Assembly (NCBI GenBank): GCA_026394495.1
Contig: JAPKYE010000012.1
Location: 83-64,082, forward strand
Source of the DNA: Methanobacteriota archaeon
GTDB lineage: Archaea > Thermoplasmatota > E2 > DHVEG-1
Direction: 5' to 3'
Length of the DNA: 64,000 nucleotides
Part shown: positions 1 through 64,000 of the stretch, in pieces
How positions within the stretch are numbered: position 1 is the first letter of the stretch
Layout of the letters: every line of letters starts with the position of its first letter
Made by a program: the position numbers and the translations under genes
The notes under the pieces: generated by a model
The model's database searches: none
Told to the model about the DNA's origin: nothing
The model's input: the letters and a program-made list of their open reading frames with translations, nothing else

Positions 1-2
1 TA

Positions 3-245
3 AAAGACGACATAATCACCGACATCAAGTTTCGCACATTTGGCTGCGGATCTGCGATCGCAACAAGCAGCATGGTCACTGATCTAGCAAAAAACAAACA
101 TATAGATGAAGCAATGAATCTCAGCCGTAGCGATGTCGCAAATGAACTTGATGGACTCCCACCTCAGAAAATGCACTGTTCAAATCTAGCTGCAGATGCG
201 TTACATGAAGCAATAAAAGATTATAAAAACAAAAAGAAAAAATAA
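3..245 (+). CDS. iscU: Fe-S cluster scaffold IscU/NifU, 3' part (5' end outside window)
   Basis: Manual translation, frame 3: KDDIITDIKFRTFGCGSAIATSSMVT...LDGLPPQKMHCSNLAADALHEAIKDY; FGCGSAIA and KMHCS are IscU motifs; TAA at 243-245. Not in ORF track. Confidence 0.93.
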   Translation, partial: KDDIITDIKFRTFGCGSAIATSSMVTDLAKNKHIDEAMNLSRSDVANELDGLPPQKMHCSNLAADALHEAIKDYKNKKKK

Positions 246-261
246 AGGAGGAAAAGAAACA

Positions 262-1056
262 ATGAAAATAGATGAATATTTTTGCTTACACCTAAATAAT
301 TTCTTTCCAAAGAAAACTGTTGCAGGTGAAGGTTCTCCTCAATCCCATTCTGAAATAGAGTATGAGTGGGCTAAAGGTAATTTAGAGTTACATTCTTCGT
401 ATATTGATTTGAAAGATAAAATAATTATGGATGCTGGTTGTGGACTTGGAGGAAAAACAGTATTTTACGCTGAGAACGGATGCAAATCCGTTGTAGGTAT
501 AGATATGGATGACCGTCATATAAAGTATGCAGATGATTTCGCAAAGCAACGAGGGGCATTAAATACAGAGTTTATGGTTGGAAGTCTGGATTCCTTGCCT
601 TTTGAATCAAATAAATTTGATATTGTTTTCTTAAGTGATGTAATAGAACACATCAGGAGACCTATCTTAATTAAGGCATTGGAGGAATGCAAAAGGGTTG
701 TTAAAACAAACGGTAGAATATGCCTTGAGTTTCCACCTTGGACTAGCAATGATGCTGCGCATTTATACAATTATATTTATATTCCATGGTGTCAAGTTGT
801 TTTTTCTCCAGAGACTCTTATCAATGTGACAAAAAAAATGAATCCAAAACCTAGACATGGTGGATTGTCGGTTATTGAACACTTTCAAGAATTAAATCAT
901 ATTACGATTAAAGAATTTAAGGATATTATCAGAGAATTAGATTTTAAAGTTATTAATTTTGAAACTCTTATGATAAAAAACATTAAAACTTTAAGATATA
1001 TACCGTTCTTTAACAGGTATTTGACTTCTCGTGTTGTTGCTGTGCTTTCAAAATAA
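262..1056 (+). CDS. Class I SAM-dependent methyltransferase
   Basis: Motif I DAGCGLGG, GIDMD, FDIVFLSDVIEH; AGGAGG Shine-Dalgarno at 246-251. Confidence 0.85.
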   Translation: MKIDEYFCLHLNNFFPKKTVAGEGSPQSHSEIEYEWAKGNLELHSSYIDLKDKIIMDAGCGLGGKTVFYAENGCKSVVGIDMDDRHIKYADDFAKQRGALNTEFMVGSLDSLPFESNKFDIVFLSDVIEHIRRPILIKALEECKRVVKTNGRICLEFPPWTSNDAAHLYNYIYIPWCQVVFSPETLINVTKKMNPKPRHGGLSVIEHFQELNHITIKEFKDIIRELDFKVINFETLMIKNIKTLRYIPFFNRYLTSRVVAVLSK

Positions 1057-1074
1057 ATAAAGGAGAAAAAGAAA

Positions 1075-1452
1075 ATGGCAGAACTTCAAGAAATCTACAA
1101 ATGTGCAATATGCGGAAATATTGTAGAAGTACTTCATGCTGGTGACGGCGAACTTGTCTGTTGCGGACAACCCATGAATCTCATGAAAGAAAACACGGTT
1201 GATGCATCAAAAGAAAAACATGTCCCAGTGATCGAACAAACACCAACTGGGATCAAAGTCAAAGTCGGCGTAGTTCCGCATCCCATGGAAGAAAAACACT
1301 ACATCGAATGGATCCAGGTAATCCTAGATGGTACTGCATACAGGAAATTTTTAAAACCAGGAGAAAAACCCGAAGCAGTGTTCCCCTTATAAGCTAAAAA
1401 GATCGAGGCACGAGAATACTGCAACATCCATAGATTGTGGATTTCAGGTTAA
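1075..1452 (+). pseudogene. dfx: Desulfoferrodoxin (1Fe/2Fe superoxide reductase) interrupted by in-frame TAA at 1390-1392
   Basis: YKCAICGN...[25 protein letters not shown]; after the TAA the same frame continues AKKIEAREYCNIHRLWISG* (1393-1452), the conserved C-terminal ligand motif. Confidence 0.8.
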
Positions 1453-1475
1453 CACAAAAACATCCCATCCTCCAC

Positions 1476-1505
1476 GGGCAGGTGAATTAGCAAATTCATT
1501 TGCCC
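1476..1505. terminator. Hairpin downstream of dfx, possible terminator
   Basis: GGGCAGGTGAAT-TAGCAA-ATTCATTTGCCC forms a 12-bp stem (2 G:U) followed by a T-rich tract. Confidence 0.4.
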
Positions 1506-1558
1506 CATCTCCTTTTTTAGTGAACATTAAATACTTGAATAGGGCTGAGGAACCATAA

Positions 1559-2959
1559 ATGAAAGCATCGAACGATCAGGGAGTAAATAATCGGCAAAAA
1601 AATTCTCTTGAAACGTTACTAGGTGACCCGAAGAAAGCGATTTTCAAACTTGCGATACCGATGATCGTTGCAATGACTGTTTCTACACTGTATACGTTTG
1701 TGAACAGAGTATGGGTATCAGGTCTTGGTGCTGATGCTTCAGCAGCTGTTGGTTTTGCTTTTCCGCTTTTATTCATGGGGACTGCTATTGCCACTGGTCT
1801 AGGTGTTGGTGGCGGATCAGCAATATCTAGAAAGATTGGTGCCAAAGATAAAAAAGGTGCGGATAGCGCAGCGGTTCATACATTGATTATTATGTTAATT
1901 GCCGCTGTTCTGTATGCTGTTCCCTTGTTTGTGTTCGCCGAAGATATTTTCCGTCTTATCGGTGCTGAACAGACAACCGCTATTGCATCGCAGTATATTC
2001 GGATTATGTACGCAGGAACACTGATTTCGTTTTTTATGTTTATCGCTAATGCGATTCTTCGAGCAGAAGGTGATGTGAAGCGTGCGATGTTTGCGATTGT
2101 CCTTGGTGGGATTTTAAATGCAGTGTTAGATCCGATTTTTATCTATATGTTTGGCTGGGGTGTCCCTGGTGCTGCTTGGGCATCAATTCTATCAATGAGT
2201 GTCTCTGCAATATTATTGTTTTATTGGCTTTTTTTAAAACAAAACACGTATGTTACCATTCATTTTCGCAGGTTTCATTTTAATAAATCAATGATGAAAG
2301 ATATTTTATCTGTTGGTTTACCTGCATTAATCATGCAGCTTTCTATGTCCATTATGCTTTTAATCATGAACATCATTGTTGAAATAATTAGAGGAACTGA
2401 TGGCGTTGCTATCTTTTCCGCTGGCTGGTCAGTCGTAACACTAGCATCGATGCCACTACTTGGAATGGCGACTGCAGTCGTCTCAGTTACTGGGGCAGCA
2501 TTTGGAGCACATGAATATCATAAACTCGATGTCGCTCATCTGTATGCAATAAAAATCGGGTTGATCATTGAAATATCGATTGCGGTTGTAACATTCATTT
2601 TTGCACCAGTGATCACCCTTGCATTTACACAGTCATCAGATATGGCTGTTCTGAGTGATGACATTACATTGTTCCTCAGAATCATCTGCATCTTTTATCC
2701 TGCGATAGCCTTTGGGTTGCTTTCTTCTTCGCTGTTTCAAGGAGTGGGAAAAGGCATGAACTCCCTGATAACTACAATATTTCGAACTATTTTGTTAACC
2801 GCTCCCCTTGGATGGTTTTTTGCGATTACGCTAGGTTTTGGTCTGCCTGGAGCATGGTGGGGTCTTGTTATCGCAAACATTATCGGAGGAACCGTCACTT
2901 TTGCATGGGCAACACTACACATCAAAAGACTTCAACATCCTGTCGTCCAAACAACGTAG
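1559..2959 (+). CDS. MATE family efflux transporter
   Basis: About 12 hydrophobic segments; LGDPKKAIFKLAIPM, RAEGD, NAVLDPIFIY, GAAWAS motifs. Confidence 0.92.
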   Translation: MKASNDQGVNNRQKNSLETLLGDPKKAIFKLAIPMIVAMTVSTLYTFVNRVWVSGLGADASAAVGFAFPLLFMGTAIATGLGVGGGSAISRKIGAKDKKGADSAAVHTLIIMLIAAVLYAVPLFVFAEDIFRLIGAEQTTAIASQYIRIMYAGTLISFFMFIANAILRAEGDVKRAMFAIVLGGILNAVLDPIFIYMFGWGVPGAAWASILSMSVSAILLFYWLFLKQNTYVTIHFRRFHFNKSMMKDILSVGLPALIMQLSMSIMLLIMNIIVEIIRGTDGVAIFSAGWSVVTLASMPLLGMATAVVSVTGAAFGAHEYHKLDVAHLYAIKIGLIIEISIAVVTFIFAPVITLAFTQSSDMAVLSDDITLFLRIICIFYPAIAFGLLSSSLFQGVGKGMNSLITTIFRTILLTAPLGWFFAITLGFGLPGAWWGLVIANIIGGTVTFAWATLHIKRLQHPVVQTT

Positions 2960-2960
2960 T

Positions 2961-3401
2961 TTATTTGTTCTTTGATTGAACACAGAGTTTTTGTAAAAGA
3001 ACGCTGACGATCTGATTATCTCCTTCAACAAAATCATAGTTTTTTAACTCTTGATTGGTTACCCACTGTATATCTTGGCAATCCAAGAGTTGAACTGTGC
3101 CATCTTTCATTGTTGTAAGATACACAATAAGAATAATAGGAATGGTCTTTCCTGCTTTCACATACGTATGAGAATGGATCATAAACAACTGATCAATGGA
3201 TACACGTATCCCAAGTTCTTCTTTGATTTCACGAAGAAGACAGTCCTCAGTTCGTTCTCCTTTCTCAATTTTTCCGCCTGGAAACTCCCATTTATTTGGT
3301 TCAAGAAAACTATCTTGTTTCCGTTGTGCAATCAAGATTTGATTATTGTTTCTGATAATTGCAGCGGTGACAAGCGTTGGTTTTACATTCATGACAATCA
3401 A
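2961..3401 (-). CDS. mutT: NUDIX hydrolase, MutT-like 8-oxo-dGTP diphosphatase
   Basis: Nudix box WEFPGGKIEKGERTEDCLLREIKEELG. Confidence 0.85.
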   Translation of the reverse strand: MIVMNVKPTLVTAAIIRNNNQILIAQRKQDSFLEPNKWEFPGGKIEKGERTEDCLLREIKEELGIRVSIDQLFMIHSHTYVKAGKTIPIILIVYLTTMKDGTVQLLDCQDIQWVTNQELKNYDFVEGDNQIVSVLLQKLCVQSKNK

Positions 3402-3880
3402 GGAGCTGATATTTTTTTCACCAACAATGCAACTCGTTTACCAAGTTTTGCACCATTTTCTATCGTCTCTGTATCAGGTGAACCGACGCAAGATGTCCCA
3501 TAGTGACCAGTAGCGTCAAGGGGATCACCTACTATGATCATCCCGTAAATCAACATTGCTTGAATAATAGATATGATCGTGGTTTCTTTTCCCCCGGATT
3601 CATCCCCTGATGTCGCAAACGCTGCACCGATTTTTCCTTCCATTTTTTTACGTATACCAACAAAGTTATCAATCATTTTTTTTACTTCAGCAGCCATTGA
3701 CCCGAAGTACACTGGCGAACCAATGATGATTCCTTGAGATAAAAGCAAATCTTCTTTTGTGACTTCTGAAACAGGTTTTATCACACATTCAACTCCGGTT
3801 TCTTCAACACCCTTTCCGATTTCTTCTGCAAGTTTTTTTGTATGTCCTGTTTTTGAATAATACGTAATTAACACTTTCAT
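3398..3880 (-). CDS. Flavodoxin / WrbA-like NAD(P)H:quinone oxidoreductase
   Basis: YYSKTGHTKKLA, IGSPVYFG, GAAFATSG...GGKE flavodoxin-fold motifs. Confidence 0.85.
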   Translation of the reverse strand: MKVLITYYSKTGHTKKLAEEIGKGVEETGVECVIKPVSEVTKEDLLLSQGIIIGSPVYFGSMAAEVKKMIDNFVGIRKKMEGKIGAAFATSGDESGGKETTIISIIQAMLIYGMIIVGDPLDATGHYGTSCVGSPDTETIENGAKLGKRVALLVKKISAP

Positions 3881-4094
3881 TACGATTCCTCATGATGATA
3901 ACAACATCTGTATATTAAAAATATCCATGATAGATAATAAGCAAGAAGAGATAAATCTAATAATCCAAATGACATTTTCAATATAGACCACAATGATGAA
4001 GATTTTATGCTAAGTGCTGCAATCGTGCTGAAAAATGGGCGAACTGAGTGGTCATACAAAAATAGAGAAAAAATATTCCCTATAACATCTCCTC

Positions 4095-5966
4095 TTAGAA
4101 AAACTTCCATACCTTCATCGTATCACTCAAAGTCTGCGTATCGTAATATGCAATAACTTTAAGGGTATGACGTGAAAACGAACGCTTTTCCCAAAGCCAA
4201 CTATACGGTGCCTCTGCATCAGTGTTTTGTAATGTTCCATCCAAGTAAAACTCAACTTTTGCGATACTCTCCGAAACACCGTTGACGTCTGCAGTGACAT
4301 TAATTGGACCGATCACAAGGGTGACAAAAGTTTTATTCTTCTCATTCCCAAAACGATAGATATGTTTTTCTTGAGGTTGAGAAATGACGACAGCAGGTTT
4401 TGCACTGTTTTTCCCCACAACGACAAAATCAATACCATTGCCAGATATCCCAATATAACGACCTGATGAAAAGATATCAATGCTTGTATTCCAATGTTCA
4501 TGCACCCCAAGACTGTGATTGAGATACACGCCGTCATGCTCAGGATCGTAGACATTTGATGGTGGGTTTGCAGCCTGATGCAAATAGTTTTGAGAGCCCT
4601 CCGAGGGATTGGTTCCTTCTGTCTTCAAGAAATCATACATCACCGAATCAAGTGCAACTGGGTCCTGGGAAAAAAACAAACTATTCGTCCAATCGTTATT
4701 GAAAGGATACATCAGAAACTTATCAACAGTTCGATGATCGACTTTAGTTGCATACAATCCATCACCTAGATACAGGAGGGTTTTTCCACCTAGCTCGTTA
4801 AAAGTTAGGAGATCGACCTGCGGTGAAGACTCCCCCATTGTTAACCCTGATTCAAGGTAGGGGTGAACATCAACCACGGGTTCGATAAACGTCCCGAAAA
4901 GGTTTTTTCCAGATAAGGTTACACCCGCGATCGGATGCGCCTTTAGCAAGGGCATGTTGATCAGGTATTTTGCCTCAGTGACACATGTCGGCATCGTCCG
5001 CGTGAAATTGGCGCCATCAGCAAACCAGGCCTTCACAGTGCTGGGAACCGCTTTTTCTCTTCCTGTTGCATTGCCCCCATAGTCTACGTAGTGGATGTCA
5101 GGAAACTCTGATTTCAATGATAGTGCTGGGTATTTCTCATAATAGAGACGGTAGTAGAACCAATTTGACATGGGTCTCGATGCATCAAAAACCGTGATAT
5201 CCTCTTGTTTGACACCAACCACATTGATAAGTTGACGAAGGAGCGCTTTGACAACCTGTGGGCTTGCATCCCGTTCATTATCACATTTCAAATACGGGTT
5301 AATCACCTGGTAGTTCAAACAGTTGTTCAGGTTGATTTTGATAGCTATTTTTTCCCCTGATTGATATCCTTGTGACCCGTAACCATGTTGTTCATTAAAA
5401 AATGTAAATGTCTGATTCCATGCATCATGGGTGTTGGTTGTCCCTGCAAGTGATTGTATGCCGTTGGCCATCATAGTGTCTATCACTTGTTGGTTGTTGT
5501 TTTCACTCATCCACCAAAAACCACTTAATTCATTTTCGGTTGCGTTGGAATCCCAGACCCAGACGACGCGCCCTGGATGGAGACCCTGTGGCATCCCCAT
5601 TGGTTGGTTTTGAATCGGTGTCCATGATGAAGTAGAATTATTTATGATTGAAAAACCTGCAAATACCGCTCCGCTGATCATAAAAAAAACAATACACGCA
5701 ACAACAAACGTAGGAACTGTTTTCTGTATCTTATATTTAGCCCGTCGTATCAACCCAGAAAGACCAACAAATAACACACCCCAGAATGCGATATAAGCCA
5801 TTGCGATTGGAAAAGAAATCTTCTGACAAGGATATTGAGCACGATACGGCGCGGGAGCGACACGCAGTAAAAACCATGCTAAACACGCAAGTCCGACAAT
5901 ATGAAACCAGATTCCTTTAAGACCGAGTAATTTATGTAACAATTTTTTTTTACAGAACCGTTTCAT
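4095..5966 (-). CDS. Membrane-anchored DUF362-like protein with C-terminal Ig-like domain
   Basis: Two N-terminal TM segments, AIKINLN, KYLINMPLLKAH, VTLSGKNLFG (DUF362-like); C-terminal KVEFYLDG...PYSWLW...HTLKVIAY Ig-like module. Confidence 0.7.
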   Translation of the reverse strand: MKRFCKKKLLHKLLGLKGIWFHIVGLACLAWFLLRVAPAPYRAQYPCQKISFPIAMAYIAFWGVLFVGLSGLIRRAKYKIQKTVPTFVVACIVFFMISGAVFAGFSIINNSTSSWTPIQNQPMGMPQGLHPGRVVWVWDSNATENELSGFWWMSENNNQQVIDTMMANGIQSLAGTTNTHDAWNQTFTFFNEQHGYGSQGYQSGEKIAIKINLNNCLNYQVINPYLKCDNERDASPQVVKALLRQLINVVGVKQEDITVFDASRPMSNWFYYRLYYEKYPALSLKSEFPDIHYVDYGGNATGREKAVPSTVKAWFADGANFTRTMPTCVTEAKYLINMPLLKAHPIAGVTLSGKNLFGTFIEPVVDVHPYLESGLTMGESSPQVDLLTFNELGGKTLLYLGDGLYATKVDHRTVDKFLMYPFNNDWTNSLFFSQDPVALDSVMYDFLKTEGTNPSEGSQNYLHQAANPPSNVYDPEHDGVYLNHSLGVHEHWNTSIDIFSSGRYIGISGNGIDFVVVGKNSAKPAVVISQPQEKHIYRFGNEKNKTFVTLVIGPINVTADVNGVSESIAKVEFYLDGTLQNTDAEAPYSWLWEKRSFSRHTLKVIAYYDTQTLSDTMKVWKFF

Positions 5967-6041
5967 ACAAAACCTATAATAACTATATTAATCATCGTAT
6001 TATATAAATTCTCCTTATTCTTATAAAAAGAGGAAGAGATA

Positions 6042-6617
6042 ATGGATGTCAAACAAGCAATTGAAAAACGTCGGGCATACCGCTCGTTGGATCCCGTAAT
6101 AATCACTGAGAAATTAATAGACGATCTTGCAACACATGCAGGGCTTGCACCATCATGTTTCAACAATCAGCCATGGAGGTACATATTCGTGTACGATCCT
6201 GTGGTGTTGGCACAGATGCATACCGCACTCTCATCTGGAAATGAATGGGTACAAAAAGCATCTCTCATCATTGTTGTTCTCAGCAAAAAAGAATTTGATT
6301 GTGTGATGAAAGATGGCAGAGAATACTATCAGTTTGATACTGGCATAGCAACGGCTTTTCTTATTCTTCGTGCAACAGAACTTGGGTTAGTTGCTCATCC
6401 AATCGCAGGGTATAACCCAAAAAAAGCGCGGGAGATACTTGGAATACCGGACGATCTAAATGTCATCACACTTGTCAACGTTGGAAAACATGCAGATAAA
6501 CCAAATACACTACTTTCAAAACAACAAGCAGAAGGAGAAAAAGTACGACCAAAACGAAAATCATTGGATGAATTTGTATATCGAAACCGATTCACATCAG
6601 AAAAAAATCAAATATGA
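6042..6617 (+). CDS. Nitroreductase family protein
   Basis: AIEKRRAYR, APSCFNNQPWRY, DTGIA, RATELGL motifs. Confidence 0.9.
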   Translation: MDVKQAIEKRRAYRSLDPVIITEKLIDDLATHAGLAPSCFNNQPWRYIFVYDPVVLAQMHTALSSGNEWVQKASLIIVVLSKKEFDCVMKDGREYYQFDTGIATAFLILRATELGLVAHPIAGYNPKKAREILGIPDDLNVITLVNVGKHADKPNTLLSKQQAEGEKVRPKRKSLDEFVYRNRFTSEKNQI

Positions 6618-6618
6618 A

Positions 6619-7383
6619 TTATCCATACATCGTTGAAGGAGTGTTTGGTTGCATCGACGACGGAGCGGTGGGCCGCGACTGTTTAATCAAATCCCTTATG
6701 CGTTTTTCGATCTCATCCGCTTCTTTATACAACGGCTCAAGATTTATAGCGATCTGGGGAAGCATTTTATCAAGTTTCTCCAGAAGCATTCCTGCTGCCC
6801 GTGAATCCGGATACGACGCATGAGCCTCAGCAAGCAAGCAAATAACGTCGCGTTTCTGCAACATTCCCTCATAGAGAAACACGCCGCTGTCACCAGTAAT
6901 CATTCCTTCTTTTACTTCTTCGATTTCATATTGTTGCAATGTTTTTTTCATCTCAGGTGTACTCGCAACCCCAAAGACTTTTGGATTTTTCGCGTCAACA
7001 ACATGCATGCCTTCAAACGAAACAATAATCTTACATCCTTTTTTCTTCGCCCAGTCGAAAATCTTGTCAACCAGAGGTTTTACCGAATCCCACGGTGGCA
7101 TGAACTCAGAGATGATCACAACAAGTTGATCGCAAGACCCCCCCACACCACACTCTTTCTTTCCCGCATAAATCCGTACCGGCGGGGATGGACGGGAGTT
7201 ATGAATGACTGCTGCGGGCATAAACGACTTTGAGACAATAGTTCCAACCTCTTCAAGTTTCAACGTGTCAATAATGTATCGCCCAGCGATTGAACTAATC
7301 AAACCAACAGTAGGAAAAGCAACAATGAGCATAGAATTTGATACATCAATTTTTCCATATTCAATGAATGTTATATCGTCCAT
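6619..7383 (-). CDS. PAC2 family proteasome assembly chaperone
   Basis: IVAFPTVGLISSIAG, IISEF, GMITGDSG, YPDSRAA, LYKEADEIE pattern. Confidence 0.85.
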   Translation of the reverse strand: MDDITFIEYGKIDVSNSMLIVAFPTVGLISSIAGRYIIDTLKLEEVGTIVSKSFMPAAVIHNSRPSPPVRIYAGKKECGVGGSCDQLVVIISEFMPPWDSVKPLVDKIFDWAKKKGCKIIVSFEGMHVVDAKNPKVFGVASTPEMKKTLQQYEIEEVKEGMITGDSGVFLYEGMLQKRDVICLLAEAHASYPDSRAAGMLLEKLDKMLPQIAINLEPLYKEADEIEKRIRDLIKQSRPTAPSSMQPNTPSTMYG

Positions 7384-7455
7384 ACAAGTTCTCTATCAGC
7401 TCCTGCTTCTTAAAAATTGTCATTCTTTCGCCCCTTCACCATGACAGAGGTTGTT

Positions 7456-8058
7456 TTATTCAGATAATATCGTCGCAGGTAATTCTGATAAACGATGAAT
7501 AGTGAAATCAGCATCGATGTTCAGTCCAACGACAGTGCATCCAGCTGCTTTTCCTGCTTTAATATCGCTTGCGGTATCACCAACGATGAGAACATCATGA
7601 GGGTCAACGTTGAGAAATGTGCAGGCTTTAAACACAATTTCTGGATCTGGTTTTCCTTGCTCGACTTCATCACTGGTCACAATCACTTGGAAATATCGTT
7701 CGATATCAAATCGTCTGAGTATCTGCTGTGCACATCCACGTGGCGTGTTCGTGATAATCCCTTTTTTGTAATGGTTCAGTGCTTGTAATGTTGGTTTTGT
7801 ATCAGGATACAGACGGACTGCATCAATGTGGTTCCCATAGATTGTATTGCAAAAGTTTGCAATCTCAGGGTTTAATCTTGCCTTTTTAAGGTTATCACGA
7901 AGATCATGACCCCAATATTTCTCGATGAATTCCTCTCTGCCAATCTCTATTTTAGCATAGGTTTTCATCGCATTGTTTAATGCCTGCCACCAGGAATCAA
8001 GTGAATCGACGAGAACACCGTCCATATCAAAAAGAATCGCAGCTGGTTTTTTATTCAT
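7456..8058 (-). CDS. HAD family hydrolase (phosphoglycolate phosphatase-like)
   Basis: FDMDGVLVDS, IITN, KPDPE, VGDTASDI. Confidence 0.9.
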   Translation of the reverse strand: MNKKPAAILFDMDGVLVDSLDSWWQALNNAMKTYAKIEIGREEFIEKYWGHDLRDNLKKARLNPEIANFCNTIYGNHIDAVRLYPDTKPTLQALNHYKKGIITNTPRGCAQQILRRFDIERYFQVIVTSDEVEQGKPDPEIVFKACTFLNVDPHDVLIVGDTASDIKAGKAAGCTVVGLNIDADFTIHRLSELPATILSE

Positions 8059-8251
8059 ATGGGAACCAGGGGACCGTAACAGCGGGTATCAAAAAAAGGT
8101 TTCCTGGAAGAAAAAGGAGTGTTTTAATAATGTGTTTATGGAGGTGAGTATGCAAAAACTAAATATTTTCCATGTAGCGAGATGAACTGATTGATATCAC
8201 ATGATATCCAAAAGACGGGAAAAATTTTAAAACCAAAAATTCTCCCAGCAT

Positions 8252-8947
8252 TCAACCAACGTATTTTAAAGCATCTGATACAGAAGAAACGGTTGGATCG
8301 TCTTCGTTACGATGCATATAACTCGCTGCTAACACTTTGATACTTAATGCGATGCAAAAGAAAAAAACGGAACATAACATCACCATTTCCGCGATTGCTT
8401 TATTGTATCCATACAAATGCGGCATAAAAAGAAATGCACAACTTGAACACAGAGAAAAAATACAAAGAATGTTGATAGTCCACCACCATTTTTTTCCAAA
8501 TAAACGTCTCATCTCAAAACTCATAAGAAACAATAACACAGGAATCGAACAGAAAAACGAAAGTGAACTCCATACATGGATATTTCCGAAAGTGACAGGG
8601 AATAAACCGGTTCCAAAAAGAGCGAACATATTGCCTGAAAGAACCAGCGTCCCTAGATTTCCGATAGTAGTTGAAAACAAACGGCTTTTTCTTACTGCAA
8701 GAGAAAACAAAATTCCGCCGAATCCAGCGATAATCAAACCACAATTAAAAAGAACTGAAGTTGTTCCTCGAGCAGACCACAGTGGTATTTCTCCAAAAGA
8801 CCCGCCAAGTTCACTGAGCCAATTTTCTGTCCAGCTGAACCAATCTGACGAGTGAATGGATAAAGCAATGCAGAAAAATAAGATAATCGGGGAAAGTAAT
8901 CCGCATATTCCTGCAATTTTTAATACTCTTTGTTGCCGTGTATTCAT
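8252..8947 (-). CDS. DUF998-like membrane protein (start revised to MNTRQ)
   Basis: WFSWTENWLSELG, FNCGLI, GLFP...IHVW pattern with 6-7 TM segments. Confidence 0.65.
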   Translation of the reverse strand: MNTRQQRVLKIAGICGLLSPIILFFCIALSIHSSDWFSWTENWLSELGGSFGEIPLWSARGTTSVLFNCGLIIAGFGGILFSLAVRKSRLFSTTIGNLGTLVLSGNMFALFGTGLFPVTFGNIHVWSSLSFFCSIPVLLFLMSFEMRRLFGKKWWWTINILCIFSLCSSCAFLFMPHLYGYNKAIAEMVMLCSVFFFCIALSIKVLAASYMHRNEDDPTVSSVSDALKYVG

Positions 8948-9321
8948 CGGTTTTATCCTCTTTTTTGTGATTTTTTCTGTAAATAAAAAGTCCTGTTGAA
9001 GAAAACACCAAGGTCTCAGCACATTCTGAATCAGTGTTGGACAACGACAATATTGTTTTCTTTTCGGATGGTTTCTTTTTTCTGTGCTGTATCTTCAAAG
9101 AACAATCGAGCGAAACCTTCGACGAATTCTTTGTTAAATCCCATCTTGTTATGTTTGATCTCAATCATTTCTTATCACCTACCTATAATCGTATATGTTG
9201 TCAAAAACGATATTTAAACCATGTTGTACAAGTGATACCCAAGATCTGTACAGTTCTTATCAAAAAAAGTTTGCCTGATGATAAAGAAAAAAACTCACCA
9301 CAACAACATAGTATTCATTTT

Positions 9322-9513
9322 TTATTTGCCTTCGCGAAAATCATCACATGGCTCTTCTGCATCCATAGAACGAACATGTTCAGGATGTGCAGGTTGCAAA
9401 CAGATTTCCTTTGGAAGTTGTATCATAGGTTTCCCACAACACACCAGAGTTTTCTTCCCAGTACCGGTTGTTGTTCGTTTGCACACCAAACATTGATAGG
9501 TTTCTTTACTCAT
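9322..9513 (-). CDS. Small desulforedoxin-like metal-binding protein
   Basis: CLVC...LVCCGKPM resembles the desulforedoxin Fe(Cys)4 site; extra C-terminal CLQPAHPEHVRS...EPCDDFR; 12 bp downstream of the hemerythrin gene. Confidence 0.7.
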   Translation of the reverse strand: MSKETYQCLVCKRTTTGTGKKTLVCCGKPMIQLPKEICLQPAHPEHVRSMDAEEPCDDFREGK

Positions 9514-9525
9514 ACATTCACCTCG

Positions 9526-9969
9526 TTACACAATTTCTTTAATGCGACTGACAATCATAAGTTTCTGTTCATTGGTCAACTCTTCATCAAGTCTTGGGTA
9601 CAGCTGCTCTTCCTCAAAGGTTTTATGATCCAGCAGTGAACATTTGAATCCTTCAAAATCACAACGATGTTTCTTCAAAATATCAAATCGCATCACCCTC
9701 AACCGATTTAAAAGTTCATTATGATCCTGAACAAGCTCAGGTACCATCTTATAGCCTTCACGGATATTTACTGGATTATATGAGGTATAAATTGCTTTTT
9801 CCTCAGTAAAAATATGTTTCTCAAGTGCCCATTCAAACGAATCAAACGCCTTCATCATCGAGAGAACGTCGTTATTCATGTTTTTCTCCACATCATTTAA
9901 TAATGTAATGATTTTTCCATGATCTTTGACCATGATATCAAGTATTGACGTTGGCTTCATATGTATCAA
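9526..9969 (-). CDS. Hemerythrin (HHE) domain protein
   Basis: KDH, KHIFTEE, QDH, DHKTFEEEQLYP repeats. Confidence 0.85.
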   Translation of the reverse strand: MIHMKPTSILDIMVKDHGKIITLLNDVEKNMNNDVLSMMKAFDSFEWALEKHIFTEEKAIYTSYNPVNIREGYKMVPELVQDHNELLNRLRVMRFDILKKHRCDFEGFKCSLLDHKTFEEEQLYPRLDEELTNEQKLMIVSRIKEIV

Positions 9970-10109
9970 AACCTCCGAGTAGGATTTTGCTTGTTGTACT
10001 GGAATATGCTTCCGTATTTATAGCTTGCTTCCTTAATCAATACAGCAGTGAACGTAAAGATAAAAAGAACATACTACATTTAGCTCCTTACACAACACAT
10101 GGGAGAAAC

Positions 10110-11054
10110 ATGGATCTTGTCATCGTAACATTCCAATCAGTTGCCGTACTTCTTGGCATTGGCATCCTTGGGTTTTTAATCATTAGAAAACGCATAGTCC
10201 CAGAACAGGCGCTCGGAACGCTTTCACCACTTGTCCTTGATGTCGCATTGCCCTGCCTTATTTTTACAAGCATCCTTGAGACGTTTTCACCCAAGGAAAC
10301 ACCAGACTGGTGGACGCTTCCACTATGGTGGCTCTTGTTTACATTGATCGCAGCAGGACTCACAGCAATTTCTATGTTTCTTTCACAAAAGAAAACAAGA
10401 CGAGAATTCGCCCTTTCTCTATTTTATCAGAACGCTATTTTCTTCCCAATCGCAATTCTTACCGGAATGTTTGGGACTACATCTCCGTATCTAGTATCGC
10501 TTTTTTTGCTCACGATTTTCTATGCTGCATTCTTTTTCAACACATATCCTCTGTTTTTCGGAAAAAAAGAAAAAAAATTGAACCTGAAGAAAATCTTCCA
10601 TCCAGTCCTCATTGTCACCGTTATAGCAATGGGTATCAGATTTGCAAATCTACAACCATACATCCCAGGGTTCGTCATCTCTATTTTTAAGACAATTGGT
10701 ACTATGACGATTCCTTTGATCATGATTGTTCTCGGCGGAACCGTCTATGTTGATTTTCAGAAAAAAGGAACAATCTACAAAAAAGAAATCATCAAATTCG
10801 TCATCGTGAAAAACATCATGTTTCCACTCATATTTCTTGGACTACTCATACTTATTCACCCACCATATGTTGTCGCGTTACTCATCATTCTGCAAAGCGC
10901 AGTTCCTCCGATTACTGCTGTTCCATTGCTTACCGAACGAGCAGGTGGCGATCGCGCGATCGTCAATCAGTTTGTTGTAGCAAGTTTTGCTTTTTCGCTT
11001 CTTTCAATTCCGCTGATGATTGGTTTGTTTAGCATCATATTTCCCGCAACGTAA
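10110..11054 (+). CDS. AEC (auxin efflux carrier) family transporter (start revised to MDLVI)
   Basis: About 10 TM; VALPCLIF, NAIFFP, TIPLIMIVLG, LQSAVPP. Confidence 0.85.
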   Translation: MDLVIVTFQSVAVLLGIGILGFLIIRKRIVPEQALGTLSPLVLDVALPCLIFTSILETFSPKETPDWWTLPLWWLLFTLIAAGLTAISMFLSQKKTRREFALSLFYQNAIFFPIAILTGMFGTTSPYLVSLFLLTIFYAAFFFNTYPLFFGKKEKKLNLKKIFHPVLIVTVIAMGIRFANLQPYIPGFVISIFKTIGTMTIPLIMIVLGGTVYVDFQKKGTIYKKEIIKFVIVKNIMFPLIFLGLLILIHPPYVVALLIILQSAVPPITAVPLLTERAGGDRAIVNQFVVASFAFSLLSIPLMIGLFSIIFPAT

Positions 11055-11112
11055 TTATACAGTAATGCTGAAAGAAACAATCTTATACACCAGCTGTTGT
11101 TTTCTATGAACA

Positions 11113-11736
11113 ATGCACGATTTGATTGAGGCAATAGAAACAGTAAAGAACGGCTGCGTTCGCTTGATCATCGACGAACGGATTTTAGAGTTTAAACAAA
11201 TGAGAACAGGATCAAAAGAAAAAATCTTCCAAGAACTCTGTTTTTGTGTCCTCACCGCAAACAGTACCGCTGAACGATGCATACAGGTTCAAAAAAATAT
11301 TGGAGCGGATTTTTTAATGCTCTCTGAAAACGATTTAGCCCAGAAGTTAAAAACTTGCGGAGCACGATTTCATACAAAAAGAGCAGGATATATTGTCGCA
11401 TCACGAAAACATGTACATGAACTTTTTTCGGTTCTTGCATCATTGCACGGTGAAGAAATCCGAACCTGGCTAGTGGAAAACATAAAAGGGTTCGGCTACA
11501 AAGAAGCAAGTCATTTCCTGAGAAATATTGGATACGATGACTATGCCATCATCGATTTTCATATTGTTGATCTTCTTGTAAAACACAAGATCATAAAAAA
11601 ACCAAAAACACTCACAAAGAACATTTATCTTAAAATCGAACAGAAACTGAGAACTATCGCAGAAAAAACACATATGAGTTTAGCGGAACTTGATTTGTAT
11701 CTTTGGTATCTTGAAACAAAAAAAATATTAAAATAA
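11113..11736 (+). CDS. ogg: 8-oxoguanine DNA glycosylase / N-glycosylase-lyase (archaeal Ogg)
   Basis: ELCFCVLTAN, IKGFGYKEASHFLRNIG, AIIDFHI, ELDLYLWY. Confidence 0.92.
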   Translation: MHDLIEAIETVKNGCVRLIIDERILEFKQMRTGSKEKIFQELCFCVLTANSTAERCIQVQKNIGADFLMLSENDLAQKLKTCGARFHTKRAGYIVASRKHVHELFSVLASLHGEEIRTWLVENIKGFGYKEASHFLRNIGYDDYAIIDFHIVDLLVKHKIIKKPKTLTKNIYLKIEQKLRTIAEKTHMSLAELDLYLWYLETKKILK

Positions 11737-11758
11737 AAAGATATACTGATTCTCCGTT

Positions 11759-12544
11759 TTAACTCATTTTCTTTTCCGCAACAAAAAGAATAGCCGCAAT
11801 GAAAAGAGAAACAAGAAATGATTCAATTGTTCCCCACATGATCCCATAGATAGGATAGAGGATATAGGCTGCTGATGCAAATCCGACGACACTGCAACTC
11901 CCCACAATCATCGATTTTGCGATTCCACCAGCAAACTCAGAGCCATGTTCTCGCACGGATATCACCATGGTTGAAAGAAAAACCACGGGAAATACCGTGA
12001 AAATCCCACTCAAGACCGATCCTACTGACGAAAATGATACTGCTACTGCGATTACAACTCCTGCAAGCAATCCTCGCAAGAGAATCTTCATTGGTGTGTA
12101 ATGAATTTTTTTGCTTTCCATTGATGAGATTTTTTTCCAATATTCAAGAACAATGAAGGTGCATACGAGGAACATAAGATAAATGAATAAAGAAAGAAAA
12201 ATATTTGTGATCGGCAGGAAAAACAAAATAGAAGCAAGGAGAACCCAAGACGCTAGAGAACAGGCAAGCGCCAACAATAATGATTTTTTCGCGAGAAGAA
12301 CAAAGACGCAGAGAAATACTAGGTTGATGCCCATTCCTGCAGGGGTGATAGAAGCAACCTCTGAAGCGAAAACCTCTCCGCGATTTAATCCGATGAAGAG
12401 TAATGCGATGACAACTGTTGTTGGCAGCGTTCCGATAAGGCCACCGATTTTTGTCCCGTATCGTTCTGCAACAATCGTAATGACGATGACAACGAGAGCG
12501 GAAAAAATGAAAGAGGCAGCGGTTTGGAAAATAAGAGAATCCAT
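11759..12544 (-). CDS. Polytopic membrane protein (DUF3147-like, two internal halves)
   Basis: Hydrophobic; IGGLIGTLPT and LSGIFTVFPV half-repeats. Confidence 0.55.
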   Translation of the reverse strand: MDSLIFQTAASFIFSALVVIVITIVAERYGTKIGGLIGTLPTTVVIALLFIGLNRGEVFASEVASITPAGMGINLVFLCVFVLLAKKSLLLALACSLASWVLLASILFFLPITNIFLSLFIYLMFLVCTFIVLEYWKKISSMESKKIHYTPMKILLRGLLAGVVIAVAVSFSSVGSVLSGIFTVFPVVFLSTMVISVREHGSEFAGGIAKSMIVGSCSVVGFASAAYILYPIYGIMWGTIESFLVSLFIAAILFVAEKKMS

Positions 12545-12664
12545 AGAGACCGGGAATGACTATCAGTATAAAACGATTACTTGAATTTTCTTTTTTAATA
12601 GCATTGTATTGACTGATTTGGATAAAACCTTAAATAAAAGTACAACCATGAATAATATGGAGTA

Positions 12665-12922
12665 ATGAAAATGAAAAGAAGAATATGGGTGGTTGGGGGA
12701 AGCATAGGGGCAGTGGTTTTACTAGTGTTGGCAATGGTTTCAACAATAGTTAGCGCACGAGTTGTTGAATCGAAAGAACTACGATCAAGTATAATTCATT
12801 CTTTTAGAGATAAAATTGCAGATAGTTTTTGGGCACCGGGTGACATCATTTTTATGATCAGGCTGATAATATTCGCATTTATTTTGATGACTACAGCATT
12901 TTTTAGTGGTCATTATGGTTAA
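12665..12922 (+). CDS. Small exported/membrane hypothetical protein
   Basis: Basic N-terminus, signal-like hydrophobic stretch, second hydrophobic segment; GGAG upstream. Confidence 0.6.
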   Translation: MKMKRRIWVVGGSIGAVVLLVLAMVSTIVSARVVESKELRSSIIHSFRDKIADSFWAPGDIIFMIRLIIFAFILMTTAFFSGHYG

Positions 12923-13091
12923 AGTTAAATAAATTTAAAAAGAAAACGGGGAGGAGATAAATGAAATTATTACAAAAGAAATTGAAAGCGGTACTCATAA
13001 CATTCGAATATGTTTATTGTTTTTCTGTCATTAATTGTTTTTACTCACTTCAGCAAAACATTTATCAAACAACGTTCATACAGAGAACCTC

Positions 13092-13754
13092 ATGTCATCA
13101 GTAGAAATAAACGGACTCATTAAAAAACATGATAAATTGTTCACAGAAAATCTGCCGCAATGCAGAGGAATCCAGGTGTATAACGAAAAACTTCTTACCA
13201 TCAACGGAAAAGAATACCGATCCTGGAACCCATACCGCAGTAAACTAGCTGCAGCATTACATAAAGGAATAAAAAACATACGCATACAACCAGATACACA
13301 GATCCTGTATCTTGGTGCAGCCACAGGGACAACCGTCAGTCACCTCTCAGACATTGTGACAAACGGGATGGTTTACGCAGTGGAGAGCTCACCGATATCG
13401 ATGAGCAAACTTCTTAAAGTAAGTACACAACGCACAAACATCGCACCATTACTCATGGATGCAAACCATCCGCAGCGATACAAATCCTTTGTCCCCATTG
13501 TAGACATTCTCTACCAAGATATTTCCCAGAGGAACCAGGCAGAGATTTTCATAAAAAACATGGATAGCTACCTCAAAAAAGATGGACAAGGCATTCTTAT
13601 GATGAAAGCACGAAGCATCGATGTAGCATTACAACCAAAAAAAGCATATGAACAGGTGGGCGAAGAACTAAAAAAACAAGGAATAACTATCACTGATGTT
13701 GTTGAGCTTTCACCCTATGAAAAAGACCATGCTGTGCTAATGGCAACCTGGTAA
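13092..13754 (+). CDS. flpA: Fibrillarin-like rRNA/tRNA 2'-O-methyltransferase (start revised to MSSVE)
   Basis: EYRSWNPYRSKLAAA, LYLGAATGTTVSHLSD, YQDISQRNQAEI, LSPYEKDH. Confidence 0.95.
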   Translation: MSSVEINGLIKKHDKLFTENLPQCRGIQVYNEKLLTINGKEYRSWNPYRSKLAAALHKGIKNIRIQPDTQILYLGAATGTTVSHLSDIVTNGMVYAVESSPISMSKLLKVSTQRTNIAPLLMDANHPQRYKSFVPIVDILYQDISQRNQAEIFIKNMDSYLKKDGQGILMMKARSIDVALQPKKAYEQVGEELKKQGITITDVVELSPYEKDHAVLMATW

Positions 13755-13758
13755 AAAA

Positions 13759-14724
13759 TTAAAGAGAGATATTTATTTCCTGTAGCATCTTGTTGATAAT
13801 GTACGCAGGCGCCTCTTGAAGAAGCGGCGTATATTGATTGATAGGGATAAGTGGGTGTTTACTGAGTTCTTGCGCGCGTTTCAGATGATTTCTGATCTCA
13901 TCAAGATACAGCTGCTTTATCTCTGGGAGACTTTTTTCAAGCGTTTTTTTAAGTGATCTCATTGAAAGTGATCCGTTTTTTTTAGATTTTTTCTCCAAAC
14001 GTGTCAAAAGCGGGATGACGACACTATCGATTCTTTCTCCTTTTTCAAGATCGGCAAGATCATCAGCAAGCTGATACGAAAAACCAACTTCACAACCATA
14101 TTCTGCAAGAACCTCTGCAAGCGCATCAGACATCATCGCCTCATACACCGCTGCCTTACACGCAGAAGAGAACAACGACGCTGTTTTCAAATCAATGATA
14201 TTGCTATAGAACTGGAAAAATTTTGAGTCAGCAGAGATGTTGTTTTTTGCACCATTCAGATCTTTTGCATTAAAATTTACTTCGCTTAATTGCCCATTTA
14301 AGGTTTTATTCCATGTGTCCAAGTAAAGTTTTGCGGTTTTCTCCCCATGCGACAAACTAATATTAAAACCGATGACAAGCATCTTATGACCAATAAGAAT
14401 CGCATTATCGACTCCTTCAACAATGTAAAAAGCAGGTTCGCCACGACGTTTCAAATCACCATCAATAATATCATCATGAACAAGCGATGCATTATGCGCA
14501 AGCTCCACACTCACTGCACCCTCAAGAAACCGCTGATACAACTCATTTTTTTCTTTTCCACCAGTACACACTTTAAAGGAAAGCGCGGCGAGAAGAGGAC
14601 GTAATCGTTTCCCTCCTTTTAAGATAGCGAATATTTTTTCATCGGTTATAATTTGATTGATTTTATCTTCAATGTCTTTCTGAGCATTGTTGAAAAATGA
14701 TTCAAGTAACATCGTCTGTTGCAT
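13759..14724 (-). CDS. trans-Polyprenyl diphosphate synthase
   Basis: GGKRLRP, first motif ASLVHDDIIDGDLKRRG, GQ, KTA, second motif YQLADDLAD. Confidence 0.9.
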   Translation of the reverse strand: MQQTMLLESFFNNAQKDIEDKINQIITDEKIFAILKGGKRLRPLLAALSFKVCTGGKEKNELYQRFLEGAVSVELAHNASLVHDDIIDGDLKRRGEPAFYIVEGVDNAILIGHKMLVIGFNISLSHGEKTAKLYLDTWNKTLNGQLSEVNFNAKDLNGAKNNISADSKFFQFYSNIIDLKTASLFSSACKAAVYEAMMSDALAEVLAEYGCEVGFSYQLADDLADLEKGERIDSVVIPLLTRLEKKSKKNGSLSMRSLKKTLEKSLPEIKQLYLDEIRNHLKRAQELSKHPLIPINQYTPLLQEAPAYIINKMLQEINISL

Positions 14725-14862
14725 TTCAGATACCTACCAGCAAACTACTCTTAGGGAAAAGTTCCTAAGTATAAACTCCTATATAATATATTCTTCGATG
14801 TTGCTAATAAAGCCTTCGATGGACACAGAATACCATCAAAGATTTTTTGGAACACTATGTTG

Positions 14863-15465
14863 TTATTTTTTAAATGATTTTGCTATGAGATATATCTCTG
14901 AACTGCTTTTTCGTGATGCTTCAGGTGAATAGATTTTCACATAAGAAAAACTTTGTTTCACCTCATCGATGAATCGTTTTGTTTCTTCCCCATCAAAAAT
15001 TTTACACACAAAATTACCATTATGATTTAAGATACGTCGAGTGACAGCGATTGCCTGGTCACATAACCAGATACTTCGTGCATGATCAGTCGAATAATGC
15101 CCGGAAATATCTGGCGACATATCCGAAATCACCACATCAGCACCTTTTTCCGTAACCAACTGATAAATGCTTTCAACGGTTGCAGAATTGGCAATATCCC
15201 CGCGAATAAACTGGACGTTTTCCAAAGGCTTTATCGAAGAAAGATCAACACCAATCACTTTACCCATGGATCCGACTAACTCAGATGCAACCTGACACCA
15301 GCCACCAGGCGCCGCACCTAAATCAACGACAGTGTCTCCTTTTTTAATAAGAGAAAATTTTTGTTGGATCTGCTGCAGTTTAAAAGCAGAACGCGCACGA
15401 TACCCGGTACGTTTTGCCTCTTTGTAATAATGCTCTGTTTTTTTCTCGGTGTACCAGCGTGTCAT
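14863..15465 (-). CDS. rlmE: 23S rRNA 2'-O-methyltransferase RlmE/FtsJ
   Basis: GYRARSAFKL, VVDLGAAPGGW, VISDMSP, FVCKIF, SRKSSSEIY. Confidence 0.95.
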   Translation of the reverse strand: MTRWYTEKKTEHYYKEAKRTGYRARSAFKLQQIQQKFSLIKKGDTVVDLGAAPGGWCQVASELVGSMGKVIGVDLSSIKPLENVQFIRGDIANSATVESIYQLVTEKGADVVISDMSPDISGHYSTDHARSIWLCDQAIAVTRRILNHNGNFVCKIFDGEETKRFIDEVKQSFSYVKIYSPEASRKSSSEIYLIAKSFKK

Positions 15466-15474
15466 AAAGAGGGT

Positions 15475-16431
15475 TTAGAGGATGATGTCGATGTCAAGTC
15501 GTTCTGCAAGCTCTTTATATCGATTTCTGATGGTAACCTCAGTGACCCCTGCGACATCAGCAACCTCGCGCTGGGTCCTTCGTTCACCACAAAGAATAGA
15601 TGCAATATAGATAGATGCGGCTGCGACGCCAGTTGGTCCTCGGCCACTAGTAAGTTCCTTATCTGCAGCATCTTTGAGAATCTCGATTGCTTTAGCCTGA
15701 ACATCACCAGAAAGTTTTAGCTCACTGCAGAACCGTGAAATGTAATCCTGTGGAGACGTCGGCATCAGTTTTAACCCTAGTTCCCGAGCAATAAAACGAT
15801 ATGTTCTGCCGATTTCCTTTCGAGAAACTCGTGAGGATCCAGCAATCTCATCAAGAGTTCGCGGAACGTTACATTGCCTGCATGCTGCGTACAACGCTGA
15901 TGCGGAAACGCCTTCTATGCTGCGACCGCGGATAAGATTTTTCATGACTGCTTTTCGATACACCATTGCTGCGGTCTCTCTCACCGTGCGAGGTAAACCC
16001 ATACCAGATGCCATACGGTCAAGTTCTGATAACGCAAATGCAAGGTTTCGTTCTGTTGCATCACTGATGCGGATTCGCCGTTGCCATTTTCGAAGTCTAT
16101 AAAGTTGTGCGCGATTTCTAGTGGGAATGGATTTTCCATAGGAGTCTCTGTTTTTCCATCCGATAACAGTACTGAGACCTTTGTCGTGGATCGTATATGT
16201 CATCGGTGCACCAGTTCGAGCACGTTTTTCCCGCTGATCGCTGTCAAATGCCCGCCATTCTGGCCCATGATCAATGAAATCTTCATCAAGAACAAGTCCG
16301 CAGTCTTCACAGACGAGCTCAGCACGTGAGTAGTCTTTAGTGAGATGAGTGCTTTTACATTCAGGACATTGAATAATTTCTTCTATGCTTTGACGTTTGT
16401 CTTTTTTCTTTTTTGTTTGTATCGGAAGCAT
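15475..16431 (-). CDS. tfb: Transcription initiation factor IIB (start probably ATG at 16431)
   Basis: Zn ribbon CPEC...CEDCG, GPEWRAF, LRKWQ, two cyclin repeats, [23 protein letters not shown]. Confidence 0.97.
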
Positions 16432-16700
16432 AACAAACTCCCCCGAAAGCCTTTTAAACCTTTCGATATGCTTTGCCGGACAATACAAGAACTTATATAT
16501 AAATGTTGTGGTGCCTATAATTTTGCTCAAAAATCATCTTTTTTCTCCTATAAAATTACAATAAAATAGGCAATGATAAAATGAACAATCTATTTATACC
16601 ATGAGATCTCGCATATACAAAAAAATATTTTTACTCACCACAACCGATCTTGATGAATAAGAACATATTAAAGCAACGATGTTTTTTCGAAAACGACCAT

Positions 16701-18416
16701 ATGCCGACAATTTCAATACTCGACGGATACATCGACGAACCAACATGCCTTGGCGTCCCACCATACATAAGCCCCTATCCACGATACCTAGCAGGTGCAG
16801 CATGGACCTTTGACAAAAAATCAACCTTATTCTACGTTACAATCGATCAAATACGCAAAGACAAAACAACTCTTGATACACTAGCAAAATCAGATGTTGT
16901 CGTTGTTGTCGCTGGCACATCAGTTCCCGGGCGATATCTATCTGGTCTTCCCGCAAGCCCTAATGAACTTGTTTCAATTATTAATTCTCTCACAAAACCA
17001 CTGAAACTATTATGTGGACCCGCAGCCAAAACAGGGTTTGGGCTTGGCGGAGGAAAACATGTACAAAACATCCAAAGCGTAGAAGGCGTGTTCGATCTCA
17101 TCATCACTGGCGACGGAGACATTGTTCTATCAGACTTGTTACATCAACATCTCAATATAGAACTAGTGGATCCAGCGCATTGCCGCTCAGACCCACACAT
17201 GATACAAAAATTTGCTGAAACAGGTGCACAGATCGTTACTCAACATCCATTCTACCCACAATACCTGATCGCAGAAATTGAAACATATAGAGGATGCTCA
17301 CGCAGCATCGTTGGCGGATGCTCATTCTGCAGCGAACCAGCTAAAGGAACTCCCTCATTCAGACTTCCCAAGGATATCATAAAAGAAATTCATATGCTGT
17401 ATATGTCAGGGGTACGACATTTCCGCATAGGAAACCAACCCTGTTTATTCTCATACATGGCAAACGACGCAGGAAAAAAAGAGTTTCCAAAACCAAACCC
17501 AGATGCCATAGAACAACTGTTCAAAGGAATCCGCAGTATTGCACCCAATTTAAAAACATTACATATCGATAACGTAAACCCAGGTGTTGTCGCACGATAC
17601 CCAAAAGAAAGCAGACGCATCGCAAAAACCATCATCAAATATCACACATCTGGTGATGTTGCAGCGATGGGTGTCGAAAGCACAGATCCCATAGTAATCA
17701 AGAAAAACAACTTAAAAGCATCAGCTGAAGAAGTACTAAAGGCAATCCGACTCATCAATGAAGTTGGCGCAGTACGAGGACAAAATGGATTACCAGAACT
17801 TTTACCAGGGCTAAACTTTGTATGTGGATTAGAAGGAGAAACAAAAAACACGTTTAAACTCAACTACGAATTCCTACAACAAGTATACAACGAAGGATTA
17901 TTACTTCGAAGAATCAACCTTCGACAAGTCATCCCGATCCCAGGGACAAAAATGTTCTCAGTTGGTGACAAACTCATCAGAAAACACAAACAAGAATTCC
18001 ATCGGTTTAAACGACTCGTACGACAAAACATTGAACGACCACTACTTGAAAGACTCACACCAAAAGGAACCATCCTCAACGACCTATACACAGAACTCTA
18101 CGAAGGAAAAACAACGTTCGCAAGACAACTAGGAAGCTATCCACTGCTTGTCGGCATCCCTGGCGTACTACCGCTACATACGTTTCTTGATGTCAACATC
18201 ATCGATTACGGATATCGATCACTCACCGCTGTTCCGTTTCCACTCAATATCAACACCGCACAACGCGAAACACTGGAATCCCTTCCAAGCATTGGAAAAA
18301 AAAGAGTGATACGGATTCTTGCCAAACGACCGTTTACCTCAAAAGAACAGTTTCTTGCTTGTTTTGACGACCCTGAAATAGGGAAAAAACTACTTGAATT
18401 CGTTACATTCACATGA
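16701..18416 (+). CDS. Radical SAM protein with TRAM-like and C-terminal helix-hairpin-helix domains (COG1031-like)
   Basis: ILDGYIDEPTCLGVPPYISPYPRY, ETYRGCSRSIVGGCSFC (CX7CX2C), TFARQLGSYP...YGYRSLTA, NINTA...LESLPSIGKKR. Confidence 0.85.
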   Translation: MPTISILDGYIDEPTCLGVPPYISPYPRYLAGAAWTFDKKSTLFYVTIDQIRKDKTTLDTLAKSDVVVVVAGTSVPGRYLSGLPASPNELVSIINSLTKPLKLLCGPAAKTGFGLGGGKHVQNIQSVEGVFDLIITGDGDIVLSDLLHQHLNIELVDPAHCRSDPHMIQKFAETGAQIVTQHPFYPQYLIAEIETYRGCSRSIVGGCSFCSEPAKGTPSFRLPKDIIKEIHMLYMSGVRHFRIGNQPCLFSYMANDAGKKEFPKPNPDAIEQLFKGIRSIAPNLKTLHIDNVNPGVVARYPKESRRIAKTIIKYHTSGDVAAMGVESTDPIVIKKNNLKASAEEVLKAIRLINEVGAVRGQNGLPELLPGLNFVCGLEGETKNTFKLNYEFLQQVYNEGLLLRRINLRQVIPIPGTKMFSVGDKLIRKHKQEFHRFKRLVRQNIERPLLERLTPKGTILNDLYTELYEGKTTFARQLGSYPLLVGIPGVLPLHTFLDVNIIDYGYRSLTAVPFPLNINTAQRETLESLPSIGKKRVIRILAKRPFTSKEQFLACFDDPEIGKKLLEFVTFT

Positions 18417-18452
18417 TGATAAAATAATGTACAACTATCAGATATACTAGGT

Positions 18453-18914
18453 GTGCCTATGAAAAAAAATACGCTTGAACAACTTGAAAAAACATTAGGA
18501 TACACATTTACAAACAAAAACCTGCTCAAAACCGCTCTAACCCATAAAACGTATGCGTTTGAAGCACCAACGCCACTTGAATATAACGAACGCCTAGAAT
18601 TTCTAGGAGACAGCATCCTCAATTCAGTAGCAGCAGAACAACTCTATAAAAGTAACAAATATTTCTCTGAAGGAGAACTCACCCGCCGCAGAGCAAACAA
18701 AGTAAACAACAAATTTTTAGCGGAACGAGCTGACGAGTTACAGATCGGAGATTTTTTACTTTTAGGAAAAGGAGAACAAAAACAGAACGGGTCAACAAAC
18801 AAAACAAACCTTGCGAACGCACTAGAAGCAATCATCGGTGCAATATATCTTGATTCAGATATCGAACACATACGACACTTTATCATTACAAATATCTTCA
18901 CAAAAGATTTTTAG
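18453..18914 (+). CDS. rnc: Ribonuclease III, catalytic domain only (no dsRBD)
   Basis: ALTHKT, signature NERLEFLGDSIL, EGEL, ANALEAIIGAIYLD; ends after 153 aa. Confidence 0.9.
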   Translation: MPMKKNTLEQLEKTLGYTFTNKNLLKTALTHKTYAFEAPTPLEYNERLEFLGDSILNSVAAEQLYKSNKYFSEGELTRRRANKVNNKFLAERADELQIGDFLLLGKGEQKQNGSTNKTNLANALEAIIGAIYLDSDIEHIRHFIITNIFTKDF

Positions 18915-18938
18915 TTGAAATGTGGTTTTTTTTGTCGA

Positions 18939-19784
18939 TTAGATATCTTTTTTGCTGAACCGCCAGTATGCAAGGACAAAGAATATCGCGATCCATATGA
19001 TGAATATCAGTGTCATGAGTCCACTTGAGTAATAGGAAGGATATGTGATCTGTAGCGGATTACCTGGGGTACTCATAGAACCAATGGTTAGAGCGATCAA
19101 TGAGTTATAGACTGAACCCGGATCGACAAGTTGCGCTCCATAATACCAATCCGGAATCTGTACCTTTTCCCCAGTCATTAGCGGTTCTATACCAACCTCG
19201 GCAATCAACAGTCCTTGAACAATCATCGGGATAATCATAATGAAGAGGATCCAGAGAAATATGGCTCCACCGATTGCAGATGACCGTTTTTTGAACAAGG
19301 TGGAGAAGAATAATGCCATACTCAGAAATACTAGCCCAAGAAGAATAGTTGCGCCGATGAAAATGAGGAATCCTACGATATCTGGATTCGGTATATTCAC
19401 TGCAATGATTACTCCAGCGATACCAAAACCAATGAGAATGGAAACTGCAAGAATGCTTCCAAGTCCAAACAGTTTTCCGACCAGGACTTCAAGGCGCGTT
19501 GTTGGTAACGCGAGCAATGAACTCATCGATCCTCGTTCAATCTCACCGATGATTGCTGAGTATCCAAGGATGATGGCGATGATCGGTATGAATATCTGCA
19601 CTATTGCTATCATGCTTGAAACTGTCCCCTGAATATCCTGCCAACCTGTACCGAAGATGGAGCCGAAAAGGGAAAAAACAATAGTGAGAATAGCAAAAAT
19701 AACCGATAAAATAAGAACCCATTTATTTCTGATATTATCCATAAACTCTTTTTTTGCGATACTAAAAAGGATGTTACTAAACAT
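18939..19784 (-). CDS. ABC-2 / NosY-like permease
   Basis: IAKKEFMDNIRNKW, LGYSAIIGEIERGSMSSLLALP, VLVGK; about 6 TM. Confidence 0.85.
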   Translation of the reverse strand: MFSNILFSIAKKEFMDNIRNKWVLILSVIFAILTIVFSLFGSIFGTGWQDIQGTVSSMIAIVQIFIPIIAIILGYSAIIGEIERGSMSSLLALPTTRLEVLVGKLFGLGSILAVSILIGFGIAGVIIAVNIPNPDIVGFLIFIGATILLGLVFLSMALFFSTLFKKRSSAIGGAIFLWILFIMIIPMIVQGLLIAEVGIEPLMTGEKVQIPDWYYGAQLVDPGSVYNSLIALTIGSMSTPGNPLQITYPSYYSSGLMTLIFIIWIAIFFVLAYWRFSKKDI

Positions 19785-19787
19785 GAT

Positions 19788-20852
19788 TTACTCCTCCGTA
19801 TATTTTAAAAACACTTCTTCAAGCGAAGGCGTTTGCGTCTGCAGATTCACGATATTTCCGCCAGCATTTACTATAGCGACAATAACCTTAGCACTGATAT
19901 TTGAATCACATACAACATGAATCATACACCCGATAGTCTTAACATCATATATACCAGATATCTTCTTTATCGCATCGACAACCGCATCAGATACCTTTTC
20001 CAATTCAAGGGTTAACTTCGGCTTCAGATTCAATTTCTTACTTAATTCTGCAACCGTATCCTGCGCCACAAGAACTCCTTTACTGATAATTCCAACCCTA
20101 TCGCAAACCGCCTGAATCTCACTGAGAATATGCGATGAAACAAAAATAGTGGCCCCCTGTTGTTTCAACTCTTTAATTTTATTTCTAATAAGCACGACAC
20201 CGCGAGCATCTAAACCCTCAGTTGGCTCATCTAAAATATAAATTGGTGGATTCCCAAGAAGTGTACGAGCCACACCTAATCGCTGAACCATCCCTTTTGA
20301 AAACGTACCAACCTTCTTCTTTACCGCATCACCAAGCCCAAACTCCTCAATAAGAACTTTACATTCATCTTTTGATGCATGTTTCATCTCCGCATAAAAC
20401 AAGAGATTCTGCAACGCAGTGAGATTATCATAAAACGCGACTTTCTCAGGGAGATACCCGACAAGTTTCTTTGCTTCTTTTCCATTTATACGTACATCTA
20501 GCCCATTAATTGTTATCTGGCCAGCATCCCCATGAATCAAATCAAGCATCGATTTAATCGTCGTCGTCTTTCCTGCACCATTCGGACCAAGAAAACCAAA
20601 GACTTCACCTTTTCGCACCTTAAAAGAAATATTGTCTACAGCTTTTACGTTCTTATATATTTTAACAAGACCAGAAACCTCGAGTGCATAGGAAACAGGT
20701 ACAGATTCAACAAATTCTCCCCCTTTATCCGAAAAGGTGACAACATTTTTTTTATTGCAATTAAAACAAGGAATAGACAGTTTTTCCCCAGGATTACCGG
20801 TCACAGTAAAGTCGCTTTTGCAATACCTACATTCAACTGTTTTTGTGATCAT
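19788..20852 (-). CDS. ABC transporter ATP-binding protein with N-terminal Zn ribbon
   Basis: GPNGAGKTT, FSKGMVQRLG, ILDEPT, SSH; N-terminal CRYC-x17-CFNC. Confidence 0.92.
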   Translation of the reverse strand: MITKTVECRYCKSDFTVTGNPGEKLSIPCFNCNKKNVVTFSDKGGEFVESVPVSYALEVSGLVKIYKNVKAVDNISFKVRKGEVFGFLGPNGAGKTTTIKSMLDLIHGDAGQITINGLDVRINGKEAKKLVGYLPEKVAFYDNLTALQNLLFYAEMKHASKDECKVLIEEFGLGDAVKKKVGTFSKGMVQRLGVARTLLGNPPIYILDEPTEGLDARGVVLIRNKIKELKQQGATIFVSSHILSEIQAVCDRVGIISKGVLVAQDTVAELSKKLNLKPKLTLELEKVSDAVVDAIKKISGIYDVKTIGCMIHVVCDSNISAKVIVAIVNAGGNIVNLQTQTPSLEEVFLKYTEE

Positions 20853-20977
20853 GACTTTTCTCGCCAGAGCCACAATATAAGTGAGAGATACTTATTTCTA
20901 TCGGAAACTTTGATTAAAAAAAATAATACGAAATCCCTAAAAACACCTGACCATATTACGGGGCAGGGTAGGCAATT

Positions 20978-21841
20978 ATGTACATTGTTGGCGGCAGCGC
21001 ATCAAAAACCATCGCAGAAGACCTCGCAAAAATACTCAACCAACCATTGGCGAACGTCACGATAAAAAGATTCCCAGATGACGAACTGTATATTCGTATC
21101 CTTGATAAAATAGCAGGTGAAGAGGTAATCATTGTTCAAACAACATATCCCGATCAAAACATCATCGAACTTTTACTACTTCAAGATGCAGTCCGTGAAG
21201 CAAAAGCAAAAAGCATAACTGTTGTCGCACCGTACTTTGGATACGGACGACAAGACAAAAAATTCCAAGAAGGCGAAGCAATCAGCGCCCGAGCGATCGC
21301 AAAACTCATCAGCACGAACGCAGAAAGATTCATCACCGTCGATCCTCACAAAGACCACGTACTGAACTTCTTTACAAGCCCTGCACAAAGCTGCAGCGCA
21401 CTCACAGAAATTGCCGCATACATAAAAACAAAACATATTGATGTCGTTCTCGCCCCAGATAAAGGAGCAGCAGAACGAGCGAAAAACGTAGCAAAAATCG
21501 TCGGCTGCAGATACGATCACCTAGATAAAACACGAATCGATGGAGAAACAGTAACGATACAATCAAAAAACCTTGATGTAGAAAAAAAGAATGTTGCAAT
21601 CATCGATGATATAATTTCCACAGGAGGAACCATGGCACAATCTGTAAAAGAACTGAAAAAACAAGGCGCAAACAAAATCATCCTTGCATGCACCCATGGT
21701 TTGTTCGTCGGAACCGCAAAAGAAAAAATCAGCTCTGCCGGGTGTACAGAGCTTGTTTCTACAGATACGATCGCCAGTGAATTCAGCAATGTACATGTGG
21801 CATCGTCTATTGCAGATGTTATAATGAAAAGCAAAAAATAG
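20978..21841 (+). CDS. prs: Ribose-phosphate pyrophosphokinase
   Basis: FPDDE, PYFGYGRQDK, TVDPH, APDKGA, IIDDIISTGGT, CTHGLF. Confidence 0.95.
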   Translation: MYIVGGSASKTIAEDLAKILNQPLANVTIKRFPDDELYIRILDKIAGEEVIIVQTTYPDQNIIELLLLQDAVREAKAKSITVVAPYFGYGRQDKKFQEGEAISARAIAKLISTNAERFITVDPHKDHVLNFFTSPAQSCSALTEIAAYIKTKHIDVVLAPDKGAAERAKNVAKIVGCRYDHLDKTRIDGETVTIQSKNLDVEKKNVAIIDDIISTGGTMAQSVKELKKQGANKIILACTHGLFVGTAKEKISSAGCTELVSTDTIASEFSNVHVASSIADVIMKSKK

Positions 21842-21864
21842 ATGAAGAACGTTATTTTCCATCA

Positions 21865-21882
21865 ACTCAGTAGTTCGGCAAG
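21865..21882 (+). repeat. Terminal inverted repeat of the IS (left copy)
   Basis: ACTCAGTAGTTCGGCAAG matches the reverse complement of 23227-23244 (ACTCAGTAGTTCCGAAAG) at 16/18. Confidence 0.85.
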
Positions 21883-23241
21883 TTAAGAAGTAAACATTGA
21901 CGTTGATTGTTTTTTCGTCAAGAATGGTGAATATTTTTGATGGTTGTTCAATCAACCATAAATGGTATATGATCTGCTTCTCCTTAGAGATATGTTGATG
22001 TTTAATCTAGCTACCGCTAACCCGGCTGCCCATTATCGCCCAGAAATTTGATCTGAGATGATATCTTTGAACTCAGGTAAAATCACGAGGTACTTTTTTT
22101 TGATCCAGTGGAGTCTCACACTTAAAATGAAGTTACATAACTGCCATAGGTTATACAGAAATATGGAAAGCATTTGGAAAAGTAATCGTACGGGATATTT
22201 TTGTGAACAGGTTTTTCCTTGTACCTGTTATTTGACACGGTATCCAGTTTCTATTCCCCAGCGGTTTCGGTAGCTTTCTCCGAGTTCTAATGCGTTTTCC
22301 AGGGTGACTGGGATGTTGGTGATGTAGGTGAATTCATCCATAGGTTCTCTTGGTTTTTTCGGTGATTTAAGGATCACGACAAGGGTGACAGTGACATGTT
22401 GTTTTCATTTCTTCATCGTGTACGGTGTGATAAGCATGTATGATTCTGTCTCAGGGATATTTATCCCCTGGTGATGCGCAGAGATGATGAGTTTTTTGAT
22501 TTTGTTGTTGTGATCCGCTGGGATGACAAATACAACTGGGAGACTGAGAAGGGTGCTAATGGATTCTACGTCGAAGAATTCCCGATCCAGAAACAGCAAA
22601 CTGATCACGATATGATTTCTCGCTGCAGAAACAAGGTATACAAGTATCTGTTCCTTAGTGGTGAATTGATGCAGAGGAAGTGCAGCAAGAGTAAACCTTC
22701 CTTTGGTATTGACACACTCGATGCTCGCGTAAGCATGACCAAAGTTGGTTCCTCACACTCTTTCCATGCCGAGCACATGGATATCCGTTTCGTCCCCGTA
22801 CCAGGGCATCTTATGGATATCCAACCCACACTGAATGGGATTGTTGAAGATGCCGTGTTGTGCTGCATATCTTAGAAGGTCGTTGTTTACTTGGATAAAA
22901 ATTGAAAAAACTTGTTTGGTGTTAAGTTTGTTCAGGTGATAGAACACATCGTCATCGGAGGGACATTTCTTTTGTTGTTCCTGCAGTCGTTTTGATCCAT
23001 ACGCAACATATACATTGTGTGTGATGGAGAACATCACGGTTTTCACGATGTTCTCCTTGGCGTATGTACAGTTGTTTGCCATCTGCAAAGGCAAAGCTGT
23101 GGCGAAATCATTTTTGAGAGATTTTTTAAGAAGCTTGCCTAGGTTCTTGTGTGTATATTGTGGCGAGTGCATTTGTCATCCCAAAATACGAATGTTACTC
23201 ACCCCTAATACACTGCTTAACGTCGGCTTTCGGAACTACTG
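21868..23241 (-). mobile_element. ISH3-type (IS4-like DDE) insertion sequence, about 1.37 kb, inactivated
   Basis: Bounded by CAGTAG...CTACTG inverted ends and carrying one decayed DDE transposase; no clear target-site duplication. Confidence 0.85.
22033..23172 (-). pseudogene. DDE transposase pseudogene, one frame with three nonsense codons
   Basis: GLDIHKMPWYG (D), LFLDREFF (D), [12 protein letters not shown] (E) in one frame; internal stops TGA 22753-22755, TGA 22405-22407, TAA 22228-22230. Confidence 0.88.
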
Positions 23242-23244
23242 AGT
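23227..23244 (-). repeat. Terminal inverted repeat of the IS (right copy)
   Basis: CTTTCGGAACTACTGAGT, 16/18 inverted match to 21865-21882. Confidence 0.85.
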
Positions 23245-23420
23245 CTAGAGTAAAGTATTATATATGGTACGTATTTCGTTTTAGCTGGAAACCAATTTTG
23301 ACGGGATGTTAGATGATGTACAAAATAACAACTAATTTGTTAATAAACAGGTTTAGCAGATATACTCTTTCTGCATCTAGTTGTAAACAATATTCTGAAG
23401 TATATTTTTGAGATGTTATT

Positions 23421-25151
23421 ATGGGAAATGAGTCTGAAATTGTAAAAATTTTACGGGATGAAGAAAAACTTGGGAAACTTCATAGCAAACGTAAGAACGA
23501 CTATGAAGAAGTAACGACTCCAGAAATGTCGACGGATGGAGATGCAAACATTATACCTGGTTTGACTACAAAAGATATCTCAAAAAAAATAGAAAATGAA
23601 GAATTGAGAACTCTCGAAAGAATATCACGCCTTGTTTTTGAGAATTCCGCTGTTGCTATTACGATTACCGATGAATATGAGAGAATTATCTATTGGAATA
23701 AGTATGCCGAACAACTCTTAGGTATGAATAAAGATGATTTATATATGAAACATGTTAATTTGCTGTATCCCCCTGAGGAATGGTCGAAAATTCGCAAACA
23801 AAACATCAGACGGAAAGGCATGCAACATCATTTAGAAACCAAAATTCTCATGAAAAACAATGAACTGCAGGATGTTGATATCTCGCTGAGTGTTTTAAAA
23901 GATCAAAAAGGAGAAGTAATAGGCTCAATAGGGATTATTAAAGATATAACCGAACGGAAACAAATAGAAAAAGCGTTAAAAGAATCCGAAGAAAAATTCA
24001 AACAACTCTATGAAAAAGCGCCAATACCGTATCATATATTATCACCTCACGGTGAAATAACTAATGTGAATGAAAAATGGTGCCAAATACTTAGATATGC
24101 AAAGATGGATGTGATAGGAAAACCAATTTTTTATTTTATATCTGAAAATGAAAAAGAAACAGCCGGATCATCCTTTTTTAAAAAAATACTGGCTAAGAAT
24201 CCATATGCTGGCGGTCATGAGCGAACATTTGTGACTAAGGACGGGGAGAAAAGAATATTTGTGATACATGATTTTTTTTCTTTTGATGAAAATAATAATA
24301 TTAAATCTGTACATACGGCGATGGAGGATATCACTAATCGCAAACAGATGGAAACAGAACTGAAAGATGTAGACGAAATGCTTCGGACATTGAATAAAGA
24401 ACTTGAGCGAAAAGTATATGAGAGGACAGTTGAAATAGAAAACCTCTTAAAACAAAAAGACGAATTTATTAGCCAACTTGGTCATGATTTAAAGACACCT
24501 CTGACTATACTTATAAATATTTTACCTTTGGTTAAAAACGAAGTTGAGGATAAAAATAATAAAGAGGATTGTGACGTAGCTATTCGAAATGTCTACTACA
24601 TTAAAAATCTTGTTACTGAAACATTAAAAATTGCAGAGATCAGCTCACCAAAAGTAACATTTGATATAAAAGAATTAAATCTCTTGGATGTAGTGAATAA
24701 TGTTGTCACAGACAATCAATTTATTCTTGATGGAAAAAATTTTAAAATAGAAAATCACATTGATGAAAAGATCATTGTTGAAGCAGATGAATTAAGACTT
24801 TGTGAGATATTTAATAATATTATTAATAATGCTGTAAAATATTCTGGTAATGATGGAGGCACTATTACTCTAGATGCACAGAACGAAAAGGATGTTGTTA
24901 CCATTTCAGTGAGAGATACGGGTATCGGTATAACAAAAGAACAGTTGGATCATGTCTTTGATGAGTTTTACAAAGCTGATGAGTCTAGGCATAATCTAGA
25001 ATCGAGTGGTCTTGGTCTTTCCATCTGTAGACGTATTGTTGAGAAACATGGTGGACGGATTTGGGTTGAAAGCCCAGGTCTTGGAAAAGGTGCAACATTT
25101 TATTTCACTCTGAAACTGGGAAATAAAAATGTATACGAGAATAAATGGTGA
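23421..25151 (+). CDS. Cytoplasmic PAS-PAS sensor histidine kinase
   Basis: Two PAS/PAC units, H-box LGHDLKTPLT, NIINNAVKYS, DTGIGI, GLGLSIC; no TM segments. Confidence 0.93.
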   Translation: MGNESEIVKILRDEEKLGKLHSKRKNDYEEVTTPEMSTDGDANIIPGLTTKDISKKIENEELRTLERISRLVFENSAVAITITDEYERIIYWNKYAEQLLGMNKDDLYMKHVNLLYPPEEWSKIRKQNIRRKGMQHHLETKILMKNNELQDVDISLSVLKDQKGEVIGSIGIIKDITERKQIEKALKESEEKFKQLYEKAPIPYHILSPHGEITNVNEKWCQILRYAKMDVIGKPIFYFISENEKETAGSSFFKKILAKNPYAGGHERTFVTKDGEKRIFVIHDFFSFDENNNIKSVHTAMEDITNRKQMETELKDVDEMLRTLNKELERKVYERTVEIENLLKQKDEFISQLGHDLKTPLTILINILPLVKNEVEDKNNKEDCDVAIRNVYYIKNLVTETLKIAEISSPKVTFDIKELNLLDVVNNVVTDNQFILDGKNFKIENHIDEKIIVEADELRLCEIFNNIINNAVKYSGNDGGTITLDAQNEKDVVTISVRDTGIGITKEQLDHVFDEFYKADESRHNLESSGLGLSICRRIVEKHGGRIWVESPGLGKGATFYFTLKLGNKNVYENKW

Positions 25152-25165
25152 AGAGGTTTGGGAAT

Positions 25166-25537
25166 ATGAAAAAGATTATGATGGTGGATGATAACGTTGA
25201 TCTGACCTATGTGGTTAAAAAAAGTTTAGAAAAGATGGAAAACGGATGTGAGGTCATTAGTGCGAATCGTGGCCAAGAATGTTTTGATTTATTGAAAGAA
25301 GGTAAATTACCTGATCTCATATTATTAGATATTATGATGCCTGAAATGAACGGATGGGATGTATTTGCAAAATTGAAAGAAAACACAGAATGGAGAAAAA
25401 TCCCTATAGTGTTTCTAACAGCGAAGACAGATTCGTTAAGTAAAGGGTTTGGACAGATACCTGCACAGGATTATATTGAAAAACCATTTGAAATTGCAGA
25501 TTTGAAAAAGAGAATCGATACGATATTGGGAAAATAG
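25166..25537 (+). CDS. Stand-alone response regulator receiver
   Basis: MVDDN, ILLDIMMPEMNGWD, FLTAK, EKPF; no output domain. Confidence 0.93.
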   Translation: MKKIMMVDDNVDLTYVVKKSLEKMENGCEVISANRGQECFDLLKEGKLPDLILLDIMMPEMNGWDVFAKLKENTEWRKIPIVFLTAKTDSLSKGFGQIPAQDYIEKPFEIADLKKRIDTILGK

Positions 25538-25540
25538 AAT

Positions 25541-26764
25541 ATGTCTCTATCAGAAAACTCTGAGCTCGTTCGATATTTACTACAGGCGTTTGTGTCGGTA
25601 GTTGGTAGACGAACTTCTGAAAATTTTGCAATGGTAACACTAGATACCATTGTCAAACAACTTGAACCAAAATATAATTTTTTAAAATTTATTGAGATAA
25701 ATCCTTCCCGATATTCTGACGGAAAGGATGCCATTAGTATTAATCCAGAAATAAATAGCATTAGACCGAGTGATTTAGGGGAAGCATTAAACGAAATTCT
25801 TGATAGAGGAACTGAGTCATTAGATAAAAAAACAGATCATTATGTTAAGAGAGAAATTAAAGATGCACTTGGATCCATGTATGAATTAATAAATAAGAAA
25901 CTAGAATTAAATCTCCATGTTACGCAGTCTGAATATTTAGTCGATGCAGATGTACGAAGAATAATACCAGGAATTGTTCAGATAAAAAATTCTGAGGTAG
26001 TGGAACCTGTTTTAGGTGTGTTGATTAATTTATTGAATGGAGAATTTTCAGAAGCAGATGTAATGAAAACTATGATTACTTTTATCAAAAACCTTGAAGG
26101 GAAATATGATTTTTTAAAATATATCGAAATATCAGATTCACCTGATTCAGACGGCTTTTTTGTCGTTAGAGCTAGGCCTGAAATAGATGATGTTTTGACC
26201 ATTACATTTCGTGAAGCAATGCAGAAACTTATAGAAGAAATCGGTAAATCAACTCATCTGAAGACCCAGCTATCTTTTATAAAAGATTTCAAAATGGCAC
26301 TAGCGCCTGCAGATCTTGAAAAGATCAAAGAGATGAATATAAATCTGGATCAAATAGGTGAAATATTGCACCGTCGGGAAAATGAACTACTCTTTAAAAA
26401 AGCGTTGGACGCGATAGTGGGGGTAGTGAGTAGGAAGACATCAAAAAGTTTCGCAGTTGCGTTATTAGATACTATCATTGAAAAACTAAGGGATGGGCAC
26501 AAAGTTTTAAGATATGTTGTAATAAATAAATCTCGATATGCTGATGGTATTGATTCTATTTGTATCCTTCCGGAAGTAAACTCTGTTACATCATACGAAC
26601 TCGGTAAAGGATTAAAAGAAATACTCAAAAAAACACGCGAGAATCTTGGTTATAAACACACTTCATTTATTGAGGATTTCCAAAAACAACTTGGAGATGA
26701 GTATCTTGCAGAGATCGAAAAAATGGGAGTTAATCTGTATATGATAGAACTAAAATTTATTTGA
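25541..26764 (+). CDS. Hypothetical protein with three tandem ~130-aa repeats
   Basis: 407-aa ORF starting 3 bp after the receiver stop; repeats KYNFLKFIEI..DG..INPEIN / KYDFLKYIEI..DG..ARPEID / HKVLRYVVI..DG..ILPEVN. Confidence 0.85.
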   Translation: MSLSENSELVRYLLQAFVSVVGRRTSENFAMVTLDTIVKQLEPKYNFLKFIEINPSRYSDGKDAISINPEINSIRPSDLGEALNEILDRGTESLDKKTDHYVKREIKDALGSMYELINKKLELNLHVTQSEYLVDADVRRIIPGIVQIKNSEVVEPVLGVLINLLNGEFSEADVMKTMITFIKNLEGKYDFLKYIEISDSPDSDGFFVVRARPEIDDVLTITFREAMQKLIEEIGKSTHLKTQLSFIKDFKMALAPADLEKIKEMNINLDQIGEILHRRENELLFKKALDAIVGVVSRKTSKSFAVALLDTIIEKLRDGHKVLRYVVINKSRYADGIDSICILPEVNSVTSYELGKGLKEILKKTRENLGYKHTSFIEDFQKQLGDEYLAEIEKMGVNLYMIELKFI

Positions 26765-26831
26765 TATCTCTTAAAACTCAGGACAACCACCTGGAGAAAA
26801 ACCTGAAACATGCCGGGTCTAACAGATTTTT

Positions 26832-26855
26832 GTGCTGGGTGTAGGCCGTAAGCCT
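26832..26855 (+). repeat. Direct repeat, copy 1, flanking the beta-helix gene
   Basis: GTGCTGGGTGTAGGCCGTAAGCCT; 21 of 24 aligned positions match 28796-28818. Confidence 0.65.
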
Positions 26856-26910
26856 CTTTGCAACAGGAGAAAAACACAATATTTTCTGTAAATGCAAGAC
26901 AGAAGAAACA

Positions 26911-28629
26911 TTACATTTTAACCTGTTTTTTTCGTTTCCAAAAAAATATGAGTGCTACGATACAAAGAGTAAGGACTTCGATAAGTAATATTATAAAAAA
27001 TTCAAGATGCGATTGATTCAAAGTTGGTACTGTATATTCTCCTCGAATATTTACATGATTGCCTTCGAAAACATTATCGTAATAACTATTATTTAATGAA
27101 CGGGCGGGGTGGATCCCGAACTCATTATTAACAAGAGTATTTCTATAGACTGTGTTGTTATTTGAGTAATCCCACAAACAAATACCGTAATATGAATTTG
27201 CAATATTGTTCGATGTAATAGTATTGTCTGATGAGAATCCTAATTGTATACCAACAGTTACGTTCGTAATAGTAAGGTTTTGAATGAGGAACCTAGAACA
27301 GTTTGCAAGAATGACTTGACCTGCACTGTAGGGAACTGTTATATTATCTTGGCGATTTTTATAATAATAAATTGTCTTTCCATTAAGTGAATTATTTTCA
27401 ATAGTATGACTATTCCATTGATCAATTGAACTTCCCAATATATATAGCCCACTTGATGTAAAGAAATTATTATTGATCTCGTTTTCAATTGAATATTCAA
27501 TAAATATTCCCTCATAATTGTTAAGAAAATCATTTTTCAATATAACGTTCTTCGAAGAATTATCTTTCAATCGAATTCCTCGGCAATTATCTGTAAAATT
27601 ATTTTCCTGAATGATGTTTTCATTAGAATGAATCAGAAGGATACCACTGCATTTATTATTTTTAAAAATATTCTTTTCAACAATATTTTTATTTGAATTT
27701 ATCAAATCTAAACCTGGACCGGGACATGTTGCATTTATAATTGTATTATAAGAAATAGTGTTATCCGTACAAAGTTCATTTAACATTATCTCGACATGTT
27801 CGCTATTTAAAAAAGTATTGTTATACAAAGTATTATTAGTTGATTTAAATAAATAGAGAGAACCCCAACTCACATTTGTAATGTCATTAGAAGAAATATT
27901 GTTATATAATGAAAAACCCAATTGAATGCCGACATCACTATCAAATATTATAAGGTTTTGAATGAGACAATGAGAACAATTTGCAAGAATCACTTGTCCT
28001 GCGTCAGAAGGAACAGATATACTTTGTATATTTTTGAAATAGTAGATTGGTTTATTGTTAACAAAATTGTTATTTATGTTGTGGCTATTCCATTGGGATA
28101 ATGTATCTCCCCAGATACTGATTCCGCATGAAAAGAGAGCGTTATTTATAATTTCAGTTGTTGAAGAATTATCCAACGTAATACCATTAGAACAATTTTT
28201 TATGAAATTTCTATATAGACCCGTATAATTTGATTCGACATCAATACCTGCGTCCATCCATTTATTAATTCCACTATTTTGAATAGTAAAACCTGTTACA
28301 TTTGCATTATCTGCAGAAATAGAAATGATGTCTCCGTATCCGTTTCCATCTATAATCGTATTATTTCTATCTTCACCAATTAGTGATATCGATTTATTTA
28401 TCACAATATTTTCAGAATATTTTCCATTATAAACATAAACTATATTGCCAGGAGATGATGCATTTATTGCCTCCTGAATTTTGCTAAAATTAGCATTTCC
28501 AATTCCTCCAACATAAAGGATATTTGTTTCTGCTGCTTTGCAATTTTTGAAAGGTAAAAAAATAGAAAAAACACTTAATATCAATATACTAAGAATACCT
28601 ATTGTTGTAATTTTTTTCACAATTATCAT
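26911..28629 (-). CDS. Secreted, membrane-anchored NosD/CASH right-handed beta-helix protein
   Basis: Signal peptide, LYVGG...FSKIQEAINA, IVYVYNGKYSENIVINKSISLIGE, Asn-rich PbH1 repeats, C-terminal TM plus KRKK. Confidence 0.88.
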   Translation of the reverse strand: MIIVKKITTIGILSILILSVFSIFLPFKNCKAAETNILYVGGIGNANFSKIQEAINASSPGNIVYVYNGKYSENIVINKSISLIGEDRNNTIIDGNGYGDIISISADNANVTGFTIQNSGINKWMDAGIDVESNYTGLYRNFIKNCSNGITLDNSSTTEIINNALFSCGISIWGDTLSQWNSHNINNNFVNNKPIYYFKNIQSISVPSDAGQVILANCSHCLIQNLIIFDSDVGIQLGFSLYNNISSNDITNVSWGSLYLFKSTNNTLYNNTFLNSEHVEIMLNELCTDNTISYNTIINATCPGPGLDLINSNKNIVEKNIFKNNKCSGILLIHSNENIIQENNFTDNCRGIRLKDNSSKNVILKNDFLNNYEGIFIEYSIENEINNNFFTSSGLYILGSSIDQWNSHTIENNSLNGKTIYYYKNRQDNITVPYSAGQVILANCSRFLIQNLTITNVTVGIQLGFSSDNTITSNNIANSYYGICLWDYSNNNTVYRNTLVNNEFGIHPARSLNNSYYDNVFEGNHVNIRGEYTVPTLNQSHLEFFIILLIEVLTLCIVALIFFWKRKKQVKM

Positions 28630-28795
28630 CTCTTTTTAATTTTATTTCTTCTCGTTAAATATCAATCATATGGATTCATATAATTTTGCTTTTCCAACCG
28701 TTTTTATAGCCCTTATTTTTCATTCTGCTGTTAAAACCAACATGTATTTGCTCACTGTTTTATATAAATAATGATTTCATTTTTTTGTTATTTAG

Positions 28796-28818
28796 GTGCC
28801 GGGTGTAGTCGTAAGCCT
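28796..28818 (+). repeat. Direct repeat, copy 2
   Basis: GTGCCGGGTGTAGTCGTAAGCCT. Confidence 0.65.
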
Positions 28819-28828
28819 TCATTTATCA

Positions 28829-29287
28829 TTATTGAAGTCTTTTTATTTCTTCTAACCTTTCATCTTCGATAAGTTTTACTAATTGATCCCCACTTTTTTT
28901 TACAATTTTTGTGATTCTGCCAGATAATATTTTTGGTTCTACTCCGATCAAAATAATTCTTTCCGTATATGATTCGAGATAAGTCATTAAAACAGATAGC
29001 GGAATCCCATGTGTGCTCACATGCATGGTACCGATCTTTTCTTTAGGGACAACCCGTGTTTCACCAGGCTTTAAACCCATTTCTACTGCATCAATGATGA
29101 TAAGATTTTTTGGCTTCTTTTTTTTAACTAGGGACGTAAAATTTTCTGGTGTGACCCCAGTATCAATAACCTCAACACCTGGGGAGGGCCTGTCTCTGAA
29201 ACAATCTGCGATATATGGTCCGATGGCATCATCACCGCCATCGCGATTTCCGACACAAAGGATAAGGTATTGTATCTGGTTTTTCAT
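28829..29287 (-). CDS. hycI: Hydrogenase maturation protease (HycI-like; start revised to MKNQI)
   Basis: CVGNRDGGDDAIG, PENF, IIIDAVEMG, STHGIPL. Confidence 0.88.
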   Translation of the reverse strand: MKNQIQYLILCVGNRDGGDDAIGPYIADCFRDRPSPGVEVIDTGVTPENFTSLVKKKKPKNLIIIDAVEMGLKPGETRVVPKEKIGTMHVSTHGIPLSVLMTYLESYTERIILIGVEPKILSGRITKIVKKSGDQLVKLIEDERLEEIKRLQ

Positions 29288-29322
29288 AGTTGTTCGCACC
29301 ATACACATATGAATAAAAAATA

Positions 29323-29580
29323 TTAGGAATACTTGATTTTTTGGTAGGCGAGGATAAACCACATGACCGCGGTTCCTGCGGTTGATAAACAACTGAGATA
29401 GAGTTCAAGTGTGTAAAAAATCCATGCCATTATCACGAGAAGAATCGCAGTCGGAAGTGCAGTATATAGCGACTGTCCATGAACCTCTTTGAGTCTGATG
29501 TTTCGTACGATCGCAGGAATGAGCGTAAGGATAAATAAGAAATTAATTACTGTTAATGCAAGATCCTGCCATATTGCCAT
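29323..29580 (-). CDS. Small 3-TM protein (SemiSWEET/PQ-loop-like)
   Basis: 85 aa MAIWQDLALTVINFLFILTLIPAIVRNIR... with three hydrophobic helices. Confidence 0.5.
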   Translation of the reverse strand: MAIWQDLALTVINFLFILTLIPAIVRNIRLKEVHGQSLYTALPTAILLVIMAWIFYTLELYLSCLSTAGTAVMWFILAYQKIKYS

Positions 29581-29661
29581 ATAAATCAGCAAAACAGGAG
29601 AGTATAAATAAAACTTCTGCATCGCAGAACATATAAAAATAGTTACTCGAGGATACAACAT

Positions 29662-30714
29662 ATGGCTGAAAGAATATCGCTTGCTCAAGGGGCCGGCGGG
29701 GAACTCATGGATAAACTCATCAAAGAAAAAATTCTCACGTATTTCAAACAAGACAAATCAATTGAGGTTCCTCTGACATTCATGGATGATGCTGCGGTCA
29801 TTGACGATATAGTGTTCTCTACTGATTCTCATACAGTTCATCCACTTATTTTCCCAGGAGGCGATATCGGTTCACTAGCCGTCTCTGGAACGATTAACGA
29901 TATCGCTGTTATGGGTGCGAAACCACTTGCGCTCTCTGCAGGGTTCATCATCGAAGAAGGATTCATGATGGAGACGTTTGAAACCATCGTGAAAAGCATG
30001 GGGCGATGTGCACAGAAAGCATGTGTTCCTATCGTTACCGGTGACACAAAGGTAGTGGAAAAAGGAGCAATCCAAGAATTCATGATAAACACCAGCGGTA
30101 TAGGTAAACGAACAAAGCTTCTTGATTACAACATCAAGGAAGTGAAACAACATAGGAAATTCACAGGCAGATGGCTTCTTGATTCTAATCTGAAACCAGG
30201 TGATCGGATCATTGTTTCAGGAAACATCGCAGAGCATGGGATTGCGCTACTTTCATTTCGTGAAGGGTACGGGTTTGAAACCACGGTGAAATCAGATGTT
30301 GCACCGCTGAATGAGGTAATGACGAAGGTTCTTACAGTTGGCGGCGTGGTTTCAGCGAAAGATCCGACGCGTGGCGGGCTTGCAAATACGATAAATGAAT
30401 ATAGTGAGAAATCACATGTTGGAATCATTCTATCTGAAGAGAACATCCCGATTTCAACGGGTGTACAGTCTGCATGTGGACTGCTCGGACTTGATCCGCT
30501 GGAGATCGGTAATGAAGGAAAAGTTGTTCTTGGTGTTGTAAAAGAGAAAGCAGAAGAAATCCTTTCTGTGTTAAAGAGACATCCTTTGGGTAAACATGCC
30601 GCGATCATCGGAACAGTCACCGATAAAATAACTGGTGTTGTATTGGAAACAACAGTTGGTGGACGACGTATTTTGCATAAACCGTTAGGCGATCCAGTAC
30701 CGCGAATCTGTTAA
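29662..30714 (+). CDS. hypE: Hydrogenase maturation carbamoyl dehydratase HypE
   Basis: LAQGAGG, FPGGDIGSLAVSGTINDIAVMGA, TGDTKVV, DPTRGG, NEGK, terminal PRIC. Confidence 0.96.
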   Translation: MAERISLAQGAGGELMDKLIKEKILTYFKQDKSIEVPLTFMDDAAVIDDIVFSTDSHTVHPLIFPGGDIGSLAVSGTINDIAVMGAKPLALSAGFIIEEGFMMETFETIVKSMGRCAQKACVPIVTGDTKVVEKGAIQEFMINTSGIGKRTKLLDYNIKEVKQHRKFTGRWLLDSNLKPGDRIIVSGNIAEHGIALLSFREGYGFETTVKSDVAPLNEVMTKVLTVGGVVSAKDPTRGGLANTINEYSEKSHVGIILSEENIPISTGVQSACGLLGLDPLEIGNEGKVVLGVVKEKAEEILSVLKRHPLGKHAAIIGTVTDKITGVVLETTVGGRRILHKPLGDPVPRIC

Positions 30715-30778
30715 CAGAAGAAAAACACACGGGGGAATGTTTTAATAACCCCTGGAATTACACTGGAAACGACTGATA

Positions 30779-32965
30779 ATGAAGCTGATTTTCAAAGGAG
30801 TTGTGCAAGGGGTAGGGTTTCGCCCGACAATTTATCGTGTCGCACAAGAACTTAAGTTGAAAGGTTACGTCCTTAACAATGGTTCTGAAGTGGAAGTTGT
30901 CATTGATAAAAACGAGGATATTTTCCTAAAAAAACTACGAACGCATCTGCCGTCAACCGCATTGATCACTGAAGTTTTACGGCAACCAGATAATCGAATA
31001 TTTCGTGATTTTCGCATTCTTCATAGTAAAGACGGAGAACGTCATTCTCGAATTCCTGTGGATGTCTGTACGTGTGATGATTGTCTCAAAGAAATATTTG
31101 ATACAAAAAATAAACGGTATCAGTATCCTTTCACCAATTGCACTGTATGCGGGGCAAGGTTCAGTTTGGTCACTGATGTCCCCTATGATCGAGAACGCAC
31201 CTCGATGAACGATTTTCCTCTTTGTAATTCTTGTAAAAAAGAATACAAAAACCCTTTAGATCGCAGATATCATGCACAAACCATCTCATGTCCCAACTGT
31301 GGTCCAACATATCGCTTGTATGACGACAAAAAAAATGATCTCGACTGTGAACATGCGATCAAACGATTCGCAAAACATCTTGACAGCGGATGCATCGGCG
31401 TCATGAAATCCTTAGGCGGCATGCATCTTTGCTGTACTCTTGAGCAGCTTTCTCGATTCCGTAAGTGGTATCATCAACCACAGAAAGCGTTTGCGATCAT
31501 GGTCAGAAATATAGAAACCGCAGAGAAATATGCAGATATCACAAAAAAAGAACGAGAATTTTTACTATCAAAACAGAGACCAATCGTCCTTGTACAAAAA
31601 AAAACCGCAGAGCTTGCGTCACCTGGATTAAACACTATAGGATTGTATCTTCCCTACACTGGTACGCATCATATTTTGTTTTCATATCTGAAGGCCGATG
31701 CACTGGTCATGACATCCGCGAACATCCCTGGAGAACCCATGATTATCCATAACGAAGATGCGTTTTCTCTTAATGCTGAGATTTATCTTTTACATAACCG
31801 CGATATCCCTAACCGCATTGATGATTCGGTTGTACGAATCTGGAATGATCACACATTTTTTTTAAGGAAATCACGAGGTTTTATCCCTGATCCACTCCCG
31901 GTATCCTATCAGTCTAGGGTACTTGCTGTGGGTGCAGAAGAAAACATCTGCGGAGCAGTCTCAAGTGAAAAACAGGTATACATGACTCAACATATCGGCA
32001 ATGGACGATACTATCATTCTCTAAAGTTTTTAGAACAAAGCCTGCGGCATCTCATGAAACTTACCATACATGACCATCATATCGACGCAGTTACAATGGA
32101 TCTACATCCAAACTATGAAACAAAAAGAATCGCAGAACTATTTGCAAAAGAGTTTTCAGTTCTTTGTACTGCGGTGCAGCATCATTGGGCGCATGCAGCA
32201 TCTCTTCTTGTGGATAACGCCGTTGATGAAAGTGTTGTTCTCACTCTTGATGGTCTTGGCTACGGAGCTGATGGCACATTCTGGGGCGGAGAAGTTCTTA
32301 CTGCGGATTTTCATGGTTTTGAACGCGTAGGACATCTTGAAAACATCTCCCTTCTTGGTGGTGATCAGGCAACAAAAGATCCAAGGCGACTGGTGTTCGC
32401 AATATTCAACACATTCAAGAAAGAAAAATATTTCAGTGGAGACGAAGCAGATGTTCTTAAGAAACTCATGAGTACATCACCGCAATCAAGCAGTTTTGGA
32501 CGTATTCTCGATGCGCTTTCGTGTTACCTTGATATATGTACGAAAAGAACCTATGATGGGGAGCCTGCGATGAAACTGGAGCGGTATCTTGCCTCAGGAA
32601 AACCAACGATCTCATTTGAAGCGAAAGTGAAACAGGGAATCGTACAGACAATTGATGTTTTCCAGCAACTTGATGAAATCGCAAAACCAAAATATTCGGA
32701 AAAACAAAAAGCAGATATTGCTTTTTCTTTTGTGAAAGCAATAATTGATTCACTTACTGATATCGCTGTTGAATGCGCACAGAAAAAAGGCATTGAAACG
32801 ATAGGTCTGACTGGAGGCGTCTCCTATAACATACCTATCGTGGATATGGTGGCGACACAGGTGAAAAAAACTAATTTATCGTTTCTTGTGCATCATCGTG
32901 TCCCAAATGGAGATGGAGGAATTGCCGTGGGACAAAATGCGATTGTTGGTCATTGTATTTCGTAA
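30779..32965 (+). CDS. hypF: Carbamoyltransferase HypF
   Basis: GVVQGVGFRP, Zn fingers CDDC/CTVC/CNSC/CPNC, RYHAQ, QHHWAHA, DGLGYG, GDGGIAVGQ. Confidence 0.96.
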   Translation: MKLIFKGVVQGVGFRPTIYRVAQELKLKGYVLNNGSEVEVVIDKNEDIFLKKLRTHLPSTALITEVLRQPDNRIFRDFRILHSKDGERHSRIPVDVCTCDDCLKEIFDTKNKRYQYPFTNCTVCGARFSLVTDVPYDRERTSMNDFPLCNSCKKEYKNPLDRRYHAQTISCPNCGPTYRLYDDKKNDLDCEHAIKRFAKHLDSGCIGVMKSLGGMHLCCTLEQLSRFRKWYHQPQKAFAIMVRNIETAEKYADITKKEREFLLSKQRPIVLVQKKTAELASPGLNTIGLYLPYTGTHHILFSYLKADALVMTSANIPGEPMIIHNEDAFSLNAEIYLLHNRDIPNRIDDSVVRIWNDHTFFLRKSRGFIPDPLPVSYQSRVLAVGAEENICGAVSSEKQVYMTQHIGNGRYYHSLKFLEQSLRHLMKLTIHDHHIDAVTMDLHPNYETKRIAELFAKEFSVLCTAVQHHWAHAASLLVDNAVDESVVLTLDGLGYGADGTFWGGEVLTADFHGFERVGHLENISLLGGDQATKDPRRLVFAIFNTFKKEKYFSGDEADVLKKLMSTSPQSSSFGRILDALSCYLDICTKRTYDGEPAMKLERYLASGKPTISFEAKVKQGIVQTIDVFQQLDEIAKPKYSEKQKADIAFSFVKAIIDSLTDIAVECAQKKGIETIGLTGGVSYNIPIVDMVATQVKKTNLSFLVHHRVPNGDGGIAVGQNAIVGHCIS

Positions 32966-33004
32966 GACACAAATTATATAATTCACTTAGAACCTTCTCA
33001 GCAA

Positions 33005-33550
33005 ATGATGAAGGAAATCGAAGTGAAAATACTAGATATCAACAGAAACAAATGTGAAAAAACATTAATTTCTCTTGGTGCAACGAAAATCTTTGATGGA
33101 GAAATAATCACCTTCTTTTACGATTATTCTGATTCTTCAATTCAGAAAGCAAAAAACCTGTTACGTTTGCGGAAAGCTGGAGCTAAATCGTTTCTCACGT
33201 TCAAACAATATGTAAAGGATTCTCATGCAAAAGTCCGTAAAGAATTCGATGTCGAGGTCTCTGATTTTGACACAACACATATGATTTTAAAAGGCCTTGG
33301 TTTAACTGCTACATTGTCTGTAAAAAAACATCGTAGTAGCTATATTCTCGATGATGTTCACTTTGAGTTTGATCGTCATCTTGATGAATACGCATATATC
33401 CCTGATTTTTTAGAAATCGAAGCAAAAAATCTCGAGTCACTGTATCAAGCAGCTTCGCTTTTTGGGTTCAATAAAGAAGAGTGCAGACCTTGGTCATTTT
33501 TTGATGTAGCCGCATATTATGAAAAAAGGAAAAATCTCCCAACACCGTAG
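33005..33550 (+). CDS. CYTH / triphosphate tunnel metalloenzyme (CyaB-like)
   Basis: EIEVK (ExExK), LRLRK, LTFK, KHRSSY, FLEIE. Confidence 0.88.
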   Translation: MMKEIEVKILDINRNKCEKTLISLGATKIFDGEIITFFYDYSDSSIQKAKNLLRLRKAGAKSFLTFKQYVKDSHAKVRKEFDVEVSDFDTTHMILKGLGLTATLSVKKHRSSYILDDVHFEFDRHLDEYAYIPDFLEIEAKNLESLYQAASLFGFNKEECRPWSFFDVAAYYEKRKNLPTP

Positions 33551-33635
33551 CATCATAGCATAAGATATCTATGGAGGAAACCTATATTAAGCGAGGAGAA
33601 AATACAACCCCTTATCGGGAGCGTGCATGTAACCG

Positions 33636-35801
33636 ATGAATAAAGATGCGGAAGCAACTTCTAGTAGGATTCTTGATAATAACAGCGAAACTCAATTAGC
33701 AATAGAAACAGTATCACTGGATAATCCAAAGCTCTTTATCAACCGTGAACTCAGCTGGCTTTGTATGCACGAGCGGATTCTGGAAGAGGCAAACGATAAA
33801 AATAATCCGCTGTTGGAGCGTGTGAAATTTCTTGCGATCTGCGGCAGCAACCTTGACGAATTCTTCATGGTTCGTGTCTCCGGGTTGAGGCGGCAACTGA
33901 AGAAAGGTGCGTTGAAACTGCCACCTGATGGGATGACGCCATTTGAGCAGCTCACCGCAATCAGAAAAGAAGTCCTCATTCTCTTAGAAAACCATACGTT
34001 ATGCTGGAGAGATCGTTTAATCCCTGAACTAAAAGATGCAGGACTTGAAATTCTTCGCATCAGCGATCTTGAGGCAAAAAAACAAACTGCGTTGAGGCAG
34101 TACTTCGAACACAATGTTTTTCCTACGTTGACTCCTCTTGCAATGGATCCTACGCATCCGTTTCCATTCATCTCAAACCTCAGCATCAACCTTGCAGTAA
34201 TTCTAAGAGACTCAGAAAAACATGAGAAATATGCGCGGGTAAAGATTCCCACAAAACTTTTTCATCGATTTATCTTGATCCCCTCTGAAACTGAGGCGAA
34301 AACAGAGCAATCAAAACGCCAAGAGTTCGTGTTTTTCGAGGATCTTATTGCAGCAAATCTTGATATGCTTTTTCCCGGGATGGAGATCGTTGGGGTGTAC
34401 CCGTTTCGGATAACAAGAGATGCAGAAATCGATATAGTCCTTGATCAGGCTGGTGATCTTCTTACTGCGATTGAGGAGAGCATTGAGACGAGACGTGTTG
34501 GTTCTCCAGTTCGTCTTGAGGTGTCACCTGATATGCCTGAGTATCTGAGAAATTTGTTTGTGAAAAACCTTGGGCTTACCGAGGATATGGTGTATCCGTT
34601 CGATGGGCCTTTGGCGTTCATTGATTTCTGGGAGCTTCTCAATATCGTTGATCGTCCTGATATGAAAGACACCCCGTTTCTCCCATTTACTCCTATGCAG
34701 CTTTCAGAGAAAACAGATATCTTCGCTGCGGTTTCACAGAAGGATTTTGTTCTGTATCATCCGTATGATAGCTTCAACGTCCTCGTAAATCTCTTGCATC
34801 AAGCAGCTCATGATCCTGATGTACTCTCAATTATGCTTACGATGTATCGGATTGATAAAAACTCACCAGTGATAGAATCATTAAAGCAGGCGAGACAAAA
34901 CGGCAAAGCAGTGACTGCTCTTATTGAGTTAAAAGCAAAGTTTGATGAGCAGAACAATATCCAATGGGCAAAAGAACTTGAACAAGAGGGGGTCCATGTC
35001 ATCTATGGTCTTGTTCATCTGAAGGTTCATGCAAAGCTTTGTCTGGTTGTACGAAGGGAAAAAGAGGGAATTGTGCGTTATTCGCATTTGAGTTCAGGAA
35101 ACTATAATGCGGTAACCGGGAGGATTTATGGGGATATTGGTTATCTCACTGCGAATAAAACGATAGGTGAAGATGTTTCTCATTTGTTCAATGCTCTTAC
35201 CGGGTACTCTGAGAAAGCGGAGTACAAAATGCTTTTGGTAGCACCCGCGAGATTACGACAAGAGATCATTGATCGTATCGACCGGGAAATCGAGTGTTTT
35301 AAGAAAACCGGTCAGGGGTATATCGCATGGAAACTCAATGGTTTGCTTGATAAAGAAGTGATTCAGGCGTTGTATCGTGCATCGATGGCAGGAATAAAAA
35401 TCGATTTGAATGTACGGGGTTTATGTTCTCTTCGCCCTGGAATCAAAGGAATAAGTGAAAACATTACGGTTACTTCGATTGTTGGTCGTTTTCTTGAGCA
35501 TGCACGGATTTATTATTTCTGGGACAAAGGAAACGAAGAAGTGCTTCTCGGCAGTTCAGATATGATGCCAAGAAACCTTGATCGTCGCGTGGAGGTGTTG
35601 TTTCCTGTTCCTGATCAAAAAGTAAAAAAAGCAATCATTGAGATTATGCTGAAAATCCATTTGAAGGATATGATGAAAGCACGACGTCTTCTGCCTGATG
35701 GAACCTATGAGAAGATCATGCCAAACGATGAAGAGAAGAGCCTGAATTCGCAGCTTTGGCTCATTAACAACCGGGGCATTTGGCATGGCATCGAAAAGTG
35801 A
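33636..35801 (+). CDS. ppk1: Polyphosphate kinase 1
   Basis: FINRELSWL, NLDEFFMVRV, HPFPFISN, YHPYDSF, ELKAKFDE, KVHAK, SSGNYN, GRFLEHARI, RNLDRRVE. Confidence 0.96.
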   Translation: MNKDAEATSSRILDNNSETQLAIETVSLDNPKLFINRELSWLCMHERILEEANDKNNPLLERVKFLAICGSNLDEFFMVRVSGLRRQLKKGALKLPPDGMTPFEQLTAIRKEVLILLENHTLCWRDRLIPELKDAGLEILRISDLEAKKQTALRQYFEHNVFPTLTPLAMDPTHPFPFISNLSINLAVILRDSEKHEKYARVKIPTKLFHRFILIPSETEAKTEQSKRQEFVFFEDLIAANLDMLFPGMEIVGVYPFRITRDAEIDIVLDQAGDLLTAIEESIETRRVGSPVRLEVSPDMPEYLRNLFVKNLGLTEDMVYPFDGPLAFIDFWELLNIVDRPDMKDTPFLPFTPMQLSEKTDIFAAVSQKDFVLYHPYDSFNVLVNLLHQAAHDPDVLSIMLTMYRIDKNSPVIESLKQARQNGKAVTALIELKAKFDEQNNIQWAKELEQEGVHVIYGLVHLKVHAKLCLVVRREKEGIVRYSHLSSGNYNAVTGRIYGDIGYLTANKTIGEDVSHLFNALTGYSEKAEYKMLLVAPARLRQEIIDRIDREIECFKKTGQGYIAWKLNGLLDKEVIQALYRASMAGIKIDLNVRGLCSLRPGIKGISENITVTSIVGRFLEHARIYYFWDKGNEEVLLGSSDMMPRNLDRRVEVLFPVPDQKVKKAIIEIMLKIHLKDMMKARRLLPDGTYEKIMPNDEEKSLNSQLWLINNRGIWHGIEK

Positions 35802-38127
35802 TGTAGTGTATCGAACTGAGCAGTCTGGTTTCTGTGTTTTCGGTTCGAATAGTCTATCAAAGTTTGTGTACACGTTGAAAAACCAGATTGAGGGTGCGAA
35901 ACGCGGGGATGATACTGAGTATGTGCATCAGTTGCGTGTCGCATCGCGCAGAATCCGCTCGACGATGTCGATTTTCAGACCGTGTTTTCCAAAGAAGAAT
36001 TATATGCATTGGGAATCTGAAGTAAGAAACGTAACTCGTTCCCTTGGCGTTGCAAGGGATACCGATGTGCAGATTTTTTTTGTAGAAAATTATCTGAAAA
36101 ACGTTCGCAGCCAAGCAACTAGATCCGGAATTGAATATCTTTTGGCAAAGCATCGGGAACGACGAATGGTGATGCAGCCTAGAGTTATTAGTACGCTTGA
36201 GCAGCTTTTGATTTCGCAGGCACTTGATCAGATGATCGCGCAGTGTAACACGGTTCTTAGTCAGTGTGCATCAGCTGAGACTGGTTCTCTTCGATCGGTA
36301 GGAGTATTGCGTGAGGCGCAGCGTCATATTTTGAAAAGACTTCGGAATTTTATTGATATGAAAGACTGTGTCCATAGGGAAGATGCATTTCTTTTGCATC
36401 ATGAAATGCGTATTGCAGCGAAGCATCTTCGGTATACGATGGAGATATTTTGCACTTTGTATGAGGATAATCTCAAACAATATGTGTCTGTGATGAAACA
36501 ATTTCAGGATGTTCTTGGGGAGATGCATGATTGCGATGTGTGGATTGAATTTATTCCTTCGTTTATCGAAACCATGAAAAAAGAAGAGATCACATCTGAA
36601 AAAAAAGACATTGATGTTGTTTCGATGGAAAAAGCGCTCCATGTATTTCTTGATCATGTGAAAAAACGAAGGCATTTGTTGTATAGCAATTTCGTATCGA
36701 TCTGGGATGCAAATATGAAACAAAAAACATTTGATCATCTCAGCGAACAAATTAGTATCATTATGCTTTCTGTTGCGGATTCAAATCAGAAGATCGCAAT
36801 AATTGCTGATCATCATGCGAATCTTCATGCATTGACGGCGGTAATAACCGATGCAAAGAAACATGGTGCCACCATGTTTTTGAATGCTGGGGATTTTGTT
36901 GGGTTTGGTGCATTTCCTAGCGAAGTTGTTTCTCTGCTTCACACTGAAGAGGTGTTAAGTGTTATCGGTAATTATGATCAAGATGTTCTTACGCTTATAA
37001 AAAAAGAAAAAAAGAAAACAAAAAACAAGGATGAAAAGTTTCTTTCTCTTGCCTACGCTAGTAAACATCTCTCAAAAACAGATGCTTCGTTTCTTCGTTC
37101 TCTGCCACAGGAGCTTCGGTTGAAGATTGATGACAAGCGTCTTCTTGTTACGCATGAAAGTCCTAAATCTATTGATGAACATCTTCGATTAAATACTCCG
37201 ATTGATCGCATGAGCGAAATTGCTAAAACCTCATCAGCAGATGTGATTATTGTTGGTCATTCCCATCAGCCATTTGTGAGAACGATCGATGGCGTCACGT
37301 TTGTTAACCCCGGGAGTGTCGGAAGACCCGATGATGGGAACCCATCGGCGTCATATGCATTGATGACAATAAATCCCTTCTCCGTTGAATTGCTGCGAGT
37401 CTCCTATGATGTTGATGCTGCAGTGGATGCGATACGAAAACATCATCTGCCTGAACGTTTTGCCCAGATGCTTCTGCATGGTGTCTCACTTGAGGCCATT
37501 GAGGAACTAGAGCATAAACGACTGCAAGAATCAGTAAAAAGTAAGACATCGCGGCTGAAACATGTTGAGCGTTTTGCAGAGAAGTTTGCTCGAGATCTCA
37601 CCCATCCCTATCACGTGAAAAAACTTGCGTTACATTTGTTCGATGCGCTAAAAGACCTCTGTTCTCTCAATGATGATGATCGATTTATGCTTGAATGTGC
37701 AGCGATCCTTCATGACATCGGCTGGTCTCAGGGGTGGAAAGGGCATCATAAAACCTCGTTGCGTTTTATTCTCAATGACACTGCTCTTCCGTTCACGATT
37801 CGAGAAAAATATATTGTGGGTAGCATTGCCCGGTATCACCGAAAAACGTTTCCACAGCAGGCACATTACCATTTCGCAGCACTGAACTTTGATGATCAGC
37901 GCAGAGTAGAGATCCTTTCTGCGATCATGCGGCTTGCAGATGCATTGGATGCTTCGCATCATTCCGTTGTGAAAACAGTTGCGGTTCATATTGAACACGA
38001 TGAGATAACGATCCGATGTGGTCCTGAAGGGAACACGGAGCTGGAGGAACACGCAATCGACAAGAAGAAAGCATTGTTTGAGGCGGTGTTCAAAAGGAGA
38101 CTTGTGGTACTATGGAACAGAAAATAG
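35785..38127 (+). CDS. CHAD + metallophosphoesterase + Ppx-type HD fusion protein
   Basis: CHAD: VHQLRVASRRIRS, HEMRIAAKHLRY, QDVLGEMHD. MPE: IADHHAN, GDFVG, GNYD, GHSH, NPGSVG. HD: AAILHDIG, ARYHRK, RLADALD. Confidence 0.9.
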   Translation: MASKSDVVYRTEQSGFCVFGSNSLSKFVYTLKNQIEGAKRGDDTEYVHQLRVASRRIRSTMSIFRPCFPKKNYMHWESEVRNVTRSLGVARDTDVQIFFVENYLKNVRSQATRSGIEYLLAKHRERRMVMQPRVISTLEQLLISQALDQMIAQCNTVLSQCASAETGSLRSVGVLREAQRHILKRLRNFIDMKDCVHREDAFLLHHEMRIAAKHLRYTMEIFCTLYEDNLKQYVSVMKQFQDVLGEMHDCDVWIEFIPSFIETMKKEEITSEKKDIDVVSMEKALHVFLDHVKKRRHLLYSNFVSIWDANMKQKTFDHLSEQISIIMLSVADSNQKIAIIADHHANLHALTAVITDAKKHGATMFLNAGDFVGFGAFPSEVVSLLHTEEVLSVIGNYDQDVLTLIKKEKKKTKNKDEKFLSLAYASKHLSKTDASFLRSLPQELRLKIDDKRLLVTHESPKSIDEHLRLNTPIDRMSEIAKTSSADVIIVGHSHQPFVRTIDGVTFVNPGSVGRPDDGNPSASYALMTINPFSVELLRVSYDVDAAVDAIRKHHLPERFAQMLLHGVSLEAIEELEHKRLQESVKSKTSRLKHVERFAEKFARDLTHPYHVKKLALHLFDALKDLCSLNDDDRFMLECAAILHDIGWSQGWKGHHKTSLRFILNDTALPFTIREKYIVGSIARYHRKTFPQQAHYHFAALNFDDQRRVEILSAIMRLADALDASHHSVVKTVAVHIEHDEITIRCGPEGNTELEEHAIDKKKALFEAVFKRRLVVLWNRK

Positions 38128-39707
38128 TTGCACCATCGGAGAACGTTGTCGGTTTTATCGACATCGGCACAAACTCCATTCGTCTGATGCTTGTTCAGCT
38201 CACCTCAAATAGTTCATATACAGTTCTTCGTGAGGAAAAAGAAGTGGTTCGTCTCGGTGAAAGTATTTTTAAAAAAGGTTTTTTTCAGCCGGAGACAATG
38301 ACTCGTGCATTGTTGGTGTGTAAAAAATTTGTTGAGGTATCTCGTGGTTTTGGCGCCAGAGAAATTATTGCGGTTGCAACTGCAGCTGCTCGAGAAGCTA
38401 AGAATCAGAAAGAGTTTCTTGAGCGGTTGCGGGAAGAGACCACTCTTGATGTTCGTGTTGTCTCTGGTGGGGAAGAAGCGCGTCTTATATATCTTGGTGT
38501 TTCCAGTGGTGTTCATGTTGATAAGAAGATCGCGGTCTTCGTTGACATCGGTGGTGGGAGCACGGAGATCATCATCGGTGATCAATTTCAGCATTATGAT
38601 ATTGAAAGTATGGGGCTTGGTGCGATTCGTCTGACGACGTTGTTTCTTTCTGGGCGTGGAAACGGTGTTGTTTCTCCTGAGACATATGAGAAAATGAAAC
38701 GGTATGTGAAAAACAAGTTGGTTCATGTGACAGAGCGGGTGAACCCTAAAAAGCTTGATGTTGCGTTTGGGAGTTCTGGTACGATCATCAATTTGGCTGA
38801 GATTGCAAGTAAAATGTTTGAGAGAACTGAGACAAAGCAGGACATGGTTCTTCGGTATAAGGATCTGCAGAAGGTGATAGCTAAACTGTGTTCTTTGTCT
38901 GTTGCGGAGCGTCGTTTGATTCCTGGGATTAACCCGGAGCGTGCTGATATCATCATTGGTGGTGCGGTGATTATTGAGACGATCATGGAGGATTTGGAAC
39001 TCAAAGAATTGTTTGTGAGTTATCGTGATATGCGGTATGGGATGCTTGTGGATTATCTTTCTCGGCATGCAGGGTATCCGCAACATAATGAGACATCGGT
39101 GCGAAAAAGTAGTGTGCTTCGTCTAGGTCATTCCTGTAACGTAAATGAACATCATGCGAACCGGGTTGTGTCTCTTTCTCTTCAGTTGTTTGATGGTTCA
39201 AAAGCGATAAAGCTTCATGATCTGGGAGACGATGAGCGGGAGTTGTTAGAGTACGCTGCGTTTCTTCATGATATCGGTGATTTTATTTCGTTTCGTGGTC
39301 ATCATCTCCATTCCTATTATATTATCAACAACGCTGAGCTTCTTGGTTTTGATCAGACTGAGATCGGAATTATCGCTAATGTAGCCAGGTTTCATCGAAA
39401 GAAACTTCCGCGCAAGAAGGAGCCTTCGCTAATTGAGCTTGATAAACATTCGATTAAAACCGTTGTGATTCTTTCGACGTTGCTGCGTATCGCTGAGAAA
39501 CTTGACCGCAGTCATACCGATCTTGTGCAGAAGATAGAGTTTGTTTTACATGGTGAAAACAAGGTTGAGCTTTTACTTGTATGTTCGAAACAGGATTGTG
39601 AGTTTGAGCGATGGGGCGTCGAAGAGGATTCTGATGCGTTTGAAAAGGTGTTTGAGAAACGATTGTTTGTTTCTGTGATAAAAAACGAGCCGCAGATCCT
39701 AGCGTAA
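38112..39707 (+). CDS. ppx: Exopolyphosphatase Ppx/GppA with HD domain
   Basis: IDIGTNSIRL, ATAAAREAKN, SGGEEARL, DIGGGSTE, GSSGT, RADIIIGG, LHDIG. Confidence 0.95.
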   Translation: MEQKIVAPSENVVGFIDIGTNSIRLMLVQLTSNSSYTVLREEKEVVRLGESIFKKGFFQPETMTRALLVCKKFVEVSRGFGAREIIAVATAAAREAKNQKEFLERLREETTLDVRVVSGGEEARLIYLGVSSGVHVDKKIAVFVDIGGGSTEIIIGDQFQHYDIESMGLGAIRLTTLFLSGRGNGVVSPETYEKMKRYVKNKLVHVTERVNPKKLDVAFGSSGTIINLAEIASKMFERTETKQDMVLRYKDLQKVIAKLCSLSVAERRLIPGINPERADIIIGGAVIIETIMEDLELKELFVSYRDMRYGMLVDYLSRHAGYPQHNETSVRKSSVLRLGHSCNVNEHHANRVVSLSLQLFDGSKAIKLHDLGDDERELLEYAAFLHDIGDFISFRGHHLHSYYIINNAELLGFDQTEIGIIANVARFHRKKLPRKKEPSLIELDKHSIKTVVILSTLLRIAEKLDRSHTDLVQKIEFVLHGENKVELLLVCSKQDCEFERWGVEEDSDAFEKVFEKRLFVSVIKNEPQILA

Positions 39708-39772
39708 ACCACCTGAGATAATTTTATAAGTAGGAAATACGATTGATAGTTTGAACTTGGATGGGATGTTAG

Positions 39773-40393
39773 ATGGGAAAAACCGTTAAGTTAACCTTAA
39801 CGCCAACGGAAAAAAAGTTTGTGAACAAGTTAAAAGGTCCAGATCATAAAAATGCTGATGTGTTGCGAAACGCACTCTGGTTTTATGTGGAACATGCTGA
39901 GGATTCTCCGATTCATTCCGGGATGGACTCTGAAAAAACATTTCCTGTAAAAGAAAAGAATAAAGAAGCAGAGTTGTCTTCAACGCAGAATCCGCTGTTT
40001 CAGGATTATCTTGCGCATTTGAAAGATGAGATTTTTTTTCTTCGAGAGGAAAACGTAAAAAGCCAGGAGCAGAACCGTAAGTTTCAGGATAATGTTGAGG
40101 ATGAAATCAAACGTTTGCATGATTCGCAGAATCAATTGATGAATCTTGTACAACCTGTGAAAACAGTTCCAAAATCAGATCCGGTGTCCTTGGTGGATAC
40201 GGCTGTTGTTGTCTCAGAGCCTGCGGTGGTTCAATCAGATTTTCTTGATGAGATCGATCGTGTGTTAAAAGAGAGAACGACGCAGGTTGAAATCACTGGT
40301 GTTTCCGGAAAAAATAGACGTACTGGGTCGCATGAGAACAAGTTTTTTTCTGGTTTGTATTTTCTGCGGCGAAAACACGATAAATCTTTGTAA
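39773..40393 (+). CDS. Hypothetical protein: RHH-like N-terminus plus coiled coil
   Basis: KTVKLTLT (beta strand) ... ADVLRNALWFY (helix), then heptad-rich YLAHLKDEIFFLREEN...EIKRLHD. Confidence 0.65.
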   Translation: MGKTVKLTLTPTEKKFVNKLKGPDHKNADVLRNALWFYVEHAEDSPIHSGMDSEKTFPVKEKNKEAELSSTQNPLFQDYLAHLKDEIFFLREENVKSQEQNRKFQDNVEDEIKRLHDSQNQLMNLVQPVKTVPKSDPVSLVDTAVVVSEPAVVQSDFLDEIDRVLKERTTQVEITGVSGKNRRTGSHENKFFSGLYFLRRKHDKSL

Positions 40394-40457
40394 GATGCAA
40401 CATTAATATGGTTCTGATTGTTTACTGAATTTCATTGGGCGGAGGATGTGAGGATTT

Positions 40458-41300
40458 ATGGTTTATGAGAATTTGATGGTAAAACCCGAAAAAAAAATAA
40501 CGTTAAAAAAATTTGATACTGGGTACACAGATGGGTATCGAAACAAGAAAGAATCTGAAGAAAATCTTCCGCAGTATCTTCAGAAACTTCTGGATCTTCA
40601 GTATCTTCTCTACGCAGATAAACGATATGGTTTTTTGGTTATTCTTCAGGGTGTTGATGCAGCAGGTAAAGACGGCGTATTCAGAAATGTGATTACTGCG
40701 TTGAATCCTCAAGGGACAAAAGTCTGGGGTTTTGAGATACCTTCCTCAGAGGAACTTGGTCATGATTATTTGTGGAGGGTGCATCAACGACTCCCGAATC
40801 GCGGGTATATCGGTGTGTTCAACAGGTCTCATTATGAGGATGTTTTGATCGTGCGGGTGAAGAATTTGGTGCAAAAAGAGATGTGGAAAAAAAGGTATGA
40901 ACAGATCAATAATTTTGAGCAATATCTCTACGAGAACAATATTCGTATTCTGAAAATATTTCTCCATATCTCAAAACAGGAGCAGGAGAAAAGGCTTCTT
41001 GCACGACTTTTGGAGCCGCATAAGAACTGGAAGTTCTCAACTGATGATCTGGTCGAGCGGCAGTACTGGGATGAATATATGGTTGCGTATGAGGATATGC
41101 TCAATAAAACCAGTACGAAGTATGCGCCGTGGTATGTGATCCCTGCGGATAATAAATGGTTCCGTAATATTGCGGTTGCAAAAATCATGGTCGATGCTCT
41201 TCAGAAATTAAAGTTGAAATGGCCTGATCCATCTAGGGAGATCCAGAAATATATTGCGATCGCAAAGAAAACTGGGAAGCTGCCGCCAGTGCCGCAGTGA
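40458..41300 (+). CDS. ppk2: Polyphosphate kinase 2 (probably class III)
   Basis: LQGVDAAGKDG, HDYLWR, FNRSHYEDVL, ISKQEQEKRL, KNWKFS, APWYVIPADNKW. Confidence 0.94.
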   Translation: MVYENLMVKPEKKITLKKFDTGYTDGYRNKKESEENLPQYLQKLLDLQYLLYADKRYGFLVILQGVDAAGKDGVFRNVITALNPQGTKVWGFEIPSSEELGHDYLWRVHQRLPNRGYIGVFNRSHYEDVLIVRVKNLVQKEMWKKRYEQINNFEQYLYENNIRILKIFLHISKQEQEKRLLARLLEPHKNWKFSTDDLVERQYWDEYMVAYEDMLNKTSTKYAPWYVIPADNKWFRNIAVAKIMVDALQKLKLKWPDPSREIQKYIAIAKKTGKLPPVPQ

Positions 41301-41360
41301 TCATTGTTTTTTTATTTTTTGAGTTTTATTGTCGATGTGATTGTTGATATCTGAAGAAGG

Positions 41361-41840
41361 ATGGATATCTGGAGTAAAGCTCTTTTACCGGGTCATCGAT
41401 ATTCTTATGTGGATGAGAATCTCGCTGATGAAATAAAGGAGTTGAACAGGCGTATCGCTGAACTAGAAAAGATGCTGTCGATGGTCCTTGCCCCTCTTCA
41501 AAATGTGGGGAAAACAACGCAAAATTACCTTAGATTAACTGGGTTACTTCTTGATCATGGAGGTCTTACACCTGATCTTATTCTCCCGGATGTCAAAGAC
41601 CCTATATCACGGGAGATTGTCCGCGTCCTTATGAATAAAAGCGAACAAAATATCTCTCAGATCACAGATCTTGTTCGCAGTAAACGAGGTACTGCTTCTC
41701 GCAGGATTATCCGTGAAAAAATACAGGAATTAGCGGAGAAAAACGTCATTCAACAGCAGCAGAAAGGCTCAAGGACTGTCTATGGTTTGACTGAATCAGT
41801 GATAAAAAAGTGGTCACAAATGCTCGGTTTTACTTTATAG
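41361..41840 (+). CDS. Coiled-coil + winged-helix DNA-binding protein (true start may be GTG at 41409)
   Basis: EIKELNRRIAELEK coil; DPISREIVRVL, NISQITD, SRRIIREKIQEL wHTH pattern. Confidence 0.75.
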   Translation: MDIWSKALLPGHRYSYVDENLADEIKELNRRIAELEKMLSMVLAPLQNVGKTTQNYLRLTGLLLDHGGLTPDLILPDVKDPISREIVRVLMNKSEQNISQITDLVRSKRGTASRRIIREKIQELAEKNVIQQQQKGSRTVYGLTESVIKKWSQMLGFTL

Positions 41841-41890
41841 CATGACCACCGTACTATTGATTAGAAAATGTATAAAGGAGGAATAAAAAA

Positions 41891-42169
41891 ATGAGCAATC
41901 ATGAAGGAATGCCAGACCCGGAAAAGATAAAGGAAATATTGGATGTTGTCTCTGAGAAAATCCCTGGGCTTCTCAAGCAACTTAGTGAGCTTTTGTACGG
42001 TCCGAAAAGCGCGAAACAATACGCGGAAGCCGCAGCGATTTTTTACAAGGAGCTTAAAGGCGCTGGGATGACCGATGAGCAGGCTTTTGATCTCACACGA
42101 CAGTACATGTCAACATTGAACCTCGGTAATATGTTCAAGAATTTTTCTGTACACGGCAAAGACGACTAA
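41891..42169 (+). CDS. Small helical hypothetical protein
   Basis: AGGAGG Shine-Dalgarno upstream; FYKELKGAGMTDEQAFDLTRQY motif. Confidence 0.8.
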   Translation: MSNHEGMPDPEKIKEILDVVSEKIPGLLKQLSELLYGPKSAKQYAEAAAIFYKELKGAGMTDEQAFDLTRQYMSTLNLGNMFKNFSVHGKDD

Positions 42170-42189
42170 CCGCATATCCTGTAGAGAAC

Positions 42190-42450
42190 GTGATTATGGC
42201 TGAACATGGTACAGAAAAAAAGAACCCAAACATGATAAAGATGTTTGGTATGGTCCTGCCTTTACTCCCGGGGATGATCGTCCGATTCGGTGGATCATTC
42301 CTCCGTTTTAAAGGCGCTGCGAAAAAAGGTGGGTCGATTTTTCATCGTGAACTCCTCAATCAGGGGATCGATGAGGCTACTGCAGAGAAACTCACGGAAG
42401 AGTATCTTGAAGGAAGTAACCTGATGAAATATATTCAGTTTCTCAGGTGA
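42190..42450 (+). CDS. Small helical hypothetical protein, related to the upstream gene
   Basis: FHRELLNQGIDEATAEKLTEEY aligns with the motif in 41891-42169. Confidence 0.75.
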   Translation: MIMAEHGTEKKNPNMIKMFGMVLPLLPGMIVRFGGSFLRFKGAAKKGGSIFHRELLNQGIDEATAEKLTEEYLEGSNLMKYIQFLR

Positions 42451-42543
42451 TTTTTCTTTCTGATTCTATTTTTTTTATTGAACATTAGTGTAAAACAACA
42501 AGCAAGTGTTTCTATGGTGATAAAAAAGAAAAAAATGAGGTGT

Positions 42544-43218
42544 TTATAGGGAGAGATCGATTCCCGTGACACCTTTTGCATATCCCATGAAGTAGGTGAA
42601 ATCTTTATGTGCGATTGTGCTGTATTGGGTGATGTATAAACCTGTGAATCCTCTTATCATTCCTATTTGTCGACCGGTGAGCGTTTTCACATTAAACGGA
42701 TAGGGATCAATGATTGTTGTGGTGCTTTTTGTGAGTAGATTTGAGTTCACGGTATAAAACCAAAGGGCGAGTGTTTTATGCATATTCAGATGGGTTGATT
42801 GGAAAGAAAACATTTTGTTGGTATATCCTGAGCTGAGGACCAGTACATTTTGTCGTAATGGGGAGAATCGGTATATCTCTTTTGAATTAAACATGGTGTT
42901 CATGAGAACCATGAAAACGTTTTTTAGTTTCGAATGTCCACCGCAGCATCCGTTGATGTAGTCTTTCACTATCGATAGAGCTGTTGCATAGTCTGGTGCT
43001 GTTTGTATTTTTTCCATTACTTCAGATAGGAGTTGATTGAATTCCACAAGTTCTGTTTGTGATAACGTTAAGGTTTGTGTTGATCGGATCTGATTTTCAT
43101 CGATGTATGAAAACGTGACGGTTTCGGTGTTTTTTTGTTCTGCAAGAACTGGACTTGCTGACAGTCCTATGAAGAGTAGGATTGTGCCTATTACAAATAA
43201 TGGTGTCGTTTTTTTCAT
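42544..43218 (-). CDS. Secreted hypothetical protein
   Basis: MKKTTPLFVIGTILLFIGLSASPVLA signal peptide; GGAGG upstream on the minus strand. Confidence 0.75.
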   Translation of the reverse strand: MKKTTPLFVIGTILLFIGLSASPVLAEQKNTETVTFSYIDENQIRSTQTLTLSQTELVEFNQLLSEVMEKIQTAPDYATALSIVKDYINGCCGGHSKLKNVFMVLMNTMFNSKEIYRFSPLRQNVLVLSSGYTNKMFSFQSTHLNMHKTLALWFYTVNSNLLTKSTTTIIDPYPFNVKTLTGRQIGMIRGFTGLYITQYSTIAHKDFTYFMGYAKGVTGIDLSL

Positions 43219-43378
43219 TTTGTTACCTCCACATATTTTTCTTTTTATTTTCTACCCCCATATTATTTTTTTTATTTATATTATTTTCTGTATGTGGATT
43301 TTTATATATTCTACAGAAAAGTAAAACAAATGTTCGTTTCGTATACTTATTATTCAACAAATAATTGTACATTAATCG

Positions 43379-43876
43379 TTAGATGTTGTAGAGATGGTGT
43401 TCGTAGTTTTGAACAAAATATTTTTTCCCTTTTTGTATTACGCTGTATCCTTCATCTTCTAACAACTTTTTCTGTGCTGTTGCTCCACCAGGATATTTTT
43501 CATTGAGGAACCCGTCGGCTTTTAATGTTCGCCAATACGGAATATTCAAATTTTTTCCATCTCGTGCGGCTTCTTCTGCAGCATTCGCAGCAGTCATAAT
43601 AAAAATCCCCGTTGTGAGAGAACAACACCCTTGAACCTTATGTTTTTTAGCGATGTTTTTGCAGATTTCAACGATCGTAATAAGTTTTCCTTTTGGGACT
43701 TTTTTCATGAGCTCAATAATCTCACTGGGGTTCACAAGAACAACGTTATCGCCTGCATTTGCATCCATTTTATGTACTGCGTTATAACAAGGGAATTTCT
43801 CTTCAAGCGTCAGTATTTTTGGGAGATTCTTTTTGTCTGCTAGTTTGTCCTGCCAGGATTTCTTTTTGTAACTCAA
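43379..43876 (-). CDS. MGMT-fold / alkyltransferase-like protein
   Basis: VPKGKLITI, IPYWRTL in place of the PCHR active site, QKKLLEDEG; TTG start. Confidence 0.75.
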   Translation of the reverse strand: MSYKKKSWQDKLADKKNLPKILTLEEKFPCYNAVHKMDANAGDNVVLVNPSEIIELMKKVPKGKLITIVEICKNIAKKHKVQGCCSLTTGIFIMTAANAAEEAARDGKNLNIPYWRTLKADGFLNEKYPGGATAQKKLLEDEGYSVIQKGKKYFVQNYEHHLYNI

Positions 43877-43891
43877 ATATATTTCAACTCC

Positions 43892-44242
43892 TTATTTTTT
43901 ATTTACGAGTGATAACAATTCAGCTATTTTCTGTTCGTTTATTTCTTTCAACGAGTGAAATTTAAGATGTTTCATTGTTTTTCCAGATCCTTGAAAAAGC
44001 GTCTGTTCTTCTTTAGAAAGGCCTTTTAATGAAAAACCTAAATTCACATGGTCTTTAAGTGCTGCGATATAATATTTTCCACAGGGATCTATTTTTGTAT
44101 GGCCATAACAAGGAACACCCACTTTCATTTCTTCATTAATTTCAGGAAATGTTGTTAGAATAATATTCCGTAATCTCTGACAAATTTCCTTTTGTGGGGA
44201 TTTTTGTTTTTCTATATATTCTGTAACTTTTTCGTTTTTCAT
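43892..44242 (-). CDS. DUF1801 (YdhG-like) protein
   Basis: VTEYIE, LRNII, KDHVNLGF, GSGKTMKHLK. Confidence 0.8.
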   Translation of the reverse strand: MKNEKVTEYIEKQKSPQKEICQRLRNIILTTFPEINEEMKVGVPCYGHTKIDPCGKYYIAALKDHVNLGFSLKGLSKEEQTLFQGSGKTMKHLKFHSLKEINEQKIAELLSLVNKK

Positions 44243-44904
44243 TGTTTCATTTCAACCTTGTATACAAGCCAGACATATCCTTTACTCAATAGTTCATTCT
44301 TCAGTAATTTCAAGGTTATGTTTTCGTGAATATCGCTAAACATAGGATACGCATTTTTTCCCACAAGGACAGGATGCACCAACAGACTAATCTCATCAAC
44401 AAAACCTTGATTGAGTAGAAGATTTCCTAGTATTCTTCCTGTATCTGTGAGTATAGTTGAAACTTGATATATATCGCGAAGGAGTGCTAGTGTTTGCTTT
44501 AAATCAATATGGTTCTGACCGACGATATGATATGAATAATTTCTTTCTTCCAAATGTTTTTTGTATCCTTCCGGGGTTTTTTCAGAAATCAACACAATAA
44601 CGTCTCGGCAGAATTCAAACCTTCGGCAGGTGTGAAGAAGACCCTTAAGAGAGCCCTTTGTATCAATAACAACCCAAAATGGAAGATTTTTATCTCTTTT
44701 TGGTTTTTCAAAATCAGTTGTTTCCTCTGGTGGAACACCATTTTCGTAGAGTTCTATTCCAGCTGTAATAGTATTTGAACCAATTAAATGAACATCTGGT
44801 TTATACTCTCCTGCTATCTGGTAATGTAGCTCCATGTTTGGAATAAAATTCGTAAGAGATCCATCTAAACTAATGGAGTTATGGATAATAATCTTCGGTA
44901 ACAT
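44239..44904 (-). CDS. RibD C-terminal / dihydrofolate reductase-fold protein
   Basis: SISLDG, IGSNT, VDEISLLVHPVLVG. Confidence 0.82.
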   Translation of the reverse strand: MLPKIIIHNSISLDGSLTNFIPNMELHYQIAGEYKPDVHLIGSNTITAGIELYENGVPPEETTDFEKPKRDKNLPFWVVIDTKGSLKGLLHTCRRFEFCRDVIVLISEKTPEGYKKHLEERNYSYHIVGQNHIDLKQTLALLRDIYQVSTILTDTGRILGNLLLNQGFVDEISLLVHPVLVGKNAYPMFSDIHENITLKLLKNELLSKGYVWLVYKVEMKQ

Positions 44905-44910
44905 ATACTG

Positions 44911-45381
44911 TTATTTTACCTCAGCGACAATCACCACATAGTTTTTCCCATATTTCTTCGCGCATTTCGGACAGGTTGTATACCACATATACCATTTTAT
45001 CACAGATACATTTTTACTCGTGGCATACTGTTGAAAATCCTTACACCATTTCCCTGTGTCTTTAAAGGGGCCTTCATAGACTTTACTTAAAAATTTTCCA
45101 CTCAACGTAACATTATTTGCATTAGGGATATCCTTGTCCACCGCAAGATACAGATCCATTTTCCACTTTGATGTATGATCAGATAAACAAACAAAATCAG
45201 ACATTGTCGCATCCGCGTTTCGTACGTTTTCATCAAGTCGCTTCATCACGGAACCAAAATTCAGTGGTATATTCAAAAACGTTGAAACCTTATCCTTGAT
45301 AAATTTTTTATTGTTCCATTCAAACAGTTTTCCATCCCATAACTTTGGATCAAATTGCGGGCAACATTGTTCTTCGTTCAT
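44911..45381 (-). CDS. Conserved hypothetical protein (GyrI-like small-molecule-binding fold, tentative)
   Basis: CCPQFDP...SKVYEGPFK...YTTCPKCAKKYGKNYVV. Confidence 0.6.
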   Translation of the reverse strand: MNEEQCCPQFDPKLWDGKLFEWNNKKFIKDKVSTFLNIPLNFGSVMKRLDENVRNADATMSDFVCLSDHTSKWKMDLYLAVDKDIPNANNVTLSGKFLSKVYEGPFKDTGKWCKDFQQYATSKNVSVIKWYMWYTTCPKCAKKYGKNYVVIVAEVK

Positions 45382-45427
45382 ATTTTCACCATCAACATTT
45401 TTTTCTTTAAATCATTTCTCATATTTT

Positions 45428-45880
45428 TTAGTCGTCTTCCCAGCCTAATATCTTTTTCCTCTTTTTCAACAGATTAATATTACAATGAAAACACAATCCG
45501 TTATGACAACAGATCACACCATCACAGGTTGGACATTTCCATTTTTGTTTTTCTTTCTCTAAAAATTCTTCGATACCTTTTTCTTTTATATAGTTAAGAT
45601 TGTCAAGCATGCTCATATGATATTTAGTACGATATCTTTTATCTAAATTTTTTAATCTTTTACATGGATTTTTTGTACATTCAAAACAAAATTTAGAATT
45701 ATTTTTATTTAACTCTTCACAATTTATAATAACGCAGTTCATACAACTTTTTGACTTATTTTCATTTCCACCCCTACAACCAGGACATTTATTTTTTTCT
45801 CTCAAATACGCTATACAGATACCGCAGTTCATTCCACAGGGAGCAATAAGCCTCATCTTTTCAGAACAATCATCGTTCAT
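45428..45880 (-). CDS. DUF3795 Cys-rich protein
   Basis: APCGMNCGIC, CPGC, CVIINC, CFEC...PC, CPTC. Confidence 0.8.
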   Translation of the reverse strand: MNDDCSEKMRLIAPCGMNCGICIAYLREKNKCPGCRGGNENKSKSCMNCVIINCEELNKNNSKFCFECTKNPCKRLKNLDKRYRTKYHMSMLDNLNYIKEKGIEEFLEKEKQKWKCPTCDGVICCHNGLCFHCNINLLKKRKKILGWEDD

Positions 45881-45933
45881 TCAAGATACGGAATCCCCAC
45901 ATGAATTATAAAGATTTTTTCTCAGATAGGTAA

Positions 45934-46167
45934 TCAAAACGACTTGTTTTCCAGCACCTTTCGTATATCAAAATAAAAAACCGCGGTTAATATACAAAAA
46001 ATAATAGCAGACGTTATTAACGCATAGAATGGGAAGATAGCTTTTTCATTTTCCGTCAATAGAATCGAGACAGGAACGTATGAGATTACAAGCAATAAAA
46101 CAGTGATTAATACTGAAAGCCCCATCGATTTAACTAACAATTTTTTGTTTACAACCATCTTCATCAT
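45934..46167 (-). CDS. Small two-TM protein
   Basis: Two hydrophobic helices; co-directional with neighbours. Confidence 0.55.
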   Translation of the reverse strand: MMKMVVNKKLLVKSMGLSVLITVLLLVISYVPVSILLTENEKAIFPFYALITSAIIFCILTAVFYFDIRKVLENKSF

Positions 46168-46201
46168 CTCCTTATATATTTGTTATTCAAAGAAATATAT
46201 C

Positions 46202-46618
46202 TCATATGTTTATCTTAAATTTTGTCTTCTCAGGATTATTTCTAAAAATATCTGTAATCCACTGCTTTATATCGTCTCTAACACGGCGAAAATCATCGAT
46301 ATCTAAAGGATCAGTAAATCCTTTATGAATAATTTTTTTTCCTGGGAAAAACGGACATCCTTCTTTTGCATTATCGCATACTGTCACAACATAATCAAAG
46401 TTTTTTTCTCTGAATTCCTCCATGCTTTTTGATCGGTGTACGGAGATATCAATCCCTATTTCTTTCATCACTGTAATCGCAAACGGATGAACTGATGTTG
46501 GCAGAAGACCCGCGCTATTAACTTCATAGCGGTCTCCATAAATATTGCGAAGTAAACCTTCGGCTATCTGCGAACGAGCAGCATTATGCGTACAGAGAAA
46601 CAACACCGTCTTCTTCAT
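46202..46618 (-). CDS. arsC: Arsenate reductase ArsC (LMW-PTP fold)
   Basis: LFLCTHNAARSQIAE, SAG, TVCD...CP, DP...FRRVRD. Confidence 0.82.
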   Translation of the reverse strand: MKKTVLFLCTHNAARSQIAEGLLRNIYGDRYEVNSAGLLPTSVHPFAITVMKEIGIDISVHRSKSMEEFREKNFDYVVTVCDNAKEGCPFFPGKKIIHKGFTDPLDIDDFRRVRDDIKQWITDIFRNNPEKTKFKINI

Positions 46619-47268
46619 TATTTGATCTCTTTTCTTTTTCCAGTCACCATGTACGTGATTTGCTCAGCCATATTACAGGCATGATCCCCGCAGCGTTCCA
46701 GATATCGAGCAATCATGATATAATGCGTGCAGATTGTGATGTTTTTAGGGTCCTCCATCATATATGTGATACATTCCCTGAAAATGGAATACCTAAGTTC
46801 ATCGACATCATCATCTCGCTCAGAAAAATCTTTTAACAAGGTAAGATCACCGTTTTGAAACGCTGTAAATGCATCATGGATCATTTTGCATACAATCTCA
46901 TTCATATGAGGGATACTAATAATTTTTTTAATATGGGGCCCTGGTGCTATTTCCTTTGTCAGATTAGCAATATCTTTTCCGTATCTGCCGATTCGATCAA
47001 TGGAGATAATCATCCTCAGACAACATGCAATCGTCCGCATATCTTTTGCCATTGGTTGATACAATGCGATTAACTGCAACGCCTCCTCTTCAAGATCGAC
47101 ATTCATCTGCGCCAGCTTCTTCTTCTTAGAAAGTACCCAATCTGCCTTTTCAACATCAAGAGTTTTCAACGATTCAACAGAAGTACACAGCATCGAGGTT
47201 GCAAGATTACCCAGTTTCAACACATCTTTTTTCAATCCTTCTAATTCTGTATGGAATTTCTGTACCAT
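46618..47268 (-). CDS. phoU: Phosphate transport regulator PhoU
   Basis: YQPMAKDMR, IDRIGRY, DDDVD, LERCGDHACN. Confidence 0.93.
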   Translation of the reverse strand: MVQKFHTELEGLKKDVLKLGNLATSMLCTSVESLKTLDVEKADWVLSKKKKLAQMNVDLEEEALQLIALYQPMAKDMRTIACCLRMIISIDRIGRYGKDIANLTKEIAPGPHIKKIISIPHMNEIVCKMIHDAFTAFQNGDLTLLKDFSERDDDVDELRYSIFRECITYMMEDPKNITICTHYIMIARYLERCGDHACNMAEQITYMVTGKRKEIK

Positions 47269-47279
47269 TTTACTTTCAC

Positions 47280-48044
47280 CTATCCAAATCTCCCTGTGAT
47301 ATAATTTTCAGTAAGCTCCTCACGTGGGTTTTCAAAGATCTGTTTCGTCTCACCGTATTCAATAAGTTTTCCCAGGTACATATACGCTGCGTACTCGCTC
47401 ACCCGTGCCGCCTGCTGCATATTATGAGTAACAATAATCACCGTATAATGCTGTTTCAGATCATAGATAAGATCCTCTATTTTTGCGGTTGCAATCGGAT
47501 CAAGAGCAGAACATGGTTCATCCATGAGAATAATCTCAGGTTCAATTGCTAGCGAACGTGCAATACATAACCTCTGTTGCTGCCCACCGGAAAGACACAT
47601 CGCAGGTTCATATAACCGGTCGTGTACCTCATCCCATAATGCAGCATCATGGAGACTTTTTTCTACGAGTCTATCAAGAATTTTTTTATCATTTACCCCT
47701 TGAACCCTCGGTCCGTACGCAACATTTTCATAAATGGATTTTGGAAATGGATTTGGTTTTTGAAACACCATCCCGACCTTTTTTCGTATCTCCACTGCAT
47801 CAACCGATGGCCCGTAAATGTCGTTCTCGTTGAAAAACACCTGCCCTGTGATCCTGCAGTTATTGATCACATCGTTCATCCTGTTGAAACAACGAATAAG
47901 CGTAGATTTTCCGCATCCTGAAGGACCAATCAGTGCAGTTACCTTGTTTGATAAAATGCTAAGATTAATATCTTGAAGTACGTGTTTTTCTCCATACCAG
48001 AGGTTTAGGTTTTTTGTTGTAATGATTTCTTTTGTTTTTATCAT
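47280..48044 (-). CDS. pstB: Phosphate ABC transporter ATPase PstB
   Basis: [57 protein letters not shown]. Confidence 0.97.
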
Positions 48045-48051
48045 ACAGTTA

Positions 48052-49995
48052 TCACCATTTCATAGTTTTTTTATAATGATTTCTTAACAGGATTGCGATC
48101 AGATAAAATCCAATGACGACAAGTAACAACACAAGGGCTGTTCCTGCTTGTTGCGCACGGGAATCTGGTACTGAGGTTGCTAGCATGTACAGATGAAATG
48201 GTAATGCATTGACTGAATCAAAAAGCGAAGAAGGAATAAAACCTGAAACGACAACTGCGGTGAACATGATCGGGGCTGTCTCGCCTGCTGCTCTGCCAAT
48301 CCCAAGGATTGCGCCAGTGAGAATACCTGGTGCTGCGGGAGGGAGAACCACTTTTTTTATCGTCTGCCATTTTGTTGCGCCAAGAGCAAGACTGCCTTCA
48401 CGTAGGATTTGCGGAACACTTTTCAATGCCTCTTCTGTTGTCCGTATGATTGTGGGAAGAATCATGAATGCAAGGGTGATCTGACCTGCAAGGAGTGAAA
48501 TACCCATTTTCAAATAAAGTACAAGAAACGCAAAACCGAACAACCCAAAGACAATCGACGGCGTCCCATTTAACAAATCTGCTCCTGCTCGAATGATTTT
48601 TGTTACTCTTCCCTCCCGTGTATATTCATTCAGGTAAATTGCTGCCCCTACACCTAAAGGCAACGCGATGAAAAGCGCACCGCCGACTAAATAAAACGTT
48701 CCGACAATCGCAGGAAAAATCCCTCCAGATCTGCCAAGGTTACTTGGCCATTCCGTGAGAAAACCCCAGTTTAATGCTCCGGCTCCGTTGAAGATAATAT
48801 ATGAAAGGATGATCCCTAAAAAAATAAGAACAAGAACGATCGCACTAAAAAGAGCGGTAAACGCAATTCGTTGAATATTTTTTGCAGAAATCTTTTTATT
48901 GAGATAATAACAAATACCAGCGACAACAAGTAATGAAATGGTGATGAGAACGCCAACAGCAACATATAATACACCAATAATTATTAGGATCATAACCCAG
49001 AAGAAATAGCGTTTTATCTTCTGATTAGTTTCATAGCGAAGTTTGAACCGTTTTTTTGATGAAGACGTATATTTCTCTTTGAGTCTGTTTAAAATTACTG
49101 TCGCGATGATATTAACAATGAGCGTGATGACCAACAGAAGAAGTGCGATGCCAAACAATGCATGGTAATGATCACTTCCGGTTGCAACCTCACCCATTTC
49201 AATTCCTAATGTCGCAGTAAGAGTTTTTATCGGCGCAAATACATTTGTAATCGGTGTCGGGATGAGTCCATAGGTTGGATTACCACAGACCATCATCACC
49301 GCCATGGTTTCACCTATGGCTCGACCCATTCCAAGAATGATCGCTGCGGTAATCCCTGAAAATGCTGAGGGGACAATGACTTTACTGATGGTTTGCCATC
49401 GTGTTGCGCTGAGTGCAAGTGAGCCTTCTTTGTATTCTTTTGGAACAGAGCTTATTGCATCTTCAGCTACGCTTGTGATTGTCGGTATCGCCATGATTCC
49501 AAGAAGGATTGATCCTGCAAGCCATGATTCTCCACTTGGTTGATTAAAACCGATGCGTAACCATGTTGTGAGTACTATTAACCCAAAAAAACCATAGACG
49601 ACGGAGGGGATACCTGCGAGTAATTCGATTGCGGGTTTTATGATTGCGCGCATTTTTGGTGAAGCGATTTCTGAGATGAAGATCGCGCTTCCAATGCTAA
49701 GAGGGATGGCGATTACCATTGCACCAAATGTAACCAGGAGAGTTCCAACGATAAGTGGAAATGCACCATAAAGCGGTGGAGTTCCGGTTGGATACCAACG
49801 GGAACCTGAGAGAAATTCCCATAGTCCAGCGGTTTGAAAAATCGAATAGCCATCTTGAAATAAAAAATATATGATTGAGAAGATAATGATAATCGATGAG
49901 ATGGCGGTGAGGAAAAAAATTGTTTTGATGCTTGTTTCTTTTATTTTTTTTAATGATATAAAAAAATGGAGGAAGCGTGGTAGTCTTCGACTCAT
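48052..49995 (-). CDS. pstCA: Fused phosphate permease PstC-PstA
   Basis: N-half [11 protein letters not shown]...[10 protein letters not shown] (PstC); C-half [14 protein letters not shown]...GRAAGETAP (PstA); one 647-aa frame. Confidence 0.92.
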
Positions 49996-50066
49996 TTTTC
50001 AAAGACCACCATTTTTCTTTTTATTTGGGATTCACTCATGGGTTTCTTCTCTTTTTTTCTGTTACA

Positions 50067-50945
50067 TTAAATGAATTCATTCCAGTTTGAAATATCTCCT
50101 TTGTAAATTGCTTTCAGCTGTTCTAATGTAAGCGTGTCGACATAGGTGTTTTCAGGGTTCACGATAATTGCAATGCCGTCCTTTGCAATGATGTATTTTA
50201 CAAGGCCTAAGCTGCTTTCTGATGATTTGAGATCGCGCGATGACATGCCGATATCAACAGTGTCTTGTCCAACTGCGGTGATCCCGGCTCCTGATCCTGT
50301 GGAGCTGATTGTAATCGATACATCCGAATATATCTTTGAAAACGATTCTTTTGCTTTTTCAGCGATGGGAAACACTGTTGTTGACCCACCTATTTTTAGG
50401 GAACCGGTAACTGTTTTTCCCGAAGAATTATATGGCTGGCTGTCTACGAGAGGGACAAATCCTTCTTCTTCGACGATTGCTTGACCGTTGCTGCTTTGTA
50501 TATATTCGATGAATTCTTTTGCAGCTCCTGTCGCCTCTCCTTTTGTAAACATATAGAGATCTCTTGAGATGGGATATGTTCCTGCAAGAACATTTGCAAC
50601 AGTTGCTGAAATATTGTTAATTTTTAGTGCTTTTACGTCGGTATTGAGAAAGCCTAAGCCAACGTATCCGATGGCACCAGGTGTTTGTGATATTGTTTGA
50701 TAGATGCCGCCGTTTGAATTTTTCTCTTGTAGTGTCTCGCTAAAGTTTTCGCTGTTCATGACATGGCTGAAGAAAAACTCTCGTGTTCCGGATGTACTAT
50801 CTCTTCCTACAAGAACGATGGGTAGTCCTTCTGTTTTTTGTGTGCAACCACTAAATAATGATATGCAGATTACGCCGATGACGATGAGGCCTAATAACAG
50901 TTTTTTGAATTCTTTGTTTTTTGTTTCTTTGCTTATATTAATCAC
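50067..50945 (-). CDS. pstS: Phosphate-binding lipoprotein PstS, circularly permuted
   Basis: Lipobox-like FSGC; GRDSTSGTRE, PGAIGYVG, YPISRDLY come before GSTTVFP, GSGAG, DIGMSSR, DGIAIIVNP. Confidence 0.9.
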   Translation of the reverse strand: MINISKETKNKEFKKLLLGLIVIGVICISLFSGCTQKTEGLPIVLVGRDSTSGTREFFFSHVMNSENFSETLQEKNSNGGIYQTISQTPGAIGYVGLGFLNTDVKALKINNISATVANVLAGTYPISRDLYMFTKGEATGAAKEFIEYIQSSNGQAIVEEEGFVPLVDSQPYNSSGKTVTGSLKIGGSTTVFPIAEKAKESFSKIYSDVSITISSTGSGAGITAVGQDTVDIGMSSRDLKSSESSLGLVKYIIAKDGIAIIVNPENTYVDTLTLEQLKAIYKGDISNWNEFI

Positions 50946-50991
50946 CTGATATGGTGAAAATAAATATTAAATATATACTTTATCAACATAT

Positions 50992-51030
50992 ACTATATTG
51001 TTATATATTGCTAACATTTCTCAATATAGT
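50992..51030. promoter_or_regulatory. Inverted repeat in the divergent pstS / phoU-regulator intergenic region
   Basis: ACTATATTG (50992-51000) and CAATATAGT (51022-51030) are a perfect 9-bp inverted pair; TATATTG recurs at 51004-51010. Confidence 0.4.
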
Positions 51031-51082
51031 ACTATAGAAATACTTATATTTAAGATTCAATTACATCCCTTGGGAAAAAAAT

Positions 51083-52090
51083 ATGGACGTTCGACGTGTG
51101 CAAGTAACCGGTGGATCATCATATGTTCTTACATTACCTAAAGAATGGATCACCTCTATGAAAATCAAGAAAAACGACCCACTAAGTATATCCACGCAAT
51201 CTGATGGATCGTTACTTATCAGTTCAAAAATTGTTCAAGAATCTCAACAAAAAACAAAAGAAATCAATGTTGACCAGATTCATACACAGACGTATCTTCT
51301 AAGAAGATTAATCGGAGCATACATTGCAGGTGCAACCTCCATCAAAATAGTTTCCCGATCGAGAATTCCTTCTTCTGTTCGAATGACCATTCGGACATTC
51401 ACTCAGGCAAGCATTGGTCCCGAAGTTGTTGAAGAAACCGATACATGTATCGTACTAAAAGATTTACTCAATCCTTTGGAAATGCCGTTTGATAAAACCA
51501 TCAAACGCATGCATATCTTGGTGAAAGGAATGCATGAAGATGCAATGACTGCCCTTGAGACCGCAGACAAAGAACTTGCACACGATGTTGTTTTTCGAGA
51601 CAGTGACGTTGATCGTTTGAACTGGTTAATAGCCCGTCAGCATAATAGTATCCTACAAAATGTCAGTCTCGCAGTGAAAATGAACATCACCATGGAAGAA
51701 TCCTCCACATATTTTCTTATCAGCAGAATCATGGAACGGATCGGTGATCATGCGGTTCAAATTGCACAAAATATACTCCCGCTTATCGACGGAAAAGTAG
51801 ATAAAAAAATCATTCATCGTCTGCATGCAGCAAGTGCTCTTGCAGTAGTGATTTTGAATACAAGCATTAACTCGTTTTTCCGCGAAGATATTCAAGCATC
51901 AAACGAAAACATAGAGTCCGTTGAACGCTTGGAATCACTTTGCGAAGAAATCAACACGTTTGCGCTTCAGCAAAAAGGATCCATAGCACTCTCTATAGGA
52001 TATATCATTGAAAGCATACGACGCATAGGTGAATATGCAACCGACATCTCAGAAACAGTGATTAACCACGTAGTTGGAATACATACATAA
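51083..52090 (+). CDS. phoU: Archaeal phosphate uptake regulator (AbrB-like N-terminus + two PhoU repeats)
   Basis: RRVQVTGGSSYVLTLPKEW, DSDVDRL, ERIGDHA, RRIGEYATDISE. Confidence 0.92.
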   Translation: MDVRRVQVTGGSSYVLTLPKEWITSMKIKKNDPLSISTQSDGSLLISSKIVQESQQKTKEINVDQIHTQTYLLRRLIGAYIAGATSIKIVSRSRIPSSVRMTIRTFTQASIGPEVVEETDTCIVLKDLLNPLEMPFDKTIKRMHILVKGMHEDAMTALETADKELAHDVVFRDSDVDRLNWLIARQHNSILQNVSLAVKMNITMEESSTYFLISRIMERIGDHAVQIAQNILPLIDGKVDKKIIHRLHAASALAVVILNTSINSFFREDIQASNENIESVERLESLCEEINTFALQQKGSIALSIGYIIESIRRIGEYATDISETVINHVVGIHT

Positions 52091-52123
52091 TAAATAAAAA
52101 GAAAAGATTATTCATCGAACGAA

Positions 52124-52363
52124 TTATTTTTTCTTTGAGAACATCCGTTTGTCTTTGTTTTGTTCGTGAACAAGCCACAGAGCAATGGGGATACCCGTAC
52201 CTGAGCGGTGCATCACGCTTTGTGATAGTTCTTTTATTTCTTGTTCAGGTGTGTGATTGCTACATGGTTCACAGATGAACATTTTATCTTCAAACACCAG
52301 ACCTGATTTGTGTTCGTTCAGATCTATTATATGTTTACATTTTTCACAAGTTCTTTCCACCAT
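52124..52363 (-). CDS. Small Zn-finger-like protein
   Basis: CEKC...CEPC pairs in a 79-aa ORF. Confidence 0.6.
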   Translation of the reverse strand: MVERTCEKCKHIIDLNEHKSGLVFEDKMFICEPCSNHTPEQEIKELSQSVMHRSGTGIPIALWLVHEQNKDKRMFSKKK

Positions 52364-52449
52364 AAAAACCTCTTAACCCTCGTCCCACATACAATATATC
52401 TATCATGTATATATATAAAACTCTTTGGGTCACCATACAATGTTCACCT

Positions 52450-52803
52450 TCATCTGCCAAACTCATGGGGGGAATCAAACGAGCGCGTATTACGTTTAGC
52501 TAAATATTCCTGTAATCTCCTAATTTCTTCATCATATCGCTTCAGGATGTCTTCACCGAGTTGCGTTAGGTGAGAACCTCCTCCGTTTTTTCCGCCAGTA
52601 ACGGTTTCAACGATAGGACCTCCAACTGCATCGGACATCTCTTGGAGCTCAGACCATGCATGGCTATATGCCATCTTCATTGATTTAGCTACTTTTGTTA
52701 ACGAACCATATTCTTTAATCTTATGAAGTAATTCAGCACGACCTTGACCAATAATACATTGATCATTAATTTCAAACCAAAGTTTTGCTTTTACCTGAAA
52801 CAT
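52450..52803 (-). CDS. ModE-type winged-helix regulator (N-terminal domain only)
   Basis: IGQGRAELL, GSLTKVAKSMKMAYSHAW, GGKNGGGSHLT. Confidence 0.85.
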   Translation of the reverse strand: MFQVKAKLWFEINDQCIIGQGRAELLHKIKEYGSLTKVAKSMKMAYSHAWSELQEMSDAVGGPIVETVTGGKNGGGSHLTQLGEDILKRYDEEIRRLQEYLAKRNTRSFDSPHEFGR

Positions 52804-53025
52804 ACGTTCAAATAGAATAGGTATTTCATAAATCTACCTTTCAGACAAATCAGACGAGTAACAAATCAGTTAATGTAAAATTGTTGAATAATACCACAGA
52901 ACGTTTAGGTATTTTTTTCTTAGGGCGCTGCAAGTATTTTGAATCCATTTTTACTGTAGAAAGTTTTTTATAAAGACCGTTATTCTCCAACGAAAATAAC
53001 GAATTATTTTGGATGGCTTGGTCAT

Positions 53026-54507
53026 ATGAAAAAAGAATACACAATATACATCAACGGAAAATGGACACCCTCAACAAGCAACAAAACATTTAACACCACA
53101 AACCCTGCAACTAGAGAAATCCTTGCAACATTCCCCCAAGGAACCAAAGAAGATGTCCTTAAAGCAATAAACGCAGCAGAACAAGCTTTCCCAAAATGGA
53201 AAAAAACACCGGCACCAAAACGAGGAGAAATCATCCTCACCGCAGCTGCAATCATGCGGAAAAAAAAGGATGAACTGGGAGAAACCGTCACTAAAGAAAT
53301 GGGTAAAATCATCGCTGAAGGAAAAGGAGACGTACAAGAATCCATCGACTTCCTAGAATATATCGCGGGAGAAGGGCGCAGGCTCTTTGGAGAAACCACG
53401 CCATCTGAACTTGTCAATAAATTCTGTATGACAATACGACAGCCAATCGGAGTCGTTGGTTGTATCACACCCTGGAATTTTCCAACCGCTATCCCCTGCT
53501 GGAAAATAGGGGCAGCACTCATCGCTGGAGATACCATCATTTTCAAACCAGCGTCGATGACGCCATTGTGTGGCGCAAAACTCGTCGAGATCTTTGATGA
53601 AGCAGGACTTCCACCTGGAGTACTCAACTTTGTCACAGGACCTGCGAGCATCGTCGGCAACGAAATCGTGGAAAACCCAAGCGTCAAAGCAATCTCATTC
53701 ACAGGAGGAGTCTCTGCAGGAATCGATGTGTACAGCCGTGCGGCAAAACACCTGAAATCCGTCGAAGTGGAGCTTGGTGGGAAAAACCCGCAGATCATCA
53801 TGGATGATGCAAACATCGACCTTGCGATAGAAGGAGTTCTCTTTGGAGCATTTGGCAGTCAAGGACAACGATGCACCGCAACAAGCAGACTAATTGTTCA
53901 TGAAAACGTCTACAACGAAGTCATCTCTAAACTTGTGAAACGAACAACCGCATTGAAAATCGGCAACCCACTTGACCCTTCAGTGAATGTCGGCCCGGTC
54001 GCAAGCGAAGATCAACAAAAAACCGTGCTCTCCTATATCGACATCGGCGTCAAAGAAGGAGCAAAACTCCTCAGCGGAGGAAAAAAACTATTTGGTGGAA
54101 TCTACGATAAAGGGTTCTTTGTTCAACCAGCGATTTTCGAAGCGATACACGGTATGAGAATCACCAAAGAAGAAATCTTCGGACCAGTACTCAGCGTCAT
54201 GAAAGTAAAAAACTACGATGAAGCAATCAAGATCGCTAACGACGTCGAATTCGGACTCTCCTCATCGATCTACACAAAAGATGTGAACCTTGCATTCAGA
54301 GCTATTGATGATTTTGAATCCGGGATCACGTACATTAACGCTCCAACTATCGGTGCTGAGGTTCATCTTCCCTTCGGTGGAATAAAAAACACAGGGAACG
54401 GCGGACGAGAAGCAGGAACCAGTGCAATTGATGAATTCACAGAGATCAAAACTGTGTTCATCGACTACAGCAATACATTGCAAAAAGCACAAATCGTCGA
54501 AGAATAA
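53026..54507 (+). CDS. NAD(P)-dependent aldehyde dehydrogenase
   Basis: ITPWNFP, FKPAS, FTGG, ELGGKNP, QGQRCTA, EEIFGP, PFGG. Confidence 0.96.
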   Translation: MKKEYTIYINGKWTPSTSNKTFNTTNPATREILATFPQGTKEDVLKAINAAEQAFPKWKKTPAPKRGEIILTAAAIMRKKKDELGETVTKEMGKIIAEGKGDVQESIDFLEYIAGEGRRLFGETTPSELVNKFCMTIRQPIGVVGCITPWNFPTAIPCWKIGAALIAGDTIIFKPASMTPLCGAKLVEIFDEAGLPPGVLNFVTGPASIVGNEIVENPSVKAISFTGGVSAGIDVYSRAAKHLKSVEVELGGKNPQIIMDDANIDLAIEGVLFGAFGSQGQRCTATSRLIVHENVYNEVISKLVKRTTALKIGNPLDPSVNVGPVASEDQQKTVLSYIDIGVKEGAKLLSGGKKLFGGIYDKGFFVQPAIFEAIHGMRITKEEIFGPVLSVMKVKNYDEAIKIANDVEFGLSSSIYTKDVNLAFRAIDDFESGITYINAPTIGAEVHLPFGGIKNTGNGGREAGTSAIDEFTEIKTVFIDYSNTLQKAQIVEE

Positions 54508-54529
54508 TTTTTTTAAAAAATGCGGCAGA

Positions 54530-54557
54530 AATGCCAGCGTTTGTTGGGGCTGGCATT
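54530..54557. terminator. Hairpin downstream of the aldehyde dehydrogenase gene
   Basis: AATGCCAGC-N10-GCTGGCATT perfect 9-bp stem. Confidence 0.35.
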
Positions 54558-54716
54558 ATCCCCCGTTAGTATACGTCATATTATTACGGAGATTGATGTT
54601 TTTGTTTATATAGATACAAAAGGGGTAGCCGAAAGTATTCAAAAGCATTGTCTCAAAAGTTAATTTCTATAATTAATGGTTAATCTTATCATATCATAAA
54701 TGATTCTTAGTTTACG

Positions 54717-55481
54717 ATGAAGCTATTTTCATGGAATGTCAACGGGATTCGTGCCGCAGAAAAAAAAGGTTTGTTCACATGGTTTCAGAAACAATCACCT
54801 GATATCCTTTGTTTGCAAGAGGTCAAAGCAACCCCTGATCAGGTTCCTGCACATGTGCGAAACACACCTGGATACTACATTTATTGGAATCCAGCTGAAA
54901 GAAAAGGGTACAGCGGCGTTGCAACATTTTCCAAACAAAAGCCATCTCAAGTGAACAATGGATTCGGCATCAAAAAATTTGACTCAGAAGGACGAATTCT
55001 TATCACAGAATACCCTTGGTTCACCTTGTTTAACATCTATTTTCCAAATGGTAAAAAAGACCAGGAGCGACTTAGGTATAAACTTGATTTTTATGAAAAA
55101 TTTCTTTCGTATGCTGACACGTTGAAGGAATCTGGAAAACATATTGTTGTCTGCGGGGATTTTAACACTGCACATAAAGAAATTGATCTTTCGCGACCAA
55201 AAGAAAACGAAAAAATCTCAGGGTTTTTACCAGTGGAACGCGAGTGGATTGATACGTTTATTGACCATGGTTATGTGGATACGTTTCGGCATTTTCACAA
55301 AAACCCACATCAGTATTCATGGTGGGATCTTAAAACTGGTGCGCGTGCACGAAACGTCGGCTGGCGTATCGATTATTTTTTTGTCGACAAAAAATTTTTG
55401 TCTCATGTGCACAATGCATTTATTCTCCCTGATGTTGTTGGTTCTGATCATTGCCCGGTTGGCATCGAGATATCAGTATAA
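54717..55481 (+). CDS. xth: Exodeoxyribonuclease III / AP endonuclease
   Basis: [44 protein letters not shown]. Confidence 0.96.
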
Positions 55482-55496
55482 TGAGAGGAGAATCAC

Positions 55497-57008
55497 ATGA
55501 AGGAATCACTTGATTTTATCTACAAAGAACAAAAAGAACTTGGAAAATTCGGAGGCATTGCTTCGCTTCTTGGCTGGGATCAGATGACCTATATGCCATC
55601 AGCAGGTGGGGAGGAACGATCCGATCAACTCTCGCTTATTTCACGCCTTGCACATGAGCGTGTCATCTCCGATGATTTTTACCATCACATCACCAGACTG
55701 AACGAACAACACACCTACGAGACACTTGGGAAAAAGGATCAGATGGTTGTAAAACGTTTACTTGATGATGTTGAAAAATCACGGAAAATACCTTCATCGT
55801 TTGTAGAAAAAATGTCAAAAACCACGACCCTTGCGTATATGGCATGGCAGGAGGCAAAAACACAAAACAAATACAAGCATTTTGCCCCGCATCTTGAGAA
55901 AGTAATCGGTCTTCAACGAGAATACTGCGATTACATGAGACTCCCAGGGCATCCCTATAACAGTCTTCTTGATGATTATGAAGAAGGCATGACTGTTGCA
56001 AAACTACAAACTGAGTTCTCGTTTTTAAAACCAAAACTTGTTGAACTCCTACAAAAAATCACTGCAAGCAAACGCTACGAAAAACAACAGGAGCTCAGCA
56101 TCAAAGCAGATAAAATAAAACAACAAGAGATAAGCATGTTTCTTTTCCAAAAATTAGGGCTTACTCATGATAAAACACGTCTTGATGAATCCGCGCATCC
56201 CTTTACCACAACCATCGGAGACGATGATGTTCGCATTACAACAAATTATAATCACGATAACCCCTTGTTCTCATTTTTTTCAACTGTTCATGAAGCAGGA
56301 CATGCGCTCTACGAGCTTGGTCTTCCTCAGAATGAATTAAAAGATACGGTGCTTTCCGATACACCATCACTTGGACTGCATGAATCCCAATCCAGGTTCT
56401 GGGAGAACATGATTGGCCGCAGCGAACCATTCTGGAGTTACTTTTACCCTGTTTTCAAAAAAACATATCCTGATGAATTACGACTCATGGATCCAATTAC
56501 ATGGTATCGGTTCATCAACCAAGTAAAACCTTCCCTCATCCGGGTTGAGGCTGATGAGCTCACCTATTGTCTGCATGTAATCCTTAGGTTCGAACTTGAG
56601 CTGCTCTTGATCGAAGGAAAAGTTACTGTTACTGAGCTTCCTTCAGTGTGGAATCAGAAAATGAATGAGTACCTTAGTGTGGTTCCTCAAACAGACCAAG
56701 AAGGAGTCCTTCAAGATATGCATTGGAGCGGTGGGGATTTCGGATATTTCCCCACCTATGCAATTGGGACGATCTACGCAGCACAACTCTATTATCAACT
56801 CACTAAAGAACACCCAAAGATCACAAACGAGATCGGATGGGGGGAGTTTTCAACGACGCTACAATGGCTTCGCACTCATATTCACTGTCACGGAAGAACA
56901 TTGACTGCAGATGAAATCATCAAAAACACCTGCGGGGAAGGATTAAATGCAAATGTATTCGTTACATATCTAAAAGATAAATACTACCAATTATATGACC
57001 TATCATGA
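55497..57008 (+). CDS. Carboxypeptidase Taq (peptidase M32)
   Basis: LGWDQ, HPF, HEAGHALYE, HESQSRFWEN, IRVEADE, LQDMHW, YFPTY. Confidence 0.95.
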   Translation: MKESLDFIYKEQKELGKFGGIASLLGWDQMTYMPSAGGEERSDQLSLISRLAHERVISDDFYHHITRLNEQHTYETLGKKDQMVVKRLLDDVEKSRKIPSSFVEKMSKTTTLAYMAWQEAKTQNKYKHFAPHLEKVIGLQREYCDYMRLPGHPYNSLLDDYEEGMTVAKLQTEFSFLKPKLVELLQKITASKRYEKQQELSIKADKIKQQEISMFLFQKLGLTHDKTRLDESAHPFTTTIGDDDVRITTNYNHDNPLFSFFSTVHEAGHALYELGLPQNELKDTVLSDTPSLGLHESQSRFWENMIGRSEPFWSYFYPVFKKTYPDELRLMDPITWYRFINQVKPSLIRVEADELTYCLHVILRFELELLLIEGKVTVTELPSVWNQKMNEYLSVVPQTDQEGVLQDMHWSGGDFGYFPTYAIGTIYAAQLYYQLTKEHPKITNEIGWGEFSTTLQWLRTHIHCHGRTLTADEIIKNTCGEGLNANVFVTYLKDKYYQLYDLS

Positions 57009-57017
57009 GGAGTAAAT

Positions 57018-57722
57018 ATGCCAGCAACATTAATAATGGTCCGGCATGGGCAATCGCAGTGGAACCTTGAAAACCGGTTCACCGGATGGGTAGATGTCCC
57101 CTTATCAAAAAAGGGTAGAGATGAAGCAACATCAGCAGGAAAGAAACTTTGTGATGTCCATTTTGATACTATCTATGTTTCCCATATGCTTCGTGCGATT
57201 CAAACACTTCACTATATTCTTCTTGAGTTACACGATCAGCGGATCCCGATTTTCCATCATGAAGAAAAACGAGTCCAAAACTGGGAGTATTACACGGGGG
57301 ATCACAGTAAAGAGCTTCCTGTGTATCAGTCGGTTGACCTTGCAGAGCGCCACTATGGAAAGCTTCAGGGGTTAAACAAACAAGAAACCATGGATAAATA
57401 CGGTAAAGACCAGGTTCATCTCTGGCGACGAAGCTACGATATCAATCCTCCGGATGGGGAAAGTCTGAAAAACACGCTGGAGCGGACGTTACCCTACTAT
57501 ACATCACATATTCTCCCTGAACTTAAACAAGGTAAAACCGTGCTTGTTGTTGCCCATGGAAACAGTCTTCGCTCCATTCTTATGCATGTGGAAAACGTCT
57601 CAGAAACTGTGATTCCTACGATGGAGATACCTACAGGGGTTCCTATTGTATATACCTTTGATGATTCCATGCGTTTAACAGATAAAAAACTTCTGTCTGA
57701 TGAGCTTATGACAAAGGCATAA
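57018..57722 (+). CDS. gpmA: 2,3-bisphosphoglycerate-dependent phosphoglycerate mutase
   Basis: VRHGQSQWNLENRFTGWVDV, ERHYGKLQG, WRRSY, GESL, AHGNSLR. Confidence 0.94.
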   Translation: MPATLIMVRHGQSQWNLENRFTGWVDVPLSKKGRDEATSAGKKLCDVHFDTIYVSHMLRAIQTLHYILLELHDQRIPIFHHEEKRVQNWEYYTGDHSKELPVYQSVDLAERHYGKLQGLNKQETMDKYGKDQVHLWRRSYDINPPDGESLKNTLERTLPYYTSHILPELKQGKTVLVVAHGNSLRSILMHVENVSETVIPTMEIPTGVPIVYTFDDSMRLTDKKLLSDELMTKA

Positions 57723-57798
57723 ACCTATATACTTCTTTTTTATTCACATCTTTTAATTAATATTGTTATTCATATAAAAAAATAATAGGATTGAAACC

Positions 57799-58863
57799 AT
57801 GGTTGATATGAATGTTCGTTGCCCTCGTTGCGGGGAAATCGTCTCCTTTTCTGGTATTCCTGGTGAACGCAGGGTGGTCTCATGTCCTTCGTGTGGTACT
57901 GATGCAAGACTTTCATTTCCTGGCGGAGAGATACAAACTAGTGAGAATACTATTGAGGTGTCTCATCTTCGAAAAGTGTACGATGATCTGATCGCTGTGG
58001 ATGATATCTCATTTAATGTGAAAAAAGGAGAAATATTTGCATTTCTTGGGCCGAACGGCGCAGGGAAAACAACAACTGTTGAAATCATCGAGTCTATCAG
58101 AAAACCAACTGCTGGATCTGTGAAACTCCTAGGTAAAGACATCAAAACCCAGTTTAATGCTGTAAAAGAGTACATTGGTATTCTTCCGCAGGAGTTTCAT
58201 TCGTTCGAACGACTCACTGTCAGAGAGACTCTAGTGTATTTCTCAAAACTCTACAAAAAACAAGCAAATATCGATGAGATCATTACCGCGATGGATCTTA
58301 CGGAATACACAAAAAAACTGTATCGTAATCTTTCTGGTGGACTGAAACAGCGTGTTGGAGTCGCGATATCACTAGTGAATGATCCTGATGTCGTTTTTCT
58401 TGATGAGCCGACGACTGGTCTAGACCCAAAGGCGCGTCGTGAGGTATGGATGGTGATCGCTAATCTTCGGAAACGAGGAAAAACCGTGTTTCTTACTACG
58501 CATTATATGGAAGAAGCAGAGTTTCTTGCTGATCATATCGCAATTATTCATAAGGGAAACATCATCGCAGAAGGATCTCTGGAGGAGTTAATTGATCAGT
58601 ATGGCACGGGCAGCACCATGCACATTAAAAAATGTAAAGATCCTATGGAGACAATTGATATTCTCAAAGAAAAAGGATACGATGTGCTGTCCACGGGAAA
58701 CGGAGATATCGCAGTGAAAATCCCTCATAAAGAACGCGTCTTAGAAGTTCTTTCTGATATGCGACATGCATGTATTGAATATGAAAATATAGATATCAGA
58801 CGATCCAATCTTGAAGAGGTGTTTTTGAATCTCACTGGTGCGAAACTCGCGGAGGAGAAATGA
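57799..58863 (+). CDS. ABC transporter ATP-binding protein with N-terminal Zn ribbon
   Basis: GPNGAGKTT, LSGGLKQR, FLDEPTTGLD, TTH; N-terminal CPRC-x17-CPSC. Confidence 0.92.
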   Translation: MVDMNVRCPRCGEIVSFSGIPGERRVVSCPSCGTDARLSFPGGEIQTSENTIEVSHLRKVYDDLIAVDDISFNVKKGEIFAFLGPNGAGKTTTVEIIESIRKPTAGSVKLLGKDIKTQFNAVKEYIGILPQEFHSFERLTVRETLVYFSKLYKKQANIDEIITAMDLTEYTKKLYRNLSGGLKQRVGVAISLVNDPDVVFLDEPTTGLDPKARREVWMVIANLRKRGKTVFLTTHYMEEAEFLADHIAIIHKGNIIAEGSLEELIDQYGTGSTMHIKKCKDPMETIDILKEKGYDVLSTGNGDIAVKIPHKERVLEVLSDMRHACIEYENIDIRRSNLEEVFLNLTGAKLAEEK

Positions 58864-59969
58864 ACCTAAGAATTATCGGTGTTGATTTTGTTGTAAGTTT
58901 CAAAGGATGGATCCGTAGCAAAGGAACCATTTTTTGGTCGATTTTCTTTCCGGTCCTGTTGATTTTGCTGTTCGGTGCAATCTTCTCTGGTTCAGATAGT
59001 CCTTCGTATACGCTTCAGATTCAGGATCTTGATGACTCTCAGAGCTCGCAGATGTATCTTGATATGTTAAAAAATATTTCTATTCTTAAGATAGAGATGA
59101 TTAACGCATCAGAGAACATCACTGATTACATCCAAAAAAATGATCTCAAAGGTGCTATGGTGATACCTAAGGGTTTTGGTGACACCATTGCTTTATCACA
59201 TATTGACAAAGACGCATCGGTGAATCTTTCGTTTTACTTTGATCCATCTGACCAGGGATCAACATCGGTTGTCCGAAGCATCATCGGCAGCAGTTTGCAA
59301 GAATTCAATTTAGCGCTATCTAAAGGGAGTCATACCATTGGTATGGACTCGGTGAGCACTATTACAAGTAACTTCAAGTATATTGATTTCTTCATCCCAG
59401 GTATGATCGGGTTTACAATCATGCAGCTCTGCATTTATGGGAGCATTGAACGTAACACAAAATATCGTAAAGATGGTATTCTGCGAAAGCTTCTCACCAC
59501 CCCGATCACAAGAACGGAATGGTTACTATCAAAAATGTTGTTTACGATGTTTCTTTCGCTGTTCTCTACACTCATCGCATGTCTTATCGGTATTCTTGTC
59601 TGGGGTGTGGTCATTCATGTTAATCTTTGGATGATTACGATTATTTTTGCTACAAGCTTCCTCTTCTCAGGGATCGGGATGATTATCGGACGGTTTGTTA
59701 AAGAAGAAGAAACCGCGGATACAGCAGCTGGTGCAATTAGTTTTCCAATGATGTTTCTGGCTGGGACTTTTTTCCCCCTGCAGCAGATGCCTATGTTTCT
59801 TCAGGAATTCGCAAAGGTTCTCCCACTTTACTACGTCAATGAAGGATTGCGAAATGCGATGATTAGTCTGGATTTTGATAAAGCAGCGTATAACGGAATA
59901 ATCGTCATCGTCTTTGCACTTGTGTTTTTCATTGCAGGTGTGCTGCTTACGAAATGGAAAGAAGATTAA
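58860..59969 (+). CDS. ABC-2 type permease
   Basis: FWSIFFP, extracellular loop, YIDFFIPG, FLAGTFFP, LPLYY. Confidence 0.9.
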   Translation: MNLRIIGVDFVVSFKGWIRSKGTIFWSIFFPVLLILLFGAIFSGSDSPSYTLQIQDLDDSQSSQMYLDMLKNISILKIEMINASENITDYIQKNDLKGAMVIPKGFGDTIALSHIDKDASVNLSFYFDPSDQGSTSVVRSIIGSSLQEFNLALSKGSHTIGMDSVSTITSNFKYIDFFIPGMIGFTIMQLCIYGSIERNTKYRKDGILRKLLTTPITRTEWLLSKMLFTMFLSLFSTLIACLIGILVWGVVIHVNLWMITIIFATSFLFSGIGMIIGRFVKEEETADTAAGAISFPMMFLAGTFFPLQQMPMFLQEFAKVLPLYYVNEGLRNAMISLDFDKAAYNGIIVIVFALVFFIAGVLLTKWKED

Positions 59970-60278
59970 TAAATAATTACGGTCAAGCCCGCTCACGTCT
60001 CATAGGGAGTTTCCATTAAAAATTCACTAATTTGATAAATTTTGGTAAATGTTGATGGAACCTACAACGTACACATGTTTGTTTGGTTTTATTGAAATGA
60101 AATTTGAAGTATTTCCATTAATAAAATAAAACGAAGTTATACTTTTATGGCAATTTGAAAGCCATTTGAAATGAAAAAAAGAAATATATGTAAAAAGTAA
60201 GTAACAAGCAGATGTAACCATATGTTTTTAAAGAAATAAATGTTTAAGAAAATATAATCTTGGGAGGTCGTGATTAAT

Positions 60279-63200
60279 ATGAGAGATAAAAGAAAGAACG
60301 TGTATAGATGTATGATAGTGTGCGCAATGTTTGCATTACTGATGATGAGTTCTTTATCGGCTGCATTCATGCAGAAAGTGACGAATCAATTAAAACAACA
60401 GGATAAAGAATCATGGGAAAATCGTATCAGTGTGACTATCCCTATTGCATCCTATGAGATTGCCCTGAACGATCAAACATCAGAAATTAGTATTAACGGA
60501 TTCGGCAGGATACCTACACCAGGATGCCCGGATCTTCCATCGAGAATATTTTCTATCGCAATCCCGCCGGGGGCACAGTTTCTATCTCTTCAGTATAAAG
60601 TGAATAAAGAGCGTATCCTTGAAGGAAGTCATGATATCGCTCCAGTCCCCCTTACCCAGGTGATCGGGGAAGAAAAACAGGGGCTTCTTGCTCAACGACA
60701 ACGAGAGTATGATACTCAATATACTCAGGTGTATGGCAGTGACGCTGCGTATCCTGCTTCAGCTGTTGAATATGTTCGTTCTTCAGGATACCGAAAATAC
60801 AATCTTATTGATATACGTGTGAATCCAATAAGGTACCAGCCTTTGTCTGGTATTCTGACATATTATCCGGAAATAACTATCGATGTATTCTATCAGTTCC
60901 CCAAACGTTCCGTTACCATGATCAACGATCATCTTGAAAGAACCGAAACGATCGCTCACGACATTATTTTTAATTATGATGAAGCACAGACATGGTATCC
61001 CCCTGAAAAATCTCTACTACAGGGAACACATGACTATGTCATCATTACTCTTGGTTCATTGACATCATCGGTGACGCCATTAGTAGACTGGGAGACCATC
61101 AAGGGGAGAAACGTTGAAGTAGTGACGACCTCATGGATTGCATCCAACTATGCAGGATATGACCTGGCTGAGAAAATCAGAAACTTTCTCAGAGACAAGT
61201 ATCCCTCAGATGAATGGGGAATTGAAGACGTGCTCCTCGTCGGTCATTACGATGATGTTCCCATGCGCCGCTGCTGGCAGGATGTCGGTTACGGAAAACC
61301 TGAGACTGATTTTTACTATGCAGAGCTGTCCCTTGCGGACAGTGCTTCATGGGATGCAGACGGCGATCATCAATGGGGAGAAGACTCAGATCCTATTGAT
61401 TTCTATAACGAAGTAAACGTTGGTCGTATCCCCTGGAGCAGCGCAAGCACTGTGGCAAGCATCTGCCAAAAATCTGTAGCATATGAACAAAACGAAGAAC
61501 TCTCGTATAAGAAAAACATCCTCCTCCTAGGGGCATTCTTTTGGGATAACGACCCGAACCCCCGAACAGACAATGCAGTGCTCATGGAAGCAAAAGTGGA
61601 TCAACCATGGATGGAGAACTGGACAATGACCCGCATGTACGAACAAGGATATTCAACCTATCCCATGGATTATGATCTGACGTATAATAACGTAAGAGAC
61701 ATCTGGTCTGCTGGGACCTATGCGTTTGTGAACTGGGCTGGTCATGGGTCAGAAACCGAATGTGTCAGATATCATCCTTCAATGACTGATTTTGTCAATA
61801 CTCAGACGTGTAATTATTTGAACGATGCCTATCCAGCGATCATATTTGCTAACGCTTGTAGCAATTCAGACACGGATTATCTGAATCTCGGTCAGGCTAT
61901 GCTTCAGCGCGGAGCCGTTGGTTTTGTTGGAGCAACAAAGGTAGCATTTGGATGCCCTGGATGGGATAATCCCTATGATGGATCCGGTCAATCCTTGGAT
62001 TATTTCTTCACAACCTTTGTCACATCTGGTGATTACACACAAGGCCAAGCACATCAAACAGCATTAAGAAACATGTATACCTATGGTCTCTGGGACTATC
62101 AAAAATATGAAACATTTGAATGGGGAGCACTCTGGGGCAACCCAGATCTTGGCATGGGGCCGCCACCATTCATCCGAATCCTTCTCCCCGATGATCTACC
62201 AGAATATATCGAACCAGGTATCGCTACACCAATCACTGTTCAGATGTATGAAGGAGTCGAACAATATGTACCTGATAGTGGTATGTTACATTATCGCTAT
62301 AACGGCGGCGAATGGCAGACCACTACATGGGAACCACTCGGTGGTGATCTGTTCCAAGCTGTTTTACCTGGTGGATATTGTGGTGATTTACCAGAATATT
62401 ACTTCAGCGCTGAAGGTACAACCAGTGGCATTGTAACCAACCCTACAAACGCTCCAGATGATTTGTATACTGCTACGGTCGGGACTTATATAACAGTCAT
62501 AGCAGACGATTTTGAGACTGATCAGGGCTGGATCGTTGAGAATATTGGCGTAATGTCTGGGAGTTGGGAGTGCGGTGTCCCTGTTGGTGGCGGTGACCGT
62601 GGTGATCCACCCACAGACTTTGATGGATCTGGCCAGTGTTATCTGACTGGCAACCAGGATGGTAATTCCGACGTCGACGGTGGCCCAACACGATTGATAT
62701 CCCCGACTTTTGATCTTAGCGGAGCAGTTGATCCTCTTCTTCAGTATGCCCGATGGTTCACCAATGATGACCTTGACCAAGATCGTCTCATTGTAGAAAT
62801 CTCAAATGACAATGGAGCATCATGGATATTGATTGAAAGTGTACCTGATACCCATGGCTGGGTAAAACGGACGATTCACATCGCAGATTATGTTTCACTC
62901 ACCTCACAGGTGAAGGTGAGGTTCAGCGTCGCTGATGTCCCGAACAATTCAGTGACTGAGGCTGCGATTGATGATGTAAAAATCTTCTACACAGAATGCA
63001 ATATGTTCTTTACTGTAGACGGGCAGGTCTTTGAAGACGATGGAGAAACACCTGCGCTTAACCCTGAAGTGACAGTCGTGAATCTGAATACCGCTGAATC
63101 ATGGCAAGCAGTGGTTGGTACGGATTCATCCGTCTATTCTGTTGTTCTGACGTCAGGGGACGATGTAAATGTTGGTGATGTTCTACGTGTCATCGCACGG

Positions 63201-64000
63201 AATCAAACCTCAGCAAACATTTCTGTAACTGAGAATACAGTAACCCAGAGTCAGATGAACGCGCATGGTGTGACTATTGATATGGTGCTTGATGTGTATT
63301 ACCTGGATCTATCTGATTTTCCCATGTATCCAGCACAATCACCGTATCATGAGATGTGTGGTCCTGCTGTTGCCCAGATGACCTTGAATTATTTGTGGTG
63401 GAATAGGACCCAGGACCCAAGTGGTCCACCAATGATTTTCGACAACCAACAATTGCTCTATGACACTGGACATGCAAACAACACCAATCAAAGTCTCCCC
63501 TATCTTGATACGCAAGGGATGTGGAACCTTATCCAATACCGCAAACCTATGCCCTACACCACCTACGGGTACAATTTTTTCAAAAACGCAAATACCGATC
63601 AAACCTTTATGCTTAAACAAATCTGCTTGTGGATCAACTACACCGTTGGAACCTACGGAGGACATAAACCAGGACATCCCTCTAATGTCCCTGCACTCGT
63701 ACCAACCTATGGCGACTATAGTAACTGGATGGCGGTCCGAGGCATCCACACCAACAATAGTGCGTATCCACTTCCTAGTGCACTCACCGTCTATGGATTC
63801 TGGGTCAACGACCCCTACCCCGGTATCGGTGGCCTTGGTGAAAACAGCTATAAAACCATTGATCAATGGACCACACAATACTACCTACCACTTGTATCCA
63901 GTGACATCTATAATGGAAAATATGTCGCCATCTGCGACCCACCAGAAAGCACACAAGAATGCAACCTAAAATACGCCCAGTCGCCAGCCCAATTCACCAC
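60279..64000 (+). CDS. Secreted multidomain gingipain-family (C25) cysteine peptidase, >1240 aa, runs off the window
   Basis: Manual translation shows no stop from ATG 60279 (GGAGG upstream) to the end: signal peptide, propeptide (PGCPDLP), DYVII, VGRIP, catalytic NWAGHG (His 61743) and FANACS (Cys 61857), WGNPDL, beta-sandwich domains, then a C39-like domain. Absent from the ORF track. Confidence 0.9.
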   Translation, partial: MRDKRKNVYRCMIVCAMFALLMMSSLSAAFMQKVTNQLKQQDKESWENRISVTIPIASYEIALNDQTSEISINGFGRIPTPGCPDLPSRIFSIAIPPGAQFLSLQYKVNKERILEGSHDIAPVPLTQVIGEEKQGLLAQRQREYDTQYTQVYGSDAAYPASAVEYVRSSGYRKYNLIDIRVNPIRYQPLSGILTYYPEITIDVFYQFPKRSVTMINDHLERTETIAHDIIFNYDEAQTWYPPEKSLLQGTHDYVIITLGSLTSSVTPLVDWETIKGRNVEVVTTSWIASNYAGYDLAEKIRNFLRDKYPSDEWGIEDVLLVGHYDDVPMRRCWQDVGYGKPETDFYYAELSLADSASWDADGDHQWGEDSDPIDFYNEVNVGRIPWSSASTVASICQKSVAYEQNEELSYKKNILLLGAFFWDNDPNPRTDNAVLMEAKVDQPWMENWTMTRMYEQGYSTYPMDYDLTYNNVRDIWSAGTYAFVNWAGHGSETECVRYHPSMTDFVNTQTCNYLNDAYPAIIFANACSNSDTDYLNLGQAMLQRGAVGFVGATKVAFGCPGWDNPYDGSGQSLDYFFTTFVTSGDYTQGQAHQTALRNMYTYGLWDYQKYETFEWGALWGNPDLGMGPPPFIRILLPDDLPEYIEPGIATPITVQMYEGVEQYVPDSGMLHYRYNGGEWQTTTWEPLGGDLFQAVLPGGYCGDLPEYYFSAEGTTSGIVTNPTNAPDDLYTATVGTYITVIADDFETDQGWIVENIGVMSGSWECGVPVGGGDRGDPPTDFDGSGQCYLTGNQDGNSDVDGGPTRLISPTFDLSGAVDPLLQYARWFTNDDLDQDRLIVEISNDNGASWILIESVPDTHGWVKRTIHIADYVSLTSQVKVRFSVADVPNNSVTEAAIDDVKIFYTECNMFFTVDGQVFEDDGETPALNPEVTVVNLNTAESWQAVVGTDSSVYSVVLTSGDDVNVGDVLRVIARNQTSANISVTENTVTQSQMNAHGVTIDMVLDVYYLDLSDFPMYPAQSPYHEMCGPAVAQMTLNYLWWNRTQDPSGPPMIFDNQQLLYDTGHANNTNQSLPYLDTQGMWNLIQYRKPMPYTTYGYNFFKNANTDQTFMLKQICLWINYTVGTYGGHKPGHPSNVPALVPTYGDYSNWMAVRGIHTNNSAYPLPSALTVYGFWVNDPYPGIGGLGENSYKTIDQWTTQYYLPLVSSDIYNGKYVAICDPPESTQECNLKYAQSPAQFT

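Follow-up and report, generated by a model that had tools for sequence, protein, structure and literature searches.

At positions 23421–26764 of the window, a 64-kb stretch of DNA from an uncultured Thermoplasmatota archaeon of freshwater sediment, lies what is probably, on sequence grounds, a translationally coupled three-gene operon. The sequencing runs found to contain this sequence are all DNA runs of sediment metagenomes. It encodes a histidine kinase (HK), a stand-alone receiver (REC) and a 407-aa protein built of three ~130-aa repeats, a unit for which we use the name X. X is a member of no described family and carries no catalytic signature. In the reading we favor, at roughly even confidence, X would be an undescribed, lineage-specific interaction module and the triple-X protein the partner of the receiver, with control of motility or of the cell surface as a possible output.

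A kinase, a stand-alone receiver and a triple-repeat protein

The first gene encodes a sensor histidine kinase in which Pfam recognizes a pair of PAS stretches (PAS_9, E = 4.6e-29; the first at residues ~70–181, the second at ~190–310), a HisKA domain (residues 345–408, E = 1.2e-6) and a HATPase_c domain (residues 456–566, E = 5.5e-31). The H-box reads GHDLKTP, with His355 encoded at 24483–24485, and NNAVKY, DTGIGI and GLGLS form the N, G1 and G2 boxes. No hydrophobic or transmembrane segment was detected in the kinase, the maximum Kyte-Doolittle mean over 19 residues being 1.13, and the protein is therefore taken to be soluble. The receiver consists of a Response_reg domain (residues 11–124, E = 1.6e-22), with no other domain found by Pfam, and has a complete catalytic set (D15, D16, D62, T92 and K113), the codon of the phospho-acceptor D62 lying at 25328–25330. 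Both proteins thus belong to the two-component class: the kinase by its HisKA histidine and HATPase_c boxes, the receiver by its acidic pair, Asp, Thr and Lys. The ATG of the receiver overlaps the kinase stop codon by 7 nt, with an alternative start, M8, at 25166. This overlap, together with the HK–REC pairing conserved in relatives, suggests that the kinase passes its phosphoryl group to the receiver.

A Pho-type role for the pair was considered and rejected: the PhoR- and PhoB-like top matches in NCBIfam are generic and far under their cutoffs, and the phosphate cluster of the window is at least 7 kb away, in a synteny that relatives do not keep.

Table 1. Genes and X repeats of the kinase–receiver–X locus, in window coordinates.
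Feature	Size or residues	Coordinates	Strand	Basis
Soluble sensor histidine kinase	576 aa	23421..25151	+	ORF list, Pfam
Stand-alone receiver (REC)	130 aa	25145..25537	+	Pfam Response_reg
Triple-X protein	407 aa	25541..26764	+	ORF list
X repeat 1	residues 5–133	25553..25939	+	Single-repeat HMM domain 1, i-E 1.1e-44
Linker between repeats 1 and 2	residues 134–146	25940..25978	+	AF2 low confidence
X repeat 2	residues 147–273	25979..26359	+	HMM domain 2, i-E 5.8e-42
X repeat 3	residues 279–406	26375..26758	+	HMM domain 3, i-E 4.1e-45

The triple-X gene begins 3 nt past the receiver stop codon, and its product is acidic (pI 5.5), with no transmembrane segment and no known domain. A single-repeat HMM made from 42 homologues recovers all three copies (Table 1), which BLASTP also relates to one another: repeats 1 and 3 share 37% identity (E = 1e-29), repeats 1 and 2 share 32% (E = 1e-18), and repeats 2 and 3 share 23% (E = 5e-13). 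Repeat 2 is the most divergent copy, while repeat 3 is the best conserved and is basic (pI 8.9). The region around the linker (residues 128–146) is the least conserved part of the protein (mean identity 24%) and was modeled by AF2 with a pLDDT below 50. The full-length AF2 model reached a pLDDT of 83.6 and a pTM of 0.51; a model of repeat 3 as a single unit reached 90.3 and 0.86.

The initial annotation had described this locus as a soluble PAS-PAS kinase, a receiver without an output domain and, 3 nt after it, a 407-aa protein with three repeats of ~130 aa each. All three descriptions agree with the Pfam assignments, the hydropathy profile, the ORF list, the pairwise BLASTP and the three HMM domains. 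The motifs it quoted for the repeats were essentially right, apart from two places in repeat 3, which reads G-H-K-V-L-R-Y, without the leading K, and A-E-I-E-K-M-G-V-N-L, where A replaces the first E of ‘ExIxxM’.

An undescribed domain family in three architectures

Searches for a known family were empty above noise. The best Pfam matches of the window protein were CDT1 (E = 0.068) and TPR_RNF123 (E = 0.16), neither at the curated threshold, and NCBIfam returned no match for it. The 42 aligned homologues gave scattered sub-threshold Pfam matches alone, for example, to TINF2_N, HNOB and SesA. No phage or defense family in PHROGs and PADLOC matched X, and sequence searches of the PDB, whether queried with the protein itself or with profiles, returned nothing for it. 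With a Foldseek E ≤ 1e-3 or a TM ≥ 0.5 counted as a structural match, the repeat-3 model had none in the PDB (best E = 2.3, TM ≤ 0.37) or in BFVD (best E = 0.86), and the full-length model had none in the PDB (best E = 0.31). The proposal of the initial annotation that the repeat may define an undescribed domain is therefore supported by the sequence databases, and the single-repeat model of pLDDT 90, without a PDB or BFVD match, adds the structural side.

Individual candidate families were rejected as well. The consensus of 678 X domain instances has no conserved His or Cys; the lack of a conserved His rules out an Hpt or Spo0B-type phosphotransferase, and no Hpt Pfam match was found. Weak matches to HNOB (PF07700) cover the N-terminal helices of X in 5 of the 42 members (best E = 0.005; P0197 has E = 0.015 and 15.7 bits against a Pfam cutoff of 25.5). 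H-NOX/HNOB proteins resemble X in being associated with signaling and helical in their N-terminal part. Kinship with H-NOX/V4R was nevertheless rejected, given the weak scores, the absence of these folds from the top 50 of 85 Foldseek PDB matches (all TM < 0.4) and the lack of a conserved haem-ligand His. Reading the helix-helix-hairpin part of X as a winged helix was also dropped, the MarR matches of the full-length model being at chance level (E ~2). The families recorded at E ≤ 1, which were both of those hit by the window protein and, for the 42 members, the 25 most frequent out of 99, do not include CheF, ArlC, ArlD/E or ArlX (CheF-arch, FlaC_arch, Arch_fla_DE); X may still be a functional analogue of these proteins. 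The archaeal output domains HalOD1/2, NitrOD1-5, HalX, DUF835 and MEDS, a set taken from PMC5847659, gave no match in the Pfam scans of the window protein and the 42 homologues.

The family comprises 385 clusters at 50% identity, and X is acidic (median pI ~5), and all named relatives and genome loci are Thermoplasmatota, Thermoplasmata or ‘Euryarchaeota’ MAGs. It occurs in three forms: triple-X proteins of ~400 aa, proteins of ~300 aa in which X is joined to a probable winged helix (X-wHTH; 565 clusters at 90% identity), and single-X proteins of ~146 aa (338 clusters at 90% identity). Among 430 proteins with a near-full-length X, drawn from the best 150 of the 385 clusters, 153 were single, 142 carried one X plus an extension, 113 were triple, and 22 were double or fragmentary. 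The single-domain and X-wHTH paralogues match profile positions 1–140, and repeat 1 is the copy of the window protein nearest to them. At least two forms can occur within one assembly, as for L035 and L040, and as in L008, which has both a single-X and a triple-X gene. The precomputed Pfam entry is ‘-’ for every family protein that has one.

The C-terminus of X-wHTH gave several sub-threshold matches, to HTH_45 (E = 1.8e-4; 21.9 bits against a cutoff of 25.5), to PADLOC WH_III-A (E = 5e-4) and to an AdcR/MarR PDB profile (E = 0.06); these weak matches recur and are mutually consistent, in line with a probable winged helix. DNA binding by this putative domain is not assured, since it is acidic (median pI 4.9).

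Genes beside X: two-component systems and archaellin clusters

Two-component genes were sought within 6 kb of 35 non-redundant triple-X loci, and REC and/or HK genes adjoin triple-X in 20 of them (HK in 18/35, REC in 17/35). The linked loci fall in three lineages, with differing gene orders and kinase types. In clade A, which includes the window, the order is HK–REC–X on one strand, the kinases are PAS kinases or a 7TM-HAMP kinase, and the gap between REC and X is 3 nt in the window and 1–28 nt in its relatives. In clade C, at 23–28% identity to the window protein, REC on the minus strand diverges from X on the plus strand, which is followed, after 85–194 nt, by a HAMP-HK gene and then by a gene for a PAS protein. 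In L013 and L015, X is flanked by REC genes on both sides. Neither REC nor HK was found within 6 kb of about 13–14 triple-X loci, made up of clade B and L003 (clade B has no two-component genes at all in that range); here, triple-X lies between an Lhr-like helicase gene and mevalonate-pathway genes. Since the three REC/HK-linked groups bracket clade B in a neighbor-joining (NJ) tree, the link looks ancestral. Many of the supporting triple-X loci are related by descent. Secreted proteins of the NosD, PKD, C25 and M14 types are encoded repeatedly in the vicinity of triple-X.

The X-wHTH paralogues have a similar setting. In the 22 fetched loci whose upstream sequence was long enough, an ORF for a PAS-HK stops exactly 7 nt before X in 18 and 9–19 nt before it in three more, with REC also in view in 18/22. 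These loci are 70–99% identical to one another and so are not independent; a metagenome scan with one X-wHTH protein returned close relatives alone, and in L040 (43% identity), the single distant member whose context was read, two-component neighbors are absent. The initial annotation had raised the prospect of homologues lying beside, or fused to, receiver or kinase genes. Adjacency was found, in the 20/35 triple-X loci and with X-wHTH behind REC – PAS-HK in 21/22 loci; of REC–X or HK–X fusions, none was seen among the ~430 members from the best 150 of the 385 clusters.

That chance synteny alone placed an unrelated lineage-specific protein beside two-component genes is highly improbable: clade B lacks the association and shared descent links many of the supporting loci, but adjacency recurs in three gene orders, with differing kinase families, at identities as low as 23% and in a paralogous architecture, and the 1–7 nt gaps suggest coupled expression.

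A link to archaellum loci, which was not among the claims of the initial annotation, was observed at three single-X loci and three EarA-adjacent loci. In all three single-X loci that were read, single X lies directly upstream of 3–4 archaellin genes, past which come PFK and an ArlJ-like gene; identity to the reference P0164 is 41, 52 and 62% for the three single-X proteins. X and the first archaellin gene are set apart by an oligo-T tract and by a separate region that resembles a promoter, so single X forms its own transcription unit. EarA (PF07381), the euryarchaeal archaellum transcription activator and a winged-helix DNA binder, is encoded 1–3 genes from REC/HK in L001, L007 and L008, all of the window’s clade, and the single-X gene of L008 has the same two neighbors as at the archaellin loci. 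EarA thus shares a neighborhood with X in these three loci, and both are small, cytoplasmic and linked to archaellin expression, but the two proteins are unrelated. The 64 kb of the window contain no EarA, archaellin, ArlJ, PFK or radical-SAM neighbor gene, and an Rfam scan of the whole window found no RNA family.

A possible partner for a stand-alone receiver

Under the favored interpretation, the cytoplasmic PAS-PAS kinase would sense an intracellular cue, autophosphorylate at His355 and pass the phosphoryl group to Asp62 of the receiver, which, without an output domain of its own, would work through a binding protein. The most likely such partner would be the 407-aa protein encoded 3 nt downstream, in keeping with the initial annotation, which had inferred a target of the receiver or a scaffold. 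X itself may be a ~130-aa, mostly helical, acidic protein-protein interaction module of two-component signaling, offering up to three docking units in the triple-X protein, a putative scaffold or adaptor, and coupling in X-wHTH a trans-acting receiver to a DNA-binding-type domain, as a ‘split response regulator’. Contact between REC and X is suggested by gene order. Gene order is silent on whether X touches the receiver or the kinase; X adjoins the kinase in X-wHTH loci and in clade C. As the downstream target of the triple-X system, we infer motility or cell-surface expression to be likely, because single X lies upstream of archaellin genes and EarA beside the kinase or receiver in three relatives.

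A bolder version can be put forward only tentatively. Here, X would be a new receiver-recognition domain wiring HisKA kinases and stand-alone receivers to outputs in trans; X-wHTH, as the ‘split response regulator’, would control transcription, and the single-X and triple-X proteins would connect a phosphorelay outside the Che system with archaellum expression or motor function, replacing or bypassing CheY-CheF-ArlCDE.

Most archaeal receivers stand alone, and their signaling is presumed to go through protein-protein contacts; bare receivers make up ~40% of archaeal response regulators, hardly any of them with a known partner, and a 2018 census counted 3 kinases and 4 regulators in 11 Thermoplasmatota genomes (PMC5847659). 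HalOD1, NitrOD1-5 and HalX are small single-lineage archaeal domains, mostly stand-alone and in several copies per genome, which are linked with genes for REC, PAS and kinase proteins and are presumed to make protein-protein contacts (Galperin et al. 2018, PMC5847659). Like them, X is confined to one lineage, the Thermoplasmatota, comes in single, triple and fused forms and has a conserved REC/HK neighborhood. It differs from them in showing no sequence similarity, in its internal triplication and archaellin-cluster context, which are undescribed for those domains, and in having no REC–X fusion seen, whereas those domains were defined through REC fusions.

In the CheY–CheF–ArlCDE system, a phosphorylated stand-alone receiver docks to an adaptor that links signaling to the archaellum, and to our knowledge, CheY–CheF is the sole well-worked partner case for archaeal bare receivers. 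X family members likewise occur in or beside archaellum loci, but the kinase here is a classical HisKA enzyme rather than CheA, che genes are absent, neither CheF nor ArlC/D/E is similar to X, and archaellum genes are missing from the window. In bacteria, single-domain response regulators that signal through trans partners (CheY–FliM, DivK–DivL, Spo0F–Spo0B and CpdR) follow the same logic of phosphorylation-dependent binding to an often nearby-encoded protein, although their partners belong to families unrelated to X.

Among the alternatives, the best placed, although unlikely, is that X acts on the input side, binding the histidine kinase or a small ligand and modulating autophosphorylation or phosphatase activity, as bacterial accessory kinase regulators do, with no signal received from the receiver. 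The kinase is indeed the immediate neighbor of X in two of the three conserved arrangements, by the 7-nt spacing in most X-wHTH loci and the 85–194 nt of clade C, and the scattered HNOB matches (5/42 members) are to a haem-NO-binding sensor. However, the kinase partners vary widely (soluble PAS, 7TM-HAMP, HAMP), a stand-alone REC is the more regular companion of X, and the gene to which X is coupled in clade A, at 1–28 nt, is that of REC and not of the kinase; the Foldseek result for H-NOX/V4R and the lack of a conserved His or Cys for a cofactor also argue against a sensor.

Less likely still, X could be a target or structural factor, such as a lineage-specific cytoplasmic part of archaellum motor or assembly or another surface accessory, merely co-expressed with or regulated by the two-component system. 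This would fit single X heading the archaellin cluster in 3/3 loci, the secreted proteins recurring near triple-X and the clade B genes without adjacent two-component genes. It fits poorly with the separate transcription unit of single X, with the X-wHTH fusion, which favors a regulatory over a structural module, with the lack of ArlC, ArlD/E, CheF or archaellin similarity in Pfam scans of the 42 members, and with a window devoid of archaellum genes.

We consider it improbable that X is an auxiliary phosphatase terminating the signal of the phosphorylated receiver, as the helical CheZ, Spo0E and Rap do. X is helical, acidic and encoded beside a stand-alone receiver, and the Glu in G-x-FFIKE and the Asp/Asn in GV[DN]L, both conserved whatever the architecture, form a polar pair that loosely recalls the acid and amide pairs of CheZ/CheX. 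These residues lie ~20 positions apart in sequence, however, and X shows neither a Pfam nor a Foldseek match to CheZ, CheC/CheX/FliY, Spo0E or Rap, nor any of the signatures sought (CheZ D..Q, CheC ExxN, Spo0E SQELD, Rap TPR). A phosphatase would also leave the winged-helix fusion and the archaellin-linked single form unexplained.

Overall, the X family provides a concrete candidate partner for stand-alone archaeal receivers: a compact ~130-aa, confidently modeled domain, widespread in sediment Thermoplasmatota, whose three architectures hint at what it connects and whose recurrent link to archaellum loci points to a phenotype to look for. Without REC–X binding, X would still deserve a Pfam entry, as an abundant domain family that no one has described. 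If the receiver does bind X, the family would represent a new output class for two-component systems and an entry to the control of motility and surface proteins in uncultured archaea.

Kinase, receiver and triple-repeat genes of the window

The histidine kinase (HK), the stand-alone receiver (REC) and the triple-repeat protein are encoded exactly where the initial annotation had placed them. In the kinase, the H-box (GHDLKTP, His355) is intact, as are the N, G1 and G2 boxes, and the lack of any hydrophobic segment marks the enzyme as a soluble cytoplasmic sensor. The receiver gene starts within the end of the kinase gene, with a 7-nt overlap, and the protein should be phosphorylatable, since D15/D16, D62, T92 and K113 are present. 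The two appear to form an ordinary phosphotransfer pair, a two-component core of an already known kind. In the third protein, the thirds align with each other at 23–37% identity (pairwise E 5e-13 to 1e-29), and a single-repeat hidden Markov model matches residues 5–133, 147–273 and 279–406 (~1e-42 to 1e-45 each), establishing the triple repeat as genuine; the repeat motifs quoted previously were correct save for two single-residue slips, both in repeat 3. We refer to the ~130-aa repeat domain as X and to the window protein and its ~400-aa relatives as triple-X.

The GC content is 0.33 in the HK gene, 0.34 in REC, 0.33 in X and 0.29 in the NosD-like gene, compared with 0.395 for the window and 0.41–0.44 in the flanking genes for PRPP synthetase and the putative HypE and HypF. 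This markedly AT-richer block may be an acquired island or reflect a different codon regime. The 1.5 kb upstream of the kinase, adjacent to the block, contain only short overlapping ORFs with no family match and may represent a decayed gene or a mobile-element remnant. At its N-terminus the NosD-like protein has a signal-like segment, and at its C-terminus a hydrophobic anchor. Secreted NosD, PKD, C25 and M14 proteins recur near X genes in relatives, to which we gave little weight because such genes are common in these genomes.

Coordinates of features in the window and in fetched relative loci (L-numbers)
Feature	Location	Strand	Remarks
Short overlapping ORFs (134, 139, 87 aa)	21956–23420	both	
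Low-GC block	23421–28629		HK, REC, X and NosD-like genes
Kinase, 576 aa	23421–25151	+	two PAS stretches, HisKA residues 345–408, HATPase_c 456–566 (Pfam)
Receiver, 130 aa	25145–25537	+	sole domain Response_reg, residues 11–124, E 1.6e-22
Triple-X ORF, 407 aa	25541–26764	+	begins 3 nt past receiver stop
NosD/right-handed beta-helix protein, 572 aa	26911–28629	-	convergent with X gene
Hydrogenase maturation genes	28829–32965	- / +	immediately downstream of block
HycI-type protease	within 28829–32965	-	Pfam
Putative HypE	29662–30714	+	reading of translation
Putative HypF	30779–32965	+	reading of translation
Dense phosphate/polyphosphate cluster	33636–52090		PPK1 (721 aa), Ppx/GppA, PPK2, PhoU, PstB; unusual 780-aa CHAD + metallophosphoesterase + Ppx-domain-III/HD fusion; 647-aa fused Pst permease; AbrB/MazE-PhoU protein
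EarA genes	L001:2061–2411, L007:4888–5238, L008:2096–2446		
Tandem X-family genes	L068:2–1966		
Single-X + archaellin loci	L069:5001–8657, L070:5001–8524, L071:5001–7955		
Single X-to-archaellin spacer	L069:5439–5631, L070:5445–5619, L071:5439–5584		

The X domain and its family

Searches of Pfam, NCBIfam, PHROGs and PADLOC with the window protein and with 42 homologs scanned singly gave nothing above noise, and PDB sequences yielded no match to the window protein or the family profile. The AlphaFold2 model of the full-length triple-X protein (42-row alignment) reached a pLDDT of 83.6 and a pTM of 0.51, so that the domain arrangement is uncertain, and its linker at residues 128–146 was disordered. 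Repeat 3 alone was modeled very confidently (pLDDT 90.3, pTM 0.86) as two long helices, a short two-stranded hairpin comprising the KY-FLKYI-I and I-I-PEIN motifs, and four to five more helices. Foldseek found no match for this model in the PDB (best E 2.3, TM ≤ 0.37) or BFVD, nor any for the full-length model. With Pfam and the single-repeat Foldseek search both blank, the proposal that X may define a new domain stood: it belongs to none of those tested and is undescribed as far as Pfam 2025, NCBIfam 2026, PDB 2026 and the literature searched show. A weak HNOB match recurred in 5 of 42 members (best E 0.005; E 0.015 in the family protein P0197) and was discounted, having neither a structural match nor a conserved His.

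Over 678 domain instances, conservation falls mainly on hydrophobic positions; beyond these it covers R-[RK]-T at the turn between helices 1 and 2, K..Y.FLKY, IN.V, G.FFIKE and GV[DN]L, with no conserved His or Cys. X is also acidic (median pI ~5). These properties speak against Hpt-type phosphotransfer and against any chemistry based on a metal or cofactor; they also speak, though less strongly, against binding of nucleic acids.

A word-indexed search recovered 62 relatives, all ~400 aa long, and when 1.84 billion representatives were searched exhaustively with a profile, 385 clusters emerged at E ≤ 1e-3. All named relatives and all genome loci come from Thermoplasmatota, Thermoplasmata or 'Euryarchaeota' MAGs, and the family derives for the most part from sediments. 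The window sequence itself, which encodes an archaeal TFB, is present in a freshwater-sediment metagenome. Of 430 family proteins whose X domain is nearly full-length, 113 are triple-X (~400 aa), 153 are single X (~146 aa) and 142 carry one X with an extension, mostly at ~300 aa. In this ~300-aa form (X-wHTH), X is followed by a conserved middle region and a probable C-terminal winged helix, the latter based on three mutually independent, individually sub-threshold matches (HTH_45, E 1.8e-4; PADLOC WH_III-A, E 5e-4; AdcR/MarR, E 0.06); some of these proteins bear the JGI label 'predicted transcriptional regulator'. One protein (P0191, 345 aa) joins a single X to C-terminal TPR repeats (TPR_12, E 1e-24), a further protein-interaction context for X. 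No REC-X fusion was seen among the best 150 of the 385 clusters. Different forms can share a genome or assembly: L008 carries single-X and triple-X together, and L035 and L040 belong to one assembly. At L068, a gene cut by the contig end (≥241 aa) is followed after 18 nt by a 406-aa triple-X gene.

Gene neighborhoods

We searched the ORFs of 35 non-redundant triple-X loci with the window receiver, kinase core and PAS region, and clustered all neighbors. After X itself, the commonest families were HK (18/35 loci) and stand-alone REC (17/35), with at least one of the two at 20 loci, which bears out the expected association of homologs with signaling genes. A neighbor-joining tree of the X proteins resolved these loci into groups. 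Clade A, which includes the window, has same-strand HK-REC-X genes with REC-to-X gaps of 1–28 nt; PAS kinases are encoded here, apart from the 7TM-HAMP kinase of L001, and a second REC lies past X in L001 and L012. Clade C (23–28% identity to the window protein) has an opposite-strand REC followed by X, a HAMP kinase and a PAS protein, and in L013 and L015 X is flanked by REC genes on both sides. At the 13 clade B loci (L014, L016–L023, L026, L027, L036 and L038) and the similar L003, no REC or HK gene adjoins X, and none occurs within 6 kb except in L023, with two REC genes 3.6–4 kb upstream. Clade B X genes occupy a conserved housekeeping context: a gene for an Lhr-like helicase precedes them, and genes for HMG-CoA synthase, thiolase and a DUF35-like protein come after (names read from the sequences). 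In the tree, clade B falls between groups linked to two-component systems, so the simplest view is that the link was ancestral and lost in B.

X-wHTH genes could be judged at 22 fetched loci with enough upstream sequence. A PAS kinase lies just upstream of X in 21, the exception being L040 (43% identity), which has no two-component neighbors. The kinase-to-X spacing is exactly 7 nt in 18 loci and 9–19 nt in three more. REC precedes the kinase in 18; elsewhere the flank stops inside the kinase gene. As these loci are 70–99% identical, together they add about one more independent arrangement.

Archaellum loci form a second, unexpected context of the family. Three single-X genes (41, 52 and 62% identity to the reference P0164) were looked up, and all three lie directly upstream of 3–4 tandem archaellin genes (PF01917), with PFK and ArlJ-like T2SSF genes converging from the far side. 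The spacer opens with an oligo-T tract right after single X and carries, ~100 nt before the first archaellin start codon, a conserved, partly duplicated stretch that contains CTGCATAT and resembles ATCTACCTGCATATGCACCTG; both features suggest that single X is its own transcription unit adjoining the archaellin promoter. This stretch may be a regulator site and could serve EarA (PF07381), the euryarchaeal archaellum transcription activator. EarA genes lie one to three genes from REC/HK in three clade A loci. In L008, HK, REC and EarA are co-directional with a 122-nt gap, followed by two small secreted-protein genes, a single X and the contig end; the same two genes and single X precede the archaellins in L070 and L071. 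The 64-kb window contains no gene for EarA, an archaellin or PFK, so the archaellum link concerns the family, not the window locus directly.

Proposed role of X

An archaeal receiver lacking an output domain is generally expected to work via a partner (PMC5847659). X is the best candidate because it is encoded by a gene coupled to that of the receiver; because ties between the family and REC/HK genes recur in no fewer than three or four arrangements whose sensor modules are unrelated; because it resembles an interaction module, being acidic, helical and without a catalytic signature; and because one paralog joins X to a winged helix, in the place where the receiver of a response regulator would sit. 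From these four points we propose that phosphorylated REC docks on X. The triple-X protein would offer three sites as an adaptor or scaffold, and motility or cell-surface expression would lie downstream. We give about an even chance that X is a signaling partner of the window system through its receiver, and hold the archaellum link to be weaker.

On gene order, REC binding and HK binding by X are inseparable, and X could instead modulate the kinase on the input side, which we consider unlikely. Somewhat less likely still is a structural or assembly role for X under shared regulation, as the archaellin-adjacent genes might suggest. That X is a phosphatase acting on phosphorylated REC appears improbable. 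Coincidental adjacency is very hard to credit. A match to a known family and a lack of signaling neighbors, either of which would have counted against the initial annotation, were both looked for and neither was found; its interpretation of X as a receiver target or scaffold is supported as far as sequence analysis reaches.

Docking of REC on X would follow a logic similar to that of the lineage-specific archaeal output domains HalOD1 and NitrOD1-5, the adaptor principle of CheY-CheF and those bacterial single-domain regulators whose partners act in trans. The new element would be a two-component output provided as a separate protein built from a novel domain. In a 2018 census, 11 Thermoplasmata genomes yielded no more than 3 kinases and 4 regulators (PMC5847659), so the signaling repertoire of this uncultured lineage is unsurveyed. 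Within it, X appears to be a solid, testable candidate for a long-missing receiver partner.

Follow-up and report, generated by a model that had tools for sequence, protein, structure and literature searches.

The 64,000-nt stretch of DNA analysed here (the window, whose positions serve as coordinates throughout) carries a cluster of genes for polyphosphate (polyP) metabolism, the third of which encodes a three-part fusion of CHAD, metallophosphoesterase and PPX C-terminal domains that probably cuts polyP by a chemistry still to be demonstrated in prokaryotes. The explanation that we consider quite likely is that of a polyP operon inherited as a block, in which the fusion is a polyP hydrolase, regulation is lineage-specific, and the whole serves to buffer phosphate and energy. 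An earlier note on this DNA had proposed a cluster for polyP synthesis, use and degradation in an archaeon, linked to Pst and PhoU genes, and this is supported, the host being a member of the Thermoplasmatota. PolyP operons with CHAD and PPX are already known in general; a literature search found no paper on the CHAD-metallophosphoesterase-PPX C-terminal architecture.

The cluster and its surroundings

Pfam searches agree with the six co-directional ORFs previously listed (Table 1), and the domain matches of cluster and flanking genes are strong and not due to chance. A TATA-like box whose centre lies about 27 nt 5' of the CYTH ATG suggests a promoter dedicated to the cluster and a transcript with little or no leader, and a T-rich tract immediately after the PPK2 stop is likely an archaeal oligo-T terminator at the 3' end of the operon. 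From these two signals, both read from the sequence, and from gene spacing, the six genes are predicted to form a polyP operon. A bacterial promoter scan was uninformative (23 sites against 20.7 expected). The archaeal host proposed earlier is borne out by fibrillarin, TFB and PAC2 genes in the window and by the similarity of its TFB (82-89% identity) to Thermoplasmata/Thermoplasmatales MAG proteins; it is an uncultured Thermoplasmata archaeon.

Table 1. Features of the polyP cluster and its flank (window positions in nt; domains in residues of the fusion protein)
Feature	Position	Strand	Basis
TATA-like box TTATATAA	32974..32981	+	Read from sequence
CYTH / triphosphate tunnel metalloenzyme	33005..33550	+	Pfam CYTH, E 7e-17
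PPK1	33636..35801	+	All four PPK1 Pfam domains, E 1e-36 to 1e-71
780-aa fusion	35785..38127	+	Pfam, three domains below
Fusion, CHAD	aa 30-257		Pfam
Fusion, Metallophos_2	aa 336-529		Pfam
Fusion, Ppx-GppA domain III/HD	aa 590-739		Pfam
PPX, long-form, PPX/GppA family, four-domain type	38112..39707	+	Pfam Ppx-GppA, E 1e-60; domain III, E 3e-34
X, 206 aa	39773..40393	+	Family unassigned
PPK2, single-domain	40458..41300	+	Pfam PPK2, E 1e-72
T-rich tract TCATTGTTTTTTTATTTTTTGAGTTTTATTG	41301..41335	+	Read from sequence
ArsC-like LMWPc, thioredoxin-type	46202-46618	-	Pfam LMWPc; CX5R; Cys81/Cys88 pair
PhoU	46618-47268	-	Pfam PhoU
PstB	47280-48044	-	Pfam
Fused PstC/A permease	48052-49995	-	Pfam
PstS	50067-50945	-	Pfam; matches solved PstS proteins
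AbrB/MazE-PhoU fusion	51083-52090	+	Pfam MazE_antitoxin and PhoU; divergent from pstS

PPK1 is shown by homology to be a polyphosphate kinase, which would make polyP from ATP: it scores 833 bits against TIGR03705 (cut-off 466), matches the solved PPK1 structures 2o8r and 1xdo (E 1e-121) and has the LKVHAK histidine motif. PPX is likewise shown to be an exopolyphosphatase, predicted to take off terminal phosphates, with matches to Deinococcus PPX (8jgo, E 1.7e-59) and E. coli PPX (1u6z) and with DIGGGSTE and GGEEA motifs seen in the alignment. The E. coli ppk-ppx operon also encodes a kinase and a processive four-domain exopolyphosphatase in the same direction, and its products are clear homologues of the window proteins (E 1e-120 and 8e-52 to the E. 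coli structures). It differs in that the window has the fusion gene between the two, with overlapping reading frames, adds CYTH, PPK2 and a small putative regulator, and belongs to an archaeon. Homology also shows PPK2 to be class III-like, so that it would convert AMP to ADP and ATP at the expense of polyP; its best solved relatives (5lc9, 6au0/6an9 and 5o6k, E about 1e-80) are all class III, its score against TIGR03709 is 380 bits (cut-off 247), and its Walker A is GVDAAGKDG.

X has no match in Pfam, NCBIfam or PDB, seven close homologues, and 20 relatives among 1.84 billion representatives. Its N-terminus has a conserved strand-helix-helix-like motif (MGKTVKLTLTPTEKKFV...NADVLRNALWFYVEH), and aa 74-125 form a long coiled coil; AF2 models the protein poorly as a whole (58.5), with the coiled coil above 90. 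At one related locus, L075, a 40% identical X again lies between PPX and PPK2. It is probably a small, lineage-restricted DNA-binding regulator without a family-level match, and X, perhaps with the 159-aa protein encoded downstream, would provide the lineage-specific regulation.

Pst genes, ArsC and two PhoU genes had also been reported within 11 kb, and Pfam finds them 5-11 kb downstream of the cluster, the ArsC being of thioredoxin type and the polyP and Pst modules about 5 kb apart with unrelated genes between (41.3-46.2 kb). By their domains, PstB, PstC/A and PstS are a high-affinity phosphate uptake system. The ArsC-like gene and a PhoU lie at the end of the pst operon; the ArsC-like protein has the CTHNAARS motif and scores below the NCBIfam ArsC cut-offs. 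The AbrB/MazE-PhoU protein is a probable phosphate-responsive DNA-binding regulator. Such a gene is found linked with the cluster at 16 of 72 related loci (directly 5' of PPK1 in a Thermoplasmata locus, L006), and at 19 of the 72 the CHAD fusion has a PstB of at least 50% identity no more than 10 kb away. Pst genes are among the typical neighbours of PPK1 and PPK2 (PMC12995831). By homology, phosphate supply and sensing would fall to the linked Pst, PhoU and AbrB-PhoU unit. The system as a whole would buffer phosphate and adenylate energy charge in what may be an energy-limited anaerobe.

The three-part fusion protein

The third gene had been described simply as a CHAD fusion. The CHAD domain is indeed present, but the conserved three-part architecture, the most interesting element of the cluster, had been overlooked; it is common to at least 683 relatives. 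The fusion gene shares its first 17 nt with the end of PPK1 and its last 16 nt with the beginning of PPX. All five catalytic motifs of the metallophosphoesterase are invariant (D342xH344, G369D370, G395N396, H457 and H492xH494). HD-type residues in the C-terminal part (H607, H643 D644 and D719; D644 in 90% or more) are invariant or nearly so and might make up another active site, either additional or alternative. In the AF2 model (pLDDT 88.6), Foldseek matches the CHAD domain to polyP-bound CHAD 6qva (TM 0.73), the metallophosphoesterase to 3rqz and SapH 3qfm (TM 0.81-0.84), and the C-terminus to the PPX C-terminal fragment 3rf0 (TM 0.73). The closest sequence relative of the metallophosphoesterase is again 3rqz (E 1.5e-30), while the C-terminus is, judged by sequence, a paralogue of the C-terminal half (domains III-IV) of the neighbouring PPX (36% identity, E 3e-26). 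CHAD binds polyP (PMC6537752), and the C-terminal half of E. coli PPX is a polyP-binding domain employed as a polyP probe (PMC11352482).

We infer a polyP-tethered phosphohydrolase working with PPK1 and PPX, possibly an endopolyphosphatase. Two independent polyP-binding modules, the N-terminal CHAD and the C-terminal copy of PPX domains III-IV, would keep its intact dinuclear metallophosphoesterase centre on the polymer, and the substrate would most likely be polyP itself. With a processive exo-enzyme encoded by the adjacent gene, internal cleavage, or attack on granule-bound or metal-complexed polymer, is plausible; such cuts would create new ends for PPX and PPK2. There is a precedent for the fold in yeast Ppn2, a PPP-superfamily metallophosphatase that is a strictly endo-acting, metal-dependent endopolyphosphatase (PMC7381174). 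Ppn2 (and Ppn1), as metallophosphatase-superfamily polyP hydrolases, are proposed as a working model for the fusion, with relatedness to Ppn2 assumed at the superfamily level only; they are eukaryotic enzymes of the vacuolar lumen and lack both CHAD and PPX-derived domains. Paula et al. found an endopolyphosphatase homologue in no archaeon (PMC6864096).

The closest relatives in sequence and fold, the Metallophos_2 phosphodiesterases of the SapH, 3rqz and PF1291 type, share all the metal-binding motifs. They differ in being stand-alone proteins of about 250 aa, none of which is linked with polyP genes or carries a polyP-binding domain, and the sole characterised member acts on Ap4A and phosphodiesters. 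By analogy with this member, SapH, an asymmetric Ap4A hydrolase and no polyphosphatase, the fusion might be a granule-tethered nucleotide-polyphosphate hydrolase, with the CHAD and PPX-like tail merely localising it and Ap4A, adenosine tetra- or pentaphosphate or similar side products of PPK1 and PPK2 at the polyP surface as its targets. Class III PPK2 enzymes can over-phosphorylate nucleotides, and a putative diadenosine tetraphosphatase (2qjc) is also among the metallophosphoesterase matches. We nonetheless regard this as unlikely: two separate polyP-binding modules around the catalytic domain exceed what localisation needs, and the best match in sequence and structure, 3rqz, is itself uncharacterised. 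Moreover, at L006 and at the Methanolliviera locus L003, where no PPX gene was found in the 3-10 kb sequenced 3' of the fusion, the fusion follows PPK1, in the slot of ppx in the E. coli operon, and L003 is also without an adjacent PPK2.

Conservation and age

Synteny was compared in 72 species-representative genomes, all carrying the fusion. Most are Bathyarchaeia, with others from Thermoplasmatota and Methanolliviera; the cluster is thus a widespread archaeal module, commonest in Bathyarchaeia, and not peculiar to the window organism. Beside the fusion are PPK1 (67 genomes), PPX (61), PPK2 (51) and CYTH (50), and about 50 have the order CYTH-PPK1-fusion-PPX-PPK2. The modal overlaps, the same across phyla, are identical to those in the window, and PPK1, fusion and PPX would form an invariable core, translationally coupled through them. 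Neighbour-joining clades for these three are concordant and follow host taxonomy; their distance matrices are correlated (Spearman 0.76-0.95), though the sample is dominated by Bathyarchaeia and plain vertical descent would give the same. With genes linked in relatives and phylogenies in agreement, neither the discordant origins nor the lack of linkage on which the proposal might have foundered was seen.

The earlier note had suggested that the cluster was possibly acquired as a block. Linkage and concordant trees support its behaviour as a block, and the common gene order and overlaps in Thermoproteota (Bathyarchaeia), Thermoplasmatota and Halobacteriota (Methanolliviera) imply that the block has at some point moved from one phylum to another; in published trees, too, archaeal PPKs were repeatedly acquired from bacteria (PMC12995831). 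A recent horizontal acquisition is nevertheless improbable. The GC of the cluster (0.40-0.43) and its GC3 match those of TFB, fibrillarin and other window genes, no integrase, tRNA or repeat boundary was found for it, and the window PPK1, fusion and PPX group with L075, then with other Thermoplasmatota, apart from Bathyarchaeia. A relative of just 59-78% identity has the identical six-gene order, including X. Concordant trees that follow host taxonomy, together with native GC, argue that the cluster is an old, block-inherited module and no recent import.

Parallels in other polyP systems

The polyP operon of Sulfolobus acidocaldarius (SixA-PPX-PPK3 subunits-CHAD; PMC12995831) is likewise archaeal and combines PPX, a polyP kinase, CHAD and an accessory phosphatase. 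Its kinase, however, is the dTMPK-derived PPK3 in place of PPK1 and PPK2, its CHAD stands alone, and its phosphatase is SixA, whereas in the window CHAD shares one protein with a metallophosphoesterase and a PPX tail. The phosphohistidine phosphatase SixA is common in PPK1 neighbourhoods (PMC12995831), and SixA-type phosphatases in other polyP operons have been suggested to act as regulatory protein phosphatases. The fusion, a phosphoesterase beside PPK1 and translationally coupled to it, might similarly throttle polyP synthesis by dephosphorylating, at the granule, the PPK1 phospho-histidine or some other phosphoprotein; there are protein phosphatases among the calcineurin-like phosphoesterases, and lambda phosphatase (1g5b) is one of the weaker fold matches. 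This is very unlikely, as the domain falls in the YfcE/MJ0936/SapH branch of small-molecule phosphodiesterases (Metallophos_2, TIGR00040), outside the PPP protein phosphatases.

For the fusion as a polyP hydrolase, a closer parallel in design is the YgiF-type CYTH-CHAD protein (E. coli ygiF; PMC6537752), where a CHAD polyP-binding module is also fused to a phosphoanhydride hydrolase. In both, the proposed task of CHAD is to recruit the polymer, or keep it in place, for the catalytic domain. In YgiF the partner is a TTM/CYTH tunnel enzyme for short chains; in the window CYTH is a separate gene, the partner of CHAD is a calcineurin-like metallophosphoesterase, and there is a second polyP-binding module.

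The window CYTH keeps its N-terminal EIEVK (ExExK) motif only with the start at 33005. Among solved structures it is closest to SaTTM (7ns8, E 5.5e-10), with Pyrococcus CYTH proteins next, and archaeal members of this cluster are triphosphatases, SaTTM being a PPPi-ase (PMC8233210). It is probably an inorganic tri- and short-chain polyphosphatase; the tripolyphosphatase of the earlier note is the better reading, given the ExExK motif, this nearest relative and the published clustering. That it is instead a class IV adenylate cyclase, with cAMP as a signal controlling the cluster, is highly improbable despite a score just above the TIGR00318 cyaB equivalog cut-off (60.1 against 57.95 bits), since SaTTM has no cyclase activity, true CyaB cyclases are confined to a small cluster with bacterial members only (PMC8233210), and the gene heads polyP operons in 50 of the 72 loci. 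As a polyphosphatase, CYTH would clear tri- and tetraphosphate ends, which are poor substrates for PPX. Under NCBIfam naming, the gene would be called a class IV adenylate cyclase.

The polyphosphate module across archaea

The six genes placed in an earlier note at 33005-41300 are borne out by the ORF listing and by Pfam scans, all of them co-directional and on the + strand (table below). In this polyphosphate (polyP) cluster the third gene encodes a composite protein, here called the fusion, and the fifth a protein without a family, here called X.

Coordinates of the polyP cluster and of other features in the window
Feature	Position	Strand	Remarks
TATA-like box, TTATATAA	32974-81		~27 nt 5' of the CYTH ATG (sequence reading)
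CYTH	33005-33550	+	Pfam
PPK1	33636-35801	+	Pfam, all four domains
Fusion, 780 aa	35785-38127	+	CHAD + Metallophos_2 + Ppx-GppA domain III/HD (Pfam)
PPX	38112-39707	+	Ppx-GppA + domain III (Pfam)
X, 206 aa	39773-40393	+	No family (Pfam)
PPK2	40458-41300	+	Single domain (Pfam)
Three small ORFs	41361-42450	+	No family; after the putative PPK2 terminator
ArsC-like reductase, PhoU, PstB, fused PstC/A, PstS; then AbrB-PhoU	46202-52090	opposite; AbrB-PhoU divergent	Downstream of the cluster
PstS ORF	50067-50945	-	Seemingly circularly permuted
TFB ORF	15475-16530	-	351 aa with TTG start
Low-GC island	23421-28629		GC 0.29-0.33, against 0.40-0.45 elsewhere
Long open frame	60258-64000	+	At least 1,240 aa; runs past the window end

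A one-genome-per-species scan found 357 genomic stretches encoding a relative of the fusion, and the best 72 of these loci were examined. Most are from Bathyarchaeia, with others from Thermoplasmata, Thermoplasmatota, Methanomassiliicoccaceae, and Ca. Methanolliviera. By tblastn of the window proteins against these 72 loci, PPK1 lies near the fusion in 67 (directly upstream of at least 59 fusion genes), PPX in 61, PPK2 in 51, mostly on the opposite strand, and CYTH in 50. A true PstB (≥50% identity) is found near the fusion in 19 loci, PhoU in 18, and AbrB-PhoU in 16. A second fusion paralogue lies just past the inverted PPK2 in 13 loci, nearly all from Bathyarchaeia (L009-L012, L015, L016, L019, L025, L031, L032, L038, L052, and L067).

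In the window, PPK1 and the fusion gene overlap by 17 nt, and the fusion gene and PPX by 16 nt. Both values are also modal for the junctions compared across phyla (31 of 59 and 31 of 54, respectively), and the PPK1-fusion-PPX triad therefore appears to be translationally coupled and to have moved as a unit. Two loci have other arrangements: PstS-PstCA-PstB-PhoU-PPK1-fusion in a Methanolliviera locus (L003), and AbrB-PhoU-PPK1-fusion-PPK2 in one from Thermoplasmata (L006). Neither has a PPX after the fusion in the sequenced downstream stretch; here the fusion fills the slot after PPK1, the one filled by ppx in the E. coli ppk-ppx operon. At one Bathyarchaeota MAG locus (L025, positions 3853-7779), the fusion and PPX form one ORF of 1,301 aa, either a natural gene fusion or a frameshift error in assembly.

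Soil MAG bins carrying the fusion are labelled as Limnocylindrales, Nanoarchaeia, Acidoferrum, and Methylomirabilota (L019, L033, L055, and L057). Their PPK1 proteins are 79-87% identical to Bathyarchaeia sequences; the SMAG bins with the labels Limnocylindrales, Acidoferrum, and Methylomirabilota nest within Bathyarchaeia, with PPK1 identities of 83-87%. The contigs have probably been assigned to the wrong bins, which casts doubt on the apparent occurrence of the fusion in bacteria, and no convincing bacterial case was established.

The earlier note had suggested that the cluster was possibly acquired as a block, a view that discordant gene origins or lack of linkage in relatives would have spoken against. 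The genes are linked in relatives and their histories are concordant: distance matrices of PPK1, the fusion, PPX, PPK2, and CYTH correlate with Spearman coefficients of 0.76-0.95. That part of the interpretation stands; a recent acquisition is not borne out. In GC and GC3 the cluster genes match TFB, fibrillarin, and the remaining window genes, by which recent horizontal transfer was rejected on composition, and no mobile-element hallmarks were seen. Neighbor-joining trees of PPK1, the fusion, and PPX join the window first to a JGI metagenome contig (L075) and then to the other Thermoplasmatota loci, apart from Bathyarchaeia. This contig has the same six-gene order, X included, at 59-78% identity. 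Together these observations argue for a module long resident in Thermoplasmatota. Its occurrence in three archaeal phyla does imply an ancient block transfer, which is consistent with the distribution of archaeal PPKs, reported as patchy and shaped by horizontal transfer (PMC12995831; PMC6864096).

The fusion protein

At least 683 relatives of the fusion came out of a protein search, and the best 120 of them (769-850 aa, at least 97% coverage) have the same domain architecture. Their names, where a source gives any, go no further than "YfcE family phosphodiesterase", "CHAD domain-containing protein", or "putative phosphoesterase". Residues were compared in 35 diverse members. The CHAD domain (Pfam E 1.5e-48) has invariant H48, R51, R55, R56, R58, H205, H206, R209, K213, R216, and H248. 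Membership of the metallophosphoesterases is defined by five metal-binding motifs (DxH, GD, a GNH/D type, H, and GHxH); all five are present in the fusion, as D342xH344, G369D370, G395N396xD398, H457, and H492xH494, and are invariant in 35 of 35 members. The score against TIGR00040, representing the Metallophos_2 or YfcE branch, is 59.7 (cut-off 56.25). Toward the C-terminus the HD-type residues H607, H643, and D719 are invariant, and D644 is found in at least 90% of members.

The AlphaFold model is confident (pLDDT 88.6, pTM 0.71), and each of its modules has matches of known structure by Foldseek. The CHAD module matches the polyP-bound Chlorobium CHAD protein 6qva (TM 0.73); the middle module matches 3rqz, SapH, and Pyrococcus metallophosphoesterases (TM 0.81-0.84); and the C-terminal module matches the PPX C-terminal fragment 3rf0 (TM 0.73) as well as domains III-IV of 1u6z. 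Over its last 174 residues the fusion also shares 36% identity (E 3e-26) with the C-terminal half of PPX, the product of the next gene downstream. The protein can be read, from its domains, as a PPX in which the ASKHA catalytic half has been exchanged for a CHAD domain and a dinuclear metallophosphoesterase.

CHAD domains are polyP binders (PMC6537752), and E. coli PPX has a polyP-binding domain at its C-terminus that has been used as a polyP probe (PMC11352482). By its residues and modeled fold, the N-terminal domain of the fusion is a CHAD/phosin domain, with polyP binding predicted. Because two modules of polyP-binding type flank an intact hydrolytic center, polyP would be the most economical substrate. 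A further step, which we consider possible but rather less than even in probability, is that the fusion is a metallophosphatase-type polyphosphatase, possibly endo-acting, working on the polyP granule together with PPK1 and PPX, its translationally coupled partners; it would be the first such enzyme from a prokaryote.

To our knowledge, polyphosphatases of the metallophosphatase fold occur only in eukaryotes. The yeast enzyme Ppn2 is an endopolyphosphatase of the PPP superfamily (PMC7381174); its likeness to the fusion is proposed as a possible one of function and not as membership, the shared superfamily being the only relatedness assumed. A recent review describes endopolyphosphatase as absent from bacteria (PMC11352482), Paula et al. 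found no archaeon with an endopolyphosphatase homologue (PMC6864096), and surveys of archaeal polyP enzymes list only PPK1, PPK2, PPK3, and PPX. If the polyphosphatase reading is true, the fusion would fill this reported gap in prokaryotes, archaea included. It would also be a candidate enzyme class for PPX-independent archaeal polyP degradation dependent on Mn2+/Co2+, of the kind described in a 2026 study of Haloferax, which is without PPX and has an Mn2+/Co2+-dependent polyP-degrading enzyme whose gene was not identified (PMC13318637).

That polyP operons may unite PPK and PPX with CHAD proteins, accessory phosphatases, and Pst genes is already established (Iyer & Aravind, via PMC6537752; PMC12995831), and a CHAD-hydrolase fusion is known in YgiF (CYTH-CHAD). 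Taken as a polyP operon, the locus is ordinary in kind, although strikingly constant and widely distributed among uncultured archaea; what is new is the unstudied fusion enzyme at its core. In the searchable literature on CHAD with metallophosphoesterase or YfcE and on polyP clusters in Bathyarchaeia or Thermoplasmatota, supplement tables of PMC12995831 aside, neither a CHAD-metallophosphoesterase-PPX C-terminal protein nor this fixed archaeal module was found described. Archaeal polyP metabolism is poorly known, and here a single fixed module is common to hundreds of archaeal genomes, including those of Bathyarchaeia, Thermoplasmatota, and an alkane-degrading methanogen lineage, with an unstudied enzyme encoded between kinase and exopolyphosphatase. 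If that enzyme hydrolyses polyP, it would represent a new catalytic class in prokaryotic polyP turnover, would shed light on how PPX and PPK2 gain access to granules, and would offer a concrete, expressible target for work on polyP as a phosphate and ATP buffer in energy-limited anaerobic archaea. Should it lack this activity, the cluster would keep its value as a well-defined marker of polyP potential in metagenomes.

The other proteins of the cluster

PPK1 has all four domains (N, head, C1, and C2) by Pfam, scores 833 bits against TIGR03705 (cut-off 466), and matches solved PPK1 structures at E 1e-121. It keeps the KVHAK motif of the C1 domain ("hlkvhakl", aligned to "glkvhakt" of 2o8r), the histidine of which is the autophosphorylated residue. 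By these features it is a member of PPK1, with a predicted role in ATP-dependent polyP synthesis. PPX has the ASKHA-type Ppx-GppA domains I-II and the C-terminal domains III-IV by Pfam; it is colinear with the four-domain PPX of D. radiodurans, over residues 13-475, and with that of E. coli, and the motifs DIGGGSTE and GGEEA are present. Its scores fall below the curated NCBI equivalog cut-offs (268 bits against 307 for TIGR03706, 206 against 864 for NF008108), and it is therefore a divergent member of the PPX/GppA family, whose specificity may be that of PPX or of GppA.

PPK2 has one PPK2 domain in 280 aa (Pfam) and a Walker A motif, GVDAAGKDG. Its top PDB matches are the class III enzymes 5lc9, 6au0/6an9, and 5o6k, at 271-273 bits; class I enzymes, 5llf and 3czq among them, reach 89-109 bits. 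By this comparison of PDB scores it is closest by far to the structurally characterized class III enzymes, implying a predicted polyP-driven conversion of AMP to ADP to ATP; the score against the NCBIfam ADP-polyP phosphotransferase equivalog, 327, is below the cut-off of 450.

The CYTH protein (Pfam) begins MMKEIEVK, containing the ExExK motif, which the shorter automatic gene call in locus L001 would remove. It exceeds the cut-off of NCBIfam TIGR00318 (cyaB) by 2 bits. Among solved structures, SaTTM and Pyrococcus CYTH proteins (archaeal TTM proteins, cluster 3 of PMC8233210) are closest to it; SaTTM is a triphosphatase without cyclase activity, and true class IV cyclases form a small cluster found only in bacteria (PMC8233210). 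For these reasons the NCBIfam label "class IV adenylate cyclase" is probably a misnomer here.

For X, a word-indexed search gave seven homologues, and scanning 1.84 billion representatives exhaustively with an HMM gave only 20 relatives. The long form (~195-211 aa) is conserved at 40% identity in its place between PPX and PPK2. Short relatives (130-165 aa; L076, L077, L078 at 8001-8474, and L079) are found in archaeal genomes away from polyP genes, and a general link of such short proteins to polyP was rejected, the context being unrelated in L078 and too short or unrelated in the other three. The short relatives define a small family without a name, with about 20 sequences as representatives; one comes from SRR20698646, the window's own sample. 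Long and short forms alike have a coiled coil and the N-terminal motif MGKTIALKLT..EE.IV..LN..GI.NSELLR.ALW.YF. A strand-helix-G-x-N-helix pattern, conserved in 16 sequences, is the sole hint of a ribbon-helix-helix fold: no ribbon-helix-helix family matched even at E ≤10, Pfam yielded only coiled-coil noise, the PDB sequence search gave no match, and the AF2 monomer model (pLDDT 58.5) was too poor for a fold search. X was accordingly rejected as a recognized ribbon-helix-helix protein at the family level. Tentatively, the motif pattern might indicate a small regulator with a DNA-binding domain of similar type.

Besides the TATA-like box preceding CYTH, sequence reading finds a second one upstream of X, a strong Shine-Dalgarno-like GGAGG 5' of PPK2, and a T-rich tract after the PPK2 stop. 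Taken together, these signals suggest a predicted unit from 33005 to ~41335, with internal promoters possible. A scan for sigma-70 promoters and intrinsic terminators, not applicable to archaea, gave counts equal to those in shuffled sequence.

Host and neighboring features

Because fibrillarin, TFB, and PAC2 are encoded in the window, the host is an archaeon. Its taxonomy was read from TFB homologues: the closest named proteins, at 82-89% identity, are from Thermoplasmata, Thermoplasmatales, and Thermoplasmatota MAGs. The annotated TFB ORF exceeds its homologues (311-318 aa) by ~35 aa, and the true start is probably internal to it. Rfam and tRNA scans, run for taxonomy and integration sites, found no rRNA or tRNA genes in the window. 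The window proteins are also on record in the Logan assembly of SRR20698646.

Genes for hydrogenase maturation (HycI, HypE, and HypF) lie upstream of the cluster. Downstream, ~5 kb of unrelated genes, including those for MGMT-like, DUF1801, RibD_C, "bacterial hydrolase", and DUF3795 proteins, separates the polyP and Pst modules. The ArsC-like protein carries two marks of thioredoxin-coupled ArsC, the CX5R motif and the pair Cys81/Cys88, although its scores stay below the NCBI cut-offs for ArsC. In PstS, residues 180-290 match the N-terminal half of most solved PstS proteins and residues 40-180 the C-terminal half; a solved structure, "PstS 2" 4h1x, is colinear with the ORF and already represents this topology.

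Among the three small co-directional ORFs following PPK2, one of 159 aa has winged-helix matches below threshold. The others, of 92 and 86 aa, look like mutual paralogues, and their relatives adjoin polyP clusters in loci from Methanomassiliicoccaceae (L066) and Thermoplasmatales (L068). The low-GC island, possibly foreign DNA, encodes a PAS histidine kinase, a receiver-only response regulator, a family-less 407-aa protein, and a NosD-like beta-helix protein. The long frame at the window's end, with its likely start at the first Met (~60279) and a hydrophobic segment near the N-terminus, probably encodes a large secreted or surface protein.

Follow-up and report, generated by a model that had tools for sequence, protein, structure and literature searches.

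A CHAD-metallophosphoesterase-HD fusion protein encoded between ppk1 and ppx in an archaeal polyphosphate gene cluster

We have analysed a 64,000-nucleotide stretch of DNA from a Methanobacteriota archaeon (GCA_026394495.1, JAPKYE010000012.1:83-64082; the window), in which a cluster of polyphosphate (polyP) genes surrounds a single long reading frame that we call X (Table 1). Pfam matches to the neighbouring genes bear out the position between ppk1 and ppx that a first-pass annotation had given this 780-residue frame, and a base-by-base reading of the two junctions confirms the overlaps it described. The ATG of X at 35785 lies ahead of the ppk1 TGA (35799-35801), giving a 17-nt overlap, and the ppx ATG at 38112 lies ahead of the X TAG (38125-38127), giving one of 16 nt. 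This arrangement recurs in related loci. Of 65 loci assessable on the upstream side, 57 have ppk1 as the gene next to X on the same strand; of 70 assessable on the downstream side, 53 have ppx immediately after it. Of 75 related loci, 46 contain a CYTH gene, in most cases a short way 5' of ppk1, and 49 a PPK2 gene near X.

Table 1. Features of the polyP gene cluster, in positions of the window
Feature	Position	Strand	Basis
Stand-alone CYTH / triphosphate-tunnel protein, 5' of ppk1	33005..33550	+	Pfam CYTH E 7.4e-17; ExExK at residues 5-9
ppk1 (polyphosphate kinase 1)	33636..35801	+	All four PPK1 Pfam domains
Gene X, 780 aa, CHAD-metallophosphoesterase-HD (Ppx domain III/IV)	35785..38127	+	ORF list, translation, Pfam
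CHAD module of X, long type, two four-helix bundles, residues about 11-324	35815..36756	+	Pfam PF05235, Foldseek
Metallophosphoesterase module of X, helical cap and C-terminal extension, residues about 325-570	36757..37494	+	Pfam, TIGR00040, Foldseek
HD-type module of X, paralogue of Ppx domains III-IV, residues about 590-780	37552..38124	+	Pfam, alignment, Foldseek
ppx (Ppx/GppA exopolyphosphatase, own domain III)	38112..39707	+	PF02541 E 1.3e-60; PF21447 E 2.9e-34
ppk2 (polyphosphate kinase 2)	40458..41300	+	Pfam PPK2 E 9.6e-73

A fusion of three domains might in principle be an artefact of assembly or gene calling that merges separate genes. Such a reading could appeal to a relative (L079) in which the CHAD-metallophosphoesterase and HD parts are separated by one in-frame stop (TAA), and to other loci where CHAD and metallophosphoesterase-HD proteins are encoded by separate genes. 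In the window, however, the frame of X is uninterrupted, and a second, separately assembled contig from another read set (Logan SRR20698646, 10,437 bp) carries an identical 780-residue ORF with the same neighbours. Full-length copies of X, mostly from Bathyarchaeia and Thermoplasmatota, are present in 64 reference-genome loci (72 ORFs), hundreds of database relatives match its length, and all of the 120 best relatives have the three domains. The stop or frameshift between domains that the first-pass annotation had named as a refutation was looked for and is excluded by the independent assembly and the same-length relatives; the artefact explanation, vanishingly improbable, is refuted. The three domain assignments are likewise upheld by Pfam, with E values (1.5e-48, 3.9e-28 and 1.2e-17) far beyond chance. 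Each of the three modules is assigned consistently by Pfam, NCBIfam, PDB sequence matches and fold matches, and the AlphaFold2 model of X has a mean pLDDT of 88.6 and a pTM of 0.75.

The N-terminal module matches PF05235 over residues 30-257 (E 1.5e-48, 166.2 bits against a cut-off of 25.6). Residues 11-324 are all-helical in the AlphaFold2 model, which matches the C. tepidum CHAD-polyP complex (6qva/6qv7) with a target TM of 0.72-0.75. A set of basic and histidine residues (H48, R51, R55, R56, R58, R91, R127, H206, R209, K213, R216 and H248) is invariant or nearly so in relatives, the basic CHAD residues being retained in 95-100% of family members, and the model places X among proteins with a predicted two-bundle CHAD fold and a conserved basic/His surface. 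The fold and the basic surface are shared with the stand-alone CHAD granule proteins (the phosins PptA, SsCHAD and CtCHAD), whose genes likewise adjoin ppk or ppx (PMC6537752, PMC10892726). Those proteins contain no catalytic domain, whereas X has two domains of catalytic type. A parallel in organisation is provided by the YgiF-type CYTH-CHAD inorganic triphosphatases (E. coli YgiF; PDB 5A60/5A61), in which a catalytic phosphohydrolase is fused to a polyP-binding CHAD domain and which also lie in polyP gene neighbourhoods; the activity of YgiF is stimulated by its CHAD domain (PMC6537752). In X, by contrast, a long-type CHAD module stands at the N-terminus, and its predicted catalytic partners are a metallophosphoesterase and an HD module instead of a CYTH tunnel. 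Pfam finds no CYTH domain in X; in the window this domain is a separate 181-residue gene product.

The central module belongs to Metallophos_2 (PF12850; residues 336-529, E 3.9e-28, 98.8 bits against a cut-off of 27). It passes the threshold of the YfcE subfamily model TIGR00040 (59.7 against 56.25) and falls short of the E. coli YfcE equivalog model NF006988 (49.6 against 117). The motifs quoted in the first-pass annotation are all found in the translation: D342-H343-H344, G369-D370, G395-N396-Y397-D398, G491-H492-S493-H494 and N508-P-G-S-V-G513. Together with H457 they supply each of the metal-ligand motifs DxH, GD, GN(H)D/E, H and GHxH (as D342/H344, D370, N396/D398, H457 and H492/H494), and in every architecture class about 95-100% of the 50%-identity representatives retain the ligands D342, H344, D370, N396, H457, H492 and H494. 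The helical cap (residues 399-445) adjoins the active site and is consistently basic, with a net charge of +2 to +11 across 38 members.

By fold, the closest matches to this module in the X model include SapH (3qfm), a Sphaerobacter protein (3rqz) and Pyrococcus proteins (1nnw/2gju), with target TM values of 0.82-0.84. All share the C-terminal YDV...LPE extension of X and differ from it in being stand-alone proteins of about 250 residues, with neither CHAD nor HD domain and with 23-29% identity to X. The Sphaerobacter and Pyrococcus proteins are uncharacterised; SapH is named in the title of its PDB entry as an asymmetric Ap4A hydrolase and phosphodiesterase.

The motif III His of GNHD/E is not a metal ligand. 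In X it is absent, with Tyr397 in its place, as the first-pass annotation observed. The substitution is not peculiar to X, since family members most often have Tyr, Phe, Val or Ala at this position, with His absent from these commonest residues. SapH, too, has an aromatic residue here (the Trp of GNWE), and because SapH is an active enzyme Tyr397 is no argument against activity. A different residue does count against X being a hydrolase: Glu458, which adjoins the ligand His457 at a position where the family has Gly or Ala and where a 92%-identical relative of X has Gly.

The C-terminal module matches Ppx-GppA_III (PF21447; residues 590-739, E 1.2e-17, 64.8 bits against a cut-off of 27.3) and also HD (PF01966; 29.5 bits against 22), and it ends in a small beta/alpha domain. 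Aligned with residues 348-520 of the neighbouring Ppx it shows 36% identity, the alignment reaching both C-termini, and its model matches a Y. pestis Ppx C-terminal fragment (3rf0) with a target TM of 0.75. Modules of the X type form a clade separate from Ppx domain III. The last 190 residues of X are a paralogue, probably an old one, of domains III-IV of long-form Ppx/GppA proteins (E. coli 1u6z, D. radiodurans 8jgo, Y. pestis 3rf0). The latter have the N-terminal catalytic region (domains I-II, PF02541), which X lacks: there is no PF02541 match in X at E values up to 0.01, compared with 1.3e-60 for its neighbour, and X is therefore not a Ppx.

The H...HD...D pattern of this module (H607, H643, D644, H654, H685, D719 and D722, including the motifs ILH643-D644-IG and RLAD719-ALD722) is retained in at least 96% of representatives of every class. 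The alignment shows the RIAEKLD that had been reported for the neighbouring Ppx, but the contrast it implied, that Ppx has lost an HD site kept by X, was wrong. Archaeal Ppx and X share the same invariant His/Asp set in domain III, with the equivalents of H607, H643, D644, H654, H685, D722 and H725 invariant in each of the 59 archaeal Ppx proteins that neighbour X. The sole difference within the set is at position 719, which is Asp in 72 of 73 X-type modules and Glu in all 59 Ppx. In D. radiodurans Ppx, catalysis takes place in the N-terminal domain and domain 3 is treated as a dimer contact; the structural study reports no catalytic role for domain III (PMC11234463). This lack of a reported role in characterised Ppx counts against a catalytic second site in X.

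The first-pass annotation proposed that X is a polyP-tethered two-site phosphohydrolase, with polyP, PPi/PPPi, Ap4A and alarmones as candidate substrates. What stands is the idea of a tether and the presence of two intact metal-site domains, with ligands about 95-100% kept, and the reading we favour is a polyP hydrolase that is tethered to the granule and may cut internally. The long-type CHAD module would anchor X on long-chain polyP, where the two-metal site of the metallophosphoesterase may hydrolyse phosphoanhydride bonds of the bound polymer. Cleavage would most likely be internal or non-processive, leaving ends and short chains on which Ppx, a processive exo-enzyme, and the CYTH tri/tetraphosphatase could act. 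The other His/Asp metal site, also strictly conserved, would come from the C-terminal module, which is probably a polymer clamp and oligomerisation surface as well, as in Ppx. A functional precedent for this mechanism is yeast Ppn2, a metallophosphatase of the PPP superfamily that cleaves polyP internally and acts only as an endopolyphosphatase (PMC7381174). Ppn2 and Ppn1, compared with X on proposed function only, are eukaryotic vacuolar proteins with neither CHAD nor HD modules, and endopolyphosphatases are at present catalogued as eukaryotic (PMC13318637). Some ppk1-X loci have no ppx within the flanks that were fetched (up to 10 kb for L050 and L054, less for L002, L052 and L083), which is compatible with X having a polyphosphatase activity of its own.

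Against a polyP hydrolase stands the fact that SapH, the nearest characterised relative of the metallophosphoesterase module, acts on nucleotides and not on polyP. X could instead hydrolyse small phosphoanhydrides, with the CHAD module serving only to localise it. Candidate substrates are Ap4A, other dinucleoside or nucleoside polyphosphates and NTPs, or the tri-, tetra- and pyrophosphate that PPK1, PPK2 or Ppx would form at the granule. Nucleotides are common substrates of HD domains, which would suit such a role, as would the presence of PPK2 and CYTH proteins in the same cluster. Matches to solved structures also point this way: the best characterised of the fold relatives is SapH, at a target TM of 0.84, and the putative diadenosine tetraphosphatase 2qjc is matched as well. 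We nevertheless regard small substrates as fairly unlikely: SapH shares no more than 23-24% identity with the module, a CYTH enzyme is already present in the operon (P3 and P4 are substrates of CYTH proteins in archaea; PMC12995831), and a long-type CHAD module combined with a Ppx-type polymer-handling module is hard to account for on this basis.

The near-universal adjacency of ppk1 and X, and a stop-start overlap between them that may allow translational coupling, could alternatively indicate that X regulates polyP synthesis by activating or priming PPK1, or that it is a phosphoprotein phosphatase directed at PPK1 phospho-histidine or polyphosphorylated proteins. There is precedent for a ppk-adjacent activator in Lacticaseibacillus paracasei, where the Ppx paralogue Ppx1 (ppx1-ppk-ppx2 operon), a second Ppx-related gene product encoded beside ppk as X is, is needed for polyP accumulation, enhances Ppk activity in vitro and differs in role from a classical exopolyphosphatase (bioRxiv 10.1101/2023.12.22.573107). 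A phosphatase could be argued from the Sulfolobus polyP operon, which contains both the phosphohistidine phosphatase SixA and a CHAD protein (PMC12995831), and from the protein phosphatases of the metallophosphoesterase superfamily, one of which, lambda phosphatase (1g5b), was also matched by fold. However, Ppx1 is a paralogue of the N-terminal Ppx domain that has lost its catalytic motifs, whereas X has no such domain and both of its metal sites are strictly conserved. In addition, the closest metallophosphoesterase relatives of X are not protein phosphatases, and contact between X and PPK1 is purely hypothetical. A regulatory or protein phosphatase role is, in our judgement, distinctly unlikely.

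Conservation of the metal sites also bears on whether X might be mainly structural, a phosin-like protein whose Ppx-like domain III would link Ppx and PPK1 to the granule and whose two 'active sites' would bind metal or phosphate without turnover. Stand-alone CHAD proteins are indeed granule-bound with no known activity (PMC10892726, PMC6537752), and the paralogous domain III of X could dock onto Ppx, because Ppx dimers form through contacts of domain 3 with the N-terminal domain (PMC11234463). Yet in all four architectures, among representatives sharing 50% identity at most, seven metallophosphoesterase and seven HD ligands are about 95-100% kept, a mark of catalysis rather than of scaffolding. 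Relaxed sites look otherwise, as in Pyrococcus 1nnw and 2gju, where the DxH and GD motifs have been lost. We therefore consider a purely structural role very improbable.

The first-pass annotation described CHAD as usually alone or fused to CYTH. The architecture of X is not unusual; it is found in at least 120 clusters at 90% identity. Among the best 150 representatives at 50% identity, 35 are triple fusions and 26 are CHAD-HD proteins without the metallophosphoesterase, and metallophosphoesterase-HD, CHAD-HD, CHAD-metallophosphoesterase and triple-fusion forms are all common, marking a modular family. Automated annotation already labels proteins of this architecture 'YfcE family phosphodiesterase' or 'CHAD domain-containing protein'. 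The view that it had not been characterised held up, in that a full-text literature search found no description of the family or its architecture.

The modules also occur apart at the same genomic position. Apparently bacterial loci have separate CHAD and metallophosphoesterase-HD genes next to a short ppx and ppk1: in L080 and L081 all four genes form one operon, and in these loci and L082 a stand-alone CHAD gene lies directly 5' of the metallophosphoesterase-HD gene, equivalent to X in split form. With the in-frame stop of L079 and the CHAD-HD protein that occupies the ppk1/ppx slot in L078, these split genes are Rosetta-stone evidence for linkage of the modules. Because CHAD-HD proteins fill the same slot, the metallophosphoesterase site is not the sole essential activity associated with it. 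We predict, at an even balance of probability, that X is a metallophosphohydrolase associated with polyphosphate granules and belongs to a conserved CYTH-ppk1-X-ppx(-ppk2) operon for polyphosphate turnover. X itself is real, and is one member of a large and widespread family that many archaea encode between the genes that make polyphosphate and those that degrade it.

The gene lying between ppk1 and ppx, whose product we call X, encodes 780 residues from an ATG start with no interruption in either the ORF list or the translation. Pfam bears out the three-domain make-up that had been proposed for it in the first-pass annotation, with a CHAD domain followed by a metallophosphoesterase (MPE) module and a C-terminal HD module, the last of which exceeds the threshold of the general HD model as well as matching domain III of Ppx-GppA. 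All of the motifs named there are present, both in the phosphoesterase (D342-H-H344, G369-D370, G395-N-Y-D398, G491-H-S-H494 and N508-PGSVG) and in the HD module (ILH643-D644-IG...RLAD719-ALD722). Read base by base, the junctions likewise have the overlaps described, with the start of X lying 17 nt inside ppk1 and the start of ppx lying 16 nt inside X. A stop codon or frameshift between the domains can be ruled out because the identical ORF, with its neighbours, occurs on a contig assembled independently from another read set. The idea that the triple fusion is an artefact is thereby refuted, and we regard its remaining probability as negligible.

Features of the polyP gene cluster, of the modules of X and of the adjoining phosphate-uptake genes
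Feature	Position	Strand	Remarks
hypE-like and hypF	29662-32965	+	[NiFe]-hydrogenase maturation; immediately 5' of CYTH; hypF-CYTH gap 39 nt
Stand-alone CYTH protein	33005-33550	+	just above threshold (60.1, cut-off 57.95) with the NCBIfam 'class IV adenylate cyclase' model
ppk1	33636-35801	+	
X	35785-38127	+	780 aa
X, CHAD	residues 30-257		Pfam E 1.5e-48; C. tepidum CHAD-polyP complex, target TM 0.72-0.75
X, Metallophos_2	residues 336-529		Pfam E 3.9e-28; 3rqz, 1nnw/2gju and SapH 3qfm, target TM 0.82-0.84
X, Ppx-GppA domain III	residues 590-739		Pfam E 1.2e-17; X C-terminus matches Y. pestis Ppx C-terminal fragment 3rf0, target TM 0.75
ppx	38112-39707	+	
206-aa protein	39773-40393	+	between ppx and ppk2; without family match
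ppk2	40458-41300	+	
Small proteins of 159, 92 and 86 aa	41361-42450	+	3' of ppk2; 159-aa protein weakly ArsR-like winged helix
PhoU	46618-47268	-	
PstB	47280-48044	-	
Fused PstC/A-like permease	48052-49995	-	647 aa
PstS-like binding protein	50067-50945	-	
AbrB/MazE-PhoU regulator	51083-52090	+	adjoins pst-phoU operon

X is set in a phosphate island of an uncultured archaeon. The plus-strand cluster has the order HypE-like protein, HypF, CYTH, PPK1, X, Ppx/GppA, 206-residue protein, PPK2 and a small, weakly matched winged-helix protein, and the phosphate-uptake genes pstS, pstC/A-like, pstB and phoU lie some 5 kb beyond it on the minus strand. The hypE-like/hypF/CYTH order is repeated on the independent contig L076 (Logan SRR20698646, 10,437 bp). 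The archaeal CYTH proteins studied so far are tri/tetraphosphatases (PMC8233210, PMC12995831) and, given the polyP operon setting, the adenylate cyclase name attached to the CYTH protein here is probably wrong. The closest named relatives of the window PPK1 are 60-66% identical and all archaeal, spread across Thermoplasmatota, Methanomassiliicoccales, Methanolliviera, Methanosarcinaceae and Bathyarchaeia. The 64-kb window contains no tRNA genes.

The 206-residue protein has no match in Pfam or NCBIfam, and no similar counterpart appears among 75 related loci; by eye, its N-terminus resembles a DNA-binding ribbon-helix-helix, after which comes a polar stretch of coiled-coil character, and a 205-residue gene occupies the equivalent position beside a 92%-identical relative of X. 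Relatives of the 159- and 92-residue proteins occur on the opposite strand some 8-9 kb from X in three Methanomassiliicoccus-type loci (L047, L059 and L064), and the two may be a conserved regulator pair.

The CHAD-MPE-HD architecture had been thought unusual, and this proved not to be so. A search of a 5.8-billion-protein collection with X returned 705 matches, and the best 120 clusters of these all combine PF05235, PF12850 and PF21447, nearly all at lengths of 755-850 residues and with identities to X of 42-92%. They carry database names such as 'YfcE family phosphodiesterase', 'CHAD domain-containing protein' and 'putative phosphoesterase'. A separate reference-genome scan gave 559 matching stretches, a figure that we do not take as the family size because both search patterns sit within the CHAD domain. 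With one genome per species the scan yielded 75 loci, 64 of which hold 72 full-length X copies; most are from Bathyarchaeia, with Methanomassiliicoccales, other Thermoplasmatota, Ca. Methanolliviera and one member of Altiarchaeia making up the rest. The gene order is well kept, ppk1 lying immediately upstream on the same strand at 57 of 65 assessable X loci and ppx immediately downstream at 53 of 70, while CYTH and ppk2 are found in 46 and 49 of the 75 related loci, respectively. At a few loci ppk1-X is found with no ppx in the fetched flanks, which extend up to 10 kb for L050 and L054. Several Bathyarchaeia have two full-length X paralogues per cluster in the order ppk1-X1-ppx-X2. Two-paralogue loci are L005-L008, L011, L012, L014, L017, L021, L022, L039 and L075, and second copies are ~41-45% identical to the window X (up to ~50% across part of the length). 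X is also seen on contigs binned as Limnocylindrales, Acidoferrum and [Eubacterium] cellulosolvens (L014, L037, L060 and L083). Bacterial membership is disfavored for these four, as their X shares 65-80% identity with Bathyarchaeia copies or lies beside genes that look archaeal (OB_Ssb-like, zf_Tbcl_2), and they are probably mis-binned archaeal contigs.

The modules of X recur in other combinations, the most telling of our findings. From 1.84 billion representatives at 50% identity, an exhaustive phmmer search recovered 818 proteins at E values up to 1e-30. The best 150 of these were classified with domain models that we derived from the alignment of the family, ten of the assignments being confirmed by Pfam. 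Among these best 150, the untruncated representatives comprise MPE-HD (49), CHAD-MPE-HD (35), CHAD-HD (26) and CHAD-MPE (22) proteins. In two apparently bacterial loci, L080 and L081, pst genes and phoU are followed by a CHAD protein of 341 residues, an MPE-HD protein of 462 residues, a Ppx of 334 residues and PPK1, with 4-nt overlaps between the CHAD, MPE-HD and ppx genes. The Ppx proteins of these loci (L080 8386-9390; L081 3411-4415) are without domain III, and an HD-type domain III is carried by the MPE gene instead, so that a single domain III would seem to suffice for each of these operons. At locus L082 an MPE-HD gene comes after a CHAD gene, and at L078 a CHAD-HD protein fills the exact slot between ppk1 and ppx with identical 17- and 16-nt overlaps. 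Finally, at positions 6001-8301 of L079 (GCA_963986855.1, CAXCYV010000008.1) CHAD-MPE and HD are in frame with a single TAA in the linker between them (...KAVLNEV*CFMCPSN...) and an ATG two codons past it; this TAA could be a real gene split, a sequencing error or a site of readthrough. The variant loci are one system divided at different points, and when adjacent genes are fused or split in this way, a joint function of the modules is the classic conclusion. MPE-less CHAD-HD proteins, however, can occupy this operon slot as well, which calls for caution over any account of X centred on its phosphoesterase: the HD module must also have an important function of its own.

In a 38-member alignment, the commonest residue of a column accounts on average for a share of 0.66 in CHAD, 0.67 in the phosphoesterase core and 0.71 in the HD module, against 0.44-0.53 in the linkers, which shows all three modules to be under purifying selection. 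Across representatives at 50% identity the phosphoesterase ligands (D342, H344, D370, N396, H457, H492 and H494) are ~95-100% kept in each architecture class, the HD set (H607, H643, D644, H654, H685, D719 and D722) is at least 96% kept in each class, and the basic and His residues of CHAD are essentially invariant. With its metal ligands so conserved, X is very unlikely to be a non-catalytic scaffold. Tyr397 in motif III was considered as an inactivating change and rejected: position 397 is chiefly Tyr, Phe, Val or Ala in the family, with His not among the commonest residues, and the motif reads GNWE in SapH, as against GNHD in the nearest solved relative, 3rqz. The tyrosine is therefore a subfamily trait and no lesion. 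Glu458 (codon at 37156-37158), following ligand His457, is seen in the window copy only; the family has Gly or Ala here, and the 92%-identical relative has Gly.

The AlphaFold2 model of X is confident (mean pLDDT 88.6, pTM 0.75), and a Foldseek comparison of this model with the PDB gave three distinct sets of matches, one for each module. The predicted helical cap by the phosphoesterase site has a net charge of +2 to +11 and is positive in 38 of 38 members, which suits an anionic substrate. The likeness of the phosphoesterase module to SapH, according to its PDB title an Ap4A hydrolase and phosphodiesterase, would fit a granule-localised hydrolase of small phosphoanhydride molecules, a reading that we consider unlikely.

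Over its final 174 residues X aligns with residues 348-520 of the adjacent Ppx at 36% identity, right up to the C-terminus of each protein, and X thus carries a copy of Ppx domains III-IV. When 73 X-type modules are set against 59 neighbouring archaeal Ppx proteins, H607, H643, D644, G646, H654, H685, D722 and H725 show little or no variation in either. The two sets are told apart by position 719 (Asp in 72 of 73 X modules, Glu in 59 of 59 Ppx) and by further systematic differences at Tyr684 (Phe in Ppx) and residue 653. X-type modules form a single pure clade in a neighbour-joining tree, mean identity being 0.50 among X modules, 0.64 among Ppx and 0.31 across the two, which indicates a single old duplication. 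The contrast drawn earlier between RLADALD in X and RIAEKLD in Ppx is thus sound and diagnostic, but the loss of the HD site that it implied for Ppx must be rejected, because the His/Asp set is kept in the archaeal Ppx proteins. Further afield, most of the set survives in D. radiodurans Ppx, which has LHEAG and ARYHRK, and the HD pair is gone from H. pylori Ppx/GppA. In the D. radiodurans Ppx structure catalysis is assigned to the N-terminal domain and domain 3 to a dimer contact (PMC11234463).

What might X do? CHAD binds polyP specifically with nanomolar to micromolar affinity and boosts the fused triphosphatase of YgiF, leading its investigators to speculate on processivity for CHAD-fused enzymes (PMC6537752). 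Yeast Ppn2 is a metallophosphatase that acts as a pure endopolyphosphatase (PMC7381174), and endopolyphosphatases are at present listed for eukaryotes only (PMC13318637). We propose that CHAD would keep X on the polyP granule, where the phosphoesterase site would cleave phosphoanhydride bonds of the polymer. We favour internal or non-processive cuts, which would supply Ppx and the CYTH enzyme, with the Ppx-type module contributing a further metal site as well as an interface for the polymer or for oligomerisation. That X is a granule-held polyP hydrolase of this kind, combining phosphoesterase cleavage with a Ppx-type second metal site, has in our judgment an even chance of being right, and the version with specifically internal cleavage is considerably less likely. 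X might instead regulate PPK1, as could be argued from the requirement for Ppx1 in polyP synthesis in Lc. paracasei (bioRxiv 10.1101/2023.12.22.573107), or be a phosphoprotein phosphatase, for which SixA within the Sulfolobus polyP operon offers a parallel (PMC12995831); we think this pair of roles quite unlikely. The granule-held hydrolase can also be placed in a wider picture that we put forward as a tentative possibility. Here MPE-HD would be the missing prokaryotic endopolyphosphatase, whether joined to CHAD in one protein or made from a gene adjacent to one for CHAD. A machine on the granule would be built from it and from CHAD, Ppx and PPK1, its components being shuffled across archaeal and bacterial polypeptides, and the HD-type site that X has in common with domain III of archaeal Ppx would act as an unrecognised second catalytic or metal-dependent centre in polyP turnover.

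X differs from the systems nearest to it. It lacks the N-terminal catalytic Ppx-GppA domain and so is not a Ppx, nor is it of YgiF type, since CYTH is a separate gene; its phosphoesterase meets only the broad YfcE subfamily model and falls below the YfcE equivalog model. We class X as a new, putatively catalytic variant among CHAD-tethered polyP-metabolising enzymes. In agreement with the first-pass annotation, which knew of no characterised example of the architecture, a full-text literature search found no publication describing CHAD-MPE-HD, MPE-HD or CHAD-HD proteins, although a passing mention is possible in the paper that defined CHAD, reportedly that of Iyer and Aravind in 2002. The family is a large one, catalogued automatically and with no published study found. 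X itself is real, conserved and mechanistically suggestive, and much less singular than first supposed.

Prokaryotic polyP metabolism is usually told through PPK1, PPK2 and Ppx, joined lately by the CYTH enzymes and by CHAD proteins as passive granule components. Directly between ppk1 and ppx, many archaea and a number of seemingly bacterial loci have an extra conserved component with two intact predicted metal sites. If X cleaves polyP, it would fill a missing enzymatic step by which long granule-bound chains become accessible to Ppx; if it regulates PPK1, it would be a new control point. In either case, the HD-type site is so strictly conserved, in X as in domain III of archaeal Ppx, that the accepted picture of this domain as a non-catalytic clamp seems incomplete. 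Anoxic soils, sediments and guts harbour many Bathyarchaeia and Methanomassiliicoccales and, because X is common in these archaea, its family may matter for phosphorus cycling in anoxic habitats.

Follow-up and report, generated by a model that had tools for sequence, protein, structure and literature searches.

The gene analysed here, which we call pstS(cp), encodes a protein of the PstS family whose two halves stand in swapped order. It is the single PstS-like gene within the window, i.e. the whole 64,000-nucleotide (64-kb) stretch of archaeal (Thermoplasmatota) DNA that was analysed. Judging from its sequence relatives, it is an ordinary gene and typical of an extensive archaeal clade of permuted proteins; the permuted order, far from being a one-off event, is how a large subfamily in Thermoplasmatota and many Firmicutes is normally built. 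An earlier note on this stretch had put forward a natural circular permutation at this gene; the permutation is real, but it is not limited to this gene or genome, the architecture being family-wide and old. We have good confidence in the account as a whole, in which the protein would be a permuted Pst receptor belonging to an archaeal clade and derived by duplication and trimming, with probably independent origins of the permuted order in archaea and Firmicutes. In what follows, N and C denote the halves that are N-terminal and C-terminal in canonical PstS proteins, so that the canonical order is N-C and that of pstS(cp) is C-N. The features of the locus are collected in Table 1.

Table 1. 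Features of the pstS(cp) locus in window coordinates.
Feature	Coordinates	Strand	Details
pstS(cp), circularly permuted phosphate-binding lipoprotein (putative receptor)	50067..50945	-	292 aa, GTG start
Residues 1-34: basic N-region, hydrophobic helix, lipobox L-F-S-G-C	50844..50945	-	alignment; helix 5-32 in AF2 model
Residues 41-165: canonical PstS C-terminal half	50451..50825	-	aligns to 4Q8R 118-244; half-HMM 'C'
Residues 166-180: new linker, old C-terminus to old N-terminus	50406..50450	-	coil; Y172 invariant; pLDDT ~93-95
Residues 181-290: canonical PstS N-terminal half	50076..50405	-	aligns to 4Q8R 3-112; half-HMM 'N'
pstC-pstA fused permease	48052..49995	-	647 aa, two BPD_transp_1 domains
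pstB ATPase	47280..48044	-	profile match; conserved layout
phoU	46618..47268	-	profile match; conserved layout
AbrB/SpoVT (MazE-like)-PhoU protein	51083..52090	+	divergent; syntenic in all archaeal loci examined
Putative divergent AT-rich promoter/operator region	50946..51082	.	conserved sequence blocks

The first half of the mature chain (residues 41-165) reads PIVLVGRDSTSGTRE...GAIGYVG...YPISRDLY...EEEGFVP, and comprises the strand PIVLVGR, the anion loop with R48 and S52-G53-T54, the AIGYVG and YPISR motifs, the C-terminal helices and GFVP. The linker that follows is LVDSQPYNSSGKTVTGS. Residues 181-292 read LKIGGSTTVFP...GSGAG...DIGMSSR...DGIAIIVNP...YKGDISNWNEFI, with ISNWNEFI as the last letters; the canonical N-terminal half within them (181-290) carries GSTTV, GSG, IGMSSR, DGIAIIVN and ISNW.E, and the protein ends two residues further on. 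The breakpoint falls in the loop that leads, in canonical proteins, from '...NW.E' to the strand 'I.VV.R'; some five of the loop residues are gone.

The description of two halves exchanged within one intact frame agrees with the open reading frame, which carries the sequence quoted in the earlier note, and comparison with canonical PstS returns two matches in swapped order, as the note had anticipated. Against the canonical structure 4Q8R, residues 180-290 of the query align to chain positions 3-112 (i-E 1e-20) and residues 41-165 to positions 118-244 (i-E 7e-15), and the swap shows equally against 4GD5 and 4EXL; these matches are far beyond chance. Together with a junction kept in more than 130 homologues and a confident AF2 model that includes the linker, they bear out a natural circular permutation. 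Both family profiles score above their cutoffs, with 146.6 bits against 27 for Pfam PF12849 (PBP_like_2) and 232 bits against 206.6 for NCBIfam TIGR02136 (the PstS family), each score being a sum over two stretches. It is residues 175-290 that match the beginnings of the profiles (Pfam positions 4-125, TIGR02136 positions 33-154), the other stretch lying upstream in the protein, and collinearity with PstS profiles, where the GSTT half comes first and the SGT/YP.R half second, is absent. As Pfam and NCBIfam model the canonical order only, permuted proteins are matched in two pieces; they also carry vague names, such as “substrate-binding domain-containing protein”.

Relative to the canonical short PstS proteins (4Q8R and 4GD5 of Clostridium perfringens, 4EXL, and the archaeal P0140 and P0142), both halves are homologous, the ligand-loop motifs are the same and the transporter partners are the same, with identities of up to 55% to the archaeal canonical proteins. 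The differences are that the halves follow in the opposite order, that the termini and the tether are on the other lobe, that a new linker takes the place of the free termini, and that the 'NW.E-GG..-I.VV.R' loop is cut.

A protein of known structure has the same chain order as pstS(cp). This is SP_2084 of Streptococcus pneumoniae, annotated as “phosphate-binding protein PstS 2” and deposited as PDB 4H1X, a structural-genomics entry released in 2012, to which query residues 42-290 align in a single HMMER domain (chain positions 10-263, 125 bits). The PDB thus holds S. pneumoniae PstS proteins of both kinds, permuted in 4H1X and canonical in 4EXL (PstS1), and both Pst systems of this species are reported to contribute to Pi uptake (PMC4913102). 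SP_2084 and its Firmicutes relatives resemble pstS(cp) in their permuted order, breakpoint loop, linker length, lipoprotein character and position as first gene of a pst operon. They differ from it in sequence (32-43% identity), in operon structure, in their longer tether and in the quartet analyses described below, which indicate a separate origin of the permutation. The earlier note had held that collinear alignment to a known PstS subfamily would refute a permutation. Such a subfamily does exist, in SP_2084/4H1X and many Firmicutes proteins, but its members are themselves permuted with respect to canonical PstS, so the permutation stands; the collinearity lowers the novelty only.

The permuted order is widespread. 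In a search of 5.8 billion proteins, 118 of the 120 best matches are proteins of about 290 aa with the permuted order and 55-93% identity; scored with half-specific HMMs, built from the clade alignment and used to read the order of N and C, the same 120 divide into 118 C-N and two N-C-N-C proteins. In a scan where each GTDB species was represented by a single genome, 16 complete permuted genes were recovered from Thermoplasmatota MAGs (L001-L016, 52-73% identity), plus two contig-truncated fragments and an odd tandem, L017. The last is a Thermoplasmatales ORF (L017:923-2263) with the order C-N-C...N and a run of N (scaffold gap) inside its second unit, and can be read either as two permuted PstS units in tandem or as a repeat that collapsed in assembly. 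About 60 Firmicutes species encode the same permuted order at 35-43% identity to the query, in Streptococcus, Anaerococcus, Aerococcus, Blautia, Ruminococcus, Clostridium, Tissierellia and Oscillospiraceae. In two Eubacteriaceae genomes, two permuted pstS genes lie adjacent in tandem (L020:7845-9847 and L021:1385-3396). Among cultured archaea, Methanocaldococcus bathoardescens has a permuted protein (WP_048201936.1). The 150 best 50%-identity representatives from a library of 1.84 billion proteins comprise 80 canonical, 42 permuted and 16 tandem (x2/x3) proteins and 12 others. Uniqueness to this genome was considered and rejected, given the same order in Thermoplasmatota and Firmicutes and the collinear 4H1X. 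No paper on permuted PstS or discussing 4H1X was found in the open-access literature, and this populous and structurally represented lineage is apparently undescribed.

In the window, pstS(cp) is followed by fused pstCA, pstB and phoU, with the AbrB-PhoU gene, a probable phosphate regulator, divergent from them. All archaeal loci examined have this layout, and so does Methanocorpusculum petauri, where the place of pstS is taken by a 566-aa tandem PstS-PstS protein. At Firmicutes loci pstC and pstA are separate and AbrB-PhoU is absent. The pstCA fusion is common to the Thermoplasmatota loci and M. petauri and is not found at the Firmicutes loci; in a few loci pstCA is split, possibly by frameshifts. 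At a Streptococcus caballi locus, considered in relation to the Pst1 and Pst2 systems of Zheng et al. (2016), no two-component system was found upstream. The intergenic blocks TTTCTATAGnnCTnTATTG and CTATATATAnCAnTATAGnATATGTAGATAAAGTATATAT (Table 1) recur at the majority of the related Thermoplasmatota loci that were examined, and are probably a TATA/BRE element and repeated operator half-sites. Two further ORFs on the minus strand lie near the AbrB-PhoU gene: one encodes a 79-aa Cys-rich protein with no Pfam family (52124-52363), and the other a 117-aa protein with a weak LysR-type HTH match (52450-52803; 25.1 bits, below the cutoff of 26.6).

The earlier note had suggested that the permuted gene perhaps arose by tandem duplication and trimming, and had proposed a search for PstS-PstS intermediates. 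Such fusions exist in two-unit and three-unit form, M. petauri included, and the suggestion fits them, the support being circumstantial. Tandem proteins among the matches and loci number 19 of N-C-N-C and two of N-C-N-C-N-C order, counting 16 among the 150 representatives plus P0002, P0051, L018, L031 and L032. Those compared directly with pstS(cp) (L018 of M. petauri, L031 and L032 of Anaerolineae, and P0121-P0137) consist of two or three complete units, are 520-880 aa long and keep their outer halves. Within them is an internal segment of C-half, linker and N-half, which is the arrangement of the protein in the window, and L018 is 52% identical to it in addition to sharing the archaeal operon layout. 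The inter-unit linker of the tandem proteins (5-13 aa) and the permuted linker (12-17 aa) are similar in length, and the linker sequences are very short and divergent. Most likely, pstS was duplicated in tandem and fused, and the outer halves were then lost, giving the permuted order, with the tandem PstS-PstS(-PstS) fusions as plausible surviving intermediates. With canonical, tandem (x2 and x3) and two permuted registers all extant, the family is a natural case in which permutation by duplication can be followed cleanly.

The second register is found in the single units P0229, P0244 and P0149 and in the tandem proteins P0123, P0126, P0139 and P0125. These proteins start with '...VKAL.I.G...YP..R', just past the second hinge, and end with '...AIGYVGLGY', so that each lobe would be contiguous in sequence and the hinge crossed once. 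A C-terminal hydrophobic anchor is present as well in P0149 and P0123. Also observed were ORFs of about 600 aa (L023:4331-6133, and L032:10080-11918 of the Anaerolineae isolate R24_97) that encode a C-N-C(partial) PstS with extra sequence and adjoin canonical or tandem pstS genes.

For analysis across the different chain orders, the half-HMMs were used to split every protein into its N and C units, which were set in canonical order and aligned (231 columns). In this alignment the de-permuted query is 52-55% identical to archaeal-type canonical and tandem units (P0142, P0140 and M. petauri L018) and 36-44% identical to Firmicutes permuted proteins, while the latter, at 40-44% to the query, reach 47-54% identity to canonical proteins, among them C. 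perfringens 4Q8R and Desulfotomaculum P0184. An NJ tree of 205 de-permuted units places the archaeal and Firmicutes permuted clades apart in its point estimate, with deep-node bootstrap support of 0-6% for the large Firmicutes clades and of 41-77% only for the archaeal clade that contains the query. Given this weak deep support, the tree was replaced by a four-point, rate-independent quartet test, which is distance-based and uses four groups of ten sequences picked by similarity. Archaeal permuted and archaeal canonical proteins were grouped together, against Firmicutes permuted plus Firmicutes canonical proteins, in 99.8% of 10,000 quartets; 200 of 200 column bootstraps gave the same grouping, and each half alone agrees. 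Common descent of the permuted order in one clade with the SP_2084/4H1X type is thus not supported by these distance-based quartets, a result that is provisional. The quartets, the identities and the lineage-specific operon structure make it probable that two or more separate swaps took place, in archaea and in Firmicutes, with the cut in the same surface loop each time.

Two other histories have to be weighed. The permuted groups all share the breakpoint, a linker of 12-17 residues and a Tyr about 10 residues before GST, and these common features could reflect structural convergence or shared ancestry. If ancestry, a single permutation would have produced both groups, and the PstS2-type proteins of Firmicutes would be orthologues of the archaeal clade, spread by inter-domain gene transfer, as the identical breakpoint loop and the full-length collinear alignment to 4H1X would also allow. 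We consider this improbable, since the quartets and all of their bootstraps group the sequences otherwise, the identities show the reciprocal pattern, and the operon is lineage-specific, with fused pstCA and a divergent AbrB-PhoU gene extending to Methanocorpusculum while Firmicutes pstC and pstA are separate. The other history concerns direction. The Methanocaldococcus permuted protein falls on the archaeal side, outside a group of Thermoplasmatota permuted plus archaeal canonical proteins, in 76% of quartets, and its placement makes the direction of change inside archaea, from canonical to permuted or from permuted to canonical, ambiguous. The permuted order could accordingly be ancestral in an archaeal lineage of Methanocaldococcus and Thermoplasmatota, with canonical and tandem forms such as that of Methanocorpusculum as secondary re-permutations. 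The 'QPY' linker motif that the Methanocaldococcus protein has in common with the clade of the window, and the existence of tandem permuted-permuted forms (L017, P0223 and P0134), point the same way. Here too we think the case unlikely, as there is one Methanocaldococcus-type representative with modest quartet support, and the canonical order is general across bacterial PstS and found in all other solved structures. Origin from canonical pstS by duplication and loss, probably in archaea and Firmicutes separately, remains our preferred reading.

An AF2 model of the protein, built on the alignment, has a mean pLDDT of 90.9 and a pTM of 0.78, with the linker value as in Table 1. When the PDB is searched with this model by Foldseek, 4H1X ranks first and far ahead of the rest (E 3e-29, TMq 0.79, TMt 0.90; rmsd 2.1 Å over 261 columns), and canonical structures match one half only (110 columns for 4GD5 and 133 for 4EXL). 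The modelled protein is bilobed, with a predicted chain trace identical to that of 4H1X. The fold would be that of an ordinary two-lobed type-II binding protein with a circularly permuted chain. On the model, the chain would start in the lobe of the R..SGT anion loop and cross the hinge into the other lobe, where the new linker of about 15 residues would join it to the normally N-terminal GSTT strand; it would then recross and end at the 'NW.E' helix. Such a path would leave one lobe contiguous in sequence and put both termini and the lipid or TM tether on the other. The lipobox Cys lies about 7 residues before the strand leading into the R48/S52-G53-T54 loop, in keeping with the earlier note's proposal that the permutation moves the membrane tether, in this case to the other lobe. 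This tether length of about 7 residues holds for the archaeal clade, against a median of 21 in Firmicutes permuted proteins. Export and tethering would proceed through Cys34 or an uncleaved helix, with the lipobox as the feature that suggests lipidation in Thermoplasmatota.

The model also offers a possible reason for the position of the cut. By DSSP, residues 44-96 form a beta-alpha-beta-alpha-beta element followed by a crossing to the other lobe, and residues 181-235 do likewise, so that the swapped chain again starts with strand, anion loop and helix, in the other lobe. This repeated order of elements, which fits textbook knowledge of the fold, plausibly explains why a cut here is tolerated and recurrent, and we entertain the idea that two ancient pseudo-repeats meet at the position of the cut. 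Comparison of the N-half and C-half profiles by hhalign gave no sequence similarity (probability 1.9%), and the pseudo-repeat idea therefore rests on the DSSP of the model and general knowledge of the fold.

The pattern at the level of the family, probably one of recurrent permutation at one loop, is more interesting than the gene itself. A broader reading would be that PstS has been permuted repeatedly at this loop, in archaea (Thermoplasmatota, possibly also Methanocaldococcus) and in Firmicutes, and additionally in the second register, with tandem arrays as the pool of intermediates and tether geometry as the object of selection; we find the grounds for and against accepting it about evenly balanced. 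If it is true, the tether would have been moved recurrently to the opposite lobe in single-membrane organisms, in parallel with MglB-2 (Tp0684) of Treponema pallidum, and by this analogy selection on tether geometry may be suggested. For MglB-2, a sugar-binding lipoprotein of type I with a circularly permuted chain, a “Type Ic/Cluster Bc” subclass has been proposed, and permutation of its type was noted mainly where the protein is membrane-tethered (PMC4990184). The two cases are alike in being natural circular permutations of an ABC-transporter binding protein with function kept, but MglB-2 has an unrelated type-I sugar-binding fold and a different breakpoint, which makes this an analogy and not homology. 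With the permuted PstS proteins, nature offers a way to ask if the docking of a binding protein on its ABC permease depends on which lobe bears the tether, and for the engineering of phosphate biosensors from PstS they show positions of the termini that are tolerated in nature.

In 30 members of the clade, R48, S52, G53, G187-S188-T189-T190, G217-S218 and S236-R237 are invariant, and T54 is present in at least 90%. Because these phosphate-loop motifs are invariant in the clade, pstS(cp) is presumed to encode a working phosphate receptor. Phosphate would be bound in the cleft through R48, S52-G53-T54, S188-T189-T190, G217-S218 and S236-R237, loops that we take to correspond to T10, S38, D56, R135 and S139-T141 of E. 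coli PstS. After binding, the lobes would close and the protein dock on PstCA for uptake driven by PstB, with regulation by PhoU and presumably by the AbrB-PhoU protein. For this genome the permutation changes little, the protein being in all likelihood the receptor for phosphate in a Pst transporter of the ordinary kind.

A gene of the low-molecular-weight phosphatase/ArsC-like type (LMWPc) lies at 46202-46618 on the minus strand, shares one base with the phoU start codon and probably lies on one transcript with phoU; it also follows phoU on related ENA contigs. With an ArsC-like/low-MW phosphatase fold encoded next to phoU, a change of ligand to arsenate, phosphite, phosphonate or another oxyanion comes to mind. 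We consider such a change very unlikely, as the TIGR02136 score is above the PstS-family cutoff, the phosphate-loop motifs are kept, the gene sits in a complete pstCAB-phoU operon, and the best structural relatives are phosphate-binding proteins.

That the gene is an assembly chimera, or the decaying and non-functional remnant of a tandem pstS-pstS gene, has the unusual order in its favour and nothing further, and deserves practically no credence given the 93% identical protein that three independent ENA contigs carry beside the same neighbours, the same junction in more than 130 homologues, the invariant ligand loops, the confident fold prediction, a signal peptide and lipobox directly ahead of the first strand, and flanks of 71 and 137 nt in which no remnant coding sequence was found. 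Misassembly at the junction, which the earlier note had named as a possible refutation, is thereby ruled out, 118 of the 120 best matches sharing both order and junction. In an alignment of 30 sequences, Y172 and G181 at the junction are invariant, as are G33 and C34 of the lipobox, and the linker keeps a length of 12-17 aa in 134 archaeal members.
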